This document shows, one piece after another, positions 1 to 64,000 of a stretch of DNA of 64,000 nt. The position numbers were made by a program, and so were the translations under genes. This stretch comes from a virus. Positions within the stretch are counted from its first letter, which is position 1, and each line of letters begins with the position of its first letter. The DNA lies in the IMG/VR virus record IMGVR_UViG_3300019886_000004, positions 64,001 through 128,000 of that record; one strand, written 5' to 3'. Below the pieces are notes generated by a model. That model was given only the letters and a program-made list of their open reading frames with translations. It had not been told where the DNA came from and did not search any database.

Positions 1-2
1 AA

Positions 3-3000
3 AGACTTGGTAAAGTACAGACTAAAAGCGTTGAAGATTTAGCTAAGGAACAAGATGAATTAGATAAGGGAAATACAGAAGGTCTTACAGCGTCTGCAGA
101 TGTTAGAGAAAATAGATCATTGATTGGAAATAGAGAAATACTTGAAGCCAATAGAATGTTTGGTGCTGAAATAATAGTTAGAGTTGATGAAATAGCTAAC
201 TCTGATGCGCGAGCTTTATGGACTACATCTGGTATTAAATTATATCGTGACGCACGCAAAGGCGATGGTTATCACGAAGCATGGCATCATTTTTCTCAGC
301 TTTATTTAACTTTACCTGAGAAAAGATCACTCTATGATGAAGCAAGAAAGAAAGGTGTAAACTATACAGATCGTTCTGGTCGTAAACTTAATACTAAATC
401 TGTTTCTGATATTGACCTAGAAGAAATGATTGCAGATGATTTCAGAGATTACGTAGAAAGTAATGGTAAATCAAGATTAGTAGATAGACCTTATCGTAAT
501 AACATATTTAGAAAGATACTCGACTTCTTAAAGAGATTCTTTTTCGGAGATGTTAATATTTCTAAACTTTATGATGATCTTTATAAAGGTAATTTAAATA
601 AATATGAACCATCTATCAATAATGCTATGTGGGGTAAATTAACCTCTAAAGCAGTTGATGGACACGGTAATGAAATAGTTGATAATCAGAAAGCAGCTTA
701 CTATAGAGATATAGTAGATTACTTCATGGGAGAACAATTACTAGCTGGTAATACTTCAGTGGAGTCTTTACGAAAGAATAAAAAACTAGCAGAAGCGGTT
801 TATGGTAATATTTATAACGAACTGGTTACAAGATATTATAACCCAATGCTGGATAAATTTGATGCTGGTGAGGAAATCAACCAAACAGTAGCAGAAGAAC
901 TAAATAATATTCTGACTAACTGGGAAGCTTTTGTAGATTATCATAAGAGAGCTTCTAAACTTTTCTTAAACATCCAACATGAGCTTGCTATAGATGTACC
1001 AGAGAATCCAGAGGATGTAAAGTCTGAAACTGACATATCTGAAGGAGATGATGAATTAAAGAATGAAAGCGATGAACAATTTGGAGAGGATGAAGTAGAT
1101 AAAGATGTAATGCAGAGTGATAAGCTTTATGATGTTTCAGGCAATGAACAATCTTCCATTAATGCAGCCTCAATTCAAACAAGAGGTTTAATAAGAATGT
1201 TACCAGCTATAGATTTTGATAATGGTAACTTTACAATTTTATTAGATAATAATGGATTCCCAAGGCTTAATGACTACGCTAGAACTTGGAATAACATAGC
1301 TTATGAATTATCTGATCTTAATTCTTATGATGAAATGATTAATAAGCTTCGTGATCCTAAAACTTTAAAGAAGATACCTGAAGTAAGTGTACTTCTTAAA
1401 CATCTTCCAAATCCAGACAAAGATCACACACCTAGAGAGATAAATACAATAGCTGCTTTTAGAACAGATTTCAATAGAGCTTATATTGGTATATATTCTG
1501 GTAAGATGAATAATAACGGTAATTATTATTTGAACGAAGAAACTAAAAGAAATTTAGACCAAGTAAAAAAGACTTGGACTGCTAACTTTTACAATAAGAC
1601 TTCAGATGATCCAGATGTAGCTGGAGAAAGGATATTGGTGGATGAGGATAATGGTAAGAACTATTTAAATCCCAGTATAATATTATCCTATAATCCAGGA
1701 GCTATAGCAGGTAAAGAAGCTTTACTAAAATTACTAGGTATTAGTTTTTCTGATGAAGCTAAAAATGATAGATTCTATACTGGACAGTTAAGTCAACTCT
1801 TGGCTGATATACAAACTAATATAAATGAGCGTCATCAAAATGGTCAAAGAATATACAATCCTACATTTGATCTCAGAAGCGATTTAAAGGACAATAAGAC
1901 AGGAGAAGTTATAGTTAGGGGTTTATATGGTGTTCTTGATGGATTGTTTTATTTCCAGTCTAAATACGCCTCAGATGTACCCTCATTATCCTATCAGACA
2001 GCTGAAGGTGAAATGATCTATGGTTTAAGTTTAAATCATACTTTATCTATAGTTTCTAATAAGCTTAACAAAGCAACAAGTTACGATGATATAAAAAATG
2101 ATCCTTCTATGCAACATTTGGATTATACAAATAATCCTTATGTTCTTGGATCAATTTTTCTTAAGAAATTATTCAATTTAAATAAAGGAACTAGATTAAA
2201 AGATAATTATATAATAGTAGGTAACTACAATGGTTTTAAACAGCAGGATGAAGATGGAGATACTGTGGGTTATTCTACTACGAATTTAAATGTACGTCAA
2301 AAAGCTATCTTTGATATTAATTCGCTTTTAACTAAAGGTGTAGTAGAAGTAATGAGAACAGAAAGTTCCAAAAGTGCTTACTTTATAAAACTTCATCATT
2401 ATGAAAAAGATAATGCTGGAGATCCTAGTAAGTCTTATTTACCTATAGGTTTTAGTGAATTACCTGCTGGATTTCAAAGCCCTCGTTTAATGAATTATAT
2501 GATTGATGGTTATTTACATGACGAGTTAAATAGAATGAAAACCGCAGCTAATGTAGATGTTTATAAGAATGATCCTAAACTTATGCAAGCAGCACAAGGT
2601 TTCAATCTATTCAGAGATGTACTTAGGGGAATTTTAGATCAATATGGTAATCTTAGAGCTACTGAAAAGAATGCTGAAAGTTTAAAAGATTCCATAAAAT
2701 CAGATCTTGAAAGACATTCGCCTGATGCAATAATAGAAAAATATAGAGATAGAATCGAACAGGCAATAAATAGGTTTTTTGAGAGCGAATTTAAGTCATT
2801 GAAAGAAGGACTTGAAGAAGAAAACATCACTGGAGATGACATAGCTAAAAACTTACCTAGTAAGTCTTATGATCAGCAGTTACGTACTTTTATAGCTAAT
2901 GATTTTTTACTTAATGTAGAATACACTAAGTTATTTAATGGAGACACGATTTATCAAGCTCATTACAAAGATTATTTTAAAAGATCCAAAGGAGATATAT

Positions 3001-6000
3001 CTACAGGTAAAACTCCAATGACGGATGATCTATTTGCTAGACATATGCGTTCTATTGAGAAAAATACTTTTGGTGCTTTTATTCAATCAACAATACCTAA
3101 TGATTATAAAACATTCAGAACTATTAATTTTAAAGATGACACAAGAGATTCCAAATATATAGAGATATATAGAAAAGACTTACTTGCCGCAGATCCTACG
3201 TTAAAACCTGAAGAAATAGATAAATGGTTAGAAAAATATAAAGGTATGAAAATTGCTGATGGTCAAGGTTATGTAACTTTGGATTTCTATCGCCAATTTT
3301 TAAAATCTATTAATAACTGGTCAGATGCGCAAGAAAAAGGATATCAGGTTGAGCTAGCTAAGTATAGACTCGCTAATAAATCATTTAACACTGACTATAC
3401 AAATGAAATGCAAGAATATGATAGAGAATTCTTAAAAGCTAATCCTCAGAACTTTTCTTATTATCCTCCTCTTAAAATTCAATATAATGGTCCTATAAAA
3501 GCTAAAGGTACAGGAGCAATGGTAATGGATAAGTTTTCTGTTGTGCCCTTAATACCATCCATACTTCAGAACACACCGCTCGAACAAATTCACAATGAAA
3601 TGTTAAAAGCTGGTATTGGTTATGCAAAATATGCATCAGGTACTAAGAAGTATTTACATCCTCCAGTTGAAATTTACAATGAGGACGGATTTCAAGGACT
3701 TGATCTTTCTAAACACGAACCTGCTGTACATTTTTTAGATTATCTTAAAGAACAGATTAATACCAATCCTAAGACTAAATCAGAATCCATATTTGGTTCT
3801 CAAATACGTAAGTTAATTGAAGCCAATATTTTTAGTAACGGTACTGCAGATAAAATAGATTTGGATAGACACGAAAGATATAAAAGTTACATAAAAGGTA
3901 TTATTGATCTAGGTAAAAAAGAGTTATTCAATGAAATAGGACTTTCTGAATCTGAAGGAAGAATAAGAATAGGTGATATGGAAAAGTTTATTTCTACTAT
4001 TCAACAACAAGCTGAACTTAGGGAGCTGAATGATAATATAAAAGATTACATACAATATGATAAAGATACCAAAAAACTTAAATATGCTCTTGAAACTTCT
4101 TTGAATAGAAAACCTATCCAAGACCTTTTAATGGGTATTGTTGACAGAAGGATGAGAGTTCAGAAATTAAGTGGAGATCAACTTATACAGATATCATCTT
4201 CTGGATATCAAGCTAATGACTTTAAATATACTAAAGCAACAGATGAAGAAGTAAAAAAATATGGTACAAACGGTCTTAGATTTTACCACCTTGAATATGA
4301 TGAAAATGGTAAACCTAAAAATATTGTATCATCTCAAGTCAAGGTAGGTTTAAGTACTAATGGATTTGATAAACTTTTAAATAAAAAACATCCAGATGGT
4401 AAAAGGATAAGTACCCTAGAGAGATTAAATGAACTTTTAAGAGATGGCAATTGGCGCAAAGAGAATAAAAAAAGTATAACATTAATAGGTTATCGTATAC
4501 CTACGCAAGGTTTTAATTCTATGGAACATTTGGAAGTATCTGAATTTTTACCTCCTCATGTAGGATCTTCTATAATTGTTCCAGCTGAGATTGTAGCTAA
4601 ATCAGGATCTGACTTTGATATTGATAAAATGTCTATCTTTAGACCATCCTTTGATGAGAATGGTGAGATTATAGACGGAGGATCTAAAGAAGGTTATTCC
4701 AATAAAATTATAAATTTATTCTCAGAAATACTTTCTGATCCTAAAATCTTTAAACAACTAATTAGACCTAATGACACTGATCTAGTTAAACCTGAAACAA
4801 ATGATGTTGCTGTAGCGATAGGTAAAAGAAGTGCCTCTGATATTAAAGATCCTAAGCCTTACTCAGGAACTCAGATTTATAGATATAAAAATAACTTAAG
4901 AAAGTTTGAAACTCTTTTATCCGCTAAGAAACTGTTAAGCATATTTGCTGTTAATAATACATTTAGTACTGTTATGCAGCAGGCTGGTACTACTATGGCT
5001 ACTACTTATGGTCTTGAAAAAGGAGTTAACAGAAATGTTAAGTTATTTTTGATGAGTCCTAAAGAAAGGCAAAAGGTTATCAAAGATAATAGAATTCTCT
5101 TAGGTTCTAAATATTCTGTTGATGGTAATTTCAAGCAAGACTTTTATAGCCAATTAATTAACGCTACAGTTGATGCTGCTTCTGATGACTTCTTTGGTTA
5201 TGTGAATATGTCATATGAGAATGTAAACGTTCTTTGTCATTTAATTAATCAAGGTGTACCATTTGACCGTGCTATATGGTTCTTAAATCAACCAGTCCTC
5301 TTACGTTATTATTCTGACATGCGTAAAAGACAAAGAGGTGTAGGTAAAGACTCTGTTAAGGCAACTATACTAGGTCAACTTACAGGAAAGGATTATTTCT
5401 TTCAGTCAGAGACCACTGGAAGAATGATGCTTGATAGAGCTATATATAATAAGGATATAAACAATATATTAAATAATCCTAAGTACACTAATTTATTCTT
5501 AAGTAAAGATGTACTTAAGAAATATACTGTTAAGAATAAGAATGTTGATGAGTTCTTACAAGATCCTAAGACTAAAACCTATAATGCTATTGTCCTAGCT
5601 TATTTTATAAGTCTTCAAGAGCAAGCTGGATTATTTAGAGATTTACAAAGAGTATCAAGTTACGATACAACTAAAACTTCTAGTCCCACTATTGCTTATA
5701 ATCTATTTGCAGTATCAAAACAAATAGAAGCAAATAAAATGTTTAATGCTGAGGAGGTCAGTAAAATATCAACTAAAAGTATAATAGGAGCTTTTGATAA
5801 TAAAAAATTGGTAGCTACTATCGGTGCGGCTTTGATGCCCGTGGCTTTTAATCCTTATTTTATGTCCAAATCGGTAGCTATAATAAAAAAGAATACTCAA
5901 TATGCTACTAGAACAGCTCAGAAAAAATTCATTAACAATTATGAAACTCAATGGATAGAATACGTAGTTAAAAGCTTAGGTAAAATAGGTGACTATTCTA

Positions 6001-7274
6001 TACCTCAATATACTAGATATCTACAAGAAGGTAAAGGTAGTTTAGCTAGAAGGTTTAATGAGATTATTGGAAAGTATCCAGAACTCAAACAAGACTATGC
6101 GCTGGTTAATAAACTAAGACCAAACTTTCCAAACCAAGTTAATATAAAGAAATCTAATATAGAGGTATACAGGTTATTCGAGAATACCACTGATGATCAG
6201 AATAGATACATATCAGAATTTAGAAATCTAATTAATTTAGATTCTAAAAAATACAATCCACAGCAAACTATAGAAATTCAGAAGTTTTTTAGAGACTTAG
6301 CTATTCTAGGATTCACACAGTCAGGTTTCAATAAAAGTAACATTTCGTTTCAAGATATAATACCTTACGAGCAACTAGCAGATATCTTTAAAACAACTCT
6401 AGATAACTTCAATAAATATATAGCAAAAGATCCAAGTTTATTAGATAGTTACATAAAACAATTTCAGTCCCAATTTTCTAGTAATCAAAAGTCTAATAAG
6501 CAATCATGGAGAGGTAGAGATTACTATCTAACTGATGAAGCAAACAAAGCAATAAGAGCTAAAACAGGTAAACCAGAAGAAGTCAAGAAAGCTCAAATCA
6601 ACGTTCAACCAGAACCAGAAGCTTTTGAAAATATTAAAAAAGTCAAACTAACTGAAACCAATCAACAAGAGCAACTAGCACCACTAGTAAAAACAGAACG
6701 TCAATATTGGCCTGGCGATGAAGTACCTGAAAGCACTAATGAATTAGAAAAAGCTATTGGCAAAGCTCAGTATAAAATGATGATGGATAATTTGAGAGAT
6801 TCAAATAATGATTACTTTTATGATGACTTACCTGATAGCTATACTAAGGAAGATTTTGATAAATACATCGATAATGAAGATTTTATTCTACAAACTAAAA
6901 TAACACCTGAAAACTTTGAAAGGTTTTTACAGGTTTATAATAGATTTGGTGACTCGATAGTTACTGATGATGGTGGAGAATATTCACTGGAATCCTTAAC
7001 TAATAGTCTAAGAAATAAACTAATATTTGATGAAAATGGAAGTAGTGCAATAGAATACCATGATGGAATAAAAAGTATTTTTGAAGAGTATATCAAAGAT
7101 AGAACACCTGATGATATGAAAGATAACGTTGAGAAAATTCTTGGAGATTATGGACTTCTTAAGTTTAGAGACTACAATTCAAATCAACCTAAACTAGAAT
7201 TTCCAAACGAATCTGAAGGTAGATATTATACAGATGAAGAATATAAAGAAAAGTTAAAAAACTGTAAAGGATAA
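3..7274 (+). CDS. Virion-packaged (crAss-like) two-barrel RNA polymerase with zincin-like domain; 5'-truncated by window
   Basis: KSGSDFDIDK catalytic loop, YRIPTQ (RxP) and DGQGY motifs; HEAWHH zincin motif near the N-end. The frame is open from base 3, so the TTG at 120 is probably not the true start. Confidence 0.9.
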   Translation, partial: RLGKVQTKSVEDLAKEQDELDKGNTEGLTASADVRENRSLIGNREILEANRMFGAEIIVRVDEIANSDARALWTTSGIKLYRDARKGDGYHEAWHHFSQLYLTLPEKRSLYDEARKKGVNYTDRSGRKLNTKSVSDIDLEEMIADDFRDYVESNGKSRLVDRPYRNNIFRKILDFLKRFFFGDVNISKLYDDLYKGNLNKYEPSINNAMWGKLTSKAVDGHGNEIVDNQKAAYYRDIVDYFMGEQLLAGNTSVESLRKNKKLAEAVYGNIYNELVTRYYNPMLDKFDAGEEINQTVAEELNNILTNWEAFVDYHKRASKLFLNIQHELAIDVPENPEDVKSETDISEGDDELKNESDEQFGEDEVDKDVMQSDKLYDVSGNEQSSINAASIQTRGLIRMLPAIDFDNGNFTILLDNNGFPRLNDYARTWNNIAYELSDLNSYDEMINKLRDPKTLKKIPEVSVLLKHLPNPDKDHTPREINTIAAFRTDFNRAYIGIYSGKMNNNGNYYLNEETKRNLDQVKKTWTANFYNKTSDDPDVAGERILVDEDNGKNYLNPSIILSYNPGAIAGKEALLKLLGISFSDEAKNDRFYTGQLSQLLADIQTNINERHQNGQRIYNPTFDLRSDLKDNKTGEVIVRGLYGVLDGLFYFQSKYASDVPSLSYQTAEGEMIYGLSLNHTLSIVSNKLNKATSYDDIKNDPSMQHLDYTNNPYVLGSIFLKKLFNLNKGTRLKDNYIIVGNYNGFKQQDEDGDTVGYSTTNLNVRQKAIFDINSLLTKGVVEVMRTESSKSAYFIKLHHYEKDNAGDPSKSYLPIGFSELPAGFQSPRLMNYMIDGYLHDELNRMKTAANVDVYKNDPKLMQAAQGFNLFRDVLRGILDQYGNLRATEKNAESLKDSIKSDLERHSPDAIIEKYRDRIEQAINRFFESEFKSLKEGLEEENITGDDIAKNLPSKSYDQQLRTFIANDFLLNVEYTKLFNGDTIYQAHYKDYFKRSKGDISTGKTPMTDDLFARHMRSIEKNTFGAFIQSTIPNDYKTFRTINFKDDTRDSKYIEIYRKDLLAADPTLKPEEIDKWLEKYKGMKIADGQGYVTLDFYRQFLKSINNWSDAQEKGYQVELAKYRLANKSFNTDYTNEMQEYDREFLKANPQNFSYYPPLKIQYNGPIKAKGTGAMVMDKFSVVPLIPSILQNTPLEQIHNEMLKAGIGYAKYASGTKKYLHPPVEIYNEDGFQGLDLSKHEPAVHFLDYLKEQINTNPKTKSESIFGSQIRKLIEANIFSNGTADKIDLDRHERYKSYIKGIIDLGKKELFNEIGLSESEGRIRIGDMEKFISTIQQQAELRELNDNIKDYIQYDKDTKKLKYALETSLNRKPIQDLLMGIVDRRMRVQKLSGDQLIQISSSGYQANDFKYTKATDEEVKKYGTNGLRFYHLEYDENGKPKNIVSSQVKVGLSTNGFDKLLNKKHPDGKRISTLERLNELLRDGNWRKENKKSITLIGYRIPTQGFNSMEHLEVSEFLPPHVGSSIIVPAEIVAKSGSDFDIDKMSIFRPSFDENGEIIDGGSKEGYSNKIINLFSEILSDPKIFKQLIRPNDTDLVKPETNDVAVAIGKRSASDIKDPKPYSGTQIYRYKNNLRKFETLLSAKKLLSIFAVNNTFSTVMQQAGTTMATTYGLEKGVNRNVKLFLMSPKERQKVIKDNRILLGSKYSVDGNFKQDFYSQLINATVDAASDDFFGYVNMSYENVNVLCHLINQGVPFDRAIWFLNQPVLLRYYSDMRKRQRGVGKDSVKATILGQLTGKDYFFQSETTGRMMLDRAIYNKDINNILNNPKYTNLFLSKDVLKKYTVKNKNVDEFLQDPKTKTYNAIVLAYFISLQEQAGLFRDLQRVSSYDTTKTSSPTIAYNLFAVSKQIEANKMFNAEEVSKISTKSIIGAFDNKKLVATIGAALMPVAFNPYFMSKSVAIIKKNTQYATRTAQKKFINNYETQWIEYVVKSLGKIGDYSIPQYTRYLQEGKGSLARRFNEIIGKYPELKQDYALVNKLRPNFPNQVNIKKSNIEVYRLFENTTDDQNRYISEFRNLINLDSKKYNPQQTIEIQKFFRDLAILGFTQSGFNKSNISFQDIIPYEQLADIFKTTLDNFNKYIAKDPSLLDSYIKQFQSQFSSNQKSNKQSWRGRDYYLTDEANKAIRAKTGKPEEVKKAQINVQPEPEAFENIKKVKLTETNQQEQLAPLVKTERQYWPGDEVPESTNELEKAIGKAQYKMMMDNLRDSNNDYFYDDLPDSYTKEDFDKYIDNEDFILQTKITPENFERFLQVYNRFGDSIVTDDGGEYSLESLTNSLRNKLIFDENGSSAIEYHDGIKSIFEEYIKDRTPDDMKDNVEKILGDYGLLKFRDYNSNQPKLEFPNESEGRYYTDEEYKEKLKNCKG

Positions 7275-7278
7275 ACCA

Positions 7279-10200
7279 ATGAATCAATGTCCGAATTTTT
7301 CCGATCCGAAATATAAGTATCTAGAAAATAAACTAGGTGAGCTTGAAGCTTACAAATACTGGCATCAACATGGTGGTGATATTTCTCACGTGTTAACTAA
7401 TCAAGATAGATTAAAGTTAATTGATAGATCTAAAGAATTAGTTAAATATGTACAAGGTGTTTATAGTCACGCAGCTAAAGAAAATCCTGAACTATTTCTA
7501 AAGGAAATAGCAGATCAACTGACAAGTTCTAAAAATGAAGCAACTACAGCCAGAAAAATAGCTGGAAACGAGCTTTCAAATATTGCTTTACAACTAAGAG
7601 CTTCAGAAAATCTTACTCCTAAATCAATTAATGTTACTATGAAAATAATAGGAGCATTAAAACAAGATAAGTCTAATCCTTCAATAGTAGGACCATTGCA
7701 AGCTAAAGGTTTAGTGGGTAAAAGAGTAGCTCCTTTAACATTTGAGATACCAGTTGATCCAACCAACTTCAATTTAATGGATCAGCAAATAAAAGCTACC
7801 AAGGTTGCTCAGCAAATTAATAAACAAGCTGGTAAGGAAGTAGTAACTACAAAAGTAGTTAATGGTAATGCTGCAATATTAGTTGACCCCAATATAAAGA
7901 GTATAATAGATAAACTTGATCCTTCAGATTTTACAACTTACAAGCAATATCTAGTTGACAATCTTTACACGAGTAAAGACAATCCAGCCACAACAGATTT
8001 AATAAATAATGCCGCTAAATTATCCAGAGAGTTAGGTAGAGACGATCTAGTTAACGTGGCAAGACTAATTTATAAATATTTAGATAAAAATCCTACTCTC
8101 AAAACTAGAATGGTAGATGATATATTTGAGGAGACTGGAGAAACTGGTATAAAAGCTTACTATAACAAAGGTACAAATAGTATAACTTTTGGTAGATCTA
8201 CAATGGGACAGAGTACACTTGAGTACGAATCTGAAACAGTTCTTCACGAAATACTTCATGGTTTAACTTTTCAGCCGTGGTTTAAATCTAAAGTAGATGT
8301 ACCTTTATCTCAAGAAGAAAAAGATTTTAAACATGTTGTAGAAACTTATTATAGTTATTTCAAGGGTAAAAAAGGAGCTGAAGGTTATGCTTTCACTAAT
8401 CCTGAAGAATTCTTAATGGGTGCACTATTTGATAAACCCTTCCAAGATCATTTAAAAGAGCTTGGTGGAGATACTGTTAAGGGATCTCCTTTTGTACAAT
8501 TTCTAAAAGATATACTTAAAAGATTCTTAGCTTTATTCGGAATTAAATCCAAAGACGAAATAGTAGATAAATTAGACCCTGAGAAAATCCAATCTTCTAT
8601 GATTGAAGCTTTGTCTGATTATTTAGGTAAGATGAAGAAGATTGATTTATTTAACGGACTAAAAGAAGAAGGTAGAAATTATGGTCTTAGTTTTGCTATA
8701 ACAGCGCAACAGGATTACTTGAGTGAATCTGAAAGACTTAAAGCTGAACGAGAAGAAAGAGAAAAGATGAAAGCTTCTCTTGGTGATAATCTTAGAGAAC
8801 AATTAAAAAAGAGTATTGATAAATCTATACTTTCCATAAAATCATTCGGATCTAACATTCGAAAAAGAATACCAGAAAGTCAAGAAGGTTTTAAAGCTAT
8901 TTTTAAGCAATTAAAAAAACTCGAAGATCCGGCTTATAATTTAGACCAAATAGACTTCTTCTTTGATTTTACATCTGAGATACAAGCCATTATGAATGTG
9001 GCTCATGAAAAAATTAGAAAGTTACAGTCCGATACCACTATAAATGATCCCGACGTTAAACTAAAAGAGTACGAAGATATAGTATCTGCGGCTAGAAACT
9101 TTGATCCTATTTTAAATGAGATTCAGAATATAAAGATTCAACTGGAGAGTCTAGGATATAAAGCATCGTTAGTTGATCTAGATGATATAACATTAAAAAG
9201 AGACAGGATAGAATCTATCTATAGTATGGGTGTATTTCCATTAGTAACAGATAAGTTTGTGGATATTTTATCTCCTTCATCTAAACAAGCAGTAGAAATG
9301 TCTACTACTAGAATTGATGAACTAGATAAAAGAATAGCACTTGCTAATAAAAATAACAATAAATCACGTGTTTTACAACTAGAAAGAGAGAAGAAAACCG
9401 AACAGTCTAAGATAGATAAAGAATTTACACTTAGTTCAGATAAAGTTAGAGATTGGTTAAGAGGTCAAATGGGTGACTCTAATATCTTACAGGTTTGGTT
9501 AATGGCTGGCGTGTCAAATTCTAATCCTTTAGTATCTGGCTTATCTAAGTATATTAGAGATAATGTTGGAGAGGCTGCACCTGCAGTACTTGAGCTTATG
9601 AACACTATGCAATCCAAATTAGAGGATTATGAGTCTAAAACAAATAGGTCAAGAAATAATATACTAGAATTTAATACACCTTTAATTCAAACTCATAAAA
9701 TTATCAATGGTAAGGATGAGAAAGGTGAATATACCTATGAGGATAAACGCTCTCTTTTACATGAATTTAATGGTGGACATATTCAAGAACTTCAGAAGTT
9801 TAAAAGACAGTTGACAGACCTTTATGCATCCAAAAGAGAAATAGAGAGTACTGCTAATCCAAATGAAGAAAATCTAAAGTTTCTTACTGATAGAATTAAA
9901 GAAACTAAAGATAAACAAAGACAGTTTATAAGAGATTACATGGAGCAACAGTATACTACTGAAGTACATGAAGCTTTAGACATGCTCCACGAGGATTTAG
10001 GAGGCTATACAGCCTGGGATTATATGGGACCAGTACTATCTAGAATAGAAGATACAGAGCTTGCCATTGACCAGGAGAATGATCCTGCTAGGTTAGCTGA
10101 TTTATATAATCAGTTAGATGGACATAATATAGAGTTCTCTCGTCTTGGTTCTTTATATGAAAAATCACCTGATAGTAGAGAGTTGAAAGTAGCTGAACAA

Positions 10201-13200
10201 ATAAAAAAAAGAAGAGAACTTTTAGGTAAATATAGTCAATATGTTCTAACAGACAAAGGTAAAGTTCAATTTGATACTCAGTGGGCAAGAATGAAAAGAA
10301 AATTGTCTAAAAATGAAATAACTCCTGAGAAATATGAACGTTGGTTGGAGGATAATACTGTAACCGAAAATACTCCAGCTTTCTGGGATGCAAAAAATGC
10401 AATCTTAAAGGATCTTAATGACCTGTATTTAGAAATGGGTGTTGAGAATAAGAAGGATGAAAATATTGGTAAACTCTACAAAGGTATGGAAGATATTACC
10501 AAGGCACATAGAGATTCTAATGGTATAATAAATGGATCAGAAATGCCTGATAAAGAATTAAAAGATGTTAAAAGTTTAGAAGAACAAATTGAAAAAGCTA
10601 AAGATGATTTAGCTAACATATTCGGTTTGACAAGACTTGAAAGAGTAAATATATCTAATCTAAAGAATCAAATTGATGAGATTGGATCTATGATGTATTT
10701 CGAACAAGATCCAGATAAAAGACAGAATCTAGTAAATTTAAAGGCTGATATTGAAGATCAAGTTGATGAAATAGAATCTAAGAAGAAAAATATTAATAAG
10801 AAACTATTGGATAAATATTTTCTTCTAATGAAAAAACTAGGTGAATTAGAAGAAGGTAATGTTACCAAGTATTATTTAGATGAATCACAAGAGAGATTAG
10901 AGCAAGAAACAGCTAAAGTAGATACTTCTAAAATGCCAGTTAAAATGATTATGAATGGTAGAACCTATCAAAAATCAGGTAATGAATGGTTGGAAATATC
11001 TGGAGGTAAAATAGAGAAGAGAGATATAGCTTTCGTAGAAAATATATTTAAAGAAAAAAAAGGAAATGTAAACTATCTTAACTCTGACTGGTATAAAACC
11101 AATCATGTAAAAAAGATGAAGTTTGTTAGAAATGCGGAATACATACCTGGACAGTATGATGTAGCTGCTGGAGATTGGCAAGAAGTAGAAGAACCTACGT
11201 ATGCATGGAAGCAAACAAGACCAAGGGATTCAAACTACATAAACGAAAATCAACCATCTTTTAAATATAAAACCAGGCAAATTAAAGACCAATATATAAA
11301 CAAGAATTATAGAGAAGATATTAATGGAGACTTGAGACCTAAAGTGAAAGGAGTTAAAGATGATAGATTTCTTAATAAGGATTATCAAAGACTTATTAAC
11401 TCTAATAGTTCTCAGGATACTGCCACAGCTAATATGTTAAAATATTTAACAGATACTTATTATAAAGCTCAAGAAGGTATTCCAAAAGGTCTTAGACCAG
11501 GATATGAATTACCTGGAATAAGAAGAACAGATACAGAAAGATTGATAGGTCAAAGTTTGAAGAAATCTAGTCAAGAAATGTTTGAATATCTTGGTCAGAT
11601 AGCTAGAAGTATTAAAGATAAAGCTGTAATTAATGAGCAAGATAAAGATATTTTATTTGGATACAATGATGACTTTAATGGAATAGTTCCAATTAAATTT
11701 CTAGGGGATATTGATTCTAAGGATCAAAGTATAGATTTACCCAAATCTATTTTAACCTTTGCATCTGAAATGTTAAAACGTGAGCAATTAGTTAAAAGTT
11801 TACCTTTTGCAAATGCAGTTAAAGATATTGCAAATAATTCAGATTATAGACCTGTTAAAACTAAGAAAGGTATAGTTGAATCTGTTAAGAGGAAATTTCT
11901 ACCAAAGAATACAGAAGTAGCTAAAAGGTCAGATACAAGTAATACTGCTTTGCAAATTAATGAAATAATAAAATCAGAAATATACGGGGAACAGATGAAA
12001 GATCAACCAGCTGCTAAATTAGTGAATAGTTCACTTAGATTAGGAGCGGGAGCAATGCTTGGTTTAAATTTTGTATCTTCTGTACAGAACTATGCTAATG
12101 CATTTACTCAATCTATCATTGAGACAGAGAGTAAAAATAAGAACTTTGATATGAAAGGTTTCTTTAAGGCTCAAAAGATTTATTATGCTCATGTGGATGA
12201 ACTTATGAGTGATCTAGGTAAGTACGGTAATAAATCTTATATTAACCAATTCTTTGATTACTTTGGTGGTATTAATTATAAAATATTTGGTAAAAATCAT
12301 AAGACATTGGCTCATAGCAAAGTAGGAGAATTTACCAAATCTTTATCGGTGCCTAATACTATAACTGAACATATGCTTAATTATCATATGGGTATAGCTA
12401 TAGCTTTGAAATATAGAGTATCTGATGGTAAAGGTAATATGGTGCCAATATTTGACGCGTTTACTAAAAAAGATGGTAAGCTAGTTCAAAAAGAAGGGTT
12501 TAATATAACAGAGGAAGAAAGAAAAGAACTTATAGCTAGACTTAATAGCTCTGCTAGAAGAATCAATGGTGAATATGGAGATAAAATATTAGCAGATAAA
12601 TATGTTTTAGGAAAACTTGTTTCATTCATGAATAGATATCTAGTGCCGTTTGTAGTAAAAAGGTATGGTGCTAGAAAATTTGATATTCAAGATGGTCAAC
12701 GTGATGAAGGCTATTGGAGATTATTTGGTAAAATTTTAATACAAGATATTAGAACTAAATCTGTTCCAATACTTGGACAATGGAAATATTATACAGCAGA
12801 AGAAAAACAAGCCATAATTAAATCAATGACTGAGCTTGGGTTTACTATCATGTTTGCTTTAATGATTCATGCTTTAGGAGGAGATGACAACAAACAAATT
12901 AAAGATAATAGTATTCTCACTAATAACCTAATATATGCATTAAAAGGTATACAACAGCAAAACGAGGCTTTTATGCCTGTGCCAGGTATAGGTTTTGATG
13001 ATCTTTTTAGAAAGATACAAAATCCTTTTCCAATACTTGGTAAAGTAAAAAATCTTGTTTCTTTAATTCAGGATGGCTCTCATACAGCTTGGTATGAAAT
13101 GGGATTGCCAGGAGTGGATGAAAAGGATGTGAAATATATGCAAAAGACGGGATGGCATAAGCCAGGAGATTTCAAAATGTTTGCAGATTTTCAAAAATTA

Positions 13201-13281
13201 ATAGGAGTACAGAAACTAGTAAATTACTTCTATCCAGATGAGGCATTAAAAGCACAAGAATCAATGTCAAGAATAAAATAA
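7279..13281 (+). CDS. Large (2000 aa) virion cargo/ejection protein with zincin-like metallopeptidase motif
   Basis: VLHEILHGLT...EEF motif, long helical/coiled-coil regions, hydrophobic C-terminal segment; lies directly after the vRNAP as in crAss-like phages. Confidence 0.7.
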   Translation: MNQCPNFSDPKYKYLENKLGELEAYKYWHQHGGDISHVLTNQDRLKLIDRSKELVKYVQGVYSHAAKENPELFLKEIADQLTSSKNEATTARKIAGNELSNIALQLRASENLTPKSINVTMKIIGALKQDKSNPSIVGPLQAKGLVGKRVAPLTFEIPVDPTNFNLMDQQIKATKVAQQINKQAGKEVVTTKVVNGNAAILVDPNIKSIIDKLDPSDFTTYKQYLVDNLYTSKDNPATTDLINNAAKLSRELGRDDLVNVARLIYKYLDKNPTLKTRMVDDIFEETGETGIKAYYNKGTNSITFGRSTMGQSTLEYESETVLHEILHGLTFQPWFKSKVDVPLSQEEKDFKHVVETYYSYFKGKKGAEGYAFTNPEEFLMGALFDKPFQDHLKELGGDTVKGSPFVQFLKDILKRFLALFGIKSKDEIVDKLDPEKIQSSMIEALSDYLGKMKKIDLFNGLKEEGRNYGLSFAITAQQDYLSESERLKAEREEREKMKASLGDNLREQLKKSIDKSILSIKSFGSNIRKRIPESQEGFKAIFKQLKKLEDPAYNLDQIDFFFDFTSEIQAIMNVAHEKIRKLQSDTTINDPDVKLKEYEDIVSAARNFDPILNEIQNIKIQLESLGYKASLVDLDDITLKRDRIESIYSMGVFPLVTDKFVDILSPSSKQAVEMSTTRIDELDKRIALANKNNNKSRVLQLEREKKTEQSKIDKEFTLSSDKVRDWLRGQMGDSNILQVWLMAGVSNSNPLVSGLSKYIRDNVGEAAPAVLELMNTMQSKLEDYESKTNRSRNNILEFNTPLIQTHKIINGKDEKGEYTYEDKRSLLHEFNGGHIQELQKFKRQLTDLYASKREIESTANPNEENLKFLTDRIKETKDKQRQFIRDYMEQQYTTEVHEALDMLHEDLGGYTAWDYMGPVLSRIEDTELAIDQENDPARLADLYNQLDGHNIEFSRLGSLYEKSPDSRELKVAEQIKKRRELLGKYSQYVLTDKGKVQFDTQWARMKRKLSKNEITPEKYERWLEDNTVTENTPAFWDAKNAILKDLNDLYLEMGVENKKDENIGKLYKGMEDITKAHRDSNGIINGSEMPDKELKDVKSLEEQIEKAKDDLANIFGLTRLERVNISNLKNQIDEIGSMMYFEQDPDKRQNLVNLKADIEDQVDEIESKKKNINKKLLDKYFLLMKKLGELEEGNVTKYYLDESQERLEQETAKVDTSKMPVKMIMNGRTYQKSGNEWLEISGGKIEKRDIAFVENIFKEKKGNVNYLNSDWYKTNHVKKMKFVRNAEYIPGQYDVAAGDWQEVEEPTYAWKQTRPRDSNYINENQPSFKYKTRQIKDQYINKNYREDINGDLRPKVKGVKDDRFLNKDYQRLINSNSSQDTATANMLKYLTDTYYKAQEGIPKGLRPGYELPGIRRTDTERLIGQSLKKSSQEMFEYLGQIARSIKDKAVINEQDKDILFGYNDDFNGIVPIKFLGDIDSKDQSIDLPKSILTFASEMLKREQLVKSLPFANAVKDIANNSDYRPVKTKKGIVESVKRKFLPKNTEVAKRSDTSNTALQINEIIKSEIYGEQMKDQPAAKLVNSSLRLGAGAMLGLNFVSSVQNYANAFTQSIIETESKNKNFDMKGFFKAQKIYYAHVDELMSDLGKYGNKSYINQFFDYFGGINYKIFGKNHKTLAHSKVGEFTKSLSVPNTITEHMLNYHMGIAIALKYRVSDGKGNMVPIFDAFTKKDGKLVQKEGFNITEEERKELIARLNSSARRINGEYGDKILADKYVLGKLVSFMNRYLVPFVVKRYGARKFDIQDGQRDEGYWRLFGKILIQDIRTKSVPILGQWKYYTAEEKQAIIKSMTELGFTIMFALMIHALGGDDNKQIKDNSILTNNLIYALKGIQQQNEAFMPVPGIGFDDLFRKIQNPFPILGKVKNLVSLIQDGSHTAWYEMGLPGVDEKDVKYMQKTGWHKPGDFKMFADFQKLIGVQKLVNYFYPDEALKAQESMSRIK

Positions 13282-13285
13282 ATGA

Positions 13286-13318
13286 AAAGTCAGGTTTTAG
13301 ACCTGACTTTCTAATTTT
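13286..13318. terminator. Bidirectional intrinsic terminator between convergent modules
   Basis: AAAGTCAGGT-tttag-ACCTGACTTT hairpin between convergent genes. Confidence 0.75.
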
Positions 13319-13320
13319 AA

Positions 13321-13863
13321 CTACTCCTCTCTCAATCTCCTTATACCTCTCATGAAACTTTCATGTTCTAAACTTACGTAATCAGGAGAGTTAGAAAAGG
13401 TATATTTTTCTTTTATGTGTGAGGAATCAGTTTTTACTTTCTCCTCCTCATCAAATGTGTAGTGATTTACACCATATTGTAATCCATAGGACTCCGTTGA
13501 TTCCATTGGTGGAATATTAACAGATGCAATCTTTATTGATTTATAATTCAATGGATTAGGAGGTGTACTAAATTTTTGCATATTCTTTATAACAATATCT
13601 TTAAAAATCTTTAAACTCACATTATCTGGTGTATTAAGATACTCATTAGCATGTTTCTCCATCTCATTATAAACTGAAGTATAATGAGATTGATCACCTT
13701 GTGATTCTGATTGTTCATTTGATCCAAAAGGACCAAACTTTTCTTCTTCATTACCTTTCATATTATTATATCCTCTTGATGTCCAAAATCTTTCAGTATC
13801 CGTATATGTCCTAACTTTAGGTGCTTGTTTTAATTGTTCTTCTATTATTTCTTTTTTACTCAT
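13321..13863 (-). CDS. Hypothetical protein
   Basis: 180-aa ORF overlapping the upstream ORF (ATGA); no motif recognised. Confidence 0.6.
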   Translation of the reverse strand: MSKKEIIEEQLKQAPKVRTYTDTERFWTSRGYNNMKGNEEEKFGPFGSNEQSESQGDQSHYTSVYNEMEKHANEYLNTPDNVSLKIFKDIVIKNMQKFSTPPNPLNYKSIKIASVNIPPMESTESYGLQYGVNHYTFDEEEKVKTDSSHIKEKYTFSNSPDYVSLEHESFMRGIRRLREE

Positions 13864-14138
13864 TGTAGTATATAACTTTCTTGATTTTTACTCCATTTTT
13901 CTTTACATATAAAAAATCCCATAACATTATTAGTATACATAATACCAGGATTAAGTATAAACTTACCATCCTTTCCTTCTACTAATGTCCATACTTTATT
14001 GGAATCTTCTTCTTCGATTATTTCTGTTTCCTCATCATCAAAATCCAACATTGTATTTTCATAGCTAGCACAACTTTGTATTGGATTTCTTTTTACAGAA
14101 AACATTCCATAAAAGTCGTGAAAATTGATTTCATTCAT
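13860..14138 (-). CDS. Hypothetical protein
   Basis: 92-aa ORF in operon context. Confidence 0.65.
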   Translation of the reverse strand: MNEINFHDFYGMFSVKRNPIQSCASYENTMLDFDDEETEIIEEEDSNKVWTLVEGKDGKFILNPGIMYTNNVMGFFICKEKWSKNQESYILQ

Positions 14139-14143
14139 AGTTA

Positions 14144-15125
14144 TTAAAACATTGACAACTGTGTATAATCTTCATTAGAAATTTCTGGTTGAATTTCAGA
14201 AATTATTTCATATGTCTTTTTAACGTAAAAATCATAGTTTATGTCATAGTCTTCTATTTTCTTTTCAACATGTTTATTGTATATAGTAGCTTTCCATTTA
14301 CCTGCATCTTCTTGTATTTGCCTACCATCCGGATTACATTTTACAAGCTTAACACCATCGTTTGATATAAAATATCTATTTGTTTTCTGGAGTTTCTCTT
14401 TAATGATGTAGTTGTCCTTAAAGTAGATGGAATTCAAATACCAATCTCCTTTTGTTCTCATCCCAGCACAAAAATCCATAATATTAGTATGATTAGCTAT
14501 AAACAATCTTGGATTTATACCTTTAACATAAAATTCATTGAGAGCTAAGGCTATAATCCTGTAACTTTTATTTTTATGTAGCTCATGGTTTATAGTAAAA
14601 CTCGCTCCTTTGTGTTTAGGTTTTCCATCTGTTTTAACTGCAACATAATCATTTACAGATCTTTGTGCTAGTAATGAATAATCAGCATATTCTAATTTAC
14701 CTTTATCATTATTACCAACTAAGGTTTCCCAGTCTTTACATATTTTCTTATATAATTCTTCTTGGTTTTTATCGAACAAAGATACTATACCATCAGTATT
14801 AGCAGATATTACGTTAATACCCCCCAAAACTAAACGTTCAATTAACATAATAAGATCTATCTGACTTCCTATAGTCACGTCAAAACATGTTTTTGGAGAA
14901 AACTGCCAATTTGTTTTATCCTGTAACTTTCCAAAAAGACCTCCATTTGCTGCTAATTTATAAGCTTCATCTACTGATTTATACTTACCTTCTTTAGTTT
15001 GCTTATACATATCCTTAGCAATGTCTCTATCACCTATTAATTTGTCAACTATACCTAACCATTCTATACCAAGGTGCTCCGGGTAAAGTTTTCTTTTTCT
15101 AATTGCATTGGGATACATACCACCT
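14144..15125 (-). CDS. polB: DNA polymerase family B, exon 2 (polymerase domain)
   Basis: GGMYP (end of motif A), YKLAANGGLFGK (motif B), SANTDGI (motif C); joins exon 1 in frame to give a 652-aa protein. Confidence 0.9.
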
Positions 15126-15824
15126 CTAACTAACATCAAGACTTTCATCTTGAACTGGACTATATTTTAATTTTAAAAATTTCCTCCAAACGAAACCGTA
15201 CATGCTTGGTTTTTCTCCAGAACATACTGCATATATGTTGTGGCGCTTGTAAGTTGGATTATCATCAAGTATACTTTTCATTGTATTCCAAATCTTAATT
15301 AATTTACCTTCTTTTGTTTTTTGATGTATTTCATAAATAGTTCTAGATTGTGAAACTTTGTTTGCCATTTCTTCTTTTGCTTCTGGATTTTCTCGGTAGA
15401 ATTTAGAACAATTACCACCAATATATCCCCTTGTTTTTCTTAATTTATAAGCATTAGATAATTTCTTTCTTGTTTCATCACTAACTATTAAACCTGTTTT
15501 GGAATCTTCTCTTTTATTATATCCACATTTACTATTTAAAGAATTGAATTGTTTAATCCAATAAATTTCTTTTTCTGATATTAATTTTTCATCTAATTCT
15601 AAATATTCCAAAACAAAATAATCAAAATTCTCTCTTCCGTACTTAAGCCATGCATTTATAAAATGATCATTTTCACTGTCTCTTTTTTTATTATTGAGAT
15701 TTGTTATGTGATTTTTGATCCTTCTATGAATACATTTTGCTTTTCCAATGTAAACTTTATTATTAATTAAATTCCTAATACAATAAATACCTGATTTTTC
15801 TTTATCTTTTATATTTGCTTTCAT
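15126..15824 (-). CDS. Intron-encoded GIY-YIG homing endonuclease with C-terminal NUMOD1/IENR1-like DNA-binding domain
   Basis: SGIYCIRNLINNKVYIGKA; C-terminal EIHQKTKEGKLIKIW...YGFVWR; ATG at 15824 preferred over TTG at 15839. Confidence 0.9.
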   Translation of the reverse strand: MKANIKDKEKSGIYCIRNLINNKVYIGKAKCIHRRIKNHITNLNNKKRDSENDHFINAWLKYGRENFDYFVLEYLELDEKLISEKEIYWIKQFNSLNSKCGYNKREDSKTGLIVSDETRKKLSNAYKLRKTRGYIGGNCSKFYRENPEAKEEMANKVSQSRTIYEIHQKTKEGKLIKIWNTMKSILDDNPTYKRHNIYAVCSGEKPSMYGFVWRKFLKLKYSPVQDESLDVS

Positions 15825-15827
15825 AAT

Positions 15828-15859
15828 ATAATATAGCAAATATTTAGGATATAACCAAG
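15828..15859 (-). promoter_or_regulatory. Promoter of intron endonuclease (variant class)
   Basis: CTTG-N20-TATATTAT. Confidence 0.5.
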
Positions 15860-16081
15860 TAAATTTTAAAATTTGTGGTCTTTCGAATACAGTTTATAGT
15901 TGTATCCTACTCTCTTTCGAGATAGTCTCTGAACGTTCTCCTGTTCGGAGCTTCGCTGCTGATTGTCCAATCCCTTAATTTTCAAGCATTTACGTTTAAA
16001 CCTATTTCATTTTTCCGATTTAGCTTAAAGGCTCTAAGGAGTTTCCAGCAATTAACCACATTATGACGCAGGTTTTACTTT

Positions 16082-17058
16082 ACGTCAGCATCACGCATTA
16101 TTTGATCACTAGTTGGAATAACCAACCTTGGTTGATCATCACTATGAAGACCACCTTTTGCTATAAGGTATCTTGTACCACCAATTTTAAATGGAAACTC
16201 TTGTTTTTTATCAAATAAAACAGGAGTTTTTCTTATACTATTTATAAACGAATTTAATTCTTTGGTAACGAAACTAGTATAGGATGGAAAGCAATCTTCA
16301 AAGGTGAAAGGTTTTATAACTGACACCTTTTCTTTTAACTGCTTTCTTGTAATTCCAGCTGCTTTTAAGTAATTAGTTTTGTTAATTTCATCACCTATCT
16401 TTACATCATCAAAATTAGTGCAATCAAATCCAAATTCTTTTCGTATGTCTTTTCTTAGCTGAAGTTTATCTTTATCTTTATAAAGTTCGTTATCAGTCTT
16501 ACCTCTTGTTATTTCATAGAATTTTTTGGTAGATAAACAGTCATTCTTACAATAATCAATAATGAGGTCAGCTTTTTCTCTAGTGTCTACGGAATCTCTA
16601 TGATCAATTGGCATATCTTCTATGTTATGCCAGTCCATCATATATTGTAGCCACTTTAAACCCACTCTCTTTGCCTTATTATTATAATGCCATACTTTGT
16701 ACAGATCCACTTGCCTAATGGCTAAATCACGCTCCCAATAGTCTGGCCATTCTTCATTGTTAGCTTTCTGAATTACATGGTTAGAATAATTTGAAATATA
16801 TTCAGCTATATTTTTTCCTGGAATTTTTTCTTCTAACCAAACCATACTATTCTCAAGTATCATCTGTTGTACTTGAGAGTCAAATGCTAAACTATTAAAA
16901 CCTATCTGTCCTTTTAGAGTTTTTAAATGCTTTTTTAATTCATATAAATCATTCTTAAATTTGGATATTTCAAAAACATTAAATCTGTCTTTTTTTATAT
17001 CTAAGTCAACATAAAGGAAGAAATCTTTAAGAGTTTCTAGATCATAGATAACTATCAT
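16082..17058 (-). CDS. polB: DNA polymerase family B, exon 1 (3'-5' exonuclease and start of motif A)
   Basis: IYDLET (Exo I), GFNSLAFD (Exo II), YCKND (Exo III), GGLHS, ends MRDADV. Confidence 0.9.
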
Positions 17059-17070
17059 AACTTTTTATTG

Positions 17071-17102
17071 TAAAGTTACGAATAATTATCTATATTTCCA
17101 AA
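17071..17102 (-). promoter_or_regulatory. Bacteroidetes sigma70-type promoter for polB
   Basis: TTTG-N20-TAACTTTA (consensus TTTG...TAnnTTTG). Confidence 0.6.
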
Positions 17103-17303
17103 TTAATTCTCAATACTGTTCAAAATTACTTCTCTTAATTGTCTTTCCAGTGCTTGCTGCTTGCATTGTAATTCAAAAATCTCTCCAGCATGTTCAGAAG
17201 AGTTGTGTCCATAATATAACATATTTAATGCATCTTTTACTTCACGTATTTCAAAATTAAGAGTAAATACTATTAGTTCACCACTTTCCTTTGCTTCTAT
17301 CAT
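17103..17303 (-). CDS. Hypothetical protein
   Basis: 66-aa ORF overlapping the MazG-like gene stop. Confidence 0.55.
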   Translation of the reverse strand: MIEAKESGELIVFTLNFEIREVKDALNMLYYGHNSSEHAGEIFELQCKQQALERQLREVILNSIEN

Positions 17304-17629
17304 ATGTTATATTTATATTTACCTTCATTTAAGTATCCTATAAATTTATTGGCTTTATAAACTTTTCTTACATTGATCTCCCAAACACTTATTTTAAATC
17401 TCTCCATCAACATTTCCAGTCTAATATATACATCACCTATTTCTTCTATTAAATGGTCTTTAGTAGGTTTATGAGGATCTATTTTATTCATCATCTTAAG
17501 TAGAACCTCCTGCAATTCAGTAAGTTCTTCGCAAGTTTTAGCTAATAGAAACTTTTCATTATTATTTTTTGCAAGATATCTAAACAACCTACTTGCTCCA
17601 TTGGTATTAGCTACTTTATTTTTATACAT
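17300..17629 (-). CDS. MazG-like nucleotide pyrophosphohydrolase
   Basis: EELTEL...EEIGDV (ExxE / ExxD) all-alpha NTP-PPase motif. Confidence 0.75.
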   Translation of the reverse strand: MYKNKVANTNGASRLFRYLAKNNNEKFLLAKTCEELTELQEVLLKMMNKIDPHKPTKDHLIEEIGDVYIRLEMLMERFKISVWEINVRKVYKANKFIGYLNEGKYKYNI

Positions 17630-17641
17630 TATATTCCAATT

Positions 17642-17672
17642 AAAAAAGCCAGAGTTTTTAATCCTGGCTTTT
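17642..17672 (-). terminator. Intrinsic terminator
   Basis: AAAAGCCAG...CTGGCTTTT hairpin with A/T tracts. Confidence 0.65.
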
Positions 17673-17678
17673 ATTTTT

Positions 17679-18053
17679 TTAAACTGTTTTTAAGTTTGCA
17701 ACTGATTGATCTTCTTCAACCTGTTCTGAAAGCTCCCATTCTTGACCATCATAGTTAGATACATAGTTATCAAGAATAAACTGAACTGCAGATTTATCAG
17801 AGATTGTAACCCTGTAATACTGTTCTGCTCGACCTTGACTTATAGTCACTTTTCCAGTTTTGCTGGCTTTAGGCATATCAACAAAATTCTCCTTTACTGA
17901 ATTAAACTGACAAACTAACATCTGTTCAAGAGGATTCCAAGCAGCATGCATAATAGGAGAATCTCCAAATGCTAATAGATCCCAAGAATCAACTTCTTTT
18001 CCAATCTTTTCAATTCTTACTTTGTTCTTTACAAAAACTAATGGTTTTGACAT
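17679..18053 (-). CDS. Hypothetical protein with own promoter and terminator
   Basis: 124-aa ORF between a promoter (18070-18101) and a terminator. Confidence 0.7.
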   Translation of the reverse strand: MSKPLVFVKNKVRIEKIGKEVDSWDLLAFGDSPIMHAAWNPLEQMLVCQFNSVKENFVDMPKASKTGKVTISQGRAEQYYRVTISDKSAVQFILDNYVSNYDGQEWELSEQVEEDQSVANLKTV

Positions 18054-18069
18054 AAATATATATTTTATG

Positions 18070-18101
18070 CAAAGTTACAACTAATTTCTGTAATTTCCAA
18101 A
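18070..18101 (-). promoter_or_regulatory. Bacteroidetes sigma70-type promoter
   Basis: TTTG-N20-TAACTTTG, matches consensus. Confidence 0.75.
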
Positions 18102-18108
18102 TTTATTT

Positions 18109-18327
18109 TTAAATAAAATTTCTCCTCACATTATTACATAAATCATGATACTCACTACTACACTCTGTAGCTAACTCTCTAAGTTCTTTAAGTGCGCGCA
18201 TCTTTTCAGAAGGTCTCATTGAATCATCATGTTGGATCTCTAGTATCTGATGTTTCACTGACCTTAATTCTGTTTTCCTAGTTCCGATCTCATAATCGTT
18301 AACTCTATTGAGTGATAGAAATGACAT
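18109..18327 (-). CDS. Hypothetical protein
   Basis: 72-aa helical ORF. Confidence 0.55.
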   Translation of the reverse strand: MSFLSLNRVNDYEIGTRKTELRSVKHQILEIQHDDSMRPSEKMRALKELRELATECSSEYHDLCNNVRRNFI

Positions 18328-18344
18328 ATTAATTAATTTAAAGT

Positions 18345-18371
18345 AAAAAGACTGGCAATATACCAGTCTTT
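18345..18371 (-). terminator. Intrinsic terminator after nrdJ
   Basis: AAAGACTGG...CCAGTCTTT hairpin. Confidence 0.65.
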
Positions 18372-18403
18372 AGTTTTCATATCGGATTTAAAAACGGGAC
18401 TTA

Positions 18404-20257
18404 TTAAACTATAGTGCATGCTCCTCCTCCACAAGCTATAGATTCCTTAAGGTCTGTTTCGTCTTCAGACTCAATAACTTTAGATAAATCAATCTCATTC
18501 AATAACGTGATCATTTTGTCATAAGTTTCTTTGTCAATCTTTTCAAATGGTGTTTGCTTGTAGGATCCTAAGTCTTCAGGAAGAACAGAAATTGCGCTAA
18601 AGTATTCTTTGTTTGACCATATCCACTGACCAACTTCATCCCATTCTTGATCTTTTAAATTTACTGTAATAGAAACATTATTGAAATTATCTCCTTTTCT
18701 ATGTCCAGGTCTAATCCAATTGATCTGATAAGATTTAGCCCTTTCTAGAAGAGATAGAGCAGATTCATTTTCTTTTAGAATTGCTCCATCTGGCGCTTTT
18801 TGTGGAATAGATATTACCGCCTGAGTTGGATTGAAAACATCGTCCTCGATTAACTCAGGAATTTGGTTTTTTAAATAGATATAGATTGCTTCGTTCTTAC
18901 CAACTCTCATTCTACGTATATAATATTCGTTATCCCAGGCATGTATGCCGGATGAACAACCTAAAACAATACTCGTGGTTCCTGCTGGTTTAACTGTGGT
19001 GGATCTTGCTGCCTTATTAACACCTATTATTTTACCTACCCATTCATTGGTGTCTAAAACAATTTGCGCTCCTTTTAGGTTTATTTCATCACTATAGTCA
19101 AATGATGCTATACCTGTTTGACCTACACCTATTAATGCTTCTTTTTCAGTGGTAATTTGCCATCCCTCACGCAAATAGTGAAAGTTAGTAAATCCAGACT
19201 GTAGAGTAGCAAAGAAAGATGCGGCTTCACATCTATTATAAAAGTCTTCTTCTCCTTCTAAATTAGAAACATTAATTTCAACTAAGTTACAAAATTGTTT
19301 GTCTTTAAGACTAATTTCAAAGCAAGGGTTGAAACCATAATCAGGATTATTACTGAATACGAATCCAGGTTCTCCTGTTTTATTAGATTTAATGATGTTC
19401 CAAAATTTGTCCCAATCTCCTTTCTTTATTCTATGTCTTAATATAACAGCAGAGTTATTAGCACGAGCGAATTCAGGATTTAGCTCCCACCAATCTCCGC
19501 TCTTACAGTAGAGCATATCCATATCATCAAAGTCAAACAGACAAGAAAGGGCTGCCCTACGAATTCCTCCTGCGAGTACAGCGTCTGCGATATAGCAAAT
19601 GATCTTGTGGCAATCTAATGAAGCAAGTTTCTCTCCATTATTTTTAGATTCTAGAAGTTGTTTAATTTGAAATAGACACTTTTCTAATGGTTGATGACCT
19701 GGAGCTTTACCTCCACTAGTGATAAGTCTTGAACCTTTAGGTCTTATATCTCTAAAGTCAAAATCAGGACAAGCTTTATTAACTCCAAAATACGACTTAA
19801 TTAACGCATCAATTGCATCACTCCACCCTTCAATTGAATCTCCTATAAGATATCTTCTTGACTTAGAAGGTTTCTGAATTTCTGGAAGTTCTTTTATGTG
19901 CTTATACTGTACCGAATAACCTACTCCAGATCCACCAAGTAGTAAAAACATTGTTTCACTAAATGCTCGATAGTCTGAAATATGTAAAAATGCGCAATTA
20001 TAAATACGATTCGGAGATAGCTCAATAGGTTTACCTGCAAATTGCGCAGCTCTCATTGACATAAGAACCTTTTTATCTCTTAGATAATGAGTGCGTTCAA
20101 AGATTTCCTTTTTTAATTTAGGATACTTTTTCATCATCATTACTTCATACCTATTGCAGATTTCTTCCCAACTTTCTCTTCTTTTAACCTCTGGCGAATA
20201 TCTGGCATATTTCATGAATACGCCGATATCAGATAAAATTTTTTGACTTAAATCCAT
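18404..20257 (-). CDS. nrdJ: Class II (adenosylcobalamin-dependent) ribonucleotide reductase
   Basis: YNCAF, GGSGVG, GGIRRAA, NPCFEI, FCNL, TVKPAGT and C-terminal ACGGGAC redox pair. Confidence 0.92.
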   Translation of the reverse strand: MDLSQKILSDIGVFMKYARYSPEVKRRESWEEICNRYEVMMMKKYPKLKKEIFERTHYLRDKKVLMSMRAAQFAGKPIELSPNRIYNCAFLHISDYRAFSETMFLLLGGSGVGYSVQYKHIKELPEIQKPSKSRRYLIGDSIEGWSDAIDALIKSYFGVNKACPDFDFRDIRPKGSRLITSGGKAPGHQPLEKCLFQIKQLLESKNNGEKLASLDCHKIICYIADAVLAGGIRRAALSCLFDFDDMDMLYCKSGDWWELNPEFARANNSAVILRHRIKKGDWDKFWNIIKSNKTGEPGFVFSNNPDYGFNPCFEISLKDKQFCNLVEINVSNLEGEEDFYNRCEAASFFATLQSGFTNFHYLREGWQITTEKEALIGVGQTGIASFDYSDEINLKGAQIVLDTNEWVGKIIGVNKAARSTTVKPAGTTSIVLGCSSGIHAWDNEYYIRRMRVGKNEAIYIYLKNQIPELIEDDVFNPTQAVISIPQKAPDGAILKENESALSLLERAKSYQINWIRPGHRKGDNFNNVSITVNLKDQEWDEVGQWIWSNKEYFSAISVLPEDLGSYKQTPFEKIDKETYDKMITLLNEIDLSKVIESEDETDLKESIACGGGACTIV

Positions 20258-20276
20258 AGTTTGTATTCAATTCATA

Positions 20277-20308
20277 CAAATGTACGGAAATAAATCCATA
20301 TAAACAAA
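20277..20308 (-). promoter_or_regulatory. Bacteroidetes sigma70-type promoter for nrdJ
   Basis: TTTG-N20-TACATTTG. Confidence 0.75.
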
Positions 20309-20333
20309 TTTTATTGACTTAATTTAAAAAATT

Positions 20334-20359
20334 AAAGTCGATATAGAAATATCGACTTT
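20334..20359 (-). terminator. Intrinsic terminator after dut
   Basis: AAAGTCGATAT-agaa-ATATCGACTTT. Confidence 0.65.
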
Positions 20360-20386
20360 TTCATTACACATTAAAACAGACTATAT

Positions 20387-20812
20387 TTATCCAGTAGAAC
20401 CAAATGCAGATGCTGCGCGATCGGTGTCTTCCAGTTTTTGAACTTCTTCAAATTCTACTTTCGGTATTGGTATTACTATTAGTTGAGCAACTCTATCTCC
20501 TACTGTATAAGCCTTACTGTTTCTTATATATTTAAAACGAGCTTTAATTTCTCCTCGATATCCTGAATCCACTACTCCAACAGCATTACTCAAAATCATA
20601 CCTGTATTTGAAATCGAAGACCTAGGAAATATTAATCCAACGTGATTTTCTGGTATTTCCAAGGAAATTCCAAAACCATATTCATAGTATCCAAAATCTT
20701 TATTATCAACGACTATCATCGAAGTTGATGTGAGATCCATACCACCATCTCCTTGCTTCTGATACTCTGGAATTTTGGCCGAATCAACCAATTTCTTTAT
20801 TTTTATCTTCAT
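20387..20812 (-). CDS. dut: Trimeric dUTPase
   Basis: GMDL, PRSS, GVVDSGYRGE, RVAQL, FGSTG motifs. Confidence 0.95.
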   Translation of the reverse strand: MKIKIKKLVDSAKIPEYQKQGDGGMDLTSTSMIVVDNKDFGYYEYGFGISLEIPENHVGLIFPRSSISNTGMILSNAVGVVDSGYRGEIKARFKYIRNSKAYTVGDRVAQLIVIPIPKVEFEEVQKLEDTDRAASAFGSTG

Positions 20813-21476
20813 AGTTTTCGTATATTAGTTTTATGAAGTCTAAGAATTTTCCTCTATCAAAATTGAACTTTATAGTATTGACAGCATGGCAACAAAGAAC
20901 TATATTTGATTTTATGTATCCGATTCTATTATCAACTCTGTCAACACTCACATGTGTTAATTTTGGTTCATTATCAATTGTCATAGGTATATTTGTATAT
21001 TTACATATACCTTTTTGTTCTTTCCATAATTCTATTAAATCAGAAATCTCAATATCAAAATGTATATTTCTTTTTTTCGACATTGATCTCATCCTCTGAA
21101 ATTTCATGGCAAAGAATTTTTCGTCTTTACTATATTTAAATCTTGGATTTTTGCTGTTGTACTCGAATTTACATCCATTACAACAACAAGATGGTCTACC
21201 AAGTTGATCTAAATAAACGTGTCTTTTTTGATAAAAGTCCTTGTTGCAGTTTGCACAATGAACCAAAACTTGTGTATTTTTTCCAACATTGAGAAATTTA
21301 GGTGCACAGTATTTACAGTAACCTGTACCTCTTTTTAAGAAGGTGATACCGTACACCCTCATTTCTTTATTACAATCCAGATTTCTACATTTACAAATAT
21401 AAATCTTTGTTGTCTCAATACACTTCTTAGTTTGCTTTTTTCTAATTTCTATTCTTATAACTTGTGATACTTCCAT
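20784..21476 (-). CDS. Free-standing His-Me (HNH-like) homing endonuclease with N-terminal Cys-rich zinc fingers
   Basis: CKYT...SVDRVDNRIGYIKSNIVLCCHAVN; multiple CxxC; overlaps the dut start. Confidence 0.75.
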   Translation of the reverse strand: MEVSQVIRIEIRKKQTKKCIETTKIYICKCRNLDCNKEMRVYGITFLKRGTGYCKYCAPKFLNVGKNTQVLVHCANCNKDFYQKRHVYLDQLGRPSCCCNGCKFEYNSKNPRFKYSKDEKFFAMKFQRMRSMSKKRNIHFDIEISDLIELWKEQKGICKYTNIPMTIDNEPKLTHVSVDRVDNRIGYIKSNIVLCCHAVNTIKFNFDRGKFLDFIKLIYENYEDKNKEIG

Positions 21477-21494
21477 ATATCATATATCTTTTAT

Positions 21495-21526
21495 ATAATA
21501 TACTGAAAATATTCCATATAACCAAA
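21495..21526 (-). promoter_or_regulatory. Promoter of HNH gene (variant class)
   Basis: TTTG-N20-TATATTAT. Confidence 0.55.
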
Positions 21527-21537
21527 TTTATTTTCTA

Positions 21538-22230
21538 TTAACCTTTAACTTCATCTAATTGTTTTTTTTCTGAACATACGAATGTTTCAAGTTTTAGATT
21601 TGGTTTACTACATAATTCTTTTACTTCTTCCAAATCTTGGATCGGAATCCCTAATTCATCTGCAAAAAATTTAAAGCAATTTCCTTCCTCATTTTTTTTA
21701 TCATCAAAATTGGCATCTGGCCAAAGATAACAATAAAGTTTCTTTTGCTCAGTTGGTAATAAAGAAGACCATTTATAGTTTTTTATAATTTGTTTAGCTT
21801 TCTCTGTCATTTGAGAGTATCTACCTTTCATAAAATTACTCCAGTCACTTGTGTAACCAGAAAGATCATATGTATATAGATATTCATCTGGTGATTCATG
21901 AAATCCAACAAACCTTTTATTAGACATTAAAATAGTTTCATATTTTTCCCAACCAGTTTCTTGAATACTTATATTTTTAAAATTGTTATTAATTTGATTA
22001 TAAATATTATCTTGTTTAATCTTATAAATTTTAGAATAAGTAACAATTAATATTTTATCATCAAAACTAATACCATTTGGATAGTCACCACAAACTAGAT
22101 CTGGTGAAGATATATAAGTATTTGTTTCCGTGAAGTATTTATTCTTTATTAACCCAGTCAAAGGTAATAGAAATAGTTTTGACTTTTGTAGGTAACTTTT
22201 TTGCAGTAGAGAAGATTCTTTTTTATTCAT
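21538..22230 (-). CDS. Hypothetical phage protein
   Basis: 230-aa ORF; KSKLFLLP...FMKGRYS...KPNLKLET pattern reminiscent of crAss-like replication-region proteins. Confidence 0.65.
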   Translation of the reverse strand: MNKKESSLLQKSYLQKSKLFLLPLTGLIKNKYFTETNTYISSPDLVCGDYPNGISFDDKILIVTYSKIYKIKQDNIYNQINNNFKNISIQETGWEKYETILMSNKRFVGFHESPDEYLYTYDLSGYTSDWSNFMKGRYSQMTEKAKQIIKNYKWSSLLPTEQKKLYCYLWPDANFDDKKNEEGNCFKFFADELGIPIQDLEEVKELCSKPNLKLETFVCSEKKQLDEVKG

Positions 22231-22258
22231 TAAACAAATAAAGTTTAGAACATTTTAT

Positions 22259-23611
22259 TTATATTACATATTCGGAAAAACCATAAGGTAAATTAATTGG
22301 TCCATCATTAAATATCAAAGTAGATTCCGTAATTTTATCTTTCAAATTTTTCTTCCATCTTATAAGTGTAGATTTCTTGACTGTGAATCTCATGTAGTTA
22401 TACTCTTTGTCACATACAAACACTCCTGTTATTACATTAATACCCTGCTTTATTTTATCAGAATATTCTTTTTGAACCAATTCATTTATCAATGCTATTT
22501 TTAAAGATAATGGTGAAGATTCAATAACCTCATATATTTCTTTAATATTATCAACAAAAGTGAAAAATTCCAAGAATATTTCTTTATTTCTTACATCTAT
22601 ATATGGTATTGTTTCTTTAAAATAAAAAGGTTCAGAGTATTCAATAGTTTCCTCTATTTTATTATTTAACCTGTTACTTCTATAGTGTAAATTCGAAGGA
22701 TTTATTTTATACTCTTTATCATATAAATTGGATAAGTTATCAAAATATTCCTTTTGTTTTTCTGTTACTACAATTTTCTCTCCTCTTGTTAATAAATATC
22801 TAAAGTATGCGTGATAGTCCTTAGCTTCTTCAATAACTGTTTGCAAAGTCTTACCTTCATATCCAGCAAATTGATATGCTATTTTCTGTAACTCCTCCAT
22901 ATTGTCCAAACCATCGCATTCTAGGATGCTAAGTTGCTTATTTACTAATTCGGATAGTTTTTCTAGATATTTTTTCATTAAAGGAGACTCTGGTTTATCT
23001 GTCTCTATAGTAAATATTTCATCAAATTGACCTGACTGTAATATAGCAGTTTTTATTAAAATATCTATATTACTATCACTAGTAAAAGCAACAGGATCAT
23101 TATAGATTTCCCAAAACTTTCTTCTATTAATTAATGATAAATTAATTAAATATAGATTTAATGGCCTTCTAAAGCTAAAGTTTTTCTCCTTTTTCTCCTT
23201 TTTCTCCTCTACTTTTTCTTTTCTCATTAAATTCTTACCAAAATAATCTTCATGGAAAAGATTTCCATCGCTTGTAAATGGCTCTAAATCATATTCACTG
23301 TCTTGAGCCTCAACATAATTAATAGCTAATCCTTGATGATTACATATCCATGCTCTACCTTCTTTTTTGTCAACTATTCTACAATTGGCTAATTCATCTC
23401 TAGGAATTTTAACATATTCACTAATATCATCTCTTTTGATGACACCCAAAACACCAAGATTATTATGGACTATTAGTAGATTTTCATCCATTACATCAAT
23501 AATCTCAGATCCATCAAAGACTTCTTCAAAGATTTCTTCTTTGATTGAACTACCATCATATGATGGATTTTTTCCTTTTATATATTTTCTAACTGCTGCC
23601 ATTTTCCACAT
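22259..23611 (-). CDS. Hypothetical protein, possibly a degenerate PD-(D/E)XK nuclease
   Basis: 450-aa ORF next to the resolvase; no intact catalytic motif seen. Confidence 0.45.
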   Translation of the reverse strand: MWKMAAVRKYIKGKNPSYDGSSIKEEIFEEVFDGSEIIDVMDENLLIVHNNLGVLGVIKRDDISEYVKIPRDELANCRIVDKKEGRAWICNHQGLAINYVEAQDSEYDLEPFTSDGNLFHEDYFGKNLMRKEKVEEKKEKKEKNFSFRRPLNLYLINLSLINRRKFWEIYNDPVAFTSDSNIDILIKTAILQSGQFDEIFTIETDKPESPLMKKYLEKLSELVNKQLSILECDGLDNMEELQKIAYQFAGYEGKTLQTVIEEAKDYHAYFRYLLTRGEKIVVTEKQKEYFDNLSNLYDKEYKINPSNLHYRSNRLNNKIEETIEYSEPFYFKETIPYIDVRNKEIFLEFFTFVDNIKEIYEVIESSPLSLKIALINELVQKEYSDKIKQGINVITGVFVCDKEYNYMRFTVKKSTLIRWKKNLKDKITESTLIFNDGPINLPYGFSEYVI

Positions 23612-23960
23612 TTTTTAATACTTCGTAGAAATCTTCTTTTCTCAAAATAACGTAATCACCACACTTAAAAAATCGTGATCCGCGTTTTTCTGTAATTTCA
23701 TGAAAAACAACTAAAGGTTTATCTTTAAGTTTAAATTGCTCAAATATATCTCTATATTTTAGAGGACTAGTATAGCTTTTACATTGTATATGATAAGGAA
23801 ATCTTTTTAAAGATTCTGGAGTGTCAACTATGTCAACATCCATATTATCCATATATCTACTGTAAAGTCTAGATGTACCTACCAAATAACCTAGTTTCAA
23901 GTTATTTATCTCAGTTACAATTTTTCTTTCGTAGTTTGATCCTTTTACCTTGTTAAGCAT
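23589..23960 (-). CDS. Holliday junction resolvase (Hjc-like PD-(D/E)XK)
   Basis: KGSNYERKI...VDIVD...IQCK motif pattern. Confidence 0.75.
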   Translation of the reverse strand: MLNKVKGSNYERKIVTEINNLKLGYLVGTSRLYSRYMDNMDVDIVDTPESLKRFPYHIQCKSYTSPLKYRDIFEQFKLKDKPLVVFHEITEKRGSRFFKCGDYVILRKEDFYEVLKNVENGSS

Positions 23961-23974
23961 ACATTGGTTTTAAC

Positions 23975-24006
23975 CAAATATACGCATTTTTCATGAAATT
24001 ACCAAA
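23975..24006 (-). promoter_or_regulatory. Bacteroidetes sigma70-type promoter
   Basis: TTTG-N20-TATATTTG. Confidence 0.75.
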
Positions 24007-24015
24007 TTATTATTC

Positions 24016-24573
24016 TTAGACTTGCGTTATCTTCATTTCTTCATCAATATTTAAACTATATGTACTACATGTGTGTTTATAGTTATTTCGTCTATTTTTA
24101 AATGAAGACATTGATTGTAATCCTAGATTTTTAACACATTTAAGTATTATTGGCTGTTCAACATCAGAAATAATGAAATCAACAGAGCTATAATACATTA
24201 TATTACATATTGATTCTACCAGGTTTAAAACCTCTCTAAACATTTGTGTTGATTGTTCTGTGGTAATACTAATGGAATCTAACCCACTATGTATCATTGT
24301 ATAAGAATATATGTCATGAATTATAAGTTTTCCACAACAACTAGGATATTCTACTATGCTGAATCCCAAAATATTATATTCAGACTTAGTTAGTATAGAA
24401 AACGAAACAGGACCTTTGTTACCTATGGTTATCCTACTAATTGGACGAATCATACTATTAAATATATCATCCTCATCAGAATAAATCAAAGATTTTGATC
24501 TAGATACAAGTATTAAGTCTTTTATATTTAATATTTTACTAATATTATTCTTAAAGTCTAATATGCATCCCAT
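24016..24573 (-). CDS. 'CC'-motif GNAT-like protein (paralog 1, divergent)
   Basis: YPSCCGKLII...SFKNRRNN; similar to 25405, 42659, 44385. Confidence 0.5.
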   Translation of the reverse strand: MGCILDFKNNISKILNIKDLILVSRSKSLIYSDEDDIFNSMIRPISRITIGNKGPVSFSILTKSEYNILGFSIVEYPSCCGKLIIHDIYSYTMIHSGLDSISITTEQSTQMFREVLNLVESICNIMYYSSVDFIISDVEQPIILKCVKNLGLQSMSSFKNRRNNYKHTCSTYSLNIDEEMKITQV

Positions 24574-25424
24574 ACATCTGTAAGTTCTTTTTCCTTAATT
24601 AAGACTAGTATACCAAACTCATCACATATTTTACCAGCAAGTTCTTTATTACTGGAATTAATTGCCTCAACAATATCTATTGACATTTCATTAATCTTAT
24701 CCATTCCATGTTCATTATAATAGTCAAACATTTGATTGATTTGATTAAAAATGTACTCAACATATTCTCTATCTTCAACCCAGAAATTAGAAAGTGTTCT
24801 AGCTTCAAAACCCCTTGATTCACTCCATTCACACAACCTCATTTCTCCAGCCTTACCATATAGTTGTCTCCTTCTTTCATCGCTATCTAAAAATAGGCAA
24901 GGTATTGTCACAAAAGTATCAAAAACTTTCATTAAATCAATGGAATTATTTACATCAGCTCCTTCAAAGCTGAAATGAAGATGACCTCCGCACACCCTCA
25001 AATTAGTATCTAATAGATTACAAGAAGGATTCATTTCTCCATCCAACCAAGCATTATATGAAGGACTACATCCAGCCACCTTTGCTTCTGGATGCTCTAG
25101 TTGATCTTCTGTAAATTCTGCTGAAGGACAACAAGTTATTTTTAACTTTTCTTCCTTGGCATATTTACTTAATATGTAACTCTTAATATACTCAAGATTC
25201 TCCAAAAATTCCTGGCTACCATCTAATTTTACTGGCGGCACATTACATTCTTGTAATACACCATCATACTGTAAGCAACATCCCTTTCTAGGAAGTTGTT
25301 CTGGAAATTTCTTAGTTCCGCTATTAAAGGGTATTGCAGATATAAATTTTCCTTCATCATTAGTTAAAAATAGTTCAAAATCAGAACCTATTAGTACTGT
25401 TTCCTTATTTACTTTCATTTTCAT
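24558..25424 (-). CDS. phiEco32-like COOH-NH2 ligase type 2
   Basis: IGSDFELFL, DGVLQECN, AGCSPSYNAW, GGHLHF, RRQLYGKAGEMR, GFEARTLSNFW. Confidence 0.88.
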   Translation of the reverse strand: MKMKVNKETVLIGSDFELFLTNDEGKFISAIPFNSGTKKFPEQLPRKGCCLQYDGVLQECNVPPVKLDGSQEFLENLEYIKSYILSKYAKEEKLKITCCPSAEFTEDQLEHPEAKVAGCSPSYNAWLDGEMNPSCNLLDTNLRVCGGHLHFSFEGADVNNSIDLMKVFDTFVTIPCLFLDSDERRRQLYGKAGEMRLCEWSESRGFEARTLSNFWVEDREYVEYIFNQINQMFDYYNEHGMDKINEMSIDIVEAINSSNKELAGKICDEFGILVLIKEKELTDVWDAY

Positions 25425-25914
25425 TCAGATTTAATAGCCAAATATTTAAAGTATTTCCAGTTTTTGCATTAATAAACTCAAGGCTTTTTAACCAACCTTG
25501 TTTTTCAAATATCTTAACTTGATATTCATTATTTTTCTTATCTGCACCTTGCAATACACCATATCCATAATAGGAAGAAAAGTCAGACATGAACTTTGTT
25601 GCAATAGAACCAATTCCTTTATTTCTAAAGTTCTTAGATACAAGAAGATTGCTTCCAACAATTATACCACAACAATTATACATATCTTTTAAATCAAAAG
25701 TAACTATAGTTAATTTATTATAGTCTACTTTAAATATTAAGTTACATTGACCTTTTCCTATTTCTTCAGGATTATATTGATTAAAGAATTCTTCCAGGGT
25801 ATACTGTACCCCGGAAGAATTTTCGTAAACCTTTATTTCAATCTGTTGTTCCTTACATCCTATAATTTTAGATATATCTGTTCTAAACTTGGACTGAATT
25901 TCTTTCGTTTTCAT
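25405..25914 (-). CDS. GNAT-family acetyltransferase with CC motif (paralog 2)
   Basis: VSKNFRNKGIGS acetyl-CoA-binding motif A; YNCCGII; IFEKQGW. Confidence 0.7.
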   Translation of the reverse strand: MKTKEIQSKFRTDISKIIGCKEQQIEIKVYENSSGVQYTLEEFFNQYNPEEIGKGQCNLIFKVDYNKLTIVTFDLKDMYNCCGIIVGSNLLVSKNFRNKGIGSIATKFMSDFSSYYGYGVLQGADKKNNEYQVKIFEKQGWLKSLEFINAKTGNTLNIWLLNLNENESK

Positions 25915-26611
25915 GTTTGTAATTTGGAGACTTTTTTATTAAGTTTGTAATAAGATATCTTGCTAGCAAATTATAGTCTTCCTCTGGATGAAATTGACAA
26001 GCGGCTATCGGAAGAGTTTTATGTTGAAATACTTCTGCAATGTCATCCTTTGCAGTATATGCAATTAATTCTAGTGGCTCAGGTAACTCATCCTTTCTAA
26101 CACCTTGATGGTGAAGTGAACAACATTTCATTTTTTTACTTTTAGAATTCTTTAATAAAGATGTTTCTAATATAGTAAATTTCGGAGTGAATGTAAGATC
26201 ATTAACTAATTCTCCTCTATTTTCGGAATCACTATATCCATGCGTTCCAAGGTCTATATTTTGTATTAGTTTGCCACCAAAATGTACATTAATCATTTGG
26301 AAACCTAAACAGATTCCGAATACTGGTATTCCCGCATCAATATATTTAGGTAAATTAACTTTAGCAAAATGTTCTTTGAATGGATCTGGATCACTATTAA
26401 AATATCCTGGAACAGCCTCATAATTACTTGGTAAAGTATCCTTACCTCCTGGCATTATAATTAAATCTAAATCATTATCAATACCCATTTTTGGAGTTAG
26501 AATTCTAACATCTCCAAACACTTTGAAGAAGTGTAAATAAGATTTTGCTACACCAAAAGATAATTCTCCTTGACTCCAACCCGGTATTCCAATTTTAGGA
26601 ACGTATTTCAT
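25883..26611 (-). CDS. Class I glutamine amidotransferase / gamma-glutamyl hydrolase (peptidase C26)
   Basis: PGGKD, GICLGFQ, SLHHQG, QFHPE. Confidence 0.88.
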   Translation of the reverse strand: MKYVPKIGIPGWSQGELSFGVAKSYLHFFKVFGDVRILTPKMGIDNDLDLIIMPGGKDTLPSNYEAVPGYFNSDPDPFKEHFAKVNLPKYIDAGIPVFGICLGFQMINVHFGGKLIQNIDLGTHGYSDSENRGELVNDLTFTPKFTILETSLLKNSKSKKMKCCSLHHQGVRKDELPEPLELIAYTAKDDIAEVFQHKTLPIAACQFHPEEDYNLLARYLITNLIKKSPNYKHENERNSVQV

Positions 26612-26629
26612 ATTAATTCATTTAAAATT

Positions 26630-27289
26630 TTATAATTCATTATTAAAAAACTTCACTAAAGTCTTTTTAGTCCAATCCATTACTGGTTCAAATTGACTAG
26701 ATTTATGCATCATTTCCGGATGGAATTGAAACCCGATTGCACTAATTTTAGGAAAATAAATCGACTCAATTTCTTTAAAATTCCAAGGAAGTAAGATTGA
26801 TTTATCCTTTGGACCTAAATATCTATTAGACCTTCTCTTACTACTCCAAGCTAATACTTTATAGTTCCTTGGATCCTTAATTGTATAAGGATTGATCATT
26901 TGATGATGTATACTATTTGTATTTACAGAAACACCATCAAAAGTTGTTATTGTATGGCTGCTTCCACTATGACCACTAACGTCTTGAATCAACTTACCAC
27001 CCGCCATTGCACAAATAAATTGAATACCGCGACATATACCCAGCATCTTCTTACCAAGTTTTATACCTTCCATAAAGTCTTCTTTTTCTATCTTCTCCTT
27101 TTGTGGACTAGTCCAGGTCCTGTCACTTGCTTCTTCTCCATAGGTGCTTGGATCTACATCAGCTCCTCCCCCAAAAATTATTACATCTGCCTCTTCTATA
27201 TTTCTAGTATGTACAAATCCTAAATCCTGTAAGAAATTTCCATTATTTGCTCCACACGCAGACGTGAAATACTTATTTAATTTCTCCAT
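26630..27289 (-). CDS. Second class I glutamine amidotransferase / peptidase C26
   Basis: GGGADVDP, GICRGIQ, NSIHHQ, QFHPE. Confidence 0.88.
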   Translation of the reverse strand: MEKLNKYFTSACGANNGNFLQDLGFVHTRNIEEADVIIFGGGADVDPSTYGEEASDRTWTSPQKEKIEKEDFMEGIKLGKKMLGICRGIQFICAMAGGKLIQDVSGHSGSSHTITTFDGVSVNTNSIHHQMINPYTIKDPRNYKVLAWSSKRRSNRYLGPKDKSILLPWNFKEIESIYFPKISAIGFQFHPEMMHKSSQFEPVMDWTKKTLVKFFNNEL

Positions 27290-28094
27290 AAAGTCTTATT
27301 AAGTCGTTTCCTTCTATTCTTTTTTGAAAGTCTGAAATCTTTAAATTTGAATTAAATCTTGTTTGAAATAGTTTTCCAAGATTTCCATCTTTTTGGTTTT
27401 TAATCAACACATCAAACTCTTGCTTACTTAACAATTTACTAATGAAAGTTTCTCTATTTTCAACCCTAAGTAAGGAGAACGTTTCGTTAAATCCATGATT
27501 TCCTGCAAAATAATAGTGAGCCATTTGAAGTAATTCAAAGTCTTCAATCATTTTTGCATTGATACCATTTATAGCTTTTAAATTGACAAATCTACAAAAG
27601 TTCTTAACTACTTGATCATAATGGTCAGAAAATAAATATCTAACCATGCAATAAGCACAATAATTTCTTAATTGATTTTCATGAGAATTTTCTTTTATTT
27701 TTATTTTAAATGCTTCCCATTTATCTTCAATTATAAAACTACCCATGTCTAATTTCAATTCGTTCTCATTTTGCCATCCTTTCACTGATGTAAAATTCGT
27801 TCCAATCTCACTAGAAGTTTTATTACCTAAGTATTTTACTTCGCAAAAGAAATTAGATGTTAAGTCTATCCAATAATTAAAGAAACTTTTATTTCTGGCT
27901 TGCCTTATTAACCAGTCACTTGGATAATAAAATTTAATCTTTCCATTCTTAACCTTGTATTTATCATTGTTTATATCAAAAGTCATTTTAATTATTTGAG
28001 AACAATGTGTTACCATTTTCTTAATTACGATTTGATCGTCATCATCGTAAATTATGAAAAATCCATAACTATTTCTATTATTAATTGTCATCAT
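27273..28094 (-). CDS. Hypothetical protein in ligase cluster
   Basis: 273-aa ORF overlapping both neighbours. Confidence 0.6.
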   Translation of the reverse strand: MMTINNRNSYGFFIIYDDDDQIVIKKMVTHCSQIIKMTFDINNDKYKVKNGKIKFYYPSDWLIRQARNKSFFNYWIDLTSNFFCEVKYLGNKTSSEIGTNFTSVKGWQNENELKLDMGSFIIEDKWEAFKIKIKENSHENQLRNYCAYCMVRYLFSDHYDQVVKNFCRFVNLKAINGINAKMIEDFELLQMAHYYFAGNHGFNETFSLLRVENRETFISKLLSKQEFDVLIKNQKDGNLGKLFQTRFNSNLKISDFQKRIEGNDLIRLYGEIK

Positions 28095-29659
28095 TTGATT
28101 TCCATATTATTGTGCTTAAAATTAAAATTAGGATCATCATCAAACCACTTCGATTCAACAGTTTTGTAATTTTTATAAGATCCGTCTTTATTAAAAAATG
28201 TTTCATACCTCATCTTGTAATACTCCATTATATAATTTGTGTACTTTTCTCCTAAATTTTCAAGTAATACCTCTCTTAACGTAATGGACTTTGCAGTTAA
28301 GCAAGTTTTCACATTCTCAGCATATTTAAGAATGGAAGCACAAGTCAACATCCAAATTAATATTTTAGTTGAATTCACACTTCCTTCAGCGCAACGAAAT
28401 TCTAGAGTTCCAATTTTATTAAAATATAAATTTAGAAAATTAACCCAAAAATATCGAGATTCTTTTTGCCACTTCTCACCAGTTATAGCATGATAAACTG
28501 TTTTAGTAGAATAGATATTCTTTAACCACTTATCATAAAACATTTTTTTACCATCTACAACAACACTGGTTCTTATCAATTCCGGATCTCCATGTATAGC
28601 AGCTAAACTTTTTCCATTATTTAACCAAGTATATATTTTATTGAATTCATTGACAACACATTCATGGAATTTTTCCTCTGAATTTTGTTTGAAGATGAGA
28701 TCATATTTTACATCAAGATCACCTAGTGGTTTACAGTATATTTTACCATCTGATTTTATACTATTAAATCTACTATATGGAAAATATTTAACCATTTCAC
28801 CTTGAAGTAAATAACCTAATCTATACATTGATAAAGTAAATAATTTATCTTTTCTGACTTTTCCGAAGTGGAAATGCACTGAACAATAATTATTTACTTC
28901 ACACCTTTTGGTTAGTTCCTTGCAGAACTTTTTAATTACTTCTATACCCTTTGCACCACTCATCGGCATGGTTACCATCTCGATTCCCTCTCCATTATCA
29001 CTCCTTAAAGATCCGTCCTTTAAAGCTTTTATCCCGTACTTATTTCTTATTCTTCTAGGAATAAAACCATTTATGACTTCAGCTTCCATTCCAAAACTAT
29101 AATCACCTACAAACTTAGCTAATCTCTTAGAATCAGCTGATACTTTAATTTCTAGTTTTGCATACACTTCTTCTAACTGTTTCTTTCTTTCAGGATCAGC
29201 TTCTAAGTTATAACTCTTAGATCTCTCAACATTTGGAATATGTTTCTTATTAAACCATTCTTTTATATCTTTATCAGTTATAAAAGACTTTTCATAAAAT
29301 ATTCCATCATAAATAGATTCAATGAATGAAAGCTTTTCTGCTAGTTCTTCATTTAATATATATATAAAGGAACCTATTCTTTTATCCTTAGCTGTCACGT
29401 ATAAATCATTATCGCAAAACCAACCCTCTTCCCCATTCTCATTTATAATACCCTTAATTAATGCAGTATTTGCTTTCAGCACATATTTTTTAGAATAGTT
29501 ATCATAAATTATTTTATCAGTGGATGTAATTCTATACCATTGATCGTCTTCCATTTTAAAACAAGCCTCATTTTCCTTGTAATACTTATCAAGTATTTTA
29601 TGAGCGCTATCTTTTGGTATTAGATTACCTAAATAATCCTTTACAAGTTTCTTGCTCAT
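28091..29659 (-). CDS. Putative amidoligase (Amidoligase_2 / glutamine-synthetase-like fold)
   Basis: FGMEAEV, KDGSL, GIEMVT, CSVHFHFG, RYFWVN, TLEFR. Confidence 0.8.
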   Translation of the reverse strand: MSKKLVKDYLGNLIPKDSAHKILDKYYKENEACFKMEDDQWYRITSTDKIIYDNYSKKYVLKANTALIKGIINENGEEGWFCDNDLYVTAKDKRIGSFIYILNEELAEKLSFIESIYDGIFYEKSFITDKDIKEWFNKKHIPNVERSKSYNLEADPERKKQLEEVYAKLEIKVSADSKRLAKFVGDYSFGMEAEVINGFIPRRIRNKYGIKALKDGSLRSDNGEGIEMVTMPMSGAKGIEVIKKFCKELTKRCEVNNYCSVHFHFGKVRKDKLFTLSMYRLGYLLQGEMVKYFPYSRFNSIKSDGKIYCKPLGDLDVKYDLIFKQNSEEKFHECVVNEFNKIYTWLNNGKSLAAIHGDPELIRTSVVVDGKKMFYDKWLKNIYSTKTVYHAITGEKWQKESRYFWVNFLNLYFNKIGTLEFRCAEGSVNSTKILIWMLTCASILKYAENVKTCLTAKSITLREVLLENLGEKYTNYIMEYYKMRYETFFNKDGSYKNYKTVESKWFDDDPNFNFKHNNMEIK

Positions 29660-29673
29660 TGATTTTAATTTAA

Positions 29674-32136
29674 TTATTGTAGTATCTTACTGATATACAT
29701 TATACTTCCTGCTAAAGATACATTTAATTTATTAAATCTTTCAGTCCTTAAATTTGTCTCAGTCTTATCCATTCTGCCTTTGATTTCTTTAACTGATTCA
29801 AGTAACTCTTCTAATTCGGATAGAAAAGATGACTCATAATATTCAGCATCTAATACTTCTGCTTCTGGTTCTACTACAATCTCTTTGGAATTTTCTCTTA
29901 CACATTCATTTTCACTAATCTGTAAGTCACCACAATCTCTCATAAAATTATGCCATTCTCTATATGTAGAATGTGCTTTTGCAGAAAGATCTTTTGGATC
30001 AGACTCAAGTGCATATAATAGTTCACTTTTACTTATTCTTTCTACAGTATTTAAAGATAGTAAAACCGCCTCATAGAAATCATATAATTCTTTATCTGAA
30101 TTATTAACAACCCATGAAGTTTTTAAGTCATCTAATATCTCTTCTTTAGCCTCATGAATGTCATTTGCAAAATTAGGACTCTTATAAAGAATATTACAAC
30201 ACTTTATACTATTTATTATATCATCTTCTGTAAATATATTCTGATTCTGTTCATGTATTTGTATCTTTTCCTTAGTAGTTAAATCAGTACTTATGTGCAT
30301 ATTGTGATTTGTCATATTGGATATGTCTTCATCTTTTACTTTTGTTTTAATCAATGAGGTTATTTTCTCCATATCCTTTAGGAACTGCTTACCACTAAAC
30401 ATACTTACTTCAGCTTCTTTTCTTAGATCTTTAAGCATTACTTTACTTACAACAAGGTAATTTAAACCTATTCTCATAATTAATTCAAAGAAATATTTCT
30501 TTAATGAATCACTAGTATTCACTCTCCATAAATCTCTTCTAGTAATCGTATAATAGTAATTAGGATTGTCAGATTCTTCAGTCTTAAACTTATCTATTAA
30601 CCAAGCTCTTGTTGTAACTTCAGATTCAATAGAAGTTAAATCATCATTATCAGCATCCACAGAGACTTCTTTCTTTCTAAATCCTATATTATCACATATT
30701 ACTTTTTTAGTGATTTTTGTCCATTTACATCTAAATATTAATTTAAATTCTTCATCAGATAAAAACGGGGAAAAGCTAAGAGTATCTCCTCTTTTCTTAA
30801 GAGAAGAAGTATAATGATTATCTAATATCCAACCTTCTTCTTCATCTATAAGAGTTAATACCGGATAACTAAAAAACTCTACAAATTCAGATACACGAAT
30901 AGATTTAAACTTATCAAGACTAAATTTATCATGTTGGTCTTTAACTCTTTCAAAAACAGTATCATATGCTTTCTCAGATAAACATTTATAGCCACAAATA
31001 AAGAACATTGGTTCCATGTTAAGTTTTACTGCTTCCAGTTCACTTTTCATTTTACCAATATCAGTTATAAAGTTTTTACCTTCCAAAGGATGACCATTTC
31101 TGTAATACCTTTCATTTATAGTGTACACTTTATTACCTCTATTGTCATGGTTTTTACTTTCATTTGGTCTATTCTTTATAAGTATAACTTCATCTTTTTT
31201 GGATGTCATTTCTATAAATGACTCTCCTCCTTGATTCTGCCATGTTTCATAGTCTGTATTGTAGTGTTTTCCTTTTTTATAACCTATTCTATTTCCTATC
31301 GGGTATGTCACTATAGGTTTAAGAGGTTTTCTATCAACTATCTTATCATAAGTAATTTTACCTTCTACTATCTTGTATAAAAAGTTAGGTTTGAAATATT
31401 TAAGTTCATTTTGTGCTGCTCCTATTGCAAGTAATGGTTCTTCCATTGATGATATATACATTTGATCCGGAGCAATATTCCAAAGATATAATGGACGATC
31501 TGGATCTTTATATATCATCAATGTATTTTTTTCCAGTGGATGAAAGAATGCTAACGTTGCCCATCCATCATAAAGCTCCAGCGCTTCACGATAATTCTCT
31601 TCACCCAGTTTAACCATAGCTTTAGCCAACATTTGAGTGTCAGAATTGGTATTAGTTTTAAATTCTATATCCCATCTGTTAGCTAATAGTTCTGTATTAG
31701 ATAAGGTTCCATTCATTGCAAGAATTAAGTCATAGTCTTCTTTTTCTGTGTCATTTTCATAAATACCAAAAGGATGAGCTAATTCTTTTGAATATCTTAA
31801 CCCAGAACTTGCCTTTCTAGCATGTGCAACAATGGTGAAATTATCATCTTCTGGAGTTATAATTAAAGGATTTTTTTGTATAAATTTCATTACTTTTTCT
31901 GTATCCTTAATTATTTTATTGTTTACTGCCCATCCAGTACTATCTTCACCTCTTTCTTGATTATACATCATAATCATCTTTATCTTGTCTGGGTCAGCAG
32001 GTTTCGAACCTGAATAAGCCGTGATTCCGCAGCTTAATATACTTCGATCTATATTTAATCCAAATTTCTTTGAAATCAAAGAAAATAAGGAGTTTAAAAT
32101 CCATATTAAAACCATTACTAACATTAAGATTTCCAT
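29674..32136 (-). CDS. Class II (Ntn) glutamine amidotransferase with N-terminal hydrophobic extension and long C-terminal region
   Basis: CGI at residue 36, RGEDSTG, AHARKAS, AHPF, NGTL, SDT motifs. Confidence 0.82.
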   Translation of the reverse strand: MEILMLVMVLIWILNSLFSLISKKFGLNIDRSILSCGITAYSGSKPADPDKIKMIMMYNQERGEDSTGWAVNNKIIKDTEKVMKFIQKNPLIITPEDDNFTIVAHARKASSGLRYSKELAHPFGIYENDTEKEDYDLILAMNGTLSNTELLANRWDIEFKTNTNSDTQMLAKAMVKLGEENYREALELYDGWATLAFFHPLEKNTLMIYKDPDRPLYLWNIAPDQMYISSMEEPLLAIGAAQNELKYFKPNFLYKIVEGKITYDKIVDRKPLKPIVTYPIGNRIGYKKGKHYNTDYETWQNQGGESFIEMTSKKDEVILIKNRPNESKNHDNRGNKVYTINERYYRNGHPLEGKNFITDIGKMKSELEAVKLNMEPMFFICGYKCLSEKAYDTVFERVKDQHDKFSLDKFKSIRVSEFVEFFSYPVLTLIDEEEGWILDNHYTSSLKKRGDTLSFSPFLSDEEFKLIFRCKWTKITKKVICDNIGFRKKEVSVDADNDDLTSIESEVTTRAWLIDKFKTEESDNPNYYYTITRRDLWRVNTSDSLKKYFFELIMRIGLNYLVVSKVMLKDLRKEAEVSMFSGKQFLKDMEKITSLIKTKVKDEDISNMTNHNMHISTDLTTKEKIQIHEQNQNIFTEDDIINSIKCCNILYKSPNFANDIHEAKEEILDDLKTSWVVNNSDKELYDFYEAVLLSLNTVERISKSELLYALESDPKDLSAKAHSTYREWHNFMRDCGDLQISENECVRENSKEIVVEPEAEVLDAEYYESSFLSELEELLESVKEIKGRMDKTETNLRTERFNKLNVSLAGSIMYISKILQ

Positions 32137-32156
32137 ATCTTTTCTAGTTTTTTTTA

Positions 32157-32879
32157 TTAAATTGTCTCTGCTAATTGAGCTGTTTCCTGTTTTTTATAAT
32201 CTTTATAATTACATATACCAGAATAGTTATGTATATTACTTTGATTAGTATAATCTAAATACTTCTGCCTATAATCTAATATTCCATTCTCTATATCTTT
32301 TACTATTTCAGCTGACTTTTTTAAATACATTTGATCATGTGGAGAAATGAACTTTTCAGGTTTATCAAAATATTTAACAATACTTTCATCACCTTCATAT
32401 TTAAATCCTAATCGTAGAAACATGAAAAATGCACTTATAAGATATGGAATCTCTGTCCATTTTCTATCAAATGTCAAGATAATGTGAAATTTTTCTTCGC
32501 ATAACTCAGCAATTGATAAGTTAAAATTATTTTTTCTTTCTATTTTATTTAGTAAAGATAAAATAGAGTCAACTTGTTGTTGAGTAATGGTTTCCTTCAC
32601 ATGGGTTATCCTTTGTGATAATAGAATAGCAAGTGTGACATTATCCCTATCTAAAATACCTTTATCTTCGCCAACATGCCAACTAAAACCATACTGACTA
32701 ATAACATTATTTCCGGTATATTTAACCCAAAATACGTCACTAAAATAATCTTTACATTTACAAAACGGAGTCATTGTTTCTCCACTTTCCTTGTTAATTA
32801 AGGCAAATTTTACTTCAGTTTGACCATGACCACTCTCAATTAAATGAAATTTTGCACTAACATTATCTATTATTTTCAT
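32157..32879 (-). CDS. Hypothetical protein in ligase cluster
   Basis: 240-aa ORF, CKCKDYFSD motif. Confidence 0.6.
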   Translation of the reverse strand: MKIIDNVSAKFHLIESGHGQTEVKFALINKESGETMTPFCKCKDYFSDVFWVKYTGNNVISQYGFSWHVGEDKGILDRDNVTLAILLSQRITHVKETITQQQVDSILSLLNKIERKNNFNLSIAELCEEKFHIILTFDRKWTEIPYLISAFFMFLRLGFKYEGDESIVKYFDKPEKFISPHDQMYLKKSAEIVKDIENGILDYRQKYLDYTNQSNIHNYSGICNYKDYKKQETAQLAETI

Positions 32880-33766
32880 AAAGAATATTTACGCTGTATA
32901 ATTTTGGGTAACTCTTCAGTATATTTTTTTAAAGTTCCTTCACCAAAAGATGGGGCAGAACAAGACTCTATTAATATATATCTCGCCTTCTTATCTTTAC
33001 TTTCTTTAACGGAGGTACATTTAATATCAAATCCTAAAACATCAGCACCTAGAGCTTTTACTGCCTTCTTACAATCCTCTACCATCTCATTCCAATTCTC
33101 TGGTTTATTAAATTTTGGATTGGTTTCTACAAACCAGCTACAATTATCATCATGTCTTTGAAAACGATCTTCCTTTGGAGTATTTTCCTTAAGCATTTTT
33201 CTGCAAGTGTAGAAATACCCTTCCTCTGTTACATGAATTCTATACTCAACAGAATAATTTTTGTATTCTTCAACAATATAATTTTCCAAAGATTTTGTCT
33301 TTTCTTTTAAAAATACATCTAGTTGTTCTTTAGTCTTTACTAGAGTATTTCCAACTCCTCTACTTCCCCATCTATTTTTAATAATAAGCCAAGAATCTTT
33401 ATCCTTGATAAAATCTAAATTTGCTAGGAATTTATCCCATGATATTTTATCAGTAGTTGCTTTAGCTAAGTGAATCCAAGGTGCATGTTTAACTTCAGAT
33501 CTATCAAACGCTTCTTTCATTAGTTTTTTATCAGCACTATTCTTTATAGATTCTACACTATTAATTTCAAACTCAAAATCACTATTAGTTGTAGATCCAT
33601 GTCTATAAACTGCTTTCACACCTTTTATTAGTATGGAATTTCTTAATGGTGATATACTTGGATGTCTTGAAAGAATCCTTAAATAAAAATGTGTAGGTTT
33701 CTTAATAGACTTAATTTCTTTCTTTGCAGTTTTTGCTAACTTTTTTTCTTTAATAGTGTTGTTCAT
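32876..33766 (-). CDS. ATP-grasp peptide/amide ligase
   Basis: ADKKLM, IIKNRWGSRGVG, VEEY, EYRIHV, GFDI, LIESCSAPS. Confidence 0.82.
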   Translation of the reverse strand: MNNTIKEKKLAKTAKKEIKSIKKPTHFYLRILSRHPSISPLRNSILIKGVKAVYRHGSTTNSDFEFEINSVESIKNSADKKLMKEAFDRSEVKHAPWIHLAKATTDKISWDKFLANLDFIKDKDSWLIIKNRWGSRGVGNTLVKTKEQLDVFLKEKTKSLENYIVEEYKNYSVEYRIHVTEEGYFYTCRKMLKENTPKEDRFQRHDDNCSWFVETNPKFNKPENWNEMVEDCKKAVKALGADVLGFDIKCTSVKESKDKKARYILIESCSAPSFGEGTLKKYTEELPKIIQRKYSL

Positions 33767-34172
33767 TTTCTACTTTTTTTGTTTTTTCAATATTATTAAG
33801 TAATGATACCCAATCTCCTGATTCAACTAAATGACTTTCATTCACCTTTCCAGCATATGGAAATATTTTGTAATAATGTTCATCTATTTTTATATCATCT
33901 TCATAAAAATTAGAAGATATTTCCATTCTATACACACAATCAAACACCTCTTGGTTTATCTCAAATAGATCCACTACTATACTTTTACTTCTATCTGAAT
34001 CTTTTATACCTGGATATTGACCAAGTATATACATTTCATATCCAAAAAGTTTTATCGTCTTTTTATAGTGCATTGAATCCTTACCAAAAGATTGACACAT
34101 TCTTATATAATTATACATAGGTCTTCTTAGGGATCCATAGAATGCACATTTGATCATTTTATTGTCCATCAT
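33750..34172 (-). CDS. Gamma-glutamylcyclotransferase (GGCT/AIG2-like)
   Basis: FYGSLRR...N, LGQYPG, RME, SGDW. Confidence 0.85.
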   Translation of the reverse strand: MMDNKMIKCAFYGSLRRPMYNYIRMCQSFGKDSMHYKKTIKLFGYEMYILGQYPGIKDSDRSKSIVVDLFEINQEVFDCVYRMEISSNFYEDDIKIDEHYYKIFPYAGKVNESHLVESGDWVSLLNNIEKTKKVENEQHY

Positions 34173-34509
34173 AAATTTCTTTTATTTCTCCACTTTCTGT
34201 ATATTTATATATATTAGAAAGTATTTTATAAGTATGTGGAAATACCGTTTCTCTGGTACCATCATTCCATATCATGTAAAGCTTGTCTTTTTCATTTGGA
34301 TTTACAAACATATATTTACATAATATTTCTTTTTTTTCTTTTTTGGTGTACCACACGTGGTATATGTAATCCTGAAAAGCCTGCATCATTTCAGCATTAA
34401 GTTCTTCAGAAGTCATATTCTGCACATCATCTATTATGTCTAGATTTTCTATGTACTCACCATAACCATCAAATACACATAGAAGTACTTTCTGTTTTTC
34501 ACATATCAT
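34159..34509 (-). CDS. Hypothetical protein
   Basis: 116-aa ORF coupled to primase and GGCT. Confidence 0.6.
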   Translation of the reverse strand: MICEKQKVLLCVFDGYGEYIENLDIIDDVQNMTSEELNAEMMQAFQDYIYHVWYTKKEKKEILCKYMFVNPNEKDKLYMIWNDGTRETVFPHTYKILSNIYKYTESGEIKEIYDGQ

Positions 34510-35492
34510 TTCTCATTTATTTTCTTATTTATCAGCTCACTATATAGCAATCTTAGCTTCTCCAGTGGAAAAGCCTTGTTGTTATCAGCTTGATCTTTTT
34601 TATATTTCTGATGAACATAGGGTATACCATACACTTTCTCATATCTTCTCATAGCTTTTAATCCAGCTTCATCATTATCTAACATACTTAATACAAACTC
34701 ATATTTTGATTTTAACCAGTCTATTCTATCTTTAGGTATTAAAGTATTCTCTGAAGATGGAGCGACATATTCGCAACTAAGTTTTATAACATCCATTGCA
34801 CATATATCTTTTAGTCCAGAAATAATTAAACATATATTATATTTTTGTTTTAGTTGCTCAGAACCTATTAAATAACTTGTGTCTATGTTTATATACTTTA
34901 TCTTTGGTAAATTTGGTTGATATAACTGGTAAATTCCTTTCTCATTACTAAAAAATCCATATATACGTCCTCTAAATTCAAATGATTCTTCTCCTTTTTT
35001 TATGTTATATTCTGGAACTTTTCTTATCTGAAATTTATTTAACGTTGTTAAGTCTATCTTGGATGTATCCCAAAAATCTAAGTCTTCACTTTTAAAGTAG
35101 TCAGTTACTATAGTATATTCAGGTTTAGAGACACTGCGAAACACTACGTCTTCCTCGTAATCACAACCTGATGATAAAAAAGTTTCATAGTCTCTTATTA
35201 TCATACCAATTGATTGACCTTCTGTTTTATTATAATGAAAGGCTACAAACCTTATTATATTTCCTCCTTGTCCTTGAGAAAAATCCCTCCAAAAATACTT
35301 TTCATTTTTATAAAAAAAGCAAAGTGATGGATTGGAATCTCTATTAACCACAGATTTCATCTTTATTATCCGACCATCAAATGGTTGACTTATTTTGTTG
35401 CCAGTTAAGTTTTTGTAGTAATGTTTATAGACCCAGCTCTCAGGAACATCAGATATATCACCAATAATATCACTTACGTCATATGCTACCAT
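34506..35492 (-). CDS. dnaG: DNA primase (TOPRIM)
   Basis: DSNPSLCF...WRDFSQGQGGN N-domain; SGLKD, PSSE, DNDEAG, KDQAD. Confidence 0.8.
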   Translation of the reverse strand: MVAYDVSDIIGDISDVPESWVYKHYYKNLTGNKISQPFDGRIIKMKSVVNRDSNPSLCFFYKNEKYFWRDFSQGQGGNIIRFVAFHYNKTEGQSIGMIIRDYETFLSSGCDYEEDVVFRSVSKPEYTIVTDYFKSEDLDFWDTSKIDLTTLNKFQIRKVPEYNIKKGEESFEFRGRIYGFFSNEKGIYQLYQPNLPKIKYINIDTSYLIGSEQLKQKYNICLIISGLKDICAMDVIKLSCEYVAPSSENTLIPKDRIDWLKSKYEFVLSMLDNDEAGLKAMRRYEKVYGIPYVHQKYKKDQADNNKAFPLEKLRLLYSELINKKINEK

Positions 35493-35504
35493 ATTTATTT
35501 AATT

Positions 35505-35529
35505 AAAAAGGCTCCAAATAGGAGCCTTT
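35505..35529 (-). terminator. Intrinsic terminator
   Basis: AAAGGCTCC-aaata-GGAGCCTTT. Confidence 0.7.
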
Positions 35530-35549
35530 AAGTTTTATTACTTCTTATT

Positions 35550-36293
35550 CTAGAACGGTAAATCTAAGAAATCTTCTTTCTGATCACCTAGTTTTTCTTC
35601 AATTGGATTATCCAAATTCAGGGGAGTGTCATAAACAGAAGACTTATAATTAGAACTTTGATTATTCCACGATGGTGTGGTAGTTGTATCATACACAGTT
35701 CCAGCAGGCTTCGAAATTATCTTCTTATAGTGGTATTGATTAGTTTTATCGAATACGATTATGGTGGAAGGAGTAGCATTTTCAGATTCTACAAATTTAA
35801 ATCTAGGTAAAGATAAAGTAATACCAACCTTACCATCTGATTTTGGATATTCAGAAGCTACTATTGTATATCTAGCATACTTACCTTTTAGGATGGCTGC
35901 TATCTTAGATACCACTTCTTCGAAGCTTTCAGACTTAATTTCATTGATCTTACTTTCTAAACCAATTGCTGCTGCAATAGTCTTCATCTTTTGAAGAAAT
36001 TCTCGTTTCAGTAGTTCACTATTCATGTAAACACCAACGCCAACTCTACCCACTTTACCTGTTGCTCCTTCAATTGGTTTGAAGTTCTCATCATTGATAG
36101 GTTTAGTTTCCATATGTAGAATGGCCTTCTTTGCACCAGTGTTCTGGCTCTCCTTTAATTCAATATCATTTATTTTTAGAATCTGACCACTACCATAACC
36201 AACATATGGAGATATATTATCGGACTGTGGTTTTTCAGATCCTACTTCTGACAAATCATAATTATTCATAAATACGGGATTTAAATTATTCAT
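35550..36293 (-). CDS. Putative single-stranded DNA-binding protein
   Basis: Acidic C-tail ending DLPF; lies between the AAA ATPase and primase. Confidence 0.6.
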   Translation of the reverse strand: MNNLNPVFMNNYDLSEVGSEKPQSDNISPYVGYGSGQILKINDIELKESQNTGAKKAILHMETKPINDENFKPIEGATGKVGRVGVGVYMNSELLKREFLQKMKTIAAAIGLESKINEIKSESFEEVVSKIAAILKGKYARYTIVASEYPKSDGKVGITLSLPRFKFVESENATPSTIIVFDKTNQYHYKKIISKPAGTVYDTTTTPSWNNQSSNYKSSVYDTPLNLDNPIEEKLGDQKEDFLDLPF

Positions 36294-36966
36294 TATACGC
36301 TATAATTGTTCTTCTAACCAGTTCCAAGTCATTTGGTATTTCTTTTTGTTCAAACATGCCTTTCGGAGTCTTGGCTGGTGTTTGACCATCTGTTTGAGTC
36401 TCAAAGATATACTTCATACCCTCATCTGTTTTTTTAGCTCTTCCATATAAAACAACGGTAAAAAGGCTTTCAACAGTTATTTTATCATTTACTAATTTAC
36501 CTACTGTTCTAGCCTTATATATAGCATCTCCATCTATGTTTTCATGCTTTTCAGGATGAGTCAAATAAAAAACGGTTAGATTACCTCTTAGCTCTTTAGG
36601 AATAGTAGCTGTACTAAAAATACCATAGGCAATTGAATTAAACTTATCAAATGTCTTTTCACTCAATCTATTCATAAATTCAAATGTGCTAAAAAAACTC
36701 CAGTCGTCAACAACCACAGTTTCTATTTGAGGCATTTCTTTATCTATCATTTTCAATATACCTACAACATCACTAGGATTAACTACTACTATATAGTTTC
36801 CTTTTCTTGTCTTTAGGTCAAAAGGAGGATACATTTTCTTCCATCCTCTAAAAGGTAGATCTTGTCCTTTCGGATTGATTATAAAAGTTGTCTTGGGATC
36901 TAAGGTTTCTATTGAAGTAGATTTACCTGAGCCAGTCTCAGCTTCTATTAATACTGCATTTGCCAT
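36286..36966 (-). CDS. AAA-family ATPase (AAA_24/Sak4-like)
   Basis: AETGSGKST Walker A, VVVDD Walker B, AKTPKGMF. Confidence 0.85.
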   Translation of the reverse strand: MANAVLIEAETGSGKSTSIETLDPKTTFIINPKGQDLPFRGWKKMYPPFDLKTRKGNYIVVVNPSDVVGILKMIDKEMPQIETVVVDDWSFFSTFEFMNRLSEKTFDKFNSIAYGIFSTATIPKELRGNLTVFYLTHPEKHENIDGDAIYKARTVGKLVNDKITVESLFTVVLYGRAKKTDEGMKYIFETQTDGQTPAKTPKGMFEQKEIPNDLELVRRTIIAYNE

Positions 36967-36979
36967 TTATTATATTGGT

Positions 36980-37468
36980 TTACATTACTAAGGATGAATT
37001 CACCTCAGAAAAGCTATCAGTAACAATATGTGACTTGTTCTTAAGTAGGTGAAATTCAGGACTTTCTAGGAAATTTTTATACAATCCATAATACCTTTTC
37101 ATTTCATCTAATTGTACAAATTTTCCAAACTTTTCTTTTCTTTTAATATTTCTTTTTACTGATTCAGCAAAGCTGACATCAAAGAGTCTAATTGTTGTTT
37201 TTTCAGCAAAAGCTATCATATTACTTAAATCTTTGGATTCTAATGGAAAACCATCTACAACTGTATTACCTTCCATTAACATACCAAAAATGGCGCTCAT
37301 GGATTTATCCTTTATTTTAGTGTCATAGTTTCCATTTCCCTTACACATAAGTAAAAATTCATCAAAGCAAAATCTCATTGCTTTTGGATTGTCTTCTAAG
37401 TATTTTAAGCTCCACGTACTTTTTCCGGAGCATATAGGACCAAGGCATATTATTAATTCATTTTTCAT
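36980..37468 (-). CDS. P-loop kinase (polynucleotide kinase-like)
   Basis: GPICSGKSTW, VVDG, ESVKRNIKR lid. Confidence 0.7.
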   Translation of the reverse strand: MKNELIICLGPICSGKSTWSLKYLEDNPKAMRFCFDEFLLMCKGNGNYDTKIKDKSMSAIFGMLMEGNTVVDGFPLESKDLSNMIAFAEKTTIRLFDVSFAESVKRNIKRKEKFGKFVQLDEMKRYYGLYKNFLESPEFHLLKNKSHIVTDSFSEVNSSLVM

Positions 37469-37482
37469 AAAGTGGATTAAAA

Positions 37483-37843
37483 AAACAAGTCGGGCAAAAT
37501 TACTACGATTTCACATAACCCCATCTAGCACACGGACGTCCGCTAGTGAGCTTACCATTCTTATCTATCTGTTTTACCATATTTTTTTCACTAAAACGAT
37601 TTAAACACTTGCTTATTTGCGTTACAGTCAATCTAGTCTTGGATCTTACAGCCTTGAAACTATCATTGATTGCATTACAAATTTGTTCACTTGTTAGGTT
37701 TCTACGGCTGTTACGTTTAAGATATCCTATTACTAATTGATTCTGATTGATTATGCTACCTGTTACTTTATTATTCTTAATACTCATTTACTTGTTTTGT
37801 TTTTTGTTTTAAAATTAGAAATATGTCAATGTCCGACTTGTTT
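37483..37843. repeat. 14-bp imperfect inverted repeat pair flanking the small wHTH gene
   Basis: AAACAAGTCGGGCA (37483-37496) vs TGTCCGACTTGTTT (37830-37843), 13/14 complementary. Confidence 0.7.
37503..37787 (-). CDS. Small basic winged-helix-like DNA-binding protein
   Basis: LTSEQI...TVTQISKCLNRF...SGRPCARW pattern; basic, 94 aa. Confidence 0.55.
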   Translation of the reverse strand: MSIKNNKVTGSIINQNQLVIGYLKRNSRRNLTSEQICNAINDSFKAVRSKTRLTVTQISKCLNRFSEKNMVKQIDKNGKLTSGRPCARWGYVKS

Positions 37844-37849
37844 ATGATT

Positions 37850-38914
37850 TTACCAATTTGGTTTTCTATTCTTTATCATCTCATAATGAGATGAATTTAT
37901 TTGGTCTGATCTAGGTAATTCTTTGAAAAAATTTATTGCACCATCAAAGTATAATCCTACATTTAGATTGGATGAACCATATCTACCCTTGAATATATTT
38001 ATACTCCTATAGGCATCTCTCATTTCAAATACATTATATCCTCCATCAGTTTTAATATTATGTTTTTGTGGCTGAAATATACCAATTGCTGTATCACAAT
38101 CGTTATATGTTAATTTGGACTCAGCTAATCCGTTTTTTGATGGTAGTAACTTATCACTTTTAAAATGATCTAGATTTTCAGATTCGCTATTCATCTGTTG
38201 AATGGGTACAGGTGTGTAACCATATCTATTTCTAGCTAGTACAAAATACCTGGAAAGTTCCTCTATTGTTTGTTTTGTGTTCGCACCATTTTCTCCAGTC
38301 AATAAGCTATAATGATCTAAAATTATAAGAACATATTGTTTTGGATTATTGGCTACGTATTTATCAAACAATAATTCACCATCTATACCTTTTTTATACA
38401 GAATTTTTCCGTTCTCTCTTGCAAATGATTCTATATCTCTTATTATTCTCTTAGGACTGATCATACCGTCATGCATCTTAACTGAATCTTCCAATCCTTC
38501 AAAATACTCTCTAGTCTCTTGAACAGCCATATAAAGATTATCATTAAGTCTATTTTTACCTACCGACTTTAATATTCTAACACCTGATCTAATACCATAA
38601 TTTGTGAATAACCTCCTTGCCATCCATTGATGCATTTTAGTTATTTTATCCATTTCAAGAGAATAATATAGGATTTTTACCTTTAAATCAGTATCCTCTT
38701 CTTTAATAAAATCATATGGAGTAAAAACAAAGAAATCATCAGTAAATTGAGACTTACCTGCACCAGATGCACCTGATATTAGATAATACTGTTTTTGTTC
38801 AATACCTGGTAGGTATTCTGAAAACCTTGGTAGTTTTTTATCATAAGGTATACAATTAAATTGATTATTTCTATTCTGATCTATTATATCCAGTGCTTCA
38901 TCAAATATTGACAA
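37850..38914 (-). CDS. dnaB: DnaB-like replicative helicase
   Basis: GASGAGKS, YSLEM, IILDH, IQQMN, KGRYG. Confidence 0.85.
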   Translation of the reverse strand: MSIFDEALDIIDQNRNNQFNCIPYDKKLPRFSEYLPGIEQKQYYLISGASGAGKSQFTDDFFVFTPYDFIKEEDTDLKVKILYYSLEMDKITKMHQWMARRLFTNYGIRSGVRILKSVGKNRLNDNLYMAVQETREYFEGLEDSVKMHDGMISPKRIIRDIESFARENGKILYKKGIDGELLFDKYVANNPKQYVLIILDHYSLLTGENGANTKQTIEELSRYFVLARNRYGYTPVPIQQMNSESENLDHFKSDKLLPSKNGLAESKLTYNDCDTAIGIFQPQKHNIKTDGGYNVFEMRDAYRSINIFKGRYGSSNLNVGLYFDGAINFFKELPRSDQINSSHYEMIKNRKPNW

Positions 38915-38936
38915 CTAGTTATGTTTTTACCCATAT

Positions 38937-39494
38937 TTATACATCAATTCTATAACTTTCCTCTTCTTGCACTCCTTCTAATATTTTGTCACACCATTCA
39001 GATAAGGTTGATGTTCTTACTTTAGTGTTTTCTTCTTTATATATAAAGTATGCTGAGGTCCTCATAAAGGCCCATGATCGATCTCTATAGTAAACTATGT
39101 AATTCTCTGTAGCTTTAAGTATAGTACTCCAGTCATAGTTATAATGTCCTAGAAACCACTTAAACCTTGACTTCAAATCTACAGAACTAGATCTTGCTGT
39201 TTTACCAGAAGGTAGTGTTACTAAAGGCCACATAGACCTATAAGTTTCAACATTTTTTCCAAATGTTTCATCTTCGAAATCATCAAAAATCTTACTTCTC
39301 TTTACTTTTTCAGTCGGATTGTTTCGAATATCTAGCCAGTCATTTATTACTAGATATTTTCTATATCTATCATAGTTCATTCTTTCTTGTAAAGGTCTGT
39401 CTTTCAATATTCTAGCTAACGCAAAATACTCATTTGGAGTTATTCCATGACTACAAATTTCTTCAAATAGCTCATTTATTTTATTTATTTTCAA
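38937..39494 (-). CDS. Hypothetical protein (possible replication initiator)
   Basis: 185-aa ORF immediately upstream of dnaB. Confidence 0.5.
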   Translation of the reverse strand: MKINKINELFEEICSHGITPNEYFALARILKDRPLQERMNYDRYRKYLVINDWLDIRNNPTEKVKRSKIFDDFEDETFGKNVETYRSMWPLVTLPSGKTARSSSVDLKSRFKWFLGHYNYDWSTILKATENYIVYYRDRSWAFMRTSAYFIYKEENTKVRTSTLSEWCDKILEGVQEEESYRIDV

Positions 39495-39544
39495 CCTTTT
39501 TTATTACAAAGCTACGAATAAAAAATGACATAACCAAATATTTT

Positions 39545-39901
39545 TTACTGATCCTCTGGCCACCTTCTTTCATCCTTCGGATTACTGTAAGAATCGTCAT
39601 CTTGAAAAAACATGCGTCCTTTATTGTTTGCACATATAGTTTTACCTTTCGAGATAGAAAAGTCATCAATAGAATCTATTGCTTTCCATGGTGGTCTATG
39701 AAAATCTTGAGATTCCATTTTCACAATTCTTGCTTCAGATTCTGGTTTTTTCATCGTAAAACAACAACTATCATACTTAGTGTCTAATAGTTCAAGTTCA
39801 TTATCTTGTTTTATTATTTCTGATTCTTCTGGTGGATGATCTCTATTAGCTAATGCTCTTTTTTGTGCATTAGTAAATCTTTTACCTTTTCCTCTAGACA
39901 T
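39545..39901 (-). CDS. Hypothetical protein
   Basis: 118-aa ORF starting 2 nt after the upstream stop. Confidence 0.55.
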   Translation of the reverse strand: MSRGKGKRFTNAQKRALANRDHPPEESEIIKQDNELELLDTKYDSCCFTMKKPESEARIVKMESQDFHRPPWKAIDSIDDFSISKGKTICANNKGRMFFQDDDSYSNPKDERRWPEDQ

Positions 39902-39903
39902 AT

Positions 39904-40641
39904 TTAATCTTTTAATATAAAAAAATTATCAGATTTTGAAAGACAATCTGTAAAGATAACAGTAGGACCTCCTTTATGTTGATATATTTCTATATCATTT
40001 ACTTGATTATGACCCACAATATGATTAAACCTGTGTACACAACCGTCTTTCTTTATTTCAGATGTATCAGCCCACATAATTCCTCCAATAGATCCCGCTA
40101 CACCTCCTCTTATTGTAGGCACTGTATTTAATATCCATTCATCATGTGAGTCGTTAATTGCATTGAGTAATACATCAAGGTTATTTCTTTTATCTATACC
40201 CAGCTTTTCTTCATAGTATGATAATCTATCATTATATCTGTACAACCAATCAGATAGAATACCGGCATGCGTACACATATAATTACCATTTAACCATGCT
40301 ACCTGAAACATTTCTCTATTATCTCTGAACAGTTTATATAAATCTGGCTGCAGTTCTGCTCTAAATCCACTACAACGATAAGCTGGAGAATGTATATATT
40401 GTTGGTCATGATTTCCTAATAAGCAAATAACTTTATTAGGATTTTTCTTTTTATAACTTATAACTTGTTCCAGTAGATATTTAATTTCAATATTCGTACA
40501 ATTAAAAGAATCCACATAGTCTCCCATGAAAACTATTTTATCCAATTTATCTCTTTCAAACATCTCAATGGCCCTTTCAAAATGGTATATTCTCCCATGT
40601 AAATCTCCTACATGTAGAGCACTAAACTGAAGATTCTTCAT
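39904..40641 (-). CDS. Calcineurin-like metallophosphoesterase
   Basis: GDLHG, GDYVD, GNHD, THAG, VGH. Confidence 0.9.
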   Translation of the reverse strand: MKNLQFSALHVGDLHGRIYHFERAIEMFERDKLDKIVFMGDYVDSFNCTNIEIKYLLEQVISYKKKNPNKVICLLGNHDQQYIHSPAYRCSGFRAELQPDLYKLFRDNREMFQVAWLNGNYMCTHAGILSDWLYRYNDRLSYYEEKLGIDKRNNLDVLLNAINDSHDEWILNTVPTIRGGVAGSIGGIMWADTSEIKKDGCVHRFNHIVGHNQVNDIEIYQHKGGPTVIFTDCLSKSDNFFILKD

Positions 40642-40984
40642 AATATTCTATTATATTACTTTCCGGTATTTCTTCTGCACTTTCCTGATTTGCCATCCTT
40701 CTTTCTATTTCTTTTTCATAAAGAGTTATTATTGAGTTAACATCTTCTAAATCAATAATTACATTTCCTAGCTTAAAATAGTTAGGTAAAGAATGATAGA
40801 GTAATGTTATAATAGTTATTGTTTCCATTCTACAACCTTCTTCTAATCCTTCATGGTTAGAGATAGTTACTTGATCATCATACATATAAGAGATCTTGGA
40901 ATTAGTCCTTTTTGCTACATATCTCGCTATTTCTTCTACTTTCTTTTTTTCATTATATGATAAATGTAGTCTTTTTGTATGCAT
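40622..40984 (-). CDS. Hypothetical protein
   Basis: 120-aa ORF in operon. Confidence 0.55.
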   Translation of the reverse strand: MHTKRLHLSYNEKKKVEEIARYVAKRTNSKISYMYDDQVTISNHEGLEEGCRMETITIITLLYHSLPNYFKLGNVIIDLEDVNSIITLYEKEIERRMANQESAEEIPESNIIEYYEESSV

Positions 40985-40985
40985 G

Positions 40986-41620
40986 CTATTTGTTTTTATT
41001 TATATCTATTACCGAATCACCTACTCCACCAGTAATAGGTATCTTTTCTAATTCTAATATAATCTCCCCTATAGAATAAGGATAAGAAAGTGTTCCTCCT
41101 TTATCTATTCCAACATCTATTTTTCTACCAGGTCCAATTCTGCTTGAATGTTGATGTCCAAATAAATGAAACCATCCTTTAAATGTACCCATCCAACTCT
41201 CTAATGGATAGTGATCCAATATGAAATTATAGTTACCATATTCCAAATGAGTTCTATCACTGACAGATGTGAAGATGGATTGTATATTCTCCTTATTACT
41301 TTCAATATGATGGTCGTGATTTCCTAAAAGCAAATGTATGGTTTGACAATATATTTGATCTCTAAATCTTTTTATATTTTCAAAACCACCAAAACTCCAG
41401 TCTCCTAAATGAAACAATATGTCATTCCACCGGACAAAATTGTTAATCCTTTTTACCAAATCTTGATCGTGTTCTTCCAATGATTTGTAGTCTCTACATA
41501 TACTTTTATCCTTCCATTTAGAGCATGATCTAACTATATTTGAATGACTAAAATGTGTTAAGTGTCCGCAAGAAACCAAATGTTATGATCATCTTGCGGA
41601 CTTAATTTTATGTGTTTCAT
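40986..41620 (-). CDS. Metallophosphoesterase interrupted by TAA plus a frame change inside its first motif (recoded gene or pseudogene)
   Basis: ATG at 41620 gives MKHIKLSPQDDHNIWFLADT*; the second frame continues THFSHSNI...LGDW...GNHD...HYP...FGHQH. Confidence 0.75.
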
Positions 41621-42078
41621 TAGAATTTTATATTTTTATTTCCAAGTTTTGTCCGTAAAGAAGGTAAGTTTCTGTCCCTCAAACTTGAAGAGAAATATAC
41701 TTCCCTTCTAACAGTAATACAATAATGACTTCCTATAACTCTATGATTTATCTTTAAATCTTCAACTATTTTATATAATTCCTCATAGCTTATATTAGGT
41801 TTATAATTAACTACTATATTAAATAAGTCTTGTATACTTCTTGCTCTACCAGAAATGCATTGAGTTTTTACTTTAGTATTACTTAATAAATATGCACTTC
41901 CTGTATTTTTAATTAATAACTCATATATGACCTCAGCTAGATCTTTAGGTGGAACACTTATCTTTATTATATTTTTATAAGTATCAACACTAAAGTTTGG
42001 TTTTATATCTGCTAGGACTATAGGATATTTTCTATTTCTTAATTTCTTTTCTATACTTTTGAAACTAGGAGCTGCCAT
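41620..42078 (-). CDS. Hypothetical protein
   Basis: 152-aa basic ORF. Confidence 0.6.
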   Translation of the reverse strand: MAAPSFKSIEKKLRNRKYPIVLADIKPNFSVDTYKNIIKISVPPKDLAEVIYELLIKNTGSAYLLSNTKVKTQCISGRARSIQDLFNIVVNYKPNISYEELYKIVEDLKINHRVIGSHYCITVRREVYFSSSLRDRNLPSLRTKLGNKNIKF

Positions 42079-42443
42079 TTTTTAAGTTTTTTATATTCTT
42101 TATACAAAAGATCAATTATATGTTTACCTTCAGTAGTAGCAAAAAACAACATTTCTCCACCTGTTTGAAACTGACCATGTAAATCATGGTGTTTTATGAG
42201 TTCATCCTCTCTTGTATAACGATCTAATTTTTCCAATATTACTCTTGGTAATTCTGTCACACAGAGTTCAAACCAATGAAATTCTGTCGGATCTGGTAAA
42301 TTATCTGGTAAATTATCAAACCAAACCTCATGTGTTCCATACCTTGTAGTAAATTTAATGTTACAATATTCGGGAAATGAATCTTTACACATTTCCAACA
42401 TTTTATCTACTTGTTCTCTAGTAATTGAAATATGTTTGTTCAC
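42051..42443 (-). CDS. Hypothetical protein
   Basis: 130-aa ORF. Confidence 0.55.
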   Translation of the reverse strand: MNKHISITREQVDKMLEMCKDSFPEYCNIKFTTRYGTHEVWFDNLPDNLPDPTEFHWFELCVTELPRVILEKLDRYTREDELIKHHDLHGQFQTGGEMLFFATTEGKHIIDLLYKEYKKLKKWQLLVSKV

Positions 42444-42446
42444 AAT

Positions 42447-42662
42447 TTAGATTTTAATGTAATAAAAAATAGACCAAATAGAAAATGTAAATAATAGAAG
42501 TAACGATACAAGTAATGCAATTGAAAAGAAATTATTTATTGTCTTATCTGTCCCTTCTATATTACCTTCATTATTTGCATGAACTATTAAGCAAATCAAT
42601 GTTAATACTAAGGAAAGTAATCCAGCTTTAAACGGGGTAATAAAAAAAAGTAATGTTATCAT
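42447..42662 (-). CDS. Small membrane protein (2 TM)
   Basis: Two hydrophobic stretches in 71 aa. Confidence 0.6.
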   Translation of the reverse strand: MITLLFFITPFKAGLLSLVLTLICLIVHANNEGNIEGTDKTINNFFSIALLVSLLLLFTFSIWSIFYYIKI

Positions 42663-43153
42663 ATTAGTACGAAGTGTTTTAAAGTATTACTTGAATTATG
42701 ATTTATGAACTCACCTACTTCTACAAAACCTACTTTCAATGCAGCCTCTATAAATAAGGTATAGTTATTCGAATGTCCTTCAACATTTACAGGAACAGTA
42801 AAAGTTAATCCATACTTAGTATCTGCAATTGGTGTGTCATCTTCAAATGTAAATTGCTTAATTACCTGTCTTAACATTTTTGTTACTAAATCTCTAATTA
42901 AATTATCTGGTAATAGGTCACCATTCGAAAGTAGAATTATATCACCTATTTCTTTCATACCACAGCAAAATGCATATGTTTTATATTTAAATGACACATA
43001 ATCACTTCCTCCTATCCACGTTATAGTAGTTTTTGTCTCTTCTTCTCCCATGCTACTAGTTACAATTGGATTTACCTTATCGTTATGTGTCAAATATTCT
43101 TTTATTTTTGTTTCCGTCAGCTTTTTTACTGGCACTTTTACTTTTTTTTCCAT
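42659..43153 (-). CDS. 'CC'-motif GNAT-like protein (paralog 3)
   Basis: YAFCCGMKEI...KVGFVEVGEFINHNSSNTL. Confidence 0.55.
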   Translation of the reverse strand: MEKKVKVPVKKLTETKIKEYLTHNDKVNPIVTSSMGEEETKTTITWIGGSDYVSFKYKTYAFCCGMKEIGDIILLSNGDLLPDNLIRDLVTKMLRQVIKQFTFEDDTPIADTKYGLTFTVPVNVEGHSNNYTLFIEAALKVGFVEVGEFINHNSSNTLKHFVLI

Positions 43154-43160
43154 ATTAATT

Positions 43161-44195
43161 TTATTTAAAAGAATTTATTAATTGTCTCCTTAGTAGATTT
43201 ACTTTAAGTAAGTCATACTTTCTTTTAACATACTCATGTAATCTCTCCCCGTCATCTAAAACTAAATTCATATTCTCCATTAGTGTTCTTGCCTTTGCAA
43301 ACCAATCGCTTGGTTTATCGCAGAAATATATTCCACTATTTTCCATTTCTTCATCTTCTAGATATGGAAATAATCTACTTGCCATTACAGGAGTTTTCAT
43401 ACAACCAGCTTCAATTATCTTTAAGTTTGACTTAAAGTAATTAAACTGATTATGTTCCAGTGGAGCAAGAGCTACATCAGTGTAATTATAATGTTCCATA
43501 TATCTATTTAGAGATAATGCATCTCTAGTAGAATAACTTGGACTAATCTTCATCACATCATTCATTTCATGAAGAGCTTTCTCCTTATAGTTACTATTAA
43601 AACCTGCTAATATAAACTTAGTCTTTATTTTAAAGTTTACATTCATATTAACCATAGTGAAAAAATCTTTTATAGACTCTAAGTCATATTGATGACTTGG
43701 TCCTCCAGAATACATAAATCTAAGTCGGCTTGCCTCCGTTTTCTCTGATTTAAACTGTTCATGACCAATTGGTAATGCGTTTGGTATAACTATACACTTT
43801 TTATTAATATCGCTTACCCTTCTAAATAATCTCTGGTTAGTTACTGTAACTATATCTGCATTGGTAATAGATTTTAAAATAAGATCTGCTATTTTATTTT
43901 TAGTCCAAGTCTCATAAAGATAATGATGTTCATATAGCTCCCAAATATCATCTATATCTACCCACATTTTAAATCCATACCTTTTCTTCATTTCCAGTAG
44001 AATATCTAAATCTACAGTTGGATGTCGATTAAAAATAACAAGATCTGTATTCTTAAACTCACCAGTAGTATATTGCTCATCATCAGTTTTATACTCTATG
44101 TGTTCACCAGACTCTAGTGGTAGATAACGAAAAGGGTTGTAAATCCTATGATAATCACTTGCGCTTTTAGGTCGGTGAAGTAATAGAATGTTCAT
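43161..44195 (-). CDS. GT-B fold glycosyltransferase (GT4-like)
   Basis: DIDD, ADIVTV, IPNA, GGPSH, DVALAPL...FNYFKSNLKIIEAG. Confidence 0.85.
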   Translation of the reverse strand: MNILLLHRPKSASDYHRIYNPFRYLPLESGEHIEYKTDDEQYTTGEFKNTDLVIFNRHPTVDLDILLEMKKRYGFKMWVDIDDIWELYEHHYLYETWTKNKIADLILKSITNADIVTVTNQRLFRRVSDINKKCIVIPNALPIGHEQFKSEKTEASRLRFMYSGGPSHQYDLESIKDFFTMVNMNVNFKIKTKFILAGFNSNYKEKALHEMNDVMKISPSYSTRDALSLNRYMEHYNYTDVALAPLEHNQFNYFKSNLKIIEAGCMKTPVMASRLFPYLEDEEMENSGIYFCDKPSDWFAKARTLMENMNLVLDDGERLHEYVKRKYDLLKVNLLRRQLINSFK

Positions 44196-44374
44196 TAATT
44201 TGGTTTTATTTTAGTTAAAGGTACACAATACGAATCTTGCATATTTCTTTCACCTTCTTCATATATTACACATCTACCTTCTGTTTTGGAAAAATATCCA
44301 AAATCATACGTTTTATTCTCTGGAATATAAATAATCTTATCTCCAGGTTTATAATTTAATAAGTTTAATTCCAT
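44195..44374 (-). CDS. Hypothetical 59-aa protein (below ORF-track cutoff)
   Basis: MELNLLNYKPGDKIIYIPENKTYDFGYFSKTEGRCVIYEEGERNMQDSYCVPLTKIKPN; TAATG overlap with the GT gene. Confidence 0.65.
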   Translation of the reverse strand: MELNLLNYKPGDKIIYIPENKTYDFGYFSKTEGRCVIYEEGERNMQDSYCVPLTKIKPN

Positions 44375-44384
44375 TAATTAAATT

Positions 44385-44921
44385 TTATAAGTTTATTACT
44401 GATAAGTAAACTCTATTGTTCGTTCTTTTATTAATTACATTATATATGTCTTTCCATCCGTTTGTAGCTAGAAGTTTGCGCTGGTGTTCATTCTTATCCA
44501 CATCTGTGCATAAAAGTAAAGAATACCCAAGTGCCCTTCCAATGTCCTGTCTTAGTGTATTTAAAGTAGTGGCTATTCTTTTATTCCTAAATTCTGTATC
44601 TACAAATGACTTACAAGAAACAAGTATGGCACAACAATGTGGCATTCTATAAAGTTCAAATGAAGAAACAAACCTATCCCTACAGCAAAGTATGTAATTA
44701 CCTTCAGACCAATCATTTAACTCTTGTTTTTTATTCTCATCAAAAATAGGTATAATTCCGGTAATCTTCTTTTCAAATTTACATAATCTCTCATAAAGAC
44801 CAGTAGTAATGTGTGTACTATAAGGAATTTTTGTTATGAAGAAAGATATATCTTCTGGTTTTACATTTAGTAACCCGGCAATTAATTTACAATATTTATC
44901 TAATATTTCTTTTGTTTTCAT
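44385..44921 (-). CDS. 'CC'-motif GNAT-family protein (paralog 4)
   Basis: MPHCCAILV, VDTEFRNKRIAT (motif A), LLATNGW, INKRTNN. Confidence 0.65.
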   Translation of the reverse strand: MKTKEILDKYCKLIAGLLNVKPEDISFFITKIPYSTHITTGLYERLCKFEKKITGIIPIFDENKKQELNDWSEGNYILCCRDRFVSSFELYRMPHCCAILVSCKSFVDTEFRNKRIATTLNTLRQDIGRALGYSLLLCTDVDKNEHQRKLLATNGWKDIYNVINKRTNNRVYLSVINL

Positions 44922-44930
44922 GAAAATAAA

Positions 44931-44962
44931 TTTGTTTATATTAAAAATTAGTTGTATCTTTG
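44931..44962 (+). promoter_or_regulatory. Bacteroidetes sigma70-type promoter facing a non-coding region
   Basis: TTTG-N20-TATCTTTG. Confidence 0.75.
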
Positions 44963-44965
44963 TTT

Positions 44966-45365
44966 ATGGTTTTTAATATGTTTCTATCCAGTTGCTTTTA
45001 GTTTGGCAATAAATAAAAAGATAAGATTAAGATAGACAGCCACCTGATTAGACGAAACTTGGTCGGGATGGAGTAATTCAAAGGTAGGGTAATACCAGTG
45101 TTAGCAACGTCTGCACAGCTTGACGACTAATGACCTCAGATCAAACTTAAAAATTTGACTTTACCTTCATCGTTAGGTCTAACAACCTATATCTTTAAGA
45201 TGGATGCGATGAGTTTACTTAATCAGTTACAGAAAAAACTAATTTACTTAATTCTGTAACAATATAAACTTCTTTAGCTACTATTTTTTCTACGGTGGTA
45301 GCTATTCTGAGGGATGTAGAAGCTGTACTATGTTAGCTACCCAAAAGGTAGCTTTCATAGTTTTT
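44966..45365 (+). ncRNA. Candidate large structured ncRNA (~400 nt), family unknown
   Basis: No ORF in the track; promoter upstream; terminator hairpin + T-tract at 45328-45365; many helices, including G-U pairs and loop-to-distal pairings. Confidence 0.6.
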
Positions 45366-45438
45366 ACGAATTACCTAAAAGTTTTTTTATACTTAGTTAA
45401 TTCCATATCAGTGTTCTCCATACTTATTGATGAAGTTT

Positions 45439-45657
45439 CTATTGCTTCATTATTATTGTACCTTTAAATAATCTAGTTGTCTTTTTACTCCAAGTTTCTA
45501 TCTTAGAAAGCCCAAAATTAAAGACGTGATGTGACTCATTATATTTAATAGGATTGGTGGTAACATGTCCAATTCTAGCATTATCAATTACTAAAGATCC
45601 TGATTCTATAAACTCCTGATTTTGTTCTTCTAGTTCTATTTTAAGTACTGGTTTCAT
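45439..45657 (-). CDS. Hypothetical protein
   Basis: 72-aa ORF. Confidence 0.5.
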   Translation of the reverse strand: MKPVLKIELEEQNQEFIESGSLVIDNARIGHVTTNPIKYNESHHVFNFGLSKIETWSKKTTRLFKGTIIMKQ

Positions 45658-45666
45658 AAAGATTTA

Positions 45667-45698
45667 TTTGTTTATTTGAGTTAATTTTTGTATATTAA
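45667..45698 (+). promoter_or_regulatory. Variant-class promoter
   Basis: TTTG-N20-TATATTAA. Confidence 0.5.
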
Positions 45699-45701
45699 GA
45701 T

Positions 45702-45803
45702 ATGAAAAAGATAACTAATAGTTGTGGCGGTTCTGGTTGTTCAGTCCCAGCTCACGAGCAAATCCTTCCAAAAGGTGTTATAGTTGTGAAACCTCTAAAA
45801 TAA
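45702..45803 (+). CDS. Putative 33-aa peptide
   Basis: MKKITNSCGGSGCSVPAHEQILPKGVIVVKPLK between a promoter and a hairpin/T-tract. Confidence 0.45.
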   Translation: MKKITNSCGGSGCSVPAHEQILPKGVIVVKPLK

Positions 45804-45835
45804 CTAAAAGATTTTTCGCAATATAACACTAAATC

Positions 45836-45879
45836 AGATCATTTAAATTTGTTTAGATGATCTTTTTTATTTATATTAT
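45836..45879 (+). promoter_or_regulatory. Hairpin (terminator) overlapping a variant-class promoter of the structural module
   Basis: AGATCATTTAAA-TTTG-TTTAGATGATCT then T-tract; the loop TTTG lies 20 nt upstream of TATATTAT. Confidence 0.55.
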
Positions 45880-45949
45880 AATACAGGAGCAAATGCCTGT
45901 TTAAAAAAATAAAAGCTTGTTCTTTCAGCTATAAGATAGATCCCAAAAT

Positions 45950-46204
45950 ATGAGAACTTCATACTACATTCAGTCCGGTTTTATCGTTAAACGTAATGAT
46001 ACGAAAAATGATACTTACGGACTTTTTAGTTTAACAAAGTGGTTTAAGAAAATGCTTACTGCTTTTCATGTAGCATTTAATGATGATTGTTGTGATGCAA
46101 CTGCTGATCCCACTAATGCACCTGTTAGATTCAATGCAACAGCGGGACATCTGCAGTACTACAATTACGTAAATAACACGTGGACTAACGTACCTAGCCT
46201 CTAA
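45950..46204 (+). CDS. Small putative virion protein
   Basis: 84 aa; VRFNATAGHLQYY...W fibre-type motif, CC pair. Confidence 0.6.
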   Translation: MRTSYYIQSGFIVKRNDTKNDTYGLFSLTKWFKKMLTAFHVAFNDDCCDATADPTNAPVRFNATAGHLQYYNYVNNTWTNVPSL

Positions 46205-46213
46205 ATCTAATTA

Positions 46214-47764
46214 ATGTCTACTAATTGTTCACCTATACAGAGTTGTATACCACAAGGTATTGTTAGTGACCCTTTATGTACTAGTCAAGCTTTATCGCTT
46301 GATTGTGACACAGGAGTACTTTCTCTTTCCAGTGCAAATTCTATTAACTTAGATTGTGCTGTTAAACTATTGGAGACAAAAACTATACTTAGTTCGGTAA
46401 CACTCACTGGCACAATACTTCAAATAATTTATTTAGGAGAAGATAGTGTTCCACAAGCAAAAAACGTAGATTTAAGTTCAATAGCTGGCACAGGAGGTAA
46501 TATTGGTGTTCAGAATAGTAACTCTATTCTTTTACACAATGGTAATAATACCTTAACTGCTACTTTAAACATTGATCCTGCTTCTAGTCTTCCAATAAGT
46601 TCTAGTCCATCTGGTGTTTTATTCGGTTGTTGCCCGGAGACTGTTAATATTACTAATAATACTAACACAATTCAATTGGCAGCTACAGGTTCTGTAGGTC
46701 ATATATTTACCGCTAATTTGAAGTATCAAAGTTCTGGTACCATACTACTATCCGATAGCTCAAATGGTCTTAGCGCAGCTGTAAAGTACTCTACAGATGC
46801 TAATAACGCTGTAGTAAGTGGTACAGATGGTGGAGTATATGTTGCATCTGCATCTTCTCAGTTAGCAAATCTTTCCAATAACGGATTTGTAACAACCGGA
46901 TCTGCTGGTACCCTTTTAGTTGGATCAGATTCTAAATTATATAGAATACCAGATCCTATTGCTGAAAGTCAAATAATTGGCAATAATACCAATACTGTTG
47001 CTTTAACAGTAAATGGACCCAATAATCACACAATTCAAGCTGGTGTTAGATATACTAATACTAATAGCGCTTTAATAAGTGAAACAGGCAGTGGTCTACA
47101 AGTAGATGTTAAATTAGATACTGTCACTCCTGGCAATGTTGGTTTTACTGAAACAATCAATGGTTTGGTTGGAAACATAACCGAAAGTTCGATACTTGGA
47201 GTTCAAAATTCAGTAGCTACTGTTCAGAATCCAATAACCAAGATATATGGTAATTTAAATAACGGTGCTGGTGGTTATGCTGTAGGTTTCCTAAGTCAAT
47301 ATGGATTGAAGACACCTAATTTCACAACTACACAAAGATTTGCCATACCAAGTACTGACTTGTATGACAGTCTTTTAGTATTTGATACTACTCTTAGACA
47401 ATATTATTGGTATGATGCTGTAACACCTGCTTGGATTCAAATTGGAGCAACTACGAGTCCTACTACACCAACTATTTACACGTGGTCTAATGCTGCAAAT
47501 ACTGGAAATTACACTATAAATGCAGCTAATGCTATAAGACTTTCTGATTTAACAGGTCAAGCAAATAGAAATATAGTATTACCGGCATCTCCTACTACTA
47601 TACAACAGTTGCTTATAATAAAAAATGTTAATTCAAGTGGTTTCAATTGGACATTTACAGGAACCACTGTGTTTGATATGAGCGATAGTGCGGTAACAAC
47701 GTTATCAAATAACACCACATACCAACTATCTTGGGATGGTGTAGCATATAATATAATAAATTAA
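46214..47764 (+). CDS. Putative fibre/decoration protein (no signal peptide), paralog of 49591
   Basis: S/T/N/G-rich beta repeats; Cys-rich N-terminus; TTTQR...LVFDTT...YYWYD fibre motif. Confidence 0.6.
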
Positions 47765-49398
47765 TGAATAAACTATACTTATTTCTACTTTTTTTAATCT
47801 TTTCCTTTAGTGTAAATGCTCAAGTAGGAAGAGATTTCTCTAATAGTATTAGTTTTTCTAGATGGGCTAAAGTTGGAGATGGTACCACAGATTACACAGG
47901 TGCATGGAATACTGCTATTAATTATATTATTTCTCATGATAAAGTTCTTGAGATACCAGAAGGAACTTATAATCTGGCTGGAATTTCAGATTTAGCTGGT
48001 ATTTTTGGTAATCCGGGTAGATTAAGAATACATGGTAGAGGACCATCCTCTATTTTGCTTGTTCCAGCTAAGACTTCTGCTCTTATAAATATTGCCAGCT
48101 CAGCTATTACAGCACTGGAAATAGATGGAATATACTTTAAAAGTACGCATGATACCACTAATGTTGGTAATGTTGCTTTATTGCTTCAAGGTACAGCTCC
48201 TAATTTAATAACCAATGTAAAAATAGCAAATTGCATATTTGAAGGTTTTACAACGGCTATCATTGGTAAAGGAGTTAGAGGTTTAGAAATATGTCATAAT
48301 ACATTCAAATCTCCTACTGGACATGACAATGCAACAACTACATCTAATCCAGCTATATTTATCCTTGCTGTGGACAACAATGCAACAGATTTAAATAAAA
48401 ATTGGAATATTCATGATAATTTCGTAGATGGTTATTCTGGAACGCTGTCCATTACTACTACTAAGACAGGTGGTCCAATGGATGGATTCTTCTATGGACA
48501 TGTAAGTGGATTAAATATTAACAATAATACAGTTCTAAATACAGGTCAAGAAGCAATTTATCCAAAAGTTAACATTTCTATAATTGATTCTGGTGTAACT
48601 TCTATAAAAAATAATATTATTTATTCATACATACCAACCGGAAGTAAGGATATGAACGGAGTGCTTATGAGATCTAATTACGCTATAAGAGCTGAGTCTC
48701 AACACTTATTAATAGAAGGTAATACCATACTAGGTGCAACAATCGGAATATGGTCTGATGCAACAAATGATGTCTTTCAATGCCGCGATTTAACAATAAA
48801 GGACAATCATATATTTTTTATAAGAGACACTACAAAAAGAGTACAGTATGGAACATATATTAGAGGAAATGCAAATGGATTTCGTTTTAAAAATGTTATA
48901 GTTAAAGGTAACATTTCTATTCTTGATAGTAGTTTTATATATAGTACATTTAGAAATATTGCATTAACATACGTAGATAGTGCTCAGGTTGAAGGCAATT
49001 CATTGAGTATTGTGAGGTTAACAAAATCAGGAGGAGGTACTCAAGGCATCTCTCTTTTATCTTCAGATAGTGCTTATATTGGAGTAAATATAATGAGAGG
49101 AGTAGATACTACCATAAACTCAGTTTCTTCTAGTTATGTAAATATACCTGTTGTAAGCGGAAGTGGAGGACCACCAACAGGATCTGCGGGTGGACGTCTT
49201 ACTGGTACTTATCCAAATCCATCTCTTGCTAATACAGCGGTAACTCCTGGAAGTTACACTAATGCAAATATAACGGTAGCACCAGATGGAACTATAAGCT
49301 CGGCAACTAATGGAACTGGAGGAGGTGGACTACTTTCAACATCAGCTGGTCAGCAGTGGCACCTAACATTTGATTCTGGAACTACAACGTGGTATTAA
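47764..49398 (+). CDS. Right-handed beta-helix (pectate-lyase-3-like) spike/depolymerase with Sec signal peptide
   Basis: GDGTTDYT...IPEGTY, parallel beta-helix repeats; C-terminal [11 protein letters not shown]...[12 protein letters not shown] fibre repeat; [19 protein letters not shown]|Q. Confidence 0.75.
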
Positions 49399-49408
49399 AA
49401 TATAAGAA

Positions 49409-49591
49409 ATGGCAGATCATCGTTCTATTTTATTGTGGCTCGGATCTAGTTTTACAACAGTAATTGGACTTATAACAGTGAATGATTTAGCAATTATGGT
49501 TGGTATAGCTGCAGGAATAGGTAGTTTAATATCAAGTGGAGTAAATATATACTTCAAATTTAAAAATAAAGGTAAAAAAGATATACAATAA
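49409..49591 (+). CDS. Small membrane protein (holin-like)
   Basis: 60 aa, two hydrophobic segments, basic C-terminus. Confidence 0.5.
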   Translation: MADHRSILLWLGSSFTTVIGLITVNDLAIMVGIAAGIGSLISSGVNIYFKFKNKGKKDIQ

Positions 49592-50952
49592 TGTCAATAC
49601 CGGTATCAAATTCATGCTGCGAACCACAAAGCTTAAAGCTAAATAACTCTACAGGTTATTTATCCATTTCCGATGGTAATAGTGTCTATTTAGGTACTAT
49701 AATAAAAGCATTAGGTATAAGTACACCTGTCATTGACTTCACTTTGGGTGGATTTATATTAACTTTGACTTATACAGATGCTGGTGGTGTTATACAACAT
49801 AAAAATGTAGACCTTTCAGCACTTGCTCAGGGTGGTAGTTTTAGTGTAGCAGATACTCCAACAACTCATTTAGTATATACTAATGGTGTTTTAACTGCAA
49901 ATGTAAACATATCAACTGCAACCAATAATTCTATATTAGCAAAAACAGATGGTATATGGGCTCCTAATTTTACTGAGACTATACTTACAACTACGGATAG
50001 TCCATCTATAGCCTTCACAACAAGTGGAGTAGATGGACATAATGTATCCGGATCAGTTAAGATATCTCAGACAGTAGGTAATAAAATTCAGATAGCTAGT
50101 GATGGATTATTAGTCAATGATATGACTACTTATTTGCTTGCTGGCACAAATATAACTTTAAGTGGTAGTGGTACTGCCTCATCTCCTTACATAATAACAG
50201 CAGGTGGTTTTTCTCAAGTACCTCTTTCTGTTAATGATAGTTCTTCCTTCCATTTTATTTCTTCTGGAACAAGCGGAATGACTTTAAGTGGTAATGTAAA
50301 AGTATCTGGATCTACAGCCAATGCGCTTATTGTTAATGCTGATGGTTTGTATGTACCGCAAGCAAGTACAAATAGTTATAGTGATGTTCAAGCAAGAGCA
50401 GCTATAAGCGCAATTGCACCTCTTTTGTATAATAATACAACTGGTGTAATGAGTTTAGCTCAAGCAACTAGTTCAACTAGTGGTTATCTTGCAAATGCAG
50501 ATTGGCTTACTTTTAATGGTAAGATATCTACAGGAGCTTCAATAGGAACAGCTAGCTCAGTACCTGTATATGCAGGACAAAATGGGACTACTTTAAACTT
50601 TAATGGTTTAAGAGCTGGCACAAATGTAACACTTAACCAGTCTGGTAATGATATAGTTATTAATGCATCCAGTAGTGGTGGAGGTACACCTTCAAGTGTA
50701 TTCTCTATAGACTTTATAGTTGGTGATGGTGGAGCATTAACTCCAACAGCTAATGCATCTCAGTTTAATCCTTCTTCAAATCCTTTAGCGGGTAAAACAA
50801 TACTTGGTTTTTGGGTAGAAGGTATTAAGACAGCTGGAGTTCCGAGAACTGGAGGAGAACTATATTTTACTTTTAGTCAATCGGTTGGAACTATAACTCT
50901 TACAAATGGAGTTTTTTCCTTAGATACATATTATTCAATACTTTATAAATAA
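49591..50952 (+). CDS. Putative fibre/decoration protein (no signal peptide), paralog of 46214
   Basis: Shared N-domain (LxLxxxTGxLSxSxxNSxxL...KNVDLS); internal repeats; SGYLANADWLTFNGK fibre motif. Confidence 0.6.
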   Translation: MSIPVSNSCCEPQSLKLNNSTGYLSISDGNSVYLGTIIKALGISTPVIDFTLGGFILTLTYTDAGGVIQHKNVDLSALAQGGSFSVADTPTTHLVYTNGVLTANVNISTATNNSILAKTDGIWAPNFTETILTTTDSPSIAFTTSGVDGHNVSGSVKISQTVGNKIQIASDGLLVNDMTTYLLAGTNITLSGSGTASSPYIITAGGFSQVPLSVNDSSSFHFISSGTSGMTLSGNVKVSGSTANALIVNADGLYVPQASTNSYSDVQARAAISAIAPLLYNNTTGVMSLAQATSSTSGYLANADWLTFNGKISTGASIGTASSVPVYAGQNGTTLNFNGLRAGTNVTLNQSGNDIVINASSSGGGTPSSVFSIDFIVGDGGALTPTANASQFNPSSNPLAGKTILGFWVEGIKTAGVPRTGGELYFTFSQSVGTITLTNGVFSLDTYYSILYK

Positions 50953-53900
50953 TGAAAAAATTATTTAAATTCATACTGCTCCTTACTTTACCTTTCCTAT
51001 TACCTAAGATATCTTTTGGACAAACAGGTGTTCAGTGGTTAGGTACTAAGGATAATGTTGTTGTTACTAGAAATATAGCAAGAGAAGATAGTGCTCATGA
51101 ATTTGCGCTAACTGATACTAGCAAGCACCCAGCACGTCCAGGTAGAATGATATCTTTTAATGGATCTCCTTACTGGTGGAATGGTATTTTCTGGTATAGA
51201 CTAAACGGTGATACTTCAACAGTACCTGGCCAAGTTAATGCTGACTGGACAGCTACCACTGGTGTGGCTCTTATTTTACATAAACCAACCTTTGCAACTG
51301 TTGCTACAACTGGATCATATACAGATTTAATAAATCCACCAACAATACCTGCAGCTCAGGTTGCTGTGGATTGGAACGCAGCTAGTGGTATAACTCATAT
51401 TTTAAATAAACCAAGAATAACAGATTCAATATGGAGAGTTATAGGTAAGGACTCTATACTATTCAGAATAGTTGGACCAGATGGAGTTGTTAGAAACTAT
51501 TCAATACTTGACTCCGCTGGTGGAGCAGGAGGAGGCGGAGGAGGGACTGTATTTAGCGTGGCAGCAGCAAATCTTACACCTTTATTCTCAACAAATGTTG
51601 CAACTGCAACAACTAATCCAAGCATTACTTTTACTTTAAATAACGCAGCAGCACATACATTCTTCGGAAATAACACTGGATCAACTGGACCACCTACATA
51701 CTCTACAATAGGTTTGGGAGATCTTCCAACTATTCCATTAACAAAAACAGATGTTACAAATGGTATTGGTATATCAGCTATAGTTAGTGGTGTGATAAAA
51801 GTAGATACAAGTGTAATAGGTTATCCTAAATTCATATCGATTTCTAGGAGTCCTAATACAGATAGTGTTTATTACACAGTTAAAACTAATGCAGCTACTA
51901 CTGTAAAGACACTTGGTTTAATAGATAGTGTGAGATATACTAGTATTGGACTTGCTGGAACTACTAATTTAGGTTATCAAACAGGACCTTCTAGTTTCTA
52001 TACTAGAAAAGTTAGACCAGGTACCAATACTGCTTTTACAGCAGATACTGATAGTACACTTGTAATAGCGAGTACATTAACTAATGTAATCAATACTTTA
52101 CAAGTAATAAATTCTGGTGCTGCTAGAAGTATTCAAGTTGGTACATTTTCTGGAAGACCTACTGGTAATACTGGAGATTTTTATGTGGTAAGTGACTCTA
52201 GCTATCGTGAAAGTTATAAAACTGCTAGTGGATGGATATGGATGACAGTAAGTCCTAAGCAACTAGCAGATAGTTTTGCTATTGTTGACACGGTAAAAAT
52301 AGCACATGTTGCTCCAATAAGTAACCTTTATACGAATAGTAATGGAACAACAATAGTTGATGTAGGTTCCAGACAGGGTTGGGGTATGTTAATAACCAAA
52401 TTAACTGACTCTAGTAATCAGTACATGGTTGATAGTAATGCCATAAAAGTCTTAGTTGGATCTGGAGTTACAAGTAGTGTTCAGAGTCAATTTTCTGTTT
52501 CGGGTAATGGCACATCAGCCAATAAACTACAGTTAGTTAATGACTCAGCTGCTGGACCTAATTATGCCTATTATCGAAATAGTGCTGGAAGGCTTGGTTG
52601 GTATCCAATAATTAATGGTCCATTAGCCACACCATCTAGTCCGGGTTTTCTTTCAGCTAATGATTATATAACTATACATACTAGAATAACAGCTATAAAT
52701 GCTCCAGGATCTGGAGATAGTTTAATGTATGCGGTTCCAACAGCTGACACTTTAGTCACTAAAAGAATAATAAAAGGTTATGGATTACTGGCCACAGTAA
52801 CTCAAAATAATATTAAATATGATGTAGATACAACTACATTAAAAGCTGTATTTGGAGCTGGTTCTGGAAGTGGATTAGGTACTGTTACTAGTTTTTCTAG
52901 TGGTAATCTAAATCCGTTATTTACTACCAGTGTAGCAACAGCTACAACTACTCCAACACAAACATTTACATTATCTAATGCTGGTCCTTATATGGTATTT
53001 GGAAATAATAGTGGATCAACAACTACTCCTTCTTACTTTACTCCTATTTTAGCTAGTCTTCTATATCAAAACCAAGGAACTACAACTACATTGCTTCATG
53101 GTAATGGGGTAGGTGCACCTAGTTGGTCTACTTTAAATTTAGCTAGTGAAGTATCAAATGTGTTAGGTACTACAAATGGTGGTACAAACATAAGTTCTTA
53201 TGCACTTGGAGATATCATTTATTCTAATGGTACTAATTCTCTAGCCAAATTAGCTGGTAATGTTACAACAGGCAAACAAGTACTCATTCAAACAGGTAAC
53301 GGATCTATATCTGCAGCGCCAGTTTGGGGTAATTTGACAAATGTTGATGTGGGATTGGGAAATGTTGAAAATACAGCATTATCTACTTGGTCTGGATCCA
53401 CTAATATAACAACATTAGGTACAATAGGTACAGGTGTATGGAATGGTACTATTATTGATGCTGTACGTGGTGGTACCGGACACGGTTCTTATACTATAGG
53501 TGATGTTCTAGTAGCTAATAGCACTACAACATTAGGTTTAGTAAGTGACGTAGCGGCAGGCAATGTATTTTTATCCGGAGGTGTAGGTGCACAACCTACT
53601 TATGGTAAAGTTAATCTTGGTACAATGATAACAGGTAATCTTCCTGTTGCTAACTTAAATAATGGTTCTGGAGCTAGTGCTTCAACAGTCTGGACAGGCA
53701 ATGGCACATGGCAACCCTTTAACACAACCCTTTACAGTGGTGATGGAACTCTTGCTAGCAATAGAACTGTTACAATGGCATCTAACTCTCTTACTTTTAC
53801 AGGAGGTAGTAAAGTCACTTTCAATCAGGCTGTTCAAATAGCCGATGGTACACAAGGTACTAGTAAAGTTTTTACTTCTGATGCTAGTGGTAATGGAGCG

Positions 53901-54275
53901 TGGGGACTAGTAATTGCTTCTGGTGTTTATACACCTACTATTACTAATTCAACAAATGTAGCATCTAGCACTTTTTCTAGTGCTTTTTATAAAAGAATTG
54001 GTAATGTAGTTGAGGTAACTATTACATTTGGTATGGTATGTACCACTGCTGGTGTTCCTACTACTATAACTTTTACAACACCACCTGGTTTGACTGGAGT
54101 TTGGTCGTCAAGCACATCATTCTTAGGTATTGGTAGTTATGGTGTTAATGGAGTATATACACCTGGTGTAGCTATATTTTCCGGAACCTCTGGTGGTATA
54201 GTAGCTTTTCAATGTAATGGTCTATCCGGTAGTTCTAATAGTGGATGTATTAAATTCACCTATTCACTTATATAA
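50952..54275 (+). CDS. Long tail-fibre-like protein with Sec signal peptide
   Basis: QVxxDWxAxxGxxxILxKP repeats, duplicated 55-aa GTVxS...TFTL repeat, DVGLGNVENT, GGTG repeats, VFTSDASGNGAW; MKKLFKFILLLTLPFLLPKISFG|Q. Confidence 0.7.
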   Translation: MKKLFKFILLLTLPFLLPKISFGQTGVQWLGTKDNVVVTRNIAREDSAHEFALTDTSKHPARPGRMISFNGSPYWWNGIFWYRLNGDTSTVPGQVNADWTATTGVALILHKPTFATVATTGSYTDLINPPTIPAAQVAVDWNAASGITHILNKPRITDSIWRVIGKDSILFRIVGPDGVVRNYSILDSAGGAGGGGGGTVFSVAAANLTPLFSTNVATATTNPSITFTLNNAAAHTFFGNNTGSTGPPTYSTIGLGDLPTIPLTKTDVTNGIGISAIVSGVIKVDTSVIGYPKFISISRSPNTDSVYYTVKTNAATTVKTLGLIDSVRYTSIGLAGTTNLGYQTGPSSFYTRKVRPGTNTAFTADTDSTLVIASTLTNVINTLQVINSGAARSIQVGTFSGRPTGNTGDFYVVSDSSYRESYKTASGWIWMTVSPKQLADSFAIVDTVKIAHVAPISNLYTNSNGTTIVDVGSRQGWGMLITKLTDSSNQYMVDSNAIKVLVGSGVTSSVQSQFSVSGNGTSANKLQLVNDSAAGPNYAYYRNSAGRLGWYPIINGPLATPSSPGFLSANDYITIHTRITAINAPGSGDSLMYAVPTADTLVTKRIIKGYGLLATVTQNNIKYDVDTTTLKAVFGAGSGSGLGTVTSFSSGNLNPLFTTSVATATTTPTQTFTLSNAGPYMVFGNNSGSTTTPSYFTPILASLLYQNQGTTTTLLHGNGVGAPSWSTLNLASEVSNVLGTTNGGTNISSYALGDIIYSNGTNSLAKLAGNVTTGKQVLIQTGNGSISAAPVWGNLTNVDVGLGNVENTALSTWSGSTNITTLGTIGTGVWNGTIIDAVRGGTGHGSYTIGDVLVANSTTTLGLVSDVAAGNVFLSGGVGAQPTYGKVNLGTMITGNLPVANLNNGSGASASTVWTGNGTWQPFNTTLYSGDGTLASNRTVTMASNSLTFTGGSKVTFNQAVQIADGTQGTSKVFTSDASGNGAWGLVIASGVYTPTITNSTNVASSTFSSAFYKRIGNVVEVTITFGMVCTTAGVPTTITFTTPPGLTGVWSSSTSFLGIGSYGVNGVYTPGVAIFSGTSGGIVAFQCNGLSGSSNSGCIKFTYSLI

Positions 54276-54283
54276 CAATTAGT

Positions 54284-55609
54284 ATGAAAAAATTATTATA
54301 TCTCTTTTTATTTTTAATACCTGTGTTTAGTTTCGGTCAATTACCAATACTAAATTTGAGTAATATGGTGCAACCAGGTAATACACCATCTATATCTATT
54401 GCTACAAGCTCTATAACATTTGCACCAATAGTATCTGGTAATAGTTCTGCGTCCCAGAATACAACAACTACAGCTGCTAATCTAACAAATCCCGGATCAA
54501 TAACTTCTCCAGGTACATGGTTAGAATTATCCTTTAATAATAGTACTCCCTGGTCATCTAGTTTAAGTCTTCCAATAACATCAGGTAACTGGACTGGAGC
54601 ACCGGTAGTATTTTATTTTAGAGTAACTTCCGTAGCTCCTGTTGGTCCTAACACTGGTAATATAACAGTAGCATCAAGTGGAGCATCACCTAAAACTATA
54701 GCTGTTACTGCAACAGTAACGTCTCCAGGAGCGTCTTTAAATGCTAGTCCGTTATCTTTTACAGGTATGTCTGCTGTGGCTGGTACTCAAGGATCAAGTG
54801 TTAACTATCTTTTAACCGGATCTAATTTGGGTGCAAATAATGTAACAGTAACTGCTCCAACTAATTTTTTAGTATCTAAAGATAATTCATCTTTTGCTAC
54901 TTCACAAGTAGTAACCCCTAGTAGTGGATCTGTTAATCAAACTATATATACAGCAATAGCTTCTACAGCCCTAGCTGGAGCAGTATCTGGTAATATATCA
55001 AATGTTGTTTCAGGTGCAAGTACAGTTAATGTATCAGTTTCAGGCGTTGTAAGTTCTCCAAGTTCAGCTGATAGTATAAATGTCAATTTTTGGAATAGTG
55101 CAAATGGTAATGTTAATCCGGCTAATGGTTGGAATAATATAGCTTTAATTGAGTCAGGTTCACCTCAAACAAGTGCTACTTTACTTAGAACTACAGGTGT
55201 CTCTTCTGGAGTGACTGTAACTATAAGCACTGTAGATCTTTTATTTGATAATTTTGATAATGGTGCTGGATATGGCAATGCCACCACTCTTCCTATACCA
55301 CCTGTTGTATGGAGAATAGAGGCTGTTTCTACCGCATCTGAAGCTGTTACCTTAACACTTAATGGATTAGTAGTTGGACATCATTATAACTTCTTGATAG
55401 GTTCTGGTGCTAACACAGGTACAGCAAGACCACAATCCTTTGCAATACCTGGTCAAACTACTCAAAATTTAGATGCTAGACAAAATATAAATACTTTAGT
55501 TTCATTTACTAGTATAACAGCAGGAGCTACTTCACTCGTACTTACTGTAACACCAACAAGTGGAGCTTCTACTTCACTTAATTTCTTCCAGTTAGTAGAT
55601 AATCATTAA
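54284..55609 (+). CDS. Exported Ig-like (beta-sandwich) repeat protein
   Basis: Signal peptide ...VFSFG|Q; two Ig-like repeats and a C-terminal INVNF... lectin/CBM-like domain. Confidence 0.65.
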   Translation: MKKLLYLFLFLIPVFSFGQLPILNLSNMVQPGNTPSISIATSSITFAPIVSGNSSASQNTTTTAANLTNPGSITSPGTWLELSFNNSTPWSSSLSLPITSGNWTGAPVVFYFRVTSVAPVGPNTGNITVASSGASPKTIAVTATVTSPGASLNASPLSFTGMSAVAGTQGSSVNYLLTGSNLGANNVTVTAPTNFLVSKDNSSFATSQVVTPSSGSVNQTIYTAIASTALAGAVSGNISNVVSGASTVNVSVSGVVSSPSSADSINVNFWNSANGNVNPANGWNNIALIESGSPQTSATLLRTTGVSSGVTVTISTVDLLFDNFDNGAGYGNATTLPIPPVVWRIEAVSTASEAVTLTLNGLVVGHHYNFLIGSGANTGTARPQSFAIPGQTTQNLDARQNINTLVSFTSITAGATSLVLTVTPTSGASTSLNFFQLVDNH

Positions 55610-55611
55610 TA

Positions 55612-58600
55612 ATGAGGAAATTACTATTTCTAATATTATCTTTTATAGGTTTTTATGCTAATGCTCAGGTAGAGTCTACAATCTCAGTGCCTTATACTAG
55701 TTCTGCTAGTCCTACTTTTCAGGCATTATTATATTTACCTTCTGATTATAATACTACAAGTGGTAATTATCCTTTGATAATTTTCTGCCATGGTTCTGGA
55801 GAATCATGTCCTCCTCTAAGTAATATTTATAATAGCTCAAGCGCTGGTGGACCACCTTATGAAATAGAACATGGAACCTGGCCAACTGATGGAGGTTTCA
55901 TAAACCCAAAAGATGGCCTAAAATATAAGTTTATAGTTGTTTCTCCTCAATCTGCTTGTAATAGCTGGTCTGCATCTGGAGATCAAATAGAGAACATAAA
56001 AATCTATTTAGTTACACACTATAGAATAGATATAAATAGAATTTACGGCACCGGTTTGTCTTCTGGTGGTGGTGGTATGATAGAAAATGTATCTCATCAA
56101 AACGGTAATGAAACAGGACCTGTCTTCACACCTACATATCCTTTTGCTGCTGTTGTTCCAATGAGCCCTGCTACTAATAGTCCTCAGCAATCATGGATGG
56201 CTACAATGGTTCATGACAGTACCTCTGGATGGTGGTTTGGTGACCAGTCTGGTGACACTTATGGAGAATGGGCTTTAAATGAAATTAATTTTGTCAATGC
56301 TATTAAAACAAACTATGCTAGATTAACAGGTCATCCTGGAACTAGTGGACAAAATAGCTTTACAACAGGTCATGGCCCTTGGAGACCATTTTATATTCCA
56401 ACATATACAGAAACATTTGTAGCTGTTGGTATGACTACACCAGCTACTATGAATATGTACCAGTGGTTTTTAACACAAACCAGACCAGGAGCAGTAGTAA
56501 CAACTCCAACAGCTAACGCTGGATCAAATCAAAATATAACATTACCAACAAACTCTGCTACGTTAAGTGGCTCAGGTACGCCAGGTAGTGGACATCTAAT
56601 AAGTTCGTATGGTTGGACGCAAATTTCTGGACCTAATACTGCTAATATTAATCCATCTAGTTCAACTACTACTGGATCTACCACTGTGAGTGGACTTATT
56701 GCTGGAACTTACGTTTTTCAATTAACAGTAACTAATAATATATCAGCTACTGCTACTAGTACTGTTTCAGTAACAGTTAATCCAGCGCCTGCTCCAACAG
56801 CCAACGCAGGACCAGATCGTACATTGGTCTTACCAACTACGACTTTAACATTAGATGGGTCCGCATCAAGTAATACTACTTCTTACAGTTGGACTTTCAT
56901 ATCCGGACCAGGCACTCCAACTATAGTTTCTCCTACTTCTGCTATAACAAATATAAATAATTTATCAGCAGTTGGAGTTTATATATTTCAGCTTTCTGTA
57001 AATGGTGGAGTAAGTACAGATAGAGCAAACGTAACAGTTAATGCTGCATCTACTTATCCCGCCTGTGGGACTGGAACTAAATATACTCCAGTACCAGATC
57101 CATCTGATTCAGGTGTGTTTATAGGTGTATCATCTGCTGCCAACTATAAACCTGGTGATACTATTGTTTTAAGTAGTGCTTTTAAATGGAGTTATTTCGA
57201 AATGGATGGATATCAAGGTAATCCTTCTTGTCCATTAGTAATTATAAATGATGTAGGTATAACTAAACTAAGAAAGTTTATACGTCTAGATGGTTGTACA
57301 TACATAAAAATAGTTGGAGGTGGTAATTCAGGTAATTTCTATGGTTTATTTATAGAATACGATCCTGTAAATATATGGCAAGGATTTGCTGGTATACAAC
57401 TAGTTGGAAGAACTTCTAACATAGAAGTAACAAGAGTATTTACACACCACACAGACATTGGTATAGTTTGTGAGAATAATGGTAGTTGTGATCCCAGTCA
57501 AAATTATCCTAATTGGATAATAGATTCAATTTTTATACATGATAACAAAATTGTTGGCACCTGGAATGAAGGGATGTATATTGGTAATACCGCTCCAGAC
57601 AATCAAGGTAATGATTTAAGACCAGTAGTTTGTCCGATTGGTGTTGGTGGTGCAGATAGCACTATTTATCCAGCTCCAGCTAAAAATGGATATACAAAAA
57701 TTTGGAACAATATAGTAGATACAACTGGGAGAGGTGGTATACAGTTAGCTAATGCAATAAATGGTCCTAGTGAGATATATAACAATACTGTCAGTCATAA
57801 TGGAATAAATGGAGATGATGCTCAAGGAGCAGCCATTAACTTAGGATTATACACACAAGTGTATGTTCATGACAATACAATAAGTAATACTTATACATGG
57901 GGTATATCTAGTATAGGATCGGGAGCTACTAATAAGCCTGTTAGACTAGAGAATAATCATATTGATAGTTCGGGTTTCTTAAGAACTTTTGATCTATCTC
58001 AAACTAGTAGAGATCATTATAATCCTGCTACAGAACCAAGTTTTATTGATAGTTTACCTTGGCCTTATCCTTTATTTATAGATACAAGACCTCGCCATTA
58101 TACTACAGATTCACCACATCCTGGTACAGCAATAGTTGGACAAGATAGTACTCAATTCTGGATAAAAAATAATGTAGTAGGATTATTTAAAGCAGTAACA
58201 AGAACTGATGGTGGGGCAACTGCAGCTATTCAAATACAAGATGACTTCCTAGGTATACAAAAATTTGGTAATATAATTTGTAACAATACAAATAAGAATG
58301 GTAGTCCTGCTACAATATTTGTAGATAATAGTAATGGTACAATAAATTATTCTACAAACTGTTCTGCTCCTCCTACAGTAAATGCTGGTACAGATCAGTT
58401 CCTGTCTAGTGGATCAACTAGTGTTAACTTGGTTGGCACAGCGGTTCCAACAAGTGGAGCAACTATAACACAAGTTACATGGACACAACTTTCTGGTAGT
58501 AATCCGGTTTCGATAGGTTCTCTACATTCTCTTAATACAATAGCAACTGGACTTACACCATCAGGAGTTTATACGTTTAGATTATTTGCACTAGATAGTA

Positions 58601-58695
58601 ATAACAATACTTCCAGTGATGACATAATAGTTGTAGTAGCTAGTGGAGCTCCGGCTCAATATCTTTTATTTAGACGAAAAACATACATACAATAA
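55612..58695 (+). CDS. Exported alpha/beta-hydrolase + PKD repeats + beta-helix protein
   Basis: Signal ...FYANA|Q; YLPSDY...YPLIIFCHGSGE, TGLSSGG nucleophile elbow, GHGPW; three PTA/VNAG...WT..SG...YxFxL PKD repeats; beta-helix. Confidence 0.8.
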   Translation: MRKLLFLILSFIGFYANAQVESTISVPYTSSASPTFQALLYLPSDYNTTSGNYPLIIFCHGSGESCPPLSNIYNSSSAGGPPYEIEHGTWPTDGGFINPKDGLKYKFIVVSPQSACNSWSASGDQIENIKIYLVTHYRIDINRIYGTGLSSGGGGMIENVSHQNGNETGPVFTPTYPFAAVVPMSPATNSPQQSWMATMVHDSTSGWWFGDQSGDTYGEWALNEINFVNAIKTNYARLTGHPGTSGQNSFTTGHGPWRPFYIPTYTETFVAVGMTTPATMNMYQWFLTQTRPGAVVTTPTANAGSNQNITLPTNSATLSGSGTPGSGHLISSYGWTQISGPNTANINPSSSTTTGSTTVSGLIAGTYVFQLTVTNNISATATSTVSVTVNPAPAPTANAGPDRTLVLPTTTLTLDGSASSNTTSYSWTFISGPGTPTIVSPTSAITNINNLSAVGVYIFQLSVNGGVSTDRANVTVNAASTYPACGTGTKYTPVPDPSDSGVFIGVSSAANYKPGDTIVLSSAFKWSYFEMDGYQGNPSCPLVIINDVGITKLRKFIRLDGCTYIKIVGGGNSGNFYGLFIEYDPVNIWQGFAGIQLVGRTSNIEVTRVFTHHTDIGIVCENNGSCDPSQNYPNWIIDSIFIHDNKIVGTWNEGMYIGNTAPDNQGNDLRPVVCPIGVGGADSTIYPAPAKNGYTKIWNNIVDTTGRGGIQLANAINGPSEIYNNTVSHNGINGDDAQGAAINLGLYTQVYVHDNTISNTYTWGISSIGSGATNKPVRLENNHIDSSGFLRTFDLSQTSRDHYNPATEPSFIDSLPWPYPLFIDTRPRHYTTDSPHPGTAIVGQDSTQFWIKNNVVGLFKAVTRTDGGATAAIQIQDDFLGIQKFGNIICNNTNKNGSPATIFVDNSNGTINYSTNCSAPPTVNAGTDQFLSSGSTSVNLVGTAVPTSGATITQVTWTQLSGSNPVSIGSLHSLNTIATGLTPSGVYTFRLFALDSNNNTSSDDIIVVVASGAPAQYLLFRRKTYIQ

Positions 58696-60182
58696 TGACT
58701 ATATATAAACTAGTTACAGATAGACTTCTAGATAAGTTACAAAGAATGGTGAATAATCTTTACTTTATAATGGGTAAAGCTAATGGTGTTGCTACTCTTG
58801 ATAGTACTGGAAAGGTACCTACTTCTCAAATACCAAGTGGTGGAGGAGGTGGAGTAACATCTTTTAATGCTAGAACCGGAGTTGTTGTTCCAGCTTCTAG
58901 TGACTATACGTTTGCTCAGATAGCAACCACTCCAACTACTGTGACTGGTTATGGTATAACTGATGCGGCTACTTTAACAGGTACTCAAACGTTAACTAAT
59001 AAGACTATATCTGGAGCATCTAATACGTTATCTAATATAGCAGAATCTTCAGTAACAAATCTAACTACTGACTTAGCAGCTAAACAAGCCACTATTACTT
59101 TAACTACTACTGGTACAAGTGGAGCAGCAACACTGGTTGGAGCTACTTTAAATGTACCAAACTATGCAACAGGTGGTGGAACTCCTGGTGGATCTACTAC
59201 GCAACTACAATATAATAATGCTGGTGCCTTTGGTGGAACTAGTGGTGCCACCGCAACCGCTACCGTGGTAACTCTAGTGGCTCCTGTCTTAGGCACGCCT
59301 ACTTCAGGTACACTGACTAGTTGTACAGGACTTCCAATTTCAACTGGAGTTAGCGGACTTGCAGCAGGTGTTGCTACTTTTTTAGCTACTCCTACAAGTG
59401 CTAACTTAGCGACTGCTGTGACTAATGAAACTGGAAGTGGTCTTTTAGTATTTGCTACTTCTCCGGTGCTAACCACTCCTAATATTGGAGTAGCTACCGC
59501 TACTACGGTAAATAATGTAACTATAACTGCGCCTGCTACCTCTGCTACCTTAACATTGGTTCAGGGATCAAGTTTAATAACTGCTGGTGCTTTTGCAACT
59601 ACTCTTGCGGCCACTGCTGCTACAACCACTACTATACCTCCCATATCAAGCACTTTGGTTGGAATGGTGGCTAGTGGAACCGCTGCTGCTCAGGCAACAT
59701 TAGATATTAACTTTAGTTCTTATTTTAGTCAATTTTCAGTTATTGAGATACAACTAAATAGTGTGATACTAGCTACAGATAATGTGGATATGTATTGTAG
59801 ATTAAGTATAGATGGAACTACTTTCGATTCTGGAGCAGGAGCATATTCTTGGGCTCTTACCTTCGGTAAATCAGATGCTTCTTCCGGTGGAGATGGTAGT
59901 AATTCTGCTACTCAAATAGTATTAAATGGAACAGGATCTCATGTAGCAGGAAGTGCAACTATTCCATTAAATGTCACTGTAAAAATCTTTAATCCTGGTG
60001 TATCAACTTTTAGACCAATGGTTGGGTTTTCTACTCACTATTATAATGGAACTACAGCAAATATACTTTCGGCCATAGGGACCGGATCTAGAAATACTAA
60101 TCAAGTAACGAAAGGAATAAGATTCTTAACAAGTTCAGGTAATATAACATCTGCAAATTACAGAGTTATAGGATATCCATAA
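58695..60182 (+). CDS. Tail fibre protein (no signal peptide)
   Basis: GKANGVATLDSTGKVP, VTSFNARTG, PTTVTGYGITDA, TQTLTNKTI, PGGSTTQLQYNNAGAFGG. Confidence 0.75.
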   Translation: MTIYKLVTDRLLDKLQRMVNNLYFIMGKANGVATLDSTGKVPTSQIPSGGGGGVTSFNARTGVVVPASSDYTFAQIATTPTTVTGYGITDAATLTGTQTLTNKTISGASNTLSNIAESSVTNLTTDLAAKQATITLTTTGTSGAATLVGATLNVPNYATGGGTPGGSTTQLQYNNAGAFGGTSGATATATVVTLVAPVLGTPTSGTLTSCTGLPISTGVSGLAAGVATFLATPTSANLATAVTNETGSGLLVFATSPVLTTPNIGVATATTVNNVTITAPATSATLTLVQGSSLITAGAFATTLAATAATTTTIPPISSTLVGMVASGTAAAQATLDINFSSYFSQFSVIEIQLNSVILATDNVDMYCRLSIDGTTFDSGAGAYSWALTFGKSDASSGGDGSNSATQIVLNGTGSHVAGSATIPLNVTVKIFNPGVSTFRPMVGFSTHYYNGTTANILSAIGTGSRNTNQVTKGIRFLTSSGNITSANYRVIGYP

Positions 60183-60203
60183 ATAATTAAAAATTCAAAT
60201 ATT

Positions 60204-60548
60204 ATGTTACAAAAAATCGAATCGTTTTTTTCAGGGAATAAGGTGTTTATCCTTGGTAGTCTATCTGCCATTGGAGTTGCTTTACAGCAATATTTAACAG
60301 GAACAATAGATTGGAAAGTAATTGGTTTTGCAATTGTCATTGCTGTTCTATCTTATCTTGCCAAGAGTCTTAGTGGAACAGTTGCTTCCATATTAGGTAT
60401 ACTTGGTGGTGTTGCAACTACAGTTTCTCAAGTAGCATCAGGTGGAAAAATAGGGTGGAGTGCACTTATACTTAGCACTGTCATCTCTATAATCGGAGTA
60501 GTAACAAGCTCAGCAACCAGTACAAAAATAACTAGTCCCATAAGTTAA
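60204..60548 (+). CDS. Putative holin
   Basis: 114 aa, about 4 hydrophobic helices, directly upstream of the endolysin. Confidence 0.6.
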   Translation: MLQKIESFFSGNKVFILGSLSAIGVALQQYLTGTIDWKVIGFAIVIAVLSYLAKSLSGTVASILGILGGVATTVSQVASGGKIGWSALILSTVISIIGVVTSSATSTKITSPIS

Positions 60549-60571
60549 TTAAACTCAAATAAGTAAAAGTT

Positions 60572-60599
60572 AGCCAGAACCAAGAATGATTCTGGCTTT
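60572..60599 (+). terminator. Hairpin between holin and endolysin (weak terminator/attenuator)
   Basis: AGCCAGAA...TTCTGGCT followed by a short T-run. Confidence 0.45.
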
Positions 60600-60623
60600 C
60601 GTTGTTATTGATCATCAACTAAA

Positions 60624-61064
60624 ATGAAAATTATGGAAATTACATTTGCAGACACAGTAATTATAAGGCAATTTGAAGGCTATATACCACATGTATATAA
60701 GGACCAAATTGGTGTACTAACTTGTTGCTGGGGATTAACTGGACCTAGCTTAAGAGAAGGAACGACATTTACTCAAGACGAATGTACAGAGATGTTCATG
60801 AAAAGAATAAATGATTTTTCTTCTAAACTAAATAATCTCATAAAAACTCAAGTAACCAAAAATCAATACATTGCTCTTTTGAGTTTAGCGTTTAATATTG
60901 GAGAAGGCGCATTTGGATCTAGTACTCTCCTTAAGAAGGTAAATGTAGATCCTAATGATAAAACTATCGAAGCACAATTTAAACTTTGGATTCATGCTGG
61001 TGGCAAAGTATTAGATGATTTAGTTAAAAGACGTGCTCAAGAAGCTGCACTTTATTTTAGTTAA
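60624..61064 (+). CDS. Endolysin, GH24 phage lysozyme
   Basis: FEG...YKDQIGVLT (E-8x-D-5x-T), ALLSLAFNIG, STLLKKVN, LVKRRAQE. Confidence 0.92.
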   Translation: MKIMEITFADTVIIRQFEGYIPHVYKDQIGVLTCCWGLTGPSLREGTTFTQDECTEMFMKRINDFSSKLNNLIKTQVTKNQYIALLSLAFNIGEGAFGSSTLLKKVNVDPNDKTIEAQFKLWIHAGGKVLDDLVKRRAQEAALYFS

Positions 61065-61456
61065 TTCACTAGCCTATAAATGTGACTAACTTTGTTAATT
61101 GAATCCTGTAATAATATTTGCAATCCAAGCTTATGTAGAATGTTTATAAGATTCTGAGCTTGTTCAGTGATTCTGAAATTAGCCTCATGCACACCATTCC
61201 ATGTAGAATATTGGAATGGTTTCGTTATAGTAAGACCTTTGTAAACAGTATTTCCAGATGTACTATACAACCATCCTAAATATTTGGTTGTATCGCTTCC
61301 AAATCTTATGGCATATAACTTAGTATAGTCACAGTATACAATTTGAAACTTCTCTTTAGCCTCGCTTGCATAGGCTCCATAATCTGTTATAGTATCTTTC
61401 TTTTGTGAATATCCTTTCAAACCAACTAAAAGGAGTAATAAGATTAGTATTTTCAT
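61061..61456 (-). CDS. Small exported protein
   Basis: MKILILLLLLVGLKGYS|Q signal peptide. Confidence 0.65.
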   Translation of the reverse strand: MKILILLLLLVGLKGYSQKKDTITDYGAYASEAKEKFQIVYCDYTKLYAIRFGSDTTKYLGWLYSTSGNTVYKGLTITKPFQYSTWNGVHEANFRITEQAQNLINILHKLGLQILLQDSINKVSHIYRLVN

Positions 61457-61896
61457 TGTATGTAATGATTTGCTTTTCTGATTGAGTCTTTTGCTTTTCT
61501 ATCATAGTGCTTATAACTAACTATAACATGTATCATACTATCTGCTTGAGCTTGTGTCTTAAAGTTTAAACCTTTTGGACAGTATGGTGTGATAGTATAT
61601 TTATTTATTCTTGTAGTATAGTTTTGTGTTTTAAAGCTATCTACTTTAATACCTACGTATCCTACTTCTGTGGTTTTAGTAGTAAAATTCCTACAGTAAT
61701 CTTTAATTACATACCTGAAAGGAACAGCTAAACTATCTTTCTCAACTACAAACATATGATTTTTATCTGAAAAAAAGTTGTAAAAATTATGACTATAATA
61801 ATGTTGTAAAACTTTACCAGACGTGTCATGTTGATGTCTTTGAGCATTTATCTTAGTAAAACCAAGACATAATATAAAAAACAGTATATATTTCAT
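61453..61896 (-). CDS. Small exported protein
   Basis: MKYILFFILCLGFTKINA|Q signal peptide. Confidence 0.65.
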   Translation of the reverse strand: MKYILFFILCLGFTKINAQRHQHDTSGKVLQHYYSHNFYNFFSDKNHMFVVEKDSLAVPFRYVIKDYCRNFTTKTTEVGYVGIKVDSFKTQNYTTRINKYTITPYCPKGLNFKTQAQADSMIHVIVSYKHYDRKAKDSIRKANHYIQ

Positions 61897-61912
61897 TTTC
61901 TTTATTTAAGTT

Positions 61913-61948
61913 AAAAAGAGACTCAATTAGAGTCTCTTTTTTGTTTTT
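61913..61948. terminator. Bidirectional intrinsic terminator
   Basis: AAAAAGAGACTC-aatta-GAGTCTCTTTTT. Confidence 0.75.
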
Positions 61949-61965
61949 TGATAGGAGGTGTCTAA

Positions 61966-62325
61966 TTACTTATTGAGAGCACCACCTTTCTTCATTTTCC
62001 CACCCTTGGCACCAGAGGGTTTCAAACTACGACCATCAGTGGGAGAGGTCTTAGGACCACCCTTTCCCACTCCTGCACCAGAAGGTTTCGCCGTTCCTGA
62101 TTTTGGCTTCATGTTTGTTACATTACTGTCTGTAGTACTAACTGGTTGATTTTTCATCTTGTTCTTTTTTTGTTTTGTTATTAAATGATTAGTATATGGA
62201 ATCTCCGAATTCAAATTGTGCTCTCTTTCAAATAAACTTCTATCATGTGGTCTCATATCTTTCTTAAGTTTTTTTTCTGGAACCGGATAATCCATGTAAT
62301 TATAAGTCCAATCTAATGACATCAT
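61966..62325 (-). CDS. Hypothetical protein with Lys/Gly-rich disordered C-terminal half
   Basis: KPKSGTAKPSGAGVGKGGPK...KPSGAKGGKMKKGG; the true start may be the internal MKNQP. Confidence 0.5.
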   Translation of the reverse strand: MMSLDWTYNYMDYPVPEKKLKKDMRPHDRSLFEREHNLNSEIPYTNHLITKQKKNKMKNQPVSTTDSNVTNMKPKSGTAKPSGAGVGKGGPKTSPTDGRSLKPSGAKGGKMKKGGALNK

Positions 62326-62327
62326 GA

Positions 62328-63341
62328 TTAATCCATTTCTGTAATATATGATTTATTTATTTTTGCAAATTTATCTAGCAACACCTGATGTTGATCATAA
62401 TCACCACATTGTGGAGTTAAATAAAGAATGTAGGGTTGAAAGGAACCAGACATACAATGAAGATTACTTCTAATGGTCACTAGTTCGGACAGAAGATTAC
62501 CATAGGTTCTAAAATTATAACAGTACTTGTCACGTAGTGTTTTAGGTTCTGGGGGAGTGTATCTTTTTTCTGTAATAGATAACATTTCAGCCAACATATC
62601 ACTATACTCAAACCGACTTACATCTATAATGTATAATAGATTTTCCTTTGCTTTTCTGTCACTCAAATGTTCCCATAATTGCCACATTGTCTTTTCTCCA
62701 ATCCATTTTTTATCTTCTGGAATAGCGATGTGTTCACTTAAAGAACTATAACTATTAAAAGTAAAAATACTACTTTTACCACAATACAACCAAGTTCCAT
62801 CTGAGTGAAAATTTTTACCTTGAAAGGTCCAGTGATACTTATATCTTTTGGGATCTCCTTTGTTATTTCCAATATTTTCACCTACATATGTAAAACCTAG
62901 TAAATTTAGTATGTCAACATCACCGAATTCAAGACATCCTTTTCCTCTTTCACTACCATGGTCTTCTTTAGCTAAGAAGTCATAAATCCCTCTATCGATC
63001 CACATATATGGCCACTCTTTACATTCATCATAATTGTGCATTTTTTCCCGAATAGGATCTAACTCTTTTCTATGGTATGTACAACCACCATCTATGATAA
63101 AAGAAGTAAACTCATCTATACTAACACCAAAGTGCTCTTCTATAAGTTCGGTGTTTTTGTCCTTCTCAATCTGCTCGATAGATCCATAGTCATCATACTC
63201 ACCAAAGATTGGTAGTGTTGCCGGTAGATAAGGTAGATATGTTTCATAATCTTTCCTCTTTTTAAGGGGTAGTAATACACATTTTTGTCCACTAGTGATA
63301 CTTATATTACTTATACTGCAATATACAGAAAAGCTTCCCAT
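62328..63341 (-). CDS. Hypothetical phage protein
   Basis: 337-aa ORF; CSISNISI...LPIFGEYDDYG. Confidence 0.7.
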   Translation of the reverse strand: MGSFSVYCSISNISITSGQKCVLLPLKKRKDYETYLPYLPATLPIFGEYDDYGSIEQIEKDKNTELIEEHFGVSIDEFTSFIIDGGCTYHRKELDPIREKMHNYDECKEWPYMWIDRGIYDFLAKEDHGSERGKGCLEFGDVDILNLLGFTYVGENIGNNKGDPKRYKYHWTFQGKNFHSDGTWLYCGKSSIFTFNSYSSLSEHIAIPEDKKWIGEKTMWQLWEHLSDRKAKENLLYIIDVSRFEYSDMLAEMLSITEKRYTPPEPKTLRDKYCYNFRTYGNLLSELVTIRSNLHCMSGSFQPYILYLTPQCGDYDQHQVLLDKFAKINKSYITEMD

Positions 63342-63991
63342 TATATTATACTTTTATTTATGAAGAAATAAGTACCCACAGCAATAACTATACCCATAAC
63401 TATGATCCAAATCAGACGTAGTCTTGACGTGGACTTTTGTTCTGTATACTTGAGTATGTACTGATTAGTAGAGTCTCTAGACATCTGTAATTGATCTGTA
63501 AGACCTTTTATCTGACTATCGTTGACTACTATCTTTGTTATTGTATCATGTATGTAAGCGTACTGTCTTAATAGAATAGATTTAGGTGGATGGTTCTTAA
63601 TCCAATTGGCGCAGTTACTACCGCTGTCGAGATTTAGCCAGAGTGTGTCAGTAGTTGGAAAAATAGGAATCGTACCGGAAAAAAAGCCTGGATCGATTTG
63701 ATTGGGAGCATTATCCCATGGATGATAAAAATGGAGTCCGGAGATACTATCCCAATAAACAGGAGGATTTTCCCAGGCCGAACTAATTGTATCTATAGAT
63801 CCCCATGTTGTATCGGACTTGCTTTGTTTAATAGTTGTATCAATTTTCTGCGGATGTTTGACAGCCATCCAGTCTTGTAGTTTTCCAGAAAATTGATTAT
63901 TCTTTGAATCCTTTTTATCGATTCTCGGTACCGTGATACAGGACGATACGAGAACCATACTAAAAAGGGATAGAATCTTGAACTTGTTCAT
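63341..63991 (-). CDS. Lipoprotein with C-terminal TM helix (unimolecular-spanin-like)
   Basis: Lipobox LVSS|C at residue 18; coiled coil then LIWIIVMGIVIAVGTYFFI TM. Confidence 0.55.
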   Translation of the reverse strand: MNKFKILSLFSMVLVSSCITVPRIDKKDSKNNQFSGKLQDWMAVKHPQKIDTTIKQSKSDTTWGSIDTISSAWENPPVYWDSISGLHFYHPWDNAPNQIDPGFFSGTIPIFPTTDTLWLNLDSGSNCANWIKNHPPKSILLRQYAYIHDTITKIVVNDSQIKGLTDQLQMSRDSTNQYILKYTEQKSTSRLRLIWIIVMGIVIAVGTYFFINKSII

Positions 63992-64000
63992 TTTTTTTTT

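Follow-up and report, generated by a model that had tools for sequence, protein, structure and literature searches.

In a 64,000-nt stretch of viral DNA (IMG/VR record IMGVR_UViG_3300019886_000004, positions 64,001 to 128,000; hereafter, the window), we identified 11 co-directional, mostly overlapping minus-strand genes at 24016-34172, joined by either overlaps of 4-32 nt or gaps of at most 20 nt. The open reading frames, which match exactly in their coordinates, and the domain matches agree with an earlier note that described a contiguous enzyme set at this position. The cassette encodes a GGACT, an ATP-grasp ligase, an Ntn (class II) amidotransferase, an Amidoligase_2, a COOH-NH2 ligase type 2, two class I GATase/C26 enzymes, two GNAT-like proteins and two uncharacterized proteins, and is arranged with its surroundings as follows.

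35507..35529, minus strand: 9-bp palindromic hairpin, then a T-run, between the primase gene and the gene upstream of it
34506..35492, minus strand: primase-like (Toprim) gene, the directly upstream context; weak Toprim_2 match
34159..34509, minus strand: 116-aa protein with no assigned function, between the primase and GGACT genes
33750..34172, minus strand: GGACT/AIG2-like gamma-glutamyl cyclotransferase (GGCT), 140 aa (PF06094, E 1.4e-10)
32876..33766, minus strand: ATP-grasp ligase, 296 aa (PHROG 2599, 2.5e-17)
32157..32879, minus strand: 240-aa protein whose large family is uncatalogued, with invariant Cys42-Lys-Asp
32032..32136, minus strand: hydrophobic leader of the Ntn amidotransferase, 35 residues, preceding the catalytic Cys36
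29674..32136, minus strand: Ntn (class II) glutamine amidotransferase, 820 aa (GATase_6, 8.7e-12)
28091..29659, minus strand: Amidoligase_2 (GS-like carboxylate-amine ligase), 522 aa (PF12224, 1.4e-7; PHROG 2443, 1e-22)
27273..28094, minus strand: 273-aa protein with no assigned function or fold; six homologues
26630..27289, minus strand: class I GATase/Peptidase_C26 copy a, 219 aa (PF07722, 9.5e-17)
25883..26611, minus strand: class I GATase/Peptidase_C26 copy b, 242 aa (PF07722, 4e-26)
25405..25914, minus strand: GNAT-fold protein, 169 aa (ESM Atlas structural matches; Cys-Cys-Gly motif)
24558..25424, minus strand: COOH-NH2 ligase type 2, 288 aa (PF14395, 4.2e-10; PHROG 3815, 5e-52)
24016..24573, minus strand: GNAT-like protein, 185 aa (Cys-Cys-Gly motif; degenerate CoA loop)
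23975..24006, minus strand: Bacteroidota-type promoter match TTTG-N20-TAnnTTTG, just past the last cassette gene

The earlier note regarded the cassette as inserted in the replication module. Instead, it is not a recent insertion but a conserved resident of this module that many crAss-like phages share: approximately 66 distinct contigs of this group carry a cassette composed of the same core enzymes, which lies downstream of the primase gene wherever the primase is in range, and in the window its base composition matches that of the flanks. The primase-like gene overlaps the gene for the 116-aa protein by 4 nt; 58 related loci contain a homologue, in most cases immediately upstream of the cassette, and its equivalents in uncultured phage cr108_1 and Cellulophaga phage phi14:2 are annotated as DNA primase. 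A search for the host-type promoter pattern TTTG-N20-TAnnTTTG yielded 14 matches, with 5.3 expected, none of them between the cassette and the upstream replication genes (the closest upstream minus-strand match is at 39507-39538), and the cassette appears to be co-transcribed with these genes. The neighbors of the cassette are replication and nucleotide-metabolism genes, namely, those for primase and UDG, and in cr108_1 also RNR.

This location within the replication module would fit modification of nucleotides or DNA, or NAD-type carboxylate amidation, whereby the phage might evade restriction or an NAD-depleting defense, and PRPP-synthetase-like and NAMPT-/PncB-like genes lie near the cassette in phage 7-11 and Leptolyngbya phage Lbo-JY46. 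Such a function, which the earlier note had included as nucleotide tagging, nevertheless seems highly improbable: the complete 148-kb genome carries none of the hallmark DNA-hypermodification genes, that is, neither a thymidylate-synthase-like hydroxymethylase nor TGT/DpdA, no PADLOC model was matched, and the NAD-salvage neighbors were found in these two phages only, with none in the crAss-like loci. Furthermore, we know of no ligase family among those of the cassette that acts on nucleic acids.

A synteny survey of 78 related crAss-like loci from IMG/VR demonstrated co-conservation of the genes, with the ATP-grasp family present in 77 loci, Ntn in 69, amidoligase in 67, COOH-NH2 ligase in 65, C26 in 55 and GGACT in 36. 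The genes form three conserved pairs, the order of which permutes from locus to locus. Of 58 loci, 57 have the amidoligase gene immediately after the Ntn gene; C26 and COOH-NH2 ligase are adjacent in 33 of 47 loci and at most two genes apart in 41 of the 47, with no case of C26 without COOH-NH2_lig among 44 complete loci; and GGCT adjoins ATP-grasp in 19 of 31. The layout of the window, where C26, C26, GNAT and COOH-NH2 ligase follow the amidoligase, is matched gene for gene only by one locus, L003.

Pfam matches were obtained for GGACT, Amidoligase_2, COOH-NH2_lig, Peptidase_C26 and GATase_6, and the expected catalytic residues are kept across the enzymes, with a single exception in the ATP-grasp ligase (see below). 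In the first pair, the Ntn family profile matches PurF (1e-21), as well as GlmS and AsnB, and residues C36, R62, G63, H105, R107, N142, G143 and D166 are invariant. The GATase domain (approximately residues 36-270) is followed by a region conserved within the Ntn family only (270-480) and by residues 480-820, which have no counterpart, the alignment occupancy past 480 being mostly below 0.4. The leader scores 2.62 on the Kyte-Doolittle scale (19-residue window), and 24 of the 62 Ntn homologues have a hydrophobic leader of 23-43 aa, then basic residues, before the catalytic Cys. The other 38 start with Met-Cys and lack a leader, as does the Ntn enzyme of phage 7-11, so that membrane tethering, which the leader might provide, is not universal. 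In Amidoligase_2, E192, E194, D215, E227, H262, R402, E420 and R422 are invariant. This ligase would activate a carboxylate with ATP and the Ntn enzyme would supply ammonia from glutamine, or cleave a gamma-glutamyl amide, such that the two are predicted to constitute a glutamine-dependent carboxylate amidation/ligation unit.

In the second pair, the C26 enzymes keep the catalytic triad (Cys86, His190 and Glu192 in copy a; Cys101, His208 and Glu210 in copy b), and in COOH-NH2 ligase, which has homologues in 316 GenBank phage records, D15, E17, E59, R143, H148, R185, E207 and R209 are invariant. The nearest NCBIfam models of copy a are GuaA/TrpG subunits and gamma-glutamyl-CDP-amidate hydrolase, all far below the cut-offs, and the C26 proteins resemble the ammonia-donating subunits TrpG, PabA and GuaA at least as much as PuuD. 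One or both could form with COOH-NH2 ligase a second unit of the same logic, or else they could be gamma-glutamyl hydrolases instead of ammonia donors. The two GNAT-like proteins encoded around this ligase share a Cys-Cys-Gly motif. The 169-aa protein, with relatives in 4 loci, is a GNAT according to its structural model (ESM Atlas score 0.96; every match a GNAT, TM 0.63-0.69), and an intact R-x-x-G-x-G CoA loop can be read from its sequence; the Pfam match to Acetyltransf_7 reaches only E 0.019. The 185-aa protein is considered GNAT-like on weaker evidence: the Atlas matches are all GNATs (TM ~0.6; model pLDDT 0.51), it has a positional equivalent in L003 with the same motif, and hhalign relates it with 74% probability to a Cys-Cys-Gly GNAT that adjoins COOH-NH2 ligase in locus L035 and itself links to the 169-aa family at 96%.

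In the third pair, GGACT keeps the YGSL motif (residues 12-15) and the conserved Glu84. The ATP-grasp ligase has a weak Pfam match (1.7e-3); in the PDB, its family profile finds PurK, PurT and Ddl, and the nearest NCBIfam model is Ddl (D-Ala-D-Ala ligase; 3e-6). Residues K130, E166, E174, R176, H178, D247 and E267 are invariant. The exception is position 269, interpreted as the site of the Mg-binding Asn in E-x-N, which is Cys in the window's enzyme; among 66 relatives, 58 have Asn and 6 have Cys. This pair might add an amino acid, probably of the glutamate type, and later remove the gamma-glutamyl group as 5-oxoproline. The write/erase scheme of the earlier note describes the system less well than a set of three two-gene modules, of which two resemble units for glutamine-dependent amidation and not erasers. 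Likewise, that note counted three ligase folds, but the three ligases have only two, ATP-grasp and the GS/GCS-like fold of Amidoligase_2 and COOH-NH2 ligase, the latter assignment being based on the Pfam description and Iyer et al. 2009 because no solved relative of either ligase was found.

The 240-aa protein has no family in Pfam, PHROG or NCBIfam, no PDB relative by sequence, and no sequence-profile link to PafA or Dop, which belong to the GS-fold ligases. Its family is large (2071 cluster representatives at E<=1e-3), with Cys42-Lys-Asp invariant and R156 and H217 near-invariant, and it travels with COOH-NH2 ligase, its gene adjoining COOH-NH2_lig in each of the 4 contigs that were informative. 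For its AF2 model (pLDDT 78), the 15 best VIA rows are all GS, GCL, PafA or Dop (Z 4.0-5.5), the best being Dop and PafA, with 168-178 residues aligned at Z 5.5, below the noise guide of the tool; the protein possibly adopts a GS/Pup-ligase-like fold. However, GS-type ligases are marked by a Glu-rich metal site, with which the conserved Cys-Lys-Asp, Arg and His show no correspondence. The 273-aa protein has, in addition to its six homologues, a positional equivalent in L003; the homologue alignment contains no conserved acidic residues, and the AF2 model (pLDDT 81) had no Foldseek match and a best VIA Z of 5.6. The 240-aa family and the Cys-Cys-Gly proteins may be accessory components.

The structural rows for Dop and PafA raise the prospect of Pup-like or RimK-like protein tagging, whereby host or phage proteins would receive glutamate or a peptide from the ligases and lose it again through GGCT and C26. 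PafA is a Pup ligase and Dop a depupylase, but neither a Pup-like tag nor a conserved small ORF with a C-terminal Gln/Glu was found in or near the cassettes of the 78 loci. The 116-aa protein ends in DGQ, a C-terminus that is not conserved elsewhere, and has no significant family match and no relative among the 78 loci. RimK is the namesake of the PHROG family matched by the ATP-grasp ligase but is absent from the PDB matches of its profile. Given also that the 240-aa family is unrelated in sequence to PafA/Dop, protein tagging, likewise suggested in the earlier note, seems unlikely, although peptide tags were considered by Iyer et al. 2009, as cited in PMC10580990.

The five core families (COOH-NH2 ligase type 2, Amidoligase_2, GAT-II, ATP-grasp and GGCT) are those of the phiEco32-type cassette, as the earlier note recognized, which is likewise phage-borne, co-directional and adjacent to a primase or primase-helicase gene. 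It was first described by Iyer, Abhiman, Burroughs and Aravind (2009, Mol Biosyst; Pfam families PF14395 and PF12224), and it is already known from many podophages, including phiEco32, 7-11, LUZ24, PaP3, tf, UFV-P2 and CW02. In the window, Ntn precedes the amidoligase, whereas UFV-P2 and 7-11 show the reverse order, and the crAss-like version has one or two class I GATase/C26 genes with COOH-NH2 ligase, whereas UFV-P2 and 7-11 have none. Also distinctive are the leader and 340-residue tail of the Ntn enzyme, the two Cys-Cys-Gly GNAT-like proteins, and the 240-aa and 273-aa proteins, with no detectable homology between the uncharacterized proteins of the window and those of podophage cassettes. 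The RIO-1 and PSA-HP1 papers call the phiEco32-type set a 'peptidoglycan modification cassette', and a cell-wall role has been published as a prediction only (PMC5498523; PMC10580990). In keeping with the earlier note, we found no paper reporting its product, and in 2023 its functions were said to 'remain to be explored' (PMC10580990).

On balance, the locus is a Crassvirales-lineage phiEco32-type amidoligase cassette, and we propose, with somewhat more confidence than doubt, that its three two-gene modules assemble and trim a small structure with amide linkages (gamma-glutamyl or carboxamide) on an acceptor. As the acceptor we favor, with low confidence, a precursor of peptidoglycan or of the envelope on the cytoplasmic side of the membrane. 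In a glutamine-dependent manner, peptidoglycan is amidated by MurT/GatD and AsnB1/LtsA, in which an amidotransferase (of class I in GatD, of the Ntn class in AsnB/LtsA) is combined with an ATP-dependent carboxylate-activating enzyme; these systems act at the membrane, on the lipid-linked stem peptide. The window likewise has one pair per amidotransferase class, an analogy and not membership: its ligase partners are GS/GCS-like, whereas those systems use Mur-ligase or asparagine-synthetase domains, and no sequence relation is seen outside the amidotransferase domains. In favor of an envelope target are the relationship of the ATP-grasp ligase to D-Ala-D-Ala ligase, the hydrophobic Ntn leaders, and a lytic transglycosylase or endolysin gene just before the cassette in two unrelated phage lineages, although such neighbors were found in these two only. 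Against it, the cassette contains no substrate-defining domain and no Mur-ligase, transpeptidase or lipid-binding domain.

A rather doubtful alternative is a soluble small metabolite, such as a gamma-glutamyl peptide that is either amidated or similar to glutathione, or a gamma-glutamyl-amine (polyamine) conjugate, with a potential role in redox balance, nucleotide metabolism, DNA packaging or counter-defense during infection. Glutathione is made by a GCS-like ligase (GshA) and an ATP-grasp ligase (GshB), PuuA/PuuD combine a GS-like ligase with a C26 enzyme, and BtrJ/BtrG of butirosin synthesis combine ATP-grasp with GGCT, GGCT and C26 being gamma-glutamyl-cycle or Puu-type enzymes. Enzymes of the cassette mirror these combinations, its neighbors include the nucleotide-metabolism genes noted above, and neither a tag protein nor an envelope-specific domain was found. 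A purely soluble pathway, however, would not be expected to have a hydrophobic leader on many of its Ntn enzymes; the cassette lacks an exporter and any thiol- or polyamine-specific enzyme, and the cut-offs of PuuD and related NCBIfam models lie far above the scores obtained.

The phiEco32-type cassette has also been annotated in two Crassvirales records, cr108_1 (MT774385) and phi14:2 (NC_021806, g037-g041); our analysis adds the three pairs, the Ntn leader, the 240-aa family, the shared Cys-Cys-Gly motif and the minimal phi14:2 version. In both records, the cassette follows the primase gene and Ntn precedes the amidoligase, as in the window, and ATP-grasp and COOH-NH2 ligase are 38-41% identical to those of the window. 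These cassettes differ in having 5-7 genes, in the order ATP-grasp, (C26), COOH-NH2 ligase, Ntn and amidoligase, then UDG, and the cultured crAss-like phage phi14:2 carries a minimal five-gene cassette.

The source record is a 147,916-bp IMG/VR virus, rated complete, and the window corresponds to its bases 64001-128000. A 2000-aa ORF at 7279-13281 matches crAss-like records only, including proteins annotated as RNA-polymerase-associated, and the synteny of primase, ATPase and cassette genes is common to the window, the gut crAss-like phage cr108_1 (MT774385) and Cellulophaga phage phi14:2 (NC_021806). Thus, the crAss-like label given to this phage in the earlier note stands. The enzyme cluster described there at 24016-34172 is also real. 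It consists of eleven minus-strand ORFs, running from 34172 down to 24016 with overlaps of 4-32 nt or gaps of at most 20 nt, in a block that is unbroken from a primase-like gene (34506-35492). In that note, the observed ORFs and families hold, and the interpretation is only partly supported.

Genes of the cassette and the adjoining 116-aa ORF (window coordinates, strand, assignment and best support)
34159-34509, minus: 116-aa protein, without significant family match
33750-34172, minus: GGACT (PF06094, 1.4e-10)
32876-33766, minus: ATP-grasp (Pfam 1.7e-3; PHROG 2599, 2.5e-17)
32157-32879, minus: 240-aa protein, without Pfam or PHROG family
29674-32136, minus: Ntn amidotransferase, 820 aa (GATase_6, 8.7e-12)
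28091-29659, minus: Amidoligase_2 (1.4e-7, 32 bits versus a cut-off of 22; PHROG 2443, 1e-22)
27273-28094, minus: 273-aa protein, without Pfam or PHROG family
26630-27289, minus: Peptidase_C26/GATase, first gene (9.5e-17)
25883-26611, minus: Peptidase_C26/GATase, second gene (4e-26)
25405-25914, minus: 169-aa GNAT (ESM Atlas structural matches)
24558-25424, minus: COOH-NH2 ligase type 2 (PF14395, 4.2e-10, above the gathering score; PHROG 3815, 5e-52)
24016-24573, minus: 185-aa GNAT-like protein (low-confidence model and hhalign link)

The 116-aa protein, for which the surveyed loci contain no relative, ends in Asp-Gly-Gln, reminiscent of the Gly-Gly-Gln end of Pup. A scan of C-termini across 78 cassettes found no counterpart of this end in the other loci, and it is probably due to chance.

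The cassette itself is already known, and the variant in the window extends it. According to papers that cite their work, Iyer et al. predicted the cassette in 2009 from sequence data, and it later became known as the 'peptidoglycan modification cassette' (PMC3890496; PMC5498523); the link to the cell wall is taken up again, by citation only, in a paper of 2024 (PMC11318856). The same five core families as in the window make up the phiEco32-type cassette of phages phiEco32, 7-11, LUZ24, PaP3, tf, UFV-P2, RIO-1 and others, and the likeness to the phiEco32-like enzyme set proposed earlier was confirmed: COOH-NH2 ligase type 2, Amidoligase_2, the adjacent Ntn amidotransferase, ATP-grasp and GGCT are all present. 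As in UFV-P2 and 7-11, which served for comparison, ATP-grasp and GGCT/AIG2 lie in one co-directional phage block near replication genes. A homolog of the COOH-NH2 ligase occurs in 316 GenBank phage records, with the best match in cr108_1; the ATP-grasp subfamily of the window is represented in GenBank only in cr108_1, phi14:2 and a Leptolyngbya phage, and no close DNA relatives were found among GenBank phages. The cassette has been a standing prediction since 2009 and is found in hundreds of phages, among them LUZ24-like phages of Pseudomonas aeruginosa and its relatives and phiEco32-like coliphages. What is new is its regular presence among the replication genes of many crAss-like Bacteroidota phages, together with a logic of three enzyme pairs, a conserved Ntn leader that points to the membrane and a large unnamed partner family. 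These findings, along with a cultured crAss-like phage, phi14:2, that carries a minimal five-gene version in which the function can be tested, are the main value of the analysis.

For the survey, 76 IMG/VR loci were retrieved with an ATP-grasp alignment; most of them lie on contigs no longer than about 100 kb, a few on contigs of 117-197 kb, and all their ORFs were clustered into families. The cassette families recur together: ATP-grasp in 77 loci, Ntn amidotransferase in 69, Amidoligase_2 in 67, COOH-NH2 ligase in 65, primase in 58, C26 in 55 and GGCT in 36. The typical gene order is primase, GGCT, ATP-grasp, x, C26, (C26), COOH-NH2 ligase, Ntn and amidoligase, followed by UDG or an unnamed family of 220-550 aa. 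Adjacency was counted over 66 non-redundant loci. The amidoligase gene directly follows the Ntn gene in 57 of 58 loci, C26 and COOH-NH2 ligase genes are neighbors in 33 of 47 and at most two genes apart in 41 of 47, and GGCT and ATP-grasp are neighbors in 19 of 31; none of the 44 complete loci has C26 without COOH-NH2 ligase. The order of the pairs permutes among loci, and in the window and L003, another crAss-like locus, the block of C26, C26, GNAT and COOH-NH2 ligase is placed after the amidoligase. This adjacency fits three functional pairs, Ntn with amidoligase, C26 with COOH-NH2 ligase and GGCT with ATP-grasp, the first two of which would each combine an amidotransferase with an ATP-dependent carboxylate ligase. 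Pfam yielded no match for ten families of accessory proteins in other crAss cassettes. In six gut-type crAss-like loci (L031, L032, L042, L052, L066 and L067; in L031 at about 13.3-15.2 kb), an ORF of 273-295 aa (family f47) interrupts the COOH-NH2 ligase gene and leaves it in pieces of ~150 aa and ~124 aa, an arrangement suggestive of a mobile intron or a homing endonuclease inserted in the gene.

The cluster had been described as inserted in the replication module, and this was not borne out. The GC content (0.28-0.31) and GC skew of the cassette are those of its flanks, and its position is conserved in related loci. The Bacteroidota promoter pattern has 14 matches in the window versus 5.3 expected; the nearest minus-strand match upstream of the cassette lies at 39507-39538, the next clear one at 23975-24006, right past the last cassette gene, and a further one at 24459-24490, within the 185-aa gene. 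A recent insertion was rejected on account of the flank-like composition, the conserved position and the lack of a host-type promoter match between the cassette and the upstream replication genes. In the 57-nt gap ahead of the primase gene, a perfect 9-bp palindromic hairpin with a T-run (35507-35529) is a possible terminator or attenuator heading the primase-to-cassette block, and scans for sigma-70 promoters and terminators inside the cluster gave no signal above shuffled controls. Because of the conserved position, the composition and the promoter and hairpin pattern, the cassette seems to be an established member of the replication transcription unit.

Catalytic residues are intact, with one exception. 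Both C26 copies retain their triads (C86/H190/E192 and C101/H208/E210), the YGSL motif and Glu84 are present in GGACT, and the Ntn motif residues C36, R62, G63, H105, R107, N142, G143 and D166 are invariant. The same holds for the acidic, His and Arg residues of the two GS-like enzymes, COOH-NH2 ligase and amidoligase, and for the metal- and phosphate-binding residues of Amidoligase_2; profile searches found no PDB relatives of either ligase. The exception is the ATP-grasp enzyme: in its E-x-N motif, Glu267 is intact and position 269 (window 32962-32964), which we take to be the Mg-binding Asn, is Cys. Among relatives, this position is Asn in 58 of 66 and Cys in 6 of 66, including the window, and the other invariant residues are intact. 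With Cys at this position, the active site is unusual or else the activity is reduced. The enzyme shows Ddl-like affinities in profile and NCBIfam matches. A RimK identity was rejected, as RimK is absent from the PDB matches and the name comes from the PHROG label only. The nearest NCBIfam models to the C26 proteins are the TrpG, PabA and GuaA subunits and gamma-glutamyl-CDP-amidate hydrolase, with PuuD scoring lower than these, all of them far below their cut-offs.

In the window, Cys36 of the Ntn enzyme is preceded by a 35-residue hydrophobic segment (Kyte-Doolittle score 2.62), with no start codon directly ahead of Cys36. Of 62 Ntn homologs, 24 have a leader 23-43 residues long in which a hydrophobic stretch is followed by basic residues; the remaining 38, like the enzyme of phage 7-11 and unlike the window form, begin with Met-Cys. 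Ntn enzymes require a free N-terminal Cys, and leader-bearing forms would therefore have to be processed to be active; Bacillus PurF sheds a short propeptide in a similar fashion. The leader is suggestive of a precursor bound to the membrane. No counterpart exists for residues 480-820 of the window enzyme, even in L003.

The GNAT call holds for the 169-aa protein, for which every ESM Atlas match is a GNAT (score 0.96, TM 0.63-0.69; Pfam Acetyltransf_7 only at E 0.019) and the R-x-x-G-x-G pattern of the CoA loop is intact (RNKGIG). In the 185-aa protein this loop is degenerate, and the structural matches, again all GNAT, come from a model with a pLDDT of 0.51; on these weaker grounds we consider it GNAT-like. 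The two proteins share a Cys-Cys-Gly motif at a matching place, and hhalign joins them, with probabilities of 74% and 96%, via a relative that adjoins the COOH-NH2 ligase in the crAss-like locus L035.

The 240-aa protein belongs to a large family, with 2071 cluster representatives matching at E<=1e-3, that has no Pfam model and, by profile search, no PDB relative. Four of the sampled contigs were long enough to show the surroundings of its gene, and each of them has a COOH-NH2 ligase gene no more than about 2.5 kb away. Foldseek found nothing significant with the structural model (pLDDT 78), and the top 15 rows of the VIA structure comparison are all GS, GCL, PafA or Dop ligases (Z 4.0-5.5, 136-178 residues aligned), which is weakly consistent with a GS/PafA-like fold. 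Cys42 is invariant and Lys43, Asp44, Arg156 and His217 nearly so, which suggests a thiol-using enzyme. The family also includes tandem two-copy fusions of 526-559 aa (P0094, P0116, P0141, P0147 and P0149), and the phage locus L087 carries three paralogs and a YcaO gene. The 273-aa protein (pLDDT 81) has few relatives; its model drew no Foldseek match and a best VIA Z of 5.6, the few VIA rows with a GS/guanido-kinase fold are too weak to be relied on, and no fold could be assigned. With hhalign and hmmsearch, neither protein showed homology to the other, to COOH-NH2 ligase or amidoligase, to the gut-crAss families f13 and f48 or to the unknowns of UFV-P2 and 7-11. A metagenome contig of 3.2 kb in ENA carries a copy of the 273-aa protein with 97% identity, which shows that another sample contains a near-identical phage.

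The three-pair reading is the one we adopt. The enzyme families, intact residues, conservation, gene pairing and leader are observed, and the chemistry of each pair, the tethering to the membrane and the acceptor are inferred; the copy in the window offers no direct clue to the substrate. Our leading guess for the acceptor, held with low confidence, is an envelope or peptidoglycan precursor, given the Ntn leader, the Ddl-like affinities of the ATP-grasp enzyme, the presence, in two lineages, of wall-hydrolase genes a short way upstream of the cassette and the parallel with two known glutamine-dependent systems of stem-peptide amidation. The counterparts of these systems, MurT/GatD and AsnB/LtsA, among the pairs in the window would be the class I GATase with COOH-NH2 ligase and the Ntn-GATase with Amidoligase_2, respectively. 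As a long shot, the two amidotransferase-ligase pairs could be non-homologous analogs of MurT/GatD and AsnB/LtsA that amidate free carboxylates of the host lipid-linked stem peptide, with Ntn as a membrane-anchored, self-releasing zymogen, and with ATP-grasp/GGCT and the Cys-Cys-Gly GNATs adding and trimming a side branch. If so, a large proportion of crAss-like phages, as well as many podophages, would alter the chemistry of the host cell wall in the course of infection. Alternatively, the product could be a soluble gamma-glutamyl metabolite. On an unrelated 51-kb phage contig, an SLT lytic-transglycosylase gene lies directly upstream of a 240-aa-family gene and COOH-NH2 ligase cassette (L087 6438-6995; L088 93-650).

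Protein tagging, one of the uses envisaged for a write/erase system in the earlier note, is a further rival reading. Such a system could resemble pupylation, but among all small ORFs scanned in or around the 78 cassettes, no Pup-like tag, that is, no conserved ORF with a C-terminal Gln or Glu, was found, and profile searches revealed no sequence relation of the COOH-NH2 ligase, the amidoligase or the 240-aa family to PafA or Dop. A search with PADLOC matched no model to 10 cassette proteins.

Another rival reading assigns the cassette to nucleotide or NAD chemistry. Against nucleotide or DNA chemistry, the genome is without Thymidylat_synt and TGT, the hallmarks of hypermodification. In two unrelated phages, Salmonella phage 7-11 (L080, 999-3562) and Leptolyngbya phage Lbo-JY46 (L084, 1-3964), PRPP-synthetase-like and NAMPT- or PncB-like genes directly adjoin the cassette or precede it by a few kb; these gene sets resemble the known gene pairs for NAD reconstitution in phages.

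Follow-up and report, generated by a model that had tools for sequence, protein, structure and literature searches.

What is encoded in the 517 nt (positions 44922-45438) that separate two minus-strand genes of a crAss-like phage genome, one for a 178-aa GNAT-like protein (44385-44921) and one for a 72-aa protein (45439-45657)? The stretch of DNA analyzed here, which we call the window, comprises 64,000 nt (G000:C1:64001-128000) of a 147.9-kb IMG/VR virus record with approximately 30% G+C, whose replicative helicase has its nearest counterparts (33-38% identity) in Bacteroides, Flavobacterium and Cellulophaga phages of the crAss-like group. The original prediction was that the gap holds an unannotated plus-strand noncoding RNA of about 400 nt with several pseudoknots and with its own promoter and terminator. 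This core reading is upheld by conserved transcription signals, by covariation and by the lack of a match to any known family. We consider it very likely that the locus is a real and new structured RNA gene. The best explanation overall, and on balance a probable one, is that it is a free-standing gene for an RNA of approximately 395 nt, belonging to an uncatalogued family and acting in trans.

Transcription signals in the gap

The largest ORFs that reach into the gap are 34-46 aa long, and no ORF appears when TAG is read as Q or TGA as W. The region is thus ORF-free, as had been claimed, in the sense that no ORF exceeds 46 aa in any of the three genetic codes tried.

The promoter that was expected to fire into this region is present on the plus strand at 44931-44962, directly next to the start codon (ATG) of the minus-strand gene 44385-44921, and is predicted to be strong. 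It consists of a -33 element, TTTG (44931-44934), and a -7 element, TATCTTTG (44955-44962), in perfect agreement with the pattern TTTG-N-TAnnTTTG, and we take this TTTG / TATCTTTG pair to be the -33/-7 consensus of the Bacteroidota. A promoter of the TTGACA/TATAAT kind was considered and rejected, as a sigma-70 scan yields only a weak 9/12 site. The Bacteroidota-type motif heads every homologue of the RNA. Approximately 10 sites of the class TTTG-N15-21-[TC]GTAnnTTTG occur genome-wide, several of them immediately upstream of genes, and we therefore conclude that the RNA uses a regular promoter of the phage. Near-identical promoters precede gene clusters at 17071-18101, 20277-20308, 23975-24006 and 39507-39538 on the minus strand of the window and at 45667-45698 on the plus strand. 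The promoter class suggests that part of the crAss-like genome is read by host RNA polymerase.

The predicted terminator is found at 45328-45365 as the interrupted hairpin CTATG/AGCTACC...GGTAGCT/CATAG followed by TTTTT; a scan tool missed it because the stem is interrupted. Three relatives (L208, L125 and L210) carry terminators at the same place, built from GC hairpins of unrelated sequence followed by a U run. With its 5' end set by the promoter and its 3' end by the terminator, the predicted transcript spans 44968-45365 on the plus strand (~395 nt). It is contained entirely in the gap and does not overlap an opposite-strand gene as a cis-antisense RNA would.

Relatives and fold of the RNA

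Direct searches contributed only one relative. Among 50,697 phage records, nothing similar to the RNA (517 bases, blastn) or to its 10-kb surroundings (megablast) was detected, and protein-anchored scans of IMG/VR and JGI metagenomes returned one related contig only (represented by L002, L017 and L120). Searches with DNA patterns were likewise negative: TATATCTTNAAGATGG...TGAGGGAT, with a narrow gap allowed between the halves, yielded no relatives; a short pattern gave about 117 matches, all due to chance; GACCTCAAG...CTTGAGGGAT gave 6 viral and 69 genome matches, all chance as judged by nhmmer and near the approximately 130 expected by a hand estimate for genome contigs; and CTTGACRACYANYGACNTNAGA gave a single chance match inside a gene. 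Other relatives were reached via homologues of the neighboring glycosyltransferase, which are numerous in the Logan assemblies, by fetching their contigs.

Seven homologues were found in all: six on contigs of related uncultivated crAss-like phages (L208, L125/L126, L210, L131, L129 and L002; nhmmer E values from 1e-34 to 1e-86) and one in the same genome. The shape of the RNA is thus kept in related phages from soil. The copy in the same genome is diverged and lies on the plus strand outside the window, at G000:C1 ~14,903-15,400 (L211:4404-4900). A BLAST search for a repeat or DGR-like second copy found none; a genome-wide profile search found this one with E=1.9e-16. Together with the window RNA, the homologues form a family of eight members, here called type A, of which seven were aligned and the eighth, the second copy, was read by eye. 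Identity among the aligned members is 49-74%. One subgroup (the window RNA, L208, L125 and L210) has a short 5' end and a terminator; in the other (the second copy, L131, L129 and L002), three of the four carry a structured 5' extension of about 100 nt. In the second copy, which has its own promoter, this extension comprises a helix and an H-type pseudoknot ending in a U run.

The folding energy of the plus strand is far below that of shuffles (z=-4.4, with none of 100 equally good), compared to z=-2.8 for the minus strand, and homologues give values of z=-4.5 and -3.9. Covariation was assessed on a sequence-only MAFFT alignment of the seven members for 53 proposed pairs in nine helices, two of them crossing. 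Standard pairs occupy 92.4% of cells (329/356), compared to 36-49% after a shift of the 3' strands by 1-3 columns. Both sides have changed in 34 of the 53 pairs, a count that, like the other covariation counts, partly reflects shared descent because all eight type-A members belong to one phage clade. In none of 500 shuffles was the pairing, the count of pairs changed on both sides or the covariation score as high as observed. The covariation thus favors the original prediction, and its statement that the G-U pairs (28 cells) work on the plus strand is also upheld: the plus strand pairs better than the opposite strand (329 versus 308 of 356 cells), in agreement with the promoter and terminator. 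We consider it extremely improbable that the locus is a chance-structured AT-rich spacer or an unrecognized small protein gene. At 30% G+C, the genome is of a kind in which inverted repeats occur frequently, but the covariation is far above that of the controls, no ORF is conserved and the indels are not multiples of three.

In the fold that we propose, a 5' domain (P0-P2) is followed by a three-way junction of P3, P4 and P5. P0 (44981-85/45015-19) encloses the hairpin P1 (44992-96/45005-09); these are helices 1 (94% paired, 2 pairs compensatory) and 2 (91% paired, 4 pairs compensatory) of the test. P2 is a local, G-U-rich hairpin, CCA-CCUGAUUAG / UUGGUCGGG-A-UGG (45040-45071). It covaries (helices 3 and 4 of the test) in place of a long-range helix that had been predicted between CTGATTAG at 45044 and TTAATCAG at 45219, and that we discard: an equivalent exists in one of six homologues (L002), and none in the closest relative, L208. 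The stretch GGAGUAAUUCA (45071-45081; AUAGAAAGUCA in L125 and L210) is unpaired and conserved, as are ACCAGU, GA and GGAU, all at core junctions.

For P3, the pseudoknot PK, the P9 loop and the long-range helix, where the MAFFT alignment loses register, a window-based duplex search was used. P3 (45081-90/45158-67), proposed earlier as AAGGTAGGGT/ACTTTACCTT, is borne out by covariation. It closes the junction, inside which lie P4, P5 and the 5' strand of P6, and six of the seven aligned members form it as 6-10 bp with differing letters; in L125, where the alignment cut the segment short, 8 bp were read by eye. P4 (45100-04/45127-31 and 45108-11/45122-25), the predicted TTAG..CGTC/GACG.CTAA helix, is 97% and 100% paired in its two parts (helices 5 and 6) and likewise covaries. 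P5 (45141-45158) is a variable hairpin with a GAAA tetraloop in L131, L129 and L002.

Three peripheral hairpins follow. P7 (45167-45212) is a domain in which UCAUCG/CGAUGA surrounds two small hairpins, one of them AUCUU-U-AAGAU; the outer helix was part of the prediction and gains one compensatory change in L208 (UCAUUG/CAAUGA). P8 (45226-45260), predicted as GTTACAGAA/TTCTGTAAC, is the hairpin GUUACAGAA/UUCUGUAAC, whose loop contains a UUAA that never varies, and the hairpin is confirmed by covariation (helix 9; 98% paired, with 6 of 9 pairs compensatory). At P9 (45275-45304), the expected TAGCTACTAT/GTGGTAGCTA hairpin exists, but it varies among members.

Of the three predicted crossing pairings, the two that define the core, P6 and PK, are strongly supported. 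P6 joins CCUCAGA (45134-45140), just 3' of P4, to UCUGAGG (45306-45312) and crosses P3. As predicted, this helix holds in all sequences: it is 100% paired in the seven aligned members (helix 8), with 4 of 7 pairs compensatory. Its versions, compared by eye, include CCUCAGA/UCUGAGG, CGUGAGA/UCUCACG, CCUGAGA/UCUCAGG and CCUCAAG/CUUGAGG, with CCUGCAAG/CUUGCAGG in the second copy. Downstream of the 3' strand of P6, the tail continues through the conserved GGAU to AAGCUGU (45320-45326), which forms PK with the P4 loop (45115-45121). The predicted complementarity of this loop is kept with differing letters (6-8 bp) in five of the seven members, in the versions ACAGCUU/AAGCUGU, ACGACUU/AAGUCGU, UGGGACUU/AAGUCCCA, GCCAACUU/AAGUUGGC and UUUCGC/GCGAAG; PK is only 4 bp long in L131 and is absent in L129, and by eye it is 5 bp long in the second copy. 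P3 and P4 are each crossed by P6 as well as by PK, which makes the core a double pseudoknot of nested form, and in our model it clamps the three peripheral hairpins P7-P9. A third predicted crossing, between the P9 loop UUCUAC (45288-45293) and GUAGAA (45316-45321), forms 8 bp in the window RNA, L208 and L125, where one compensatory change is seen (UUCUAU/AUAGAA), but not in the other members. Two further contacts are possible, one between a 5' UUAA and the UUAA of the P8 loop and another between the P2 loop UUAGAC and GUCUAA.

Comparison with known RNA families

At the gathering score, Rfam 15 gave no match in the window or in nine related loci, and at E<=10 only chance-level matches to unrelated small families. 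The families covered include tmRNA, RNase P, group I and group II introns, ROOL, GOLLD, HEARO, OLE, raiA and 6S, and ARAGORN detected neither tRNA nor tmRNA in the window or in L211. The initial impression that tRNA, tmRNA, RNase P and intron signatures are missing is therefore supported by these searches, and the novelty of the RNA, for which a comparison with Rfam that included ROOL, GOLLD and tmRNA was the proposed check, stands.

Several known RNAs nevertheless offer useful comparisons. ROOL and GOLLD (RF03087 and RF01998), ornate RNAs of phages and prophages, are of unknown function and form homo-oligomeric cages. Like the RNA described here, they are large, multi-helix, pseudoknotted products of stand-alone phage genes that encode no protein. 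However, they are longer (~580 and ~800 nt, compared to ~395 nt) and differ in host phylum and phage group. They also often adjoin a tRNA, whereas the RNA here has no adjacent tRNA and no covariance-model match; the genome has only two tRNAs, both distant from the RNA gene. Bacterial RNase P RNA is of similar size and also has long-range pseudoknots, and the unpaired AUAGAAAGUCA of L125 and L210 recalls what we take to be its CR-I element, GAGGAAAGUCC; however, the RNase P models give no match at E<=10, and no P4-type partner for the AUAGAAAGUCA stretch was found. HEARO, or omega RNA, sits directly upstream of a nuclease of the IscB/IsrB/TnpB type, in contrast to the window, where no ORF follows the RNA and HEARO gives no match. 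The small HNH and DUF559 ORFs of sister phages follow RNAs of other types, not type A.

Variable cassettes and possible roles

In close relatives of the phage, differing cargo lies behind the same promoter, which in every case directly adjoins the start codon of a minus-strand gene, and the site of the cassette also varies: it lies before the GNAT-like gene, before the glycosyltransferase gene or before other small genes. An RNA of approximately 380 nt, type B, occurs on the minus strand at L121:4830-5222, L128:4355-4740 and L206:2985-3355 (also in L207); it folds into many helices, is ~84% identical in the closest pair compared (L121 and L128), and is followed in L128 by a 113-aa DUF559-like ORF. 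Type C, an RNA of approximately 300 nt, occurs with the same promoter on the minus strand at L123:4960-5960, L127:3990-4955 and L130:4140-4950 and is followed by an HNH ORF in L123 and L127 and by a DUF559 ORF in L130. The only sequence common to types B and C is a 3' motif, CCTGAACCTRCCAAAGTGGT. The ORF of type C appears to be inserted into the RNA, since this motif comes after the ORF in L123 and L130 and also ends type B. One further phage has DUF559 and RNase H ORFs on the RNA strand. Rfam has no match for type A, type B or type C.

Judged from sequence, the locus is a swap-prone accessory cassette. It resembles the 'morons' of phages, which are likewise independent transcription units between conserved backbone genes with cargo that varies among close relatives: it has its own promoter, its own terminator and a variable presence (loci L002, L121-L131 and L206-L210). 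Morons, however, carry protein genes, whereas the cargo here is a structured RNA. The RNA would thus be an exchangeable accessory cassette in a clade of approximately 150-kb crAss-like phages of Bacteroidota. Free-standing genes for homing-type endonucleases (HNH_3/NUMOD4 and GIY-YIG) crowd this region in sister phages, at L123:2218-3012, L127:1972-2847, L131:2316-2849 and L210:3318-3956. In L130, a tRNA gene (6041-6112, plus strand) lies right after the glycosyltransferase gene, where other phages have a small ORF.

One interpretation of these associations is that the RNA is a ribozyme or mobile RNA with a group I-like architecture, a selfish cassette that travels with homing-type nucleases and of which the window copy is ORF-less. 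The central pseudoknot has the same strand order as a group I intron core, P3(5')-hairpin-P6(5')-(P5)-P3(3')-hairpins-P6(3'), which is the topology of group I P3-P7, although the individual helices may not be equivalent. In sister phages, the RNA strand of the cassette also encodes HNH, DUF559 and RNase H-like proteins, the type C ORF lies between the RNA body and the conserved 3' motif, and HNH_3/NUMOD4 and GIY-YIG genes abound nearby. There is also a parallel in the group I-derived lariat-capping ribozyme, which precedes a homing endonuclease gene. However, group I introns interrupt host genes, whereas no plus-strand ORF, exon or tRNA surrounds 44922-45438 and the RNA has its own promoter and terminator. 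Neither Intron_gpI nor group II models match even at E<=10, a G-binding site and splice sites are not recognizable, and the second copy is not a thyX intron. We consider this interpretation unlikely. The same low likelihood applies, in our estimate, to the broader speculation that type A and the two RNA bodies that replace it constitute a novel class of phage RNAs, either catalytic or self-assembling, that are swapped as promoter-bearing cassettes together with homing-type nucleases; if true, the element would be a mobile RNA that is independent of any host gene and has a double-pseudoknot core resembling that of group I.

Alternatively, the RNA could be a structured 5' leader that controls or stabilizes the mRNA of a downstream nuclease, with the ORF lost from the window copy. 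The type-A RNA of L129 lacks a terminator and continues directly into an RNase H-like ORF, so that in this member, at least, a cis-acting leader would fit, and at other loci DUF559, HNH or RNase H ORFs come after the RNA body. However, no ORF lies behind the RNA in seven of the eight type-A members, and four members have gained terminators of unrelated sequence while retaining the full fold. We consider the leader reading distinctly improbable.

A different kind of cis action is suggested by orientation. In the window, the RNA gene runs antisense to the minus-strand genes on either side of it, which share one orientation, and we found neither a promoter nor a terminator on the minus strand of the gap. 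Convergent transcription, or a duplex with read-through transcripts of the minus-strand early operon, could then silence the 72-aa gene or separate it from the GNAT-like and glycosyltransferase genes. However, such a device would leave the selection for an elaborate pseudoknotted fold unexplained, the RNA ends before the neighboring ORF, and the second copy is co-oriented with the genes downstream of it, a thyX-like gene and two genes for methyltransferases. A cis-acting device of this kind thus has, in our view, little chance of being correct, somewhat less than a leader. The ThyX-like protein (294 aa; L211:5228-6112, plus strand; G000:C1:15727-16611) has an N-terminus much shorter than usual, with a Pfam Thy1 match that begins only at profile position 52-60, and its C-terminal ~120 aa are unmatched. 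The second copy was considered as an intron of the thyX-like gene and rejected, as the Thy1 match has neither an upstream exon nor an internal stop.

We therefore return to the reading as a free-standing gene for a trans-acting RNA. Action in trans is suggested because the fold has been selected even without a downstream ORF, because two paralogues are kept in the genome, one antisense to and one co-oriented with its neighbors, and because a search for antisense targets found no complementarity of more than 13 nt between the RNA and the rest of the genome. The RNA would not work by antisense pairing but would act through its compact fold, as a scaffold that binds protein or RNA, as a decoy or as a ribozyme. 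Of these, we propose a trans-acting scaffold or decoy only tentatively. Equally tentative is the idea that it takes part in conflicts with the host or between phages, a guess from the company of nucleases and the variable cassettes among small early genes; in sister phages, the same promoter at equivalent sites also drives two unrelated structured RNAs and small nuclease genes, which points in this direction.

Few large RNAs have several covarying pseudoknots, and past examples have been ribozymes, riboswitch-like sensors and, recently, RNA-only cages. The RNA described here is compact (~400 nt), has clear conservation at its junctions and occurs twice in one crAss-like genome, making it a tractable target for structure determination. 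Its position in a hotspot of swapped structured RNAs and nucleases could point to a layer of crAss-like phage biology that is based on RNA and as yet unexplored. Even if it is a lineage-restricted accessory RNA and nothing further, it adds a new family and corrects the annotation of these genomes.

Two other features of the window were observed. A promoter-like site of the same class lies at 20962-20995 on the plus strand, antisense inside the minus-strand gene 20784-21476, and may mark another antisense transcript. In addition, giant ORFs of 2384 and 2000 aa occupy 120-13281 on the plus strand; proteins of such size are known in crAss-like phages, and the 2384-aa ORF has no PHROG match.

Follow-up and report, generated by a model that had tools for sequence, protein, structure and literature searches.

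Predicted Sec export of four fibre-like and glycan-active late proteins of a crAss-like phage

We found that four large proteins (544, 1107, 441 and 1027 aa) encoded in the late fibre-lysis operon of an uncultured crAss-like phage are very probably exported, as predicted from their sequences, by the Sec pathway and signal peptidase I of the host. Export appears to be real because the signals and the Gln residue at +1 are conserved, because O-glycosylation sequons are enriched, and because the 1027-aa protein is homologous to cargo of the type IX secretion system (T9SS). Tailed phages are taught to build every part of the virion in the cytoplasm; since the four proteins combine genuine-looking secretion signals with the sugar-attachment motifs of the host, they probably mature in the periplasm instead.

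The phage and its late fibre-lysis operon

The source is a phage of soil-type Bacteroidota with a genome of 147,916 bp (148 kb) and 187 ORFs. It is crAss-like (Crassvirales-related) by its terminase, portal and major capsid protein (phrog_6681, phrog_6547 and phrog_11589, respectively) and by two giant ORFs (4049 and 2000 aa), such ORFs downstream of the tail genes being a crAss trait. In tblastn searches the portal matched crAss-like, Cellulophaga and Flavobacterium phages at 21-32% identity, and megablast of the fibre-lysis module against GenBank phages gave no match. The host is probably a member of the Chitinophagaceae (Bacteroidota). In three syntenic phage contigs of 85-123 kb (L014, L021 and L022), which come from soil or freshwater samples, genes with and without a signal alternate in the same manner before the lysis genes. 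The features of the operon are listed below, with coordinates in the window, i.e. the whole stretch of 64,000 nt that was analysed; a hyphen before Q marks the predicted cleavage site.

about 70-100 nt upstream of the 45950..46204 gene: promoter-like element, TTTG-N20-TATATTATA
45950..46204, + strand: signal-less protein, 84 aa, first gene of the operon; homologues in L014 (14852-15130) and L022 (6160-6441)
46214..47764, + strand: signal-less fibre-like protein, 516 aa; Cys-containing N-terminus as in the other signal-less fibres, variable C-terminus
47764..49398, + strand: predicted exported beta-helix protein, 544 aa; signal at residues 1-19 (nt 47764-47820), VNA-Q
49409..49591, + strand: holin-like membrane protein, 60 aa, two predicted membrane segments; conserved in L021 and L022
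49591..50952, + strand: signal-less protein, 453 aa; evenly conserved, C-terminus included
50952..54275, + strand: predicted exported fibre-like protein, 1107 aa; signal at residues 1-23 (nt 50952-51020), SFG-Q
54284..55609, + strand: predicted exported protein, 441 aa; signal at residues 1-18 (nt 54284-54337), SFG-Q
55612..58695, + strand: predicted exported enzyme, 1027 aa; signal at residues 1-18 (nt 55612-55665), ANA-Q; K/R-rich C-terminal tail at about nt 58654-58692
58695..60182, + strand: signal-less fibre protein, 495 aa; N-terminus conserved, C-terminal half variable
60204..60548, + strand: membrane protein, 114 aa, adjoining the endolysin, called holin-like from its position only; kept in L022, where an endolysin of another type follows
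60624..61064, + strand: endolysin, 146 aa, without signal or SAR segment; Pfam Phage_lysozyme, E 1e-34; phrog_7

The 544, 1107, 441 and 1027 aa proteins are interleaved with three signal-less fibre proteins (516, 453 and 495 aa) upstream of a holin-like gene and the lysozyme. Stop and start codons overlap as TAATG at 47764, 49591, 50952 and 58695, and the remaining gaps within the fibre operon are 2-10 nt, so that the interleaving and the several TAATG overlaps described in an earlier, sequence-only reading of this DNA were borne out by the coordinates. That reading had also placed the module just upstream of a holin and an endolysin. The endolysin is indeed a Phage_lysozyme, with a hydrophilic N-terminus in which no signal or SAR segment was found; the 'holin' at 60204 owes its name to position and membrane character, and it matched no family. 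A second holin-like gene with family support (49409-49591; phrog_20 holin, E 9e-6; Pfam Phage_holin_2_3, 27.3 bits at a cut-off of 28.8) sits within the fibre operon, and the same holds for each of the three phages with the exported fibre. Among the signal-less fibres, the identity of the 516-aa protein falls to 0-0.1 over the last 115 residues.

Export signals and their conservation

The sequence-only reading had assigned a basic-hydrophobic signal peptidase I signal, followed by Gln at +1, to the proteins starting at 47764 (...VNA-Q), 50952 (...SFG-Q), 54284 (...SFG-Q) and 55612 (...ANA-Q), and our inspection of the sequences and a home-made rule both agree with it. Each of the four signals has K/R within the first three residues, an uncharged hydrophobic core of 10-14 residues, and small residues at -3 and -1. 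Applied to the whole genome, this rule (a crude one, which is not SignalP) flagged a signal with Gln at +1 in 10 of the 187 ORFs, including six smaller proteins, and in none of the head, portal, terminase, giant-ORF or replication proteins. In both proteins modelled by AlphaFold (441 and 544 aa), residues 2-18 formed a lone helix before the folded body.

About 60 metagenomic homologues and the three syntenic contigs retain the signals together with Gln at +1. For the 1107-aa fibre, all ten homologues at 58-80% identity keep the signal, with the Q nearly invariant while the hydrophobic core drifts. Among the full-length homologues of the 1027-aa esterase the signal is present in 12 of 13 and Q at +1 in 11; the 441-aa family has both in 24 of 24, and so does P0283, the only true homologue of the 544-aa protein. 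The fibre repeat of the 1107-aa protein as such is mostly found on signal-less proteins, the signal being present in only 5 of 73 IMG/VR proteins that share it. The signal-bearing ORFs start at, or right next to, the stop codon of the gene before them, which speaks for translation of the signals. The database gene caller had set the start of the 441-aa protein at Met28, thus omitting the signal; Met28 is not conserved among the homologues, and the call suggests that internal starts yielding cytoplasmic isoforms are possible.

Domain content of the four proteins

Residues 26-156 and 830-919 of the 1107-aa protein matched proteins annotated as tail fibres in unrelated phages, and the fibre repeat of this protein was found in at least 469 IMG/VR stretches. 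Identity is 0.8 over the conserved N-terminal ~150 residues, which carry DW fibre repeats, and drops to 0.1-0.2 over the hypervariable last ~100. Searching IMG/VR with this sequence alone returned repeat-level matches only, and an alignment-based search returned one full-length relative, L073. The N-terminus matched no known family in Pfam, PHROG and PDB sequence searches. Its domain was not found in three Chitinophagaceae genomes or in 301 genomes of that (Puia) family, in which the repeats alone matched. As the domain was found only in phage-size contigs, the fibre signal does not appear to be the leftover of a known host gene.

In three phages, the start of the 1107-aa gene overlaps the stop of the gene for the uniformly conserved, signal-less 453-aa protein. 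This protein, whose translation is coupled to that of the exported fibre, is a candidate adaptor. A complex prediction with three copies each of the C-terminal 154 residues of the 453-aa protein and of fibre residues 24-150 scored 0.01, which is no evidence either way. We also considered that the exported fibre might keep a known docking domain. However, when its N-terminus was compared by hhalign with those of the signal-less fibres that L014 has at this position, no homology was found (probability 0.4%), and this argument was therefore dropped. Disulfide formation as the reason for fibre export was rejected as well, because the fibre homologues of L021 and L022 contain no Cys.

The 544-aa protein combines a GDGTTD-type pectate-lyase-like start, a right-handed beta-helix and a C-terminal fibre motif, which recurs in proteins named phage tail fibre. 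Its model, of moderate confidence (mean pLDDT 58), is a right-handed beta-helix resembling glycanases and tailspikes. The 441-aa protein was modelled as tandem Ig-like beta-sandwich domains followed by a C-terminal beta-sandwich (pLDDT 85.9). In the 1027-aa protein, an alpha/beta-hydrolase esterase domain is followed by two K319L-like PKD domains, a beta-helix region, a third PKD domain and a short K/R-rich tail. The esterase proteins are Cys-rich (11-16 Cys), for which disulfide formation is plausible. Sequence searches of the PDB gave no useful match for the 544, 1107 and 441 aa proteins, and tblastn of the 1027-aa protein against GenBank phages gave none.

Phage fibre or spike repeats had been claimed for the proteins at 47764 and 50952. 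The repeats of the latter were matched, and the beta-helix of the former stands at moderate model confidence only. The 441 and 1027 aa proteins are not fibre-like and look like binding and enzyme proteins of the host-secretome type.

No T9SS C-terminal sorting domain (TIGR04183/PF18962, or type B) was matched at E 0.01 in Pfam and NCBIfam by any of the four proteins, while the positive controls P0005 and P0007 passed the TIGR04183 cut-off with 38.8 and 54.5 bits; the lack of this domain, stated in the sequence-only reading, was thus confirmed. The bacterial homologues of the 1027-aa protein (P0005, P0007 and a 1575-aa protein of Puia dinghuensis, L025) have the signal, the Q and a T9SS type A domain. 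The phage form ends after the last PKD domain, with the signal retained and the C-terminal sorting domain missing.

Enrichment of O-glycosylation sequons

The O-glycosylation sequon of Bacteroidota is D-(S/T)-(A/I/L/V/M/T) (PMC8698959). In the proteins with a signal or lipoprotein N-terminus we observed 46 sequons against 14.1 expected (~3-fold, Poisson p 1e-11), and in the four proteins alone 25 against 11.1 (p 2e-4). All other large proteins, which are signal-less, had 64 against 65.8 expected, and the signal-less fibres of four phages 25 against 25.6. The excess was 2.5-fold in the homologue families of the exported proteins and 2.0-fold in their bacterial T9SS-cargo relatives; the enrichment could be partly inherited from host-derived domains and not selected in the phage.

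Taken singly, the 1107-aa protein gave a clear excess (12 against 4.4, all within residues 46-626), the 544 and 1027 aa proteins were borderline, and the 441-aa protein showed none (1 against 0.9). Among the signal-less proteins, the 516-aa protein had no excess beyond chance (5 against 2.4, p 0.08), the 453-aa protein had no sequon against 2.0 expected, and one L022 protein showed a mild excess (6 against 2.3). The test, on which the sequence-only reading had not drawn, offers a cheap means that needs no more than sequence to find exported phage proteins in Bacteroidota viromes.

Proposed role and alternative explanations

We propose that the four proteins are Sec-exported, periplasm-matured, glycan-binding or glycan-degrading proteins, which are released at lysis and act as free proteins; taken as a whole, we consider this account to be evenly poised between right and wrong. 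The proteins would be expressed from the late operon as Sec and signal peptidase I substrates of the Bacteroidota host. After translocation, the signal would be cut before Gln, which the host would cyclise to pyroglutamate, the general O-glycosylation system of the host would decorate the sequons, and the Cys-rich esterase could form disulfides. Since none of the four has a T9SS sorting domain, they would build up in the periplasm until lysis by holin and endolysin. Judged by domain content, this glycan toolkit would consist of a beta-helix glycanase-like protein (544 aa), a trimeric-fibre-like adhesin with a hypervariable tip (1107 aa), an Ig-like/beta-sandwich binder (441 aa) and an esterase-PKD-beta-helix enzyme related to host T9SS cargo (1027 aa). 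Most likely, the proteins would be soluble or loosely bound to surface or periplasmic polysaccharides of the host and would act within the envelope of the infected cell and in the vicinity of the cell once it has burst, where glycans would be stripped or masked, progeny freed and receptors on neighbouring cells exposed. The particle itself could be served by the three signal-less fibre proteins.

Alternatively, the exported 1107-aa fibre, perhaps together with the beta-helix protein and the esterase, might mature in the periplasm and dock on cytoplasm-built particles when the holin(s) and the endolysin merge the two compartments, giving glycosylated, pyroglutamate-capped host-recognition organelles. 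The widespread phage fibre repeats, the location of the module just before the lysis genes, which is that of the virion fibres in crAss001, and the holin-like gene inside the operon in 3/3 phages with the exported fibre are consistent with such docking. The gradient from a conserved base to a hypervariable tip, typical of receptor-binding fibres of virions, and the start/stop overlap with the 453-aa gene favour it over a role as a free protein. However, a tip that tracks receptor variation would equally be expected of a decoy or receptor-masking protein, the domain behind the signal has no detectable homology to the signal-less L014 fibre N-termini, signal-less fibres are at hand for the particle, and the fibres of phi4:1 (structural by MS/MS) and crAss001 (by annotation) are all signal-less. 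We regard assembly of this kind as rather unlikely. The receptor decoys or envelope-remodelling factors, which the sequence-only reading had named as further roles for exported fibres or adhesins, may also apply.

The same gradient is found in the MAT fibres of Bdellovibrio, in which a signal is followed by a conserved beta-rich domain and diversified tips (PMC10769870). The fibre-like protein could be anchored in the envelope of infected cells or vesicles by its conserved N-terminal domain and be displayed, by a route other than T9SS, as an adhesin, decoy or superinfection block. This seems improbable, as no outer-membrane targeting feature (T9SS domain, lipobox or beta-barrel) was found and the N-terminal domain was not found in the 301 Puia-family genomes, where the repeats alone matched. 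We give slightly less credence still to the view that the hydrophobic N-termini are not used for export, being functionless remnants of host genes that were captured, anchors that stay uncleaved, or segments bypassed by internal starts, with assembly in the cytoplasm as for ordinary fibres. The Met28 call for the 441-aa protein and the clear relation of the esterase to host genes speak for it; on the other hand, signal and Gln persist over ~60 diverged homologues while the core residues drift, the sequon enrichment is confined to signal-bearing proteins, and the hydrophobic cores lack the length needed for a membrane anchor.

Relation to known systems

To our knowledge, all phage proteins for which export is known serve in lysis or exclusion. 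In the phage described here, an entire conserved set of late proteins, fibre-like and glycan-active, appears to be fitted to the Sec pathway, Q-rule and O-glycosylation of the host. The four N-termini resemble those of the Bacteroidota Q-rule substrates of Sec and signal peptidase I (PMC10653852) in the basic n-region, short hydrophobic core, small residues at -3/-1 and Gln at +1. Those substrates are cellular envelope proteins, whereas ours are made late by a tailed phage of lytic appearance and have fibre- or tailspike-like bodies. Matrishin et al. 2023 (PMC10367356) reported Q-rule signals on five genes of unknown function in temperate phages of Porphyromonas gingivalis and discussed their products as modifiers of the host outer membrane. 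These are likewise phage-encoded, with predicted use of the host Sec pathway and an exposed N-terminal Gln, but the set comprises no fibre, tailspike or depolymerase-like protein and came without sequon analysis. The strategy had been called possibly undescribed; this remains tenable for fibres and tailspikes, as signal peptides on such proteins of tailed phages were not reported in the literature searched, but not for Q-rule signals on phage proteins of unknown function, which are published.

Sec-exported or SAR endolysins, such as Lys44 of Oenococcus phage fOg44 and others (PMC6116005), are also late phage proteins sent over the inner membrane by host Sec before lysis. They are, however, lysis enzymes, whereas here the endolysin is signal-less and the exported proteins are fibre-like, binding or polysaccharide-active. 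The MAT fibres of Bdellovibrio bacteriovorus, trimers that resemble phage tail fibres and in which the signal peptide is immediately followed by a conserved domain and the tips are diversified, show that phage-tail-like fibres can fold after Sec export (PMC10769870). These fibres are bacterial, displayed on the surface of the predator with no phage involved, and their likeness to the 1107-aa protein is one of architecture.

Bacteroides phage crAss001 (gp22-gp30) and Cellulophaga phage phi4:1 (gp046-gp052) have distantly related portals (21-24% identity). As here, several large fibre or tailspike genes of crAss001 lie directly upstream of the holin and endolysin, and the gp046-gp052 fibres of phi4:1 are virion parts by MS/MS. 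In contrast to our four proteins, the fibre-module proteins of both phages have no signal peptide, and those of crAss001 have no sequon excess. If the exported proteins were virion-borne, the particles would carry host-type O-glycans, with a bearing on stability, host range and immune recognition as well as on how fibres are predicted and engineered. If they are free periplasmic or released enzymes, they would form a new class of phage-made receptor-destroying or dispersal factors, derived from trimmed host T9SS cargo. The Chitinophagaceae cargo proteins (Puia dinghuensis, L025 7869-12596; P0005 and P0007) share 46-55% identity with the phage enzyme over the esterase, beta-helix and PKD regions, and also have the signal with Gln at +1 and abundant sequons. 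They exceed the phage enzyme in length, contain additional GDSL or second esterase domains and close with a T9SS type A sorting domain, whereas the phage forms end in the K/R-rich tail.

Probable export signals in the fibre module

Four large proteins of the fibre module were found to begin with a basic-hydrophobic signal followed by Gln at position +1, and the three proteins interleaved with them carried no signal:

46214-47764, +, 516-aa protein, no signal
47764-49398, +, 544-aa protein, cleavage site VNA↓Q
49591-50952, +, 453-aa protein, no signal
50952-54275, +, 1107-aa fibre, cleavage site SFG↓Q
54284-55609, +, 441-aa protein, cleavage site SFG↓Q
55612-58695, +, 1027-aa esterase protein, cleavage site ANA↓Q
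58695-60182, +, 495-aa protein, no signal

The signals were called with our own simple rule rather than a trained predictor, and this rule, together with the N-terminal residues, confirmed the four signal-bearing proteins described in the sequence-only reading. Its further observations, that these genes are interleaved with signal-less fibre genes, several by TAATG overlaps, ahead of the lysis genes, and that a C-terminal sorting domain of the T9SS is absent, were borne out as well (none of the four proteins scored one). By the same rule, 10 of the 187 ORFs in the genome had a signal with Gln at +1, and none of these was a core virion or replication protein.

The signal was kept in all ten homologues of the 1107-aa fibre, in which the +1 Gln was near-invariant and the hydrophobic core drifted, in 12 of 13 full-length esterase homologues (Gln at +1 in 11), in 24/24 members of the 441-aa family and in the sole true homologue of the 544-aa protein. 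Signal-less and signal-bearing genes alternated likewise upstream of the lysis genes in three related phage contigs, L014, L021 and L022. The start codons of the signal-bearing ORFs overlapped or abutted the preceding stop codons; the database gene call places the start of the 441-aa protein at Met28. In the structure models of the 441- and 544-aa proteins, residues 2-18 formed an isolated helix.

The O-glycosylation motif of Bacteroidota is D-(S/T)-(A/I/L/V/M/T) (PMC8698959), and we compared the counts of this sequon with those expected from shuffles. The signal or lipoprotein proteins of the genome contained 46 sequons vs 14.1 expected, and its other large proteins 64 vs 65.8. The four window proteins alone had 25 vs 11.1 (p 2e-4), with no excess in the 441-aa protein, whereas signal-less fibres pooled over four phages had 25 vs 25.6. 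Enrichment was 2.5-fold in the homologue families and 2.0-fold in T9SS-cargo relatives. Only in proteins that enter the periplasm would selection for sequons be meaningful, and their enrichment in signal-bearing proteins supports functional export signals. Conservation, sequons and start codons agree as three lines of evidence that the signals are functional. The signals are therefore regarded as a genuine, conserved feature; export is well supported, and the four proteins are very probably delivered to the periplasm.

Identity of the four signal-bearing proteins

The 1107-aa protein contains a repeat that also occurs in proteins annotated as tail fibres in unrelated phages; at least 469 IMG/VR stretches have it. 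Among its ten homologues, identity was about 0.8 at residues 51-150 and 0.1-0.2 in the last 100 residues, the gradient usual for a receptor-binding fibre. The 544-aa protein was predicted, in a model of moderate confidence, to form a right-handed beta-helix like those of GH87 glucanases, alginate epimerase/lyases and tailspikes, and the 441-aa protein was modelled as tandem Ig-like sandwiches followed by a terminal beta-sandwich (pLDDT 85.9).

In the 1027-aa protein, an alpha/beta-hydrolase esterase is followed by two K319L-like PKD domains, then by a beta-helix region and a third PKD domain. Its nearest full-length cellular relatives are Chitinophagaceae proteins, e.g. of Puia dinghuensis, which share the signal with Gln at +1 but also carry a T9SS type A sorting domain and additional enzyme domains. 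Homologues of the phage type measure about 1000 aa, lie on contigs of up to about 100 kb and lack the sorting domain. After the last PKD domain, about 20 of them (P0002, P0014, P0021, P0024, P0025, P0030, P0046 and others) end in a short K/R/H-rich tail, whereas the bacterial homologues continue with more domains and the sorting domain.

about 58654-58692, +, K/R/H-rich C-terminal tail of the 1027-aa protein (12-15 residues in phage-type homologues)

Operon structure and lysis genes

Nine genes are closely packed from 45950 to 60182, with TAATG overlaps at 47764, 49591, 50952 and 58695 and remaining gaps of 2-10 nt; a 114-aa membrane protein and then a Phage_lysozyme endolysin follow. Further features of this region are:

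43161-44195, - (L021, 3332-4369; L022, 2427-3461), glycosyltransferase (phrog_7162)
45950-46204 (L014, 14852-15130; L022, 6160-6441), conserved short ORF whose product has a CC-containing motif
49409-49591, + (L021, 8480-8665; L022, 8461-8643), 60-aa holin-like gene (phrog_20, E 9e-6)
61061-61456 and 61453-61896, -, two small signal-bearing proteins, Gln at +1
63341-63991, -, 216-aa lipoprotein

The holin-like protein has two predicted membrane segments and a Pfam Phage_holin_2_3 score slightly below the cut-off. Its gene lies inside the fibre operon, about 10 kb ahead of the endolysin gene. It is conserved in all three phages with an exported fibre (the window phage, L021 and L022), and no copy was seen in the module of L014. 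The 114-aa protein (60204-60548) is kept in L022, where the endolysin after it is of the Peptidase_M15_4/VanY type and not a lysozyme (L022 region, 21289-22171): the putative holin is conserved, and the endolysin following it has been exchanged. The CC-motif ORF is first in the operon in the window and in L022 and lies downstream of the endolysin in L014, and the glycosyltransferase, conserved in three phages, lies on the opposite strand just before the fibre module. Directly beyond the endolysin, also on the opposite strand, the two small proteins and the lipoprotein (7 sequons vs 1.0 expected) gave no family matches; they could be spanin-like or exclusion proteins.

Possible role of the exported proteins

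Because they lack a T9SS domain, a lipobox and a barrel, the four proteins would stay in the periplasm until lysis. They may act, free or loosely bound, as glycan-binding and glycan-degrading factors within the infected envelope and in the surroundings of the burst cell. We favour this reading, to which we give an even chance, since two of the four are proteins of host-secretome type and since the 441-aa/esterase pair, which forms the core conserved among the exported proteins, bears its signals in L014 as well, although the fibres there have none. The signal-less fibres at hand for the particle favour it too, and they also count against the alternative that an exported fibre docks on the virion. 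Such two-compartment assembly, which would be categorically new if true, seems improbable to us. The conservation gradient of the 1107-aa fibre, its translational coupling to the uniformly conserved, signal-less 453-aa protein and the distribution of the holin-like gene are consistent with docking; however, homology between the N-terminus of the fibre and those of signal-less fibres was not detected.

Comparison with other phages

In Cellulophaga phage phi4:1, unlike in the window module, all MS/MS-verified structural proteins, including fibres, are signal-less. In crAss001 the fibre/tailspike genes gp22-gp26 directly precede the lysis genes, as in the window, but their products lack both signals and a sequon excess. 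Among 73 IMG/VR proteins that have the repeat of the 1107-aa fibre and are complete at the N-terminus, five had a signal-like start (two with Gln at +1). Four other phage proteins with this DW fibre repeat (IMG/VR stretches L099, L111, L148 and L149) have N-termini that resemble signals, with or without the Q, which suggests that fibre-repeat proteins gained signals independently in other phage lineages.

Routing of phage proteins via the host Sec system is known, and exported phage endolysins have been published (PMC6116005), as have phage-like fibres bearing signals in Bdellovibrio (PMC10769870). The suggestion that the strategy is undescribed holds for tailed-phage fibres and tailspikes, for which no signals were found in the literature searched, but not for Q-rule signals as such, which have been reported for uncharacterised Porphyromonas phage genes (PMC10367356).

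Genome context

The source IMG/VR virus record is 147,916 bp long and rated complete, the window being its bases 64001-128000. Terminase, portal and major capsid protein matched phrog_6681, phrog_6547 and phrog_11589, respectively, and their genes are followed by two giant ORFs (4049 and 2000 aa). The replication genes form a minus-strand block and the fibre/lysis genes a plus-strand block (45950-61064). The portal matched those of crAss-like, Cellulophaga, Flavobacterium and Bacteroides phages at 21-32% identity, and by gene order and family matches the layout is crAss-like. G+C was 34-38% in the fibre module (46001-60000) vs 27-32% in the remaining window, which could reflect either a composition rich in G/S/T or an origin in hosts of higher G+C.

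Two ORFs, which match positions 54-357 and 359-659 of phrog_1252, together make up the family B DNA polymerase. Between them lies a 237-aa ORF that is GIY-YIG-like at its N-terminus; the polymerase gene looks split, or interrupted by an intron or endonuclease.

14144-15148, -, ORF of the polymerase region
15126-15839, -, 237-aa ORF between the polymerase parts
16075-17058, -, ORF of the polymerase region

Follow-up and report, generated by a model that had tools for sequence, protein, structure and literature searches.

The 64,000-nt stretch of DNA analyzed here (the window) covers positions 64,001 to 128,000 of the IMG/VR record IMGVR_UViG_3300019886_000004, a soil crAss-like phage record of 147.9 kb, and raises the question of whether a tailed phage has its exported proteins glycosylated by its host. 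An earlier note had claimed from hand counts that the exported proteins of this phage are dense in the Bacteroidetes O-glycosylation sequon D-(S/T)-(A/I/L/V/M/T), and had proposed that export may serve to coat phage fibres with host glycans. In Bacteroidota this motif is enriched in non-cytoplasmic proteins phylum-wide, an engineered motif becomes glycosylated, and exported proteins with the motif show near-stoichiometric occupancy, with glycosylation working even across species (PMC12871550). Most periplasm-exposed proteins of Porphyromonas gingivalis are glycosylated (PMC8729774), and glycosylation requires export (PMC8550257). The host of the phage is probably a member of the Chitinophagaceae (Bacteroidota), as suggested by the crAss-like gene content, the type of the signal peptides, the best relatives of one exported protein and the motif excess in two Chitinophagia genomes (see below); this assignment was made from sequence.

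Signal peptides were called by our own heuristic (basic n-region and a hydrophobic core of 10 or more uncharged residues) combined with inspection. At least 12 ORFs of the phage carried a canonical Sec or lipoprotein signal, seven in the window and five outside, and 167 ORFs were signal-less; five ORFs with ambiguous hydrophobic N-termini, containing 0-1 sequons, were excluded from both classes. The leaders of all 12 proteins showed canonical n-, h- and c-regions with a small residue at position -1, and they were conserved in homologues. Six of the seven signal-bearing window proteins have Gln at position +1, in agreement with the 'Q-rule' described for Bacteroidetes signal peptides (PMC5837995). 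Searches against Pfam, PHROGs and NCBIfam provided names for almost none of these exported and fibre-module proteins.

Strict sequons, i.e., D-(S/T)-(A/I/L/V/M/T), were counted in the mature parts of the exported ORFs, and expectations were derived from within-protein shuffles. The mature parts of the 12 exported ORFs (3844 residues) contained 45 strict sequons compared to 13.5 expected (z 9.1), whereas the 167 signal-less ORFs contained 90 compared to 105 expected. Of the Asp residues, 45 of 160 (28%) were part of a sequon in the exported proteins, compared to 90 of 2472 (3.6%) in the other proteins (odds ratio 10.4, p 7e-24). At least one sequon was present in 11 of the 12 exported proteins and at least two in ten of them. 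The density claimed by the earlier note was therefore borne out and is stronger than noted: the enrichment survived correction for S/T content in the shuffle test of exported versus non-exported ORFs, and every figure of the hand counts of Asp and sequons was reproduced exactly, including the strict counts of the individual exported and signal-less ORFs given below. Control motifs starting with E, N, G, K or Q instead of D and the reversed motif were flat, and the same holds true for D[ST] followed by a non-permitted third residue (23 versus 20 expected). The preferred third residues in the sequons were T, I, A, V and L. An artefact at the DNA level, e.g., GANTC inside GAT-TCN, was ruled out, as 13 codon pairs encode the sequons, GAT-AGT being the commonest, with an S:T ratio of 25:20.

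The enrichment was uneven. The strongest excess was found in small non-fibre exported proteins, namely 63341, 61061 and 61453 in the window and four further ORFs elsewhere in the genome. Taken together, the eight exported ORFs of small size had 20 sequons compared to 2.6 expected (7.7-fold). Among the four large exported fibre-module proteins, only the 50952 family was clearly enriched, but without 50952 the exported ORFs still had 33 sequons compared to 9.2 expected.

The gene 50952 (50952..54275, plus strand) encodes an exported fibre-like protein of 1107 aa with a signal ending in SFG followed by Q. Next come a conserved anchor (about 60 aa), which forms the mature N-terminus, and DW...NKP fibre repeats. 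The protein has 12 strict sequons compared to 4.3 expected (shuffles, p<0.001), at positions 46, 158, 167, 187, 304, 325, 367, 446, 531, 589, 599 and 626. All of them lie in the N-terminal ~630 aa (DNA 50952-52860), whereas the C-terminal ~470 aa, which contain fibre motifs, are sequon-free. Of the 39 Asp residues, 31 are located within aa 1-630 and 20 of these are followed by S/T, in contrast to none of the eight in the last ~470 aa, which confirmed the contrast between the two parts described before. The extended motif fits 18 of the 20 D[ST] sites. An AlphaFold2 model of aa 25-640 based on a 15-sequence alignment had a mean pLDDT of 37.5 and was unusable.

The same layout was found in relatives of 50952. 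Five full-length homologues (43-65% identity) have kept the signal and contain 11-15 sequons each. The N-terminal parts of the six members of the family contain 10-14 sequons each, with about three expected, whereas in the C-terminal part just 6 of 81 Asp residues are followed by S/T. Seven sequons are strict in all six members and their third residue changes only within AILVMT. All representatives with the N-terminal anchor of 50952 have a signal and 10-17 sequons, and the family is modular, combining the conserved anchor with a variable C-terminus. Matches of the DW...NKP repeats included annotated tail fibre and baseplate proteins of phages, and more than 6000 cluster representatives contain these repeats. 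In IMG/VR loci sharing the fibre repeat only (L002-L013), the exported ORFs showed a non-significant 1.2-fold value; these loci were not used as a control, for which a known host is required.

A first alternative to glycosylation is that D-S/T-hydrophobic simply marks the starts of beta-strands in fibre or other beta-rich folds and bears no glycan. Many sequons of 50952 do occur in an x-D-S/T-hydrophobic-x-hydrophobic context, and in all genomes hydrophobic residues were generally somewhat over-represented near [ST]D. However, 120 signal-less proteins having only the fibre repeat were not enriched (0.59-fold), and three signal-less fibre genes of the same operon had together 6 sequons compared to 6.2 expected. 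The flat reversed and E/N/Q/K/G controls, the strongest signal in unrelated small exported proteins, and an effect that follows phylum and is absent in a gammaproteobacterial control also argue against a structural motif, which was already disfavoured and which we consider highly improbable.

The three signal-less fibre-module proteins, all encoded on the plus strand, served as internal controls. 46214 (46214..47764; 516 aa) and 49591 (49591..50952; 453 aa) share an N-terminal domain of about 155 aa (34% identity, E 1e-16), and each overlaps the start of an exported gene by 1 nt, 47764 and 50952, respectively. Sequon counts were 0 versus 2.1 expected for 49591 and 1 versus 1.9 for 58695 (58695..60182; 495 aa). 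The protein 46214 had been set apart before as a signal-less exception; its count of 5 was correct, but the excess over the expected 2.4 is not significant (p 0.08).

The other exported genes of this block are also located on the plus strand. 47764 (47764..49398; 544 aa; signal ending in VNA followed by Q) has a tail-fibre-type C-terminal motif and, taken singly, a marginal excess of 5 sequons compared to 2.2 expected (shuffles, p 0.06). Its single full-length homologue bears a signal and has 5 sequons versus 3.0 expected, and 69 proteins with the short 47764 motif showed no sequon enrichment. The Asp-poor protein 54284 (54284..55609; 441 aa; signal ending in SFG followed by Q) is not enriched, with seven Asp residues and 1 sequon versus 0.9 expected from shuffles; its signal-bearing counterpart of 441 aa in a related 148.6-kb phage (L055) has 1 versus 1.1, while 22 sequons compared to about 5 expected were counted for L055. 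55612 (55612..58695; 1027 aa; signal ending in ANA followed by Q) encodes an exported host-like protein with an esterase-like region and three PKD domains (PF22352, 7e-49; esterase matches were weak) and is likewise marginal on its own (7 sequons versus 3.6 expected, shuffles, p 0.06). Fibre-type modules are present in this block, which is followed by a holin-like gene and an endolysin gene, but 47764, 50952, 54284 and 55612 carry a conserved signal of the cleavable type, which does not fit fibres confined to the cytoplasm.

The putative holin (60204-60548, plus strand) is a small multi-TM protein of 114 aa that is holin-like in its hydrophobic segments, and the following gene (60624-61064, plus strand) encodes a GH24 endolysin (PF00959, 1e-34; PHROG 7 endolysin, 2e-37). 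Downstream, three small proteins are encoded on the minus strand. 61061 (61061..61456; 131 aa; signal ending in GYS followed by Q) has three of its five Asp residues in strict sequons (3 versus 0.3 expected, shuffles, p 0.001), and 61453 (61453..61896; 147 aa; signal ending in INA followed by Q) has three strict sequons and two extended-motif sites, with 0.4 expected (shuffles, p 0.003). The lipoprotein 63341 (63341..63991; 216 aa; lipobox ending in VSS followed by C) possesses a C-terminal transmembrane helix and is the most sequon-dense protein of the window, with 7 sequons compared to 1.0 expected (shuffles, p<0.0005).

In 16 homologues of 63341 (38-55% identity) the lipobox and the transmembrane helix are kept and 5-11 sequons are present in each protein, with about one expected. 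Four sequons (D51-T, D60-T, D149-T and D173-S) belong to the 32 invariant columns of the family. In the variable linker, which cannot be aligned among the 17 sequences, 58 sequons were found compared to 7.2 expected, i.e., here the sequons turn over. Unimolecular spanins of the phage T1 gp11 type have an N-terminal lipoprotein signal and a C-terminal transmembrane helix and are encoded near holin and endolysin genes. The architecture of 63341, with lipobox and C-terminal helix in all 17 sequences and the endolysin gene 2.3 kb away on the opposite strand, resembles that of a unimolecular spanin; a family search revealed no sequence similarity to known spanins. A scan of IMG/VR with the 63341 alignment gave no relatives and a metagenome scan gave two loci.

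For calibration, evenly spaced samples of bacterial genomes were analyzed with the same script. Exported proteins of two Chitinophagia genomes were enriched 2.5-fold (z 12) and 1.55-fold, those of Flavobacteriia 1.26-fold and those of a gammaproteobacterium 0.90-fold. A host benchmark derived from loci centred on 55612 homologues was dropped, as it was biased and gave about 1.3-fold in both classes.

A second alternative is that the exported genes were acquired from Bacteroidota hosts and retain a host-like sequon density by ancestry only, with no selection inside the phage. This could apply in part to 55612, whose best relatives are secreted Puia/Chitinophagaceae proteins (45-51% identity) that bear signals and have 18-28 sequons versus 3.5-7.2 expected; these are themselves 4-5-fold enriched, the phage copy about two-fold, and part of its sequon density may stem from its host ancestor. 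In contrast, the families of 63341 and 50952 were found solely on phage-like metagenome contigs and keep invariant sequons at 38-65% identity, the sequons turn over in a linker too diverged to align, and the 7.7-fold enrichment of the small exported proteins exceeds every host average measured. As a full explanation, ancestry is therefore improbable. The host homologues of 55612 end in a T9SS-tail-like sequence, as judged by eye rather than by a profile; for the four large exported phage proteins, no match to any Pfam or NCBIfam family of T9SS tails (C-terminal domains) was obtained.

Since the motif excess is real, sequon-specific, confined to signal-bearing proteins and conserved, and since exported proteins with this motif are glycosylated almost stoichiometrically (PMC12871550), glycosylation by the host is the best reading, and the exported proteins of the phage are very likely O-glycosylated by the host system in the periplasm. 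The precursors would be exported in the same way as host proteins and cut by signal peptidase. The general O-glycosylation machinery of the host would build a glycan on undecaprenyl phosphate, flip it to the periplasm and transfer it there to the Ser/Thr of D-(S/T)-(A/I/L/V/M/T). Selection would retain and re-create sequons in these proteins as in periplasm-exposed proteins of the host, the most likely benefit of the glycans being stability or protease resistance. For the 50952 family, this would mean dense glycosylation of the N-terminal ~600 aa, with the C-terminal fibre or tip part left free of glycans. Taken as a whole, this chain of export, host glycosylation and selection, which we deduce from sequence patterns, appears probable.

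Because exported Chitinophagia proteins show the same bias (1.55-2.5-fold), the sequons seem to reflect a general adaptation to the host periplasm rather than being the reason for export. This bears on the proposal of the earlier note that export may serve to coat phage fibres with host glycans (for shielding, stability or mimicry). In its strong form, export exists for this purpose, and the coated proteins are virion parts that would join the particles when lysis opens the inner membrane. Its glycosylation part is supported by our data; coating as the purpose of export is not supported as stated and seems rather doubtful. The exported genes occupy the place of tail-fibre genes directly before the lysis genes, as gp22-gp26 do in crAss001, the 1-nt overlaps couple exported genes translationally to signal-less fibre genes, and exported proteins contain tail-fibre repeats. 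In addition, the conserved anchor and variable tip of the 50952 family are typical of receptor-binding proteins, with a sequon-rich N-terminal part and a D[ST]-depleted C-terminal part. However, the strongest sequon excess resides in small non-fibre proteins, exported host proteins are biased alike, and only one of four large proteins belongs to a clearly enriched family. To our knowledge, particles and fibres of every characterised tailed phage are made and assembled in the cytoplasm, with fibres lacking export signals.

A partial precedent is provided by the Cellulophaga phage phi18:3 (NC_021794), whose large proteins gp085-gp087 have canonical signals (ending in SQ before V, AQ before T and AQ before T, respectively), are encoded just upstream of lysis genes and are listed in the annotation as virion proteins on the basis of MS/MS, indicating that virion preparations can contain proteins with a leader. 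In contrast to the 50952 family, they are sequon-poor, with one sequon each (3 versus 9.7 expected), so sequon loading is not universal in exported phage proteins and export does not imply a glycan coat; moreover, this phage belongs to the Pachyviridae and has a marine Flavobacteriia host.

A bolder version of the coating proposal, which we regard as less likely than not, is that the maturation of some host-recognition components takes place outside the cytoplasm. Fibre-like proteins might be exported by Sec, receive a pyroglutamate cap and be glycosylated by the host in their proximal ~600 residues, leaving the distal tip sequon-free; they might then dock by the mature N-terminal anchor onto particles or co-translated signal-less partners only after the holin has breached the inner membrane, yielding virions with host-type glycans.

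Known O-glycosylation substrates of B. fragilis, T. forsythia, P. gingivalis and F. johnsoniae likewise combine a Sec or lipoprotein signal with D-(S/T)-(A/I/L/V/M/T) (PMC12871550; PMC8550257; PMC8729774). As in the phage, the motif excess among Bacteroidota substrates is restricted to non-cytoplasmic proteins, the preference for T, I, A, V and L at the third position is shared, and the phage level is comparable to that of exported Chitinophagia proteins. Whereas those substrates are host-encoded, the sequon proteins described here come from a crAss-like phage of lytic type, several of them resembling tail fibres or lysis proteins. The O-glycosylation review PMC12871550 does not mention phage, our literature search found no paper pairing Crassvirales with signal peptides, and none of the papers on crAss-like phages that mention O-glycosylation addresses glycosylated phage proteins in its title or abstract; we found no earlier report of periplasmic host glycosylation of tailed-phage proteins. 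Q-rule signals with Gln at +1 were described for Porphyromonas gingivalis phages and read by the authors as an adaptation to host secretion (PMC10367356); those proteins are small, of unassigned function, not fibre-like and encoded by temperate phages, and glycosylation is not mentioned in that paper.

If the sequons are used, the general glycosylation pathway of the host decorates tailed-phage proteins, a substrate class that the field has not considered, and phage fitness is predicted to be altered on host glycosylation mutants. If this were true for the fibre-like proteins, host-recognition parts would mature in the periplasm, contrary to the textbook view of all-cytoplasmic assembly. Virion stability, antigenicity and host range of Bacteroidota phages in microbiome work might be affected, and a signal-linked sequon excess could help to recognise uncultured phages that infect Bacteroidota and to flag their exported proteins. 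Glycans on structural proteins of tailed phages have a parallel in mycobacteriophages, whose virions, reportedly in work by Freeman et al. 2023, are glycosylated on capsid and tail-tube proteins by phage-encoded cytoplasmic glycosyltransferases; in the phage studied here, glycosylation would be periplasmic, performed by the general system of the host and dependent on export.

Within the same phage order, crAss001 gp22-gp26 (MH675552) and the structural proteins of phi14:2 (NC_021806) are encoded at the same position beside the lysis cassette, but these fibres have neither signal peptide nor sequon excess, which is a further point against coating as the purpose of export. The only sequon-rich proteins there were the lysis-associated signal-anchor proteins crAss001 gp27 and phi14:2 g076, with 4 sequons compared to 0.4-0.6 expected.

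The phage record (147,916 bp, rated complete by CheckV, G+C content ~30%) is that of a crAss-like phage, marked by two giant ORFs and a replication block; a DNA-level comparison gave no match to a cultured phage. The window covers bases 64001-128000 of this record. Across the entire record, 184 non-overlapping ORFs were called and searched for signal peptides with a heuristic rule: the n-region had to be basic, with acidic residues disallowed up to the core, and the core hydrophobic, uncharged and 10 or more residues long. The matches were then inspected. Canonical leaders were found by this rule on 12 ORFs, seven of them within the window. In most of these leaders the last residue is small and the next one is Gln, as in the Bacteroidetes Q-rule (PMC5837995); two of the 12 ORFs have a lipobox. 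The mature parts of the exported ORFs (3844 aa) contained 45 strict sequons, D-[ST]-[AILVMT], compared to 13.5 expected from shuffled sequences (3.3-fold, z 9.1), whereas 167 signal-less ORFs contained 90 compared to 105 expected. The sequon excess, which an earlier note had claimed for exported proteins of this phage, is thus confined to exported ORFs.

Within the exported set, no enrichment was observed for motifs in which D was replaced by E, N, G, K or Q, for the reversed tripeptide and [ST]D, or for D[ST] with a disallowed third residue (23 compared to 20 expected). Of the Asp residues in exported proteins, 28% lay inside a strict sequon, and of those in the other proteins 3.6% (odds ratio 10.4, p 7e-24). 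Omitting ORF 50952 did not abolish the excess (33 compared to 9.2 expected), which peaked in the eight exported proteins of small size (20 compared to 2.6). The three signal-less genes of the fibre block were at expectation (6 compared to 6.2), and five ORFs with ambiguous hydrophobic N-termini had 0-1 sequons. The sequons of the exported set are encoded by 13 codon pairs with a Ser:Thr ratio of 25:20; therefore, the bias acts at the protein level.

All hand counts of the earlier note were reproduced exactly, and expected values and p for individual ORFs were obtained by within-protein shuffling. ORF 50952-54275 encodes a fibre-like protein of 1107 aa, in whose first 630 residues 20 of 31 Asp are followed by Ser/Thr, 12 of them as strict sequons (4.3 expected, p <0.001), versus none of eight Asp in the last ~470 residues. 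In the extended motif of Tannerella forsythia the third position can also be S/C/G/F (PMC8550257), and 18 of the 20 D[ST] sites match it. Strong enrichment was also found for the small exported ORFs 63341 (7 compared to 1.0, p <0.0005), 61061 (3 compared to 0.3, p 0.001) and 61453 (3 compared to 0.4, p 0.003). Values for the large exported ORFs 47764 (5 compared to 2.2) and 55612 (7 compared to 3.6) reached p 0.06 each, and 54284 was not enriched (1 compared to 0.9). For 46214, a signal-less apparent exception, five sequons compared to 2.4 expected gave p 0.08.

A leader ending in Q and 11-15 sequons compared to ~4.5 expected are present in each of five full-length homologues of 50952 (43-65% identity), these proteins not being phylogenetically independent. 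At seven positions, every one of the six proteins has a strict sequon, with exchanges at the third residue limited to the permitted set, e.g., DSI/DSV or DSA/DST. When the mature N-terminal 166 residues of 50952 were used for an HMMER search of the entire library, an anchor comprising the first ~60 mature residues was found only directly after a leader-length N-terminus. The anchor-bearing proteins (603-1342 aa) have varied C-termini and 10-14 sequons (z 3-6.5), in contrast to 120 signal-less proteins having only the widespread fibre repeat, in which sequons occurred at 0.59-fold. This DW...NKP repeat (window 51150-51420, aa ~65-135 of 50952) is extremely common: at E<=1e-3 it occurs in 6031 cluster representatives, and many of these have 5-24 copies. 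In the N-terminal ~600 residues, the six family members contain 10-14 strict sequons compared to ~3 expected, while in their C-terminal 470-550 aa (window 52860-54275 and homologues P0020-P0024) Ser/Thr comes after just 6 of 81 Asp, ~22 being expected from the S/T content. Such a distribution is suggestive of a bipartite family with a sequon-loaded proximal and a sequon-avoiding distal part, a pattern that is unproven because the six proteins are related. Glu is almost missing (0.3-0.9%) over the full length of these proteins. The structure prediction for 50952 gave an unusable model (pLDDT 37.5).

The second family is represented by ORF 63341-63991 on the minus strand, whose product of 216 aa combines a lipobox with a TM helix at the C-terminus. 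This is the architecture of a unimolecular spanin, and the GH24 endolysin gene is 2.3 kb away on the opposite strand. Lipobox and TM-helix ends are kept in all 17 sequences, i.e., 63341 and 16 homologues with 38-55% identity, each of which has 5-11 strict sequons compared to ~1 expected, again without phylogenetic independence. Only 32 columns are invariant, and these include D51-T, D60-T, D149-T and D173-S. The middle region, a linker, is length-variable, barely alignable and packed with sequons: every member has 1-7, in total 58 compared to 7.2 expected. Sequons in the linker undergo replacement, beyond mere retention.

The pattern is repeated in L055, a related metagenomic phage of 148.6 kb, with ~22 sequons compared to 5 expected when its split homologue of 55612 is counted. 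This counterpart (L055:14695-17774, minus strand) consists of two ORFs, one signal-bearing and 131 aa long, the other of 836 aa with 12 sequons compared to 2.5 expected; a frameshift, an assembly error or an intervening element could explain the split. The proteins most similar to 55612 are secreted ones from Puia and other Chitinophagaceae (45-51% identity), which makes a member of this family the most likely phage host. The homologues in three such genomes (L015, L016, L017) are signal-bearing proteins of 1179-1657 aa with 18-28 strict sequons compared to 3.5-7.2 expected; the more distant L018 and L019 homologues have none. T9SS-tail-like C-termini, judged by eye, are present on the Puia/Chitinophagaceae homologues and absent from phage 55612.

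For calibration, four genomes found via the 55612 homologues were sampled at even intervals in 20-kb pieces and analysed with the same script. Exported proteins showed 2.51-fold enrichment in a Chitinophagia MAG (130 compared to 51.7, z 12), 1.55-fold in a Chitinophagaceae isolate (z 4.9), 1.26-fold in Allomuricauda, a marine flavobacterium (Flavobacteriia), and 0.90-fold in the gammaproteobacterium Aliikangiella. The signal-less classes of these genomes, probably contaminated by some mis-called starts, were at 1.0-1.37-fold. The calibration reproduces the published enrichment of the motif in non-cytoplasmic Bacteroidota proteins (PMC12871550), and the exported phage proteins equal or surpass this host-type bias.

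Passages of one study state that glycosylation needs export and that, according to mutagenesis, D-(S/T)-(A/I/L/V/M/T) is the glycan attachment site (PMC8550257). [quoted passage not shown] Therefore, glycosylation should be expected for a sequon-bearing phage protein exported in such a Bacteroidota cell. In P. gingivalis, most periplasm-exposed proteins are glycosylated and abundant surface proteins are not (PMC8729774). Host O-glycosylation of exported phage proteins, with sequons kept by selection as in host periplasmic proteins, is the best explanation for the sequence patterns and is quite probable. Our literature search found no report of such glycosylation and none joining Crassvirales with signal peptides. 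A review of Bacteroidota O-glycosylation never mentions phages (PMC12871550), and a survey of P. gingivalis phages describes Q-rule signals on phage proteins and never mentions glycosylation (PMC10367356). In literature on crAss-like phages and O-glycosylation, the latter was a host trait only in the text examined, and the other titles and abstracts were not on phage glycoproteins. New here are the comparison of exported with signal-less proteins over the whole genome, the calibration on bacteria, sequons that are invariant or turn over in two families, the two-part pattern of the fibre and a sequon-poor counter-example from Cellulophaga phage phi18:3.

Virion fibres coated with host glycans and assembled after export would be remarkable if true; we regard this reading as possible and rather doubtful. 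The fibre block (46214-60182) comprises seven co-oriented, tightly packed genes with several 1-nt overlaps, followed by genes for a small multi-TM protein and the GH24 endolysin, and tail fibre genes of crAss001 (MH675552) occupy the same position. In favour of their products being virion parts, the exported fibre-like genes lie in this block, carry fibre repeats, show anchor plus variable-tip modularity and are translationally coupled to signal-less fibre genes through 1-nt overlaps (46214/47764, 49591/50952, 55612/58695), the signal-less partners 46214 and 49591 having a common N-terminal domain of ~155 aa. However, the fibres of crAss001 and phi14:2 (NC_021806) lack signals. The only sequon-rich proteins of these cultured phages are gp27 of crAss001 (25093-25695) and g076 of phi14:2 (69230-69808), which are signal-anchored, adjoin lysis genes and have four strict sequons each compared to 0.4-0.6 expected. 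The phi18:3 proteins gp085-087 (NC_021794 32891-38583) have canonical Bacteroidota signals, and their annotation places them in the virion on the basis of MS/MS; leader-bearing proteins are therefore recoverable from Bacteroidota phage particles. Yet gp085-087 have one sequon each (3 compared to 9.7 expected in total); sequon loading is thus not tied to export, which argues against the earlier suggestion that export serves to coat fibres with glycans. Just upstream of the fibre block, a glycosyltransferase-like ORF (43161-44195, minus strand; Glyco_trans_1_4, 24.4 bits, below the cut-off of 27) adjoins a weak GNAT-like ORF (44385-44921, minus strand), and a weak GT2-like match lies elsewhere in the phage genome (G000:C1:20797-20958).
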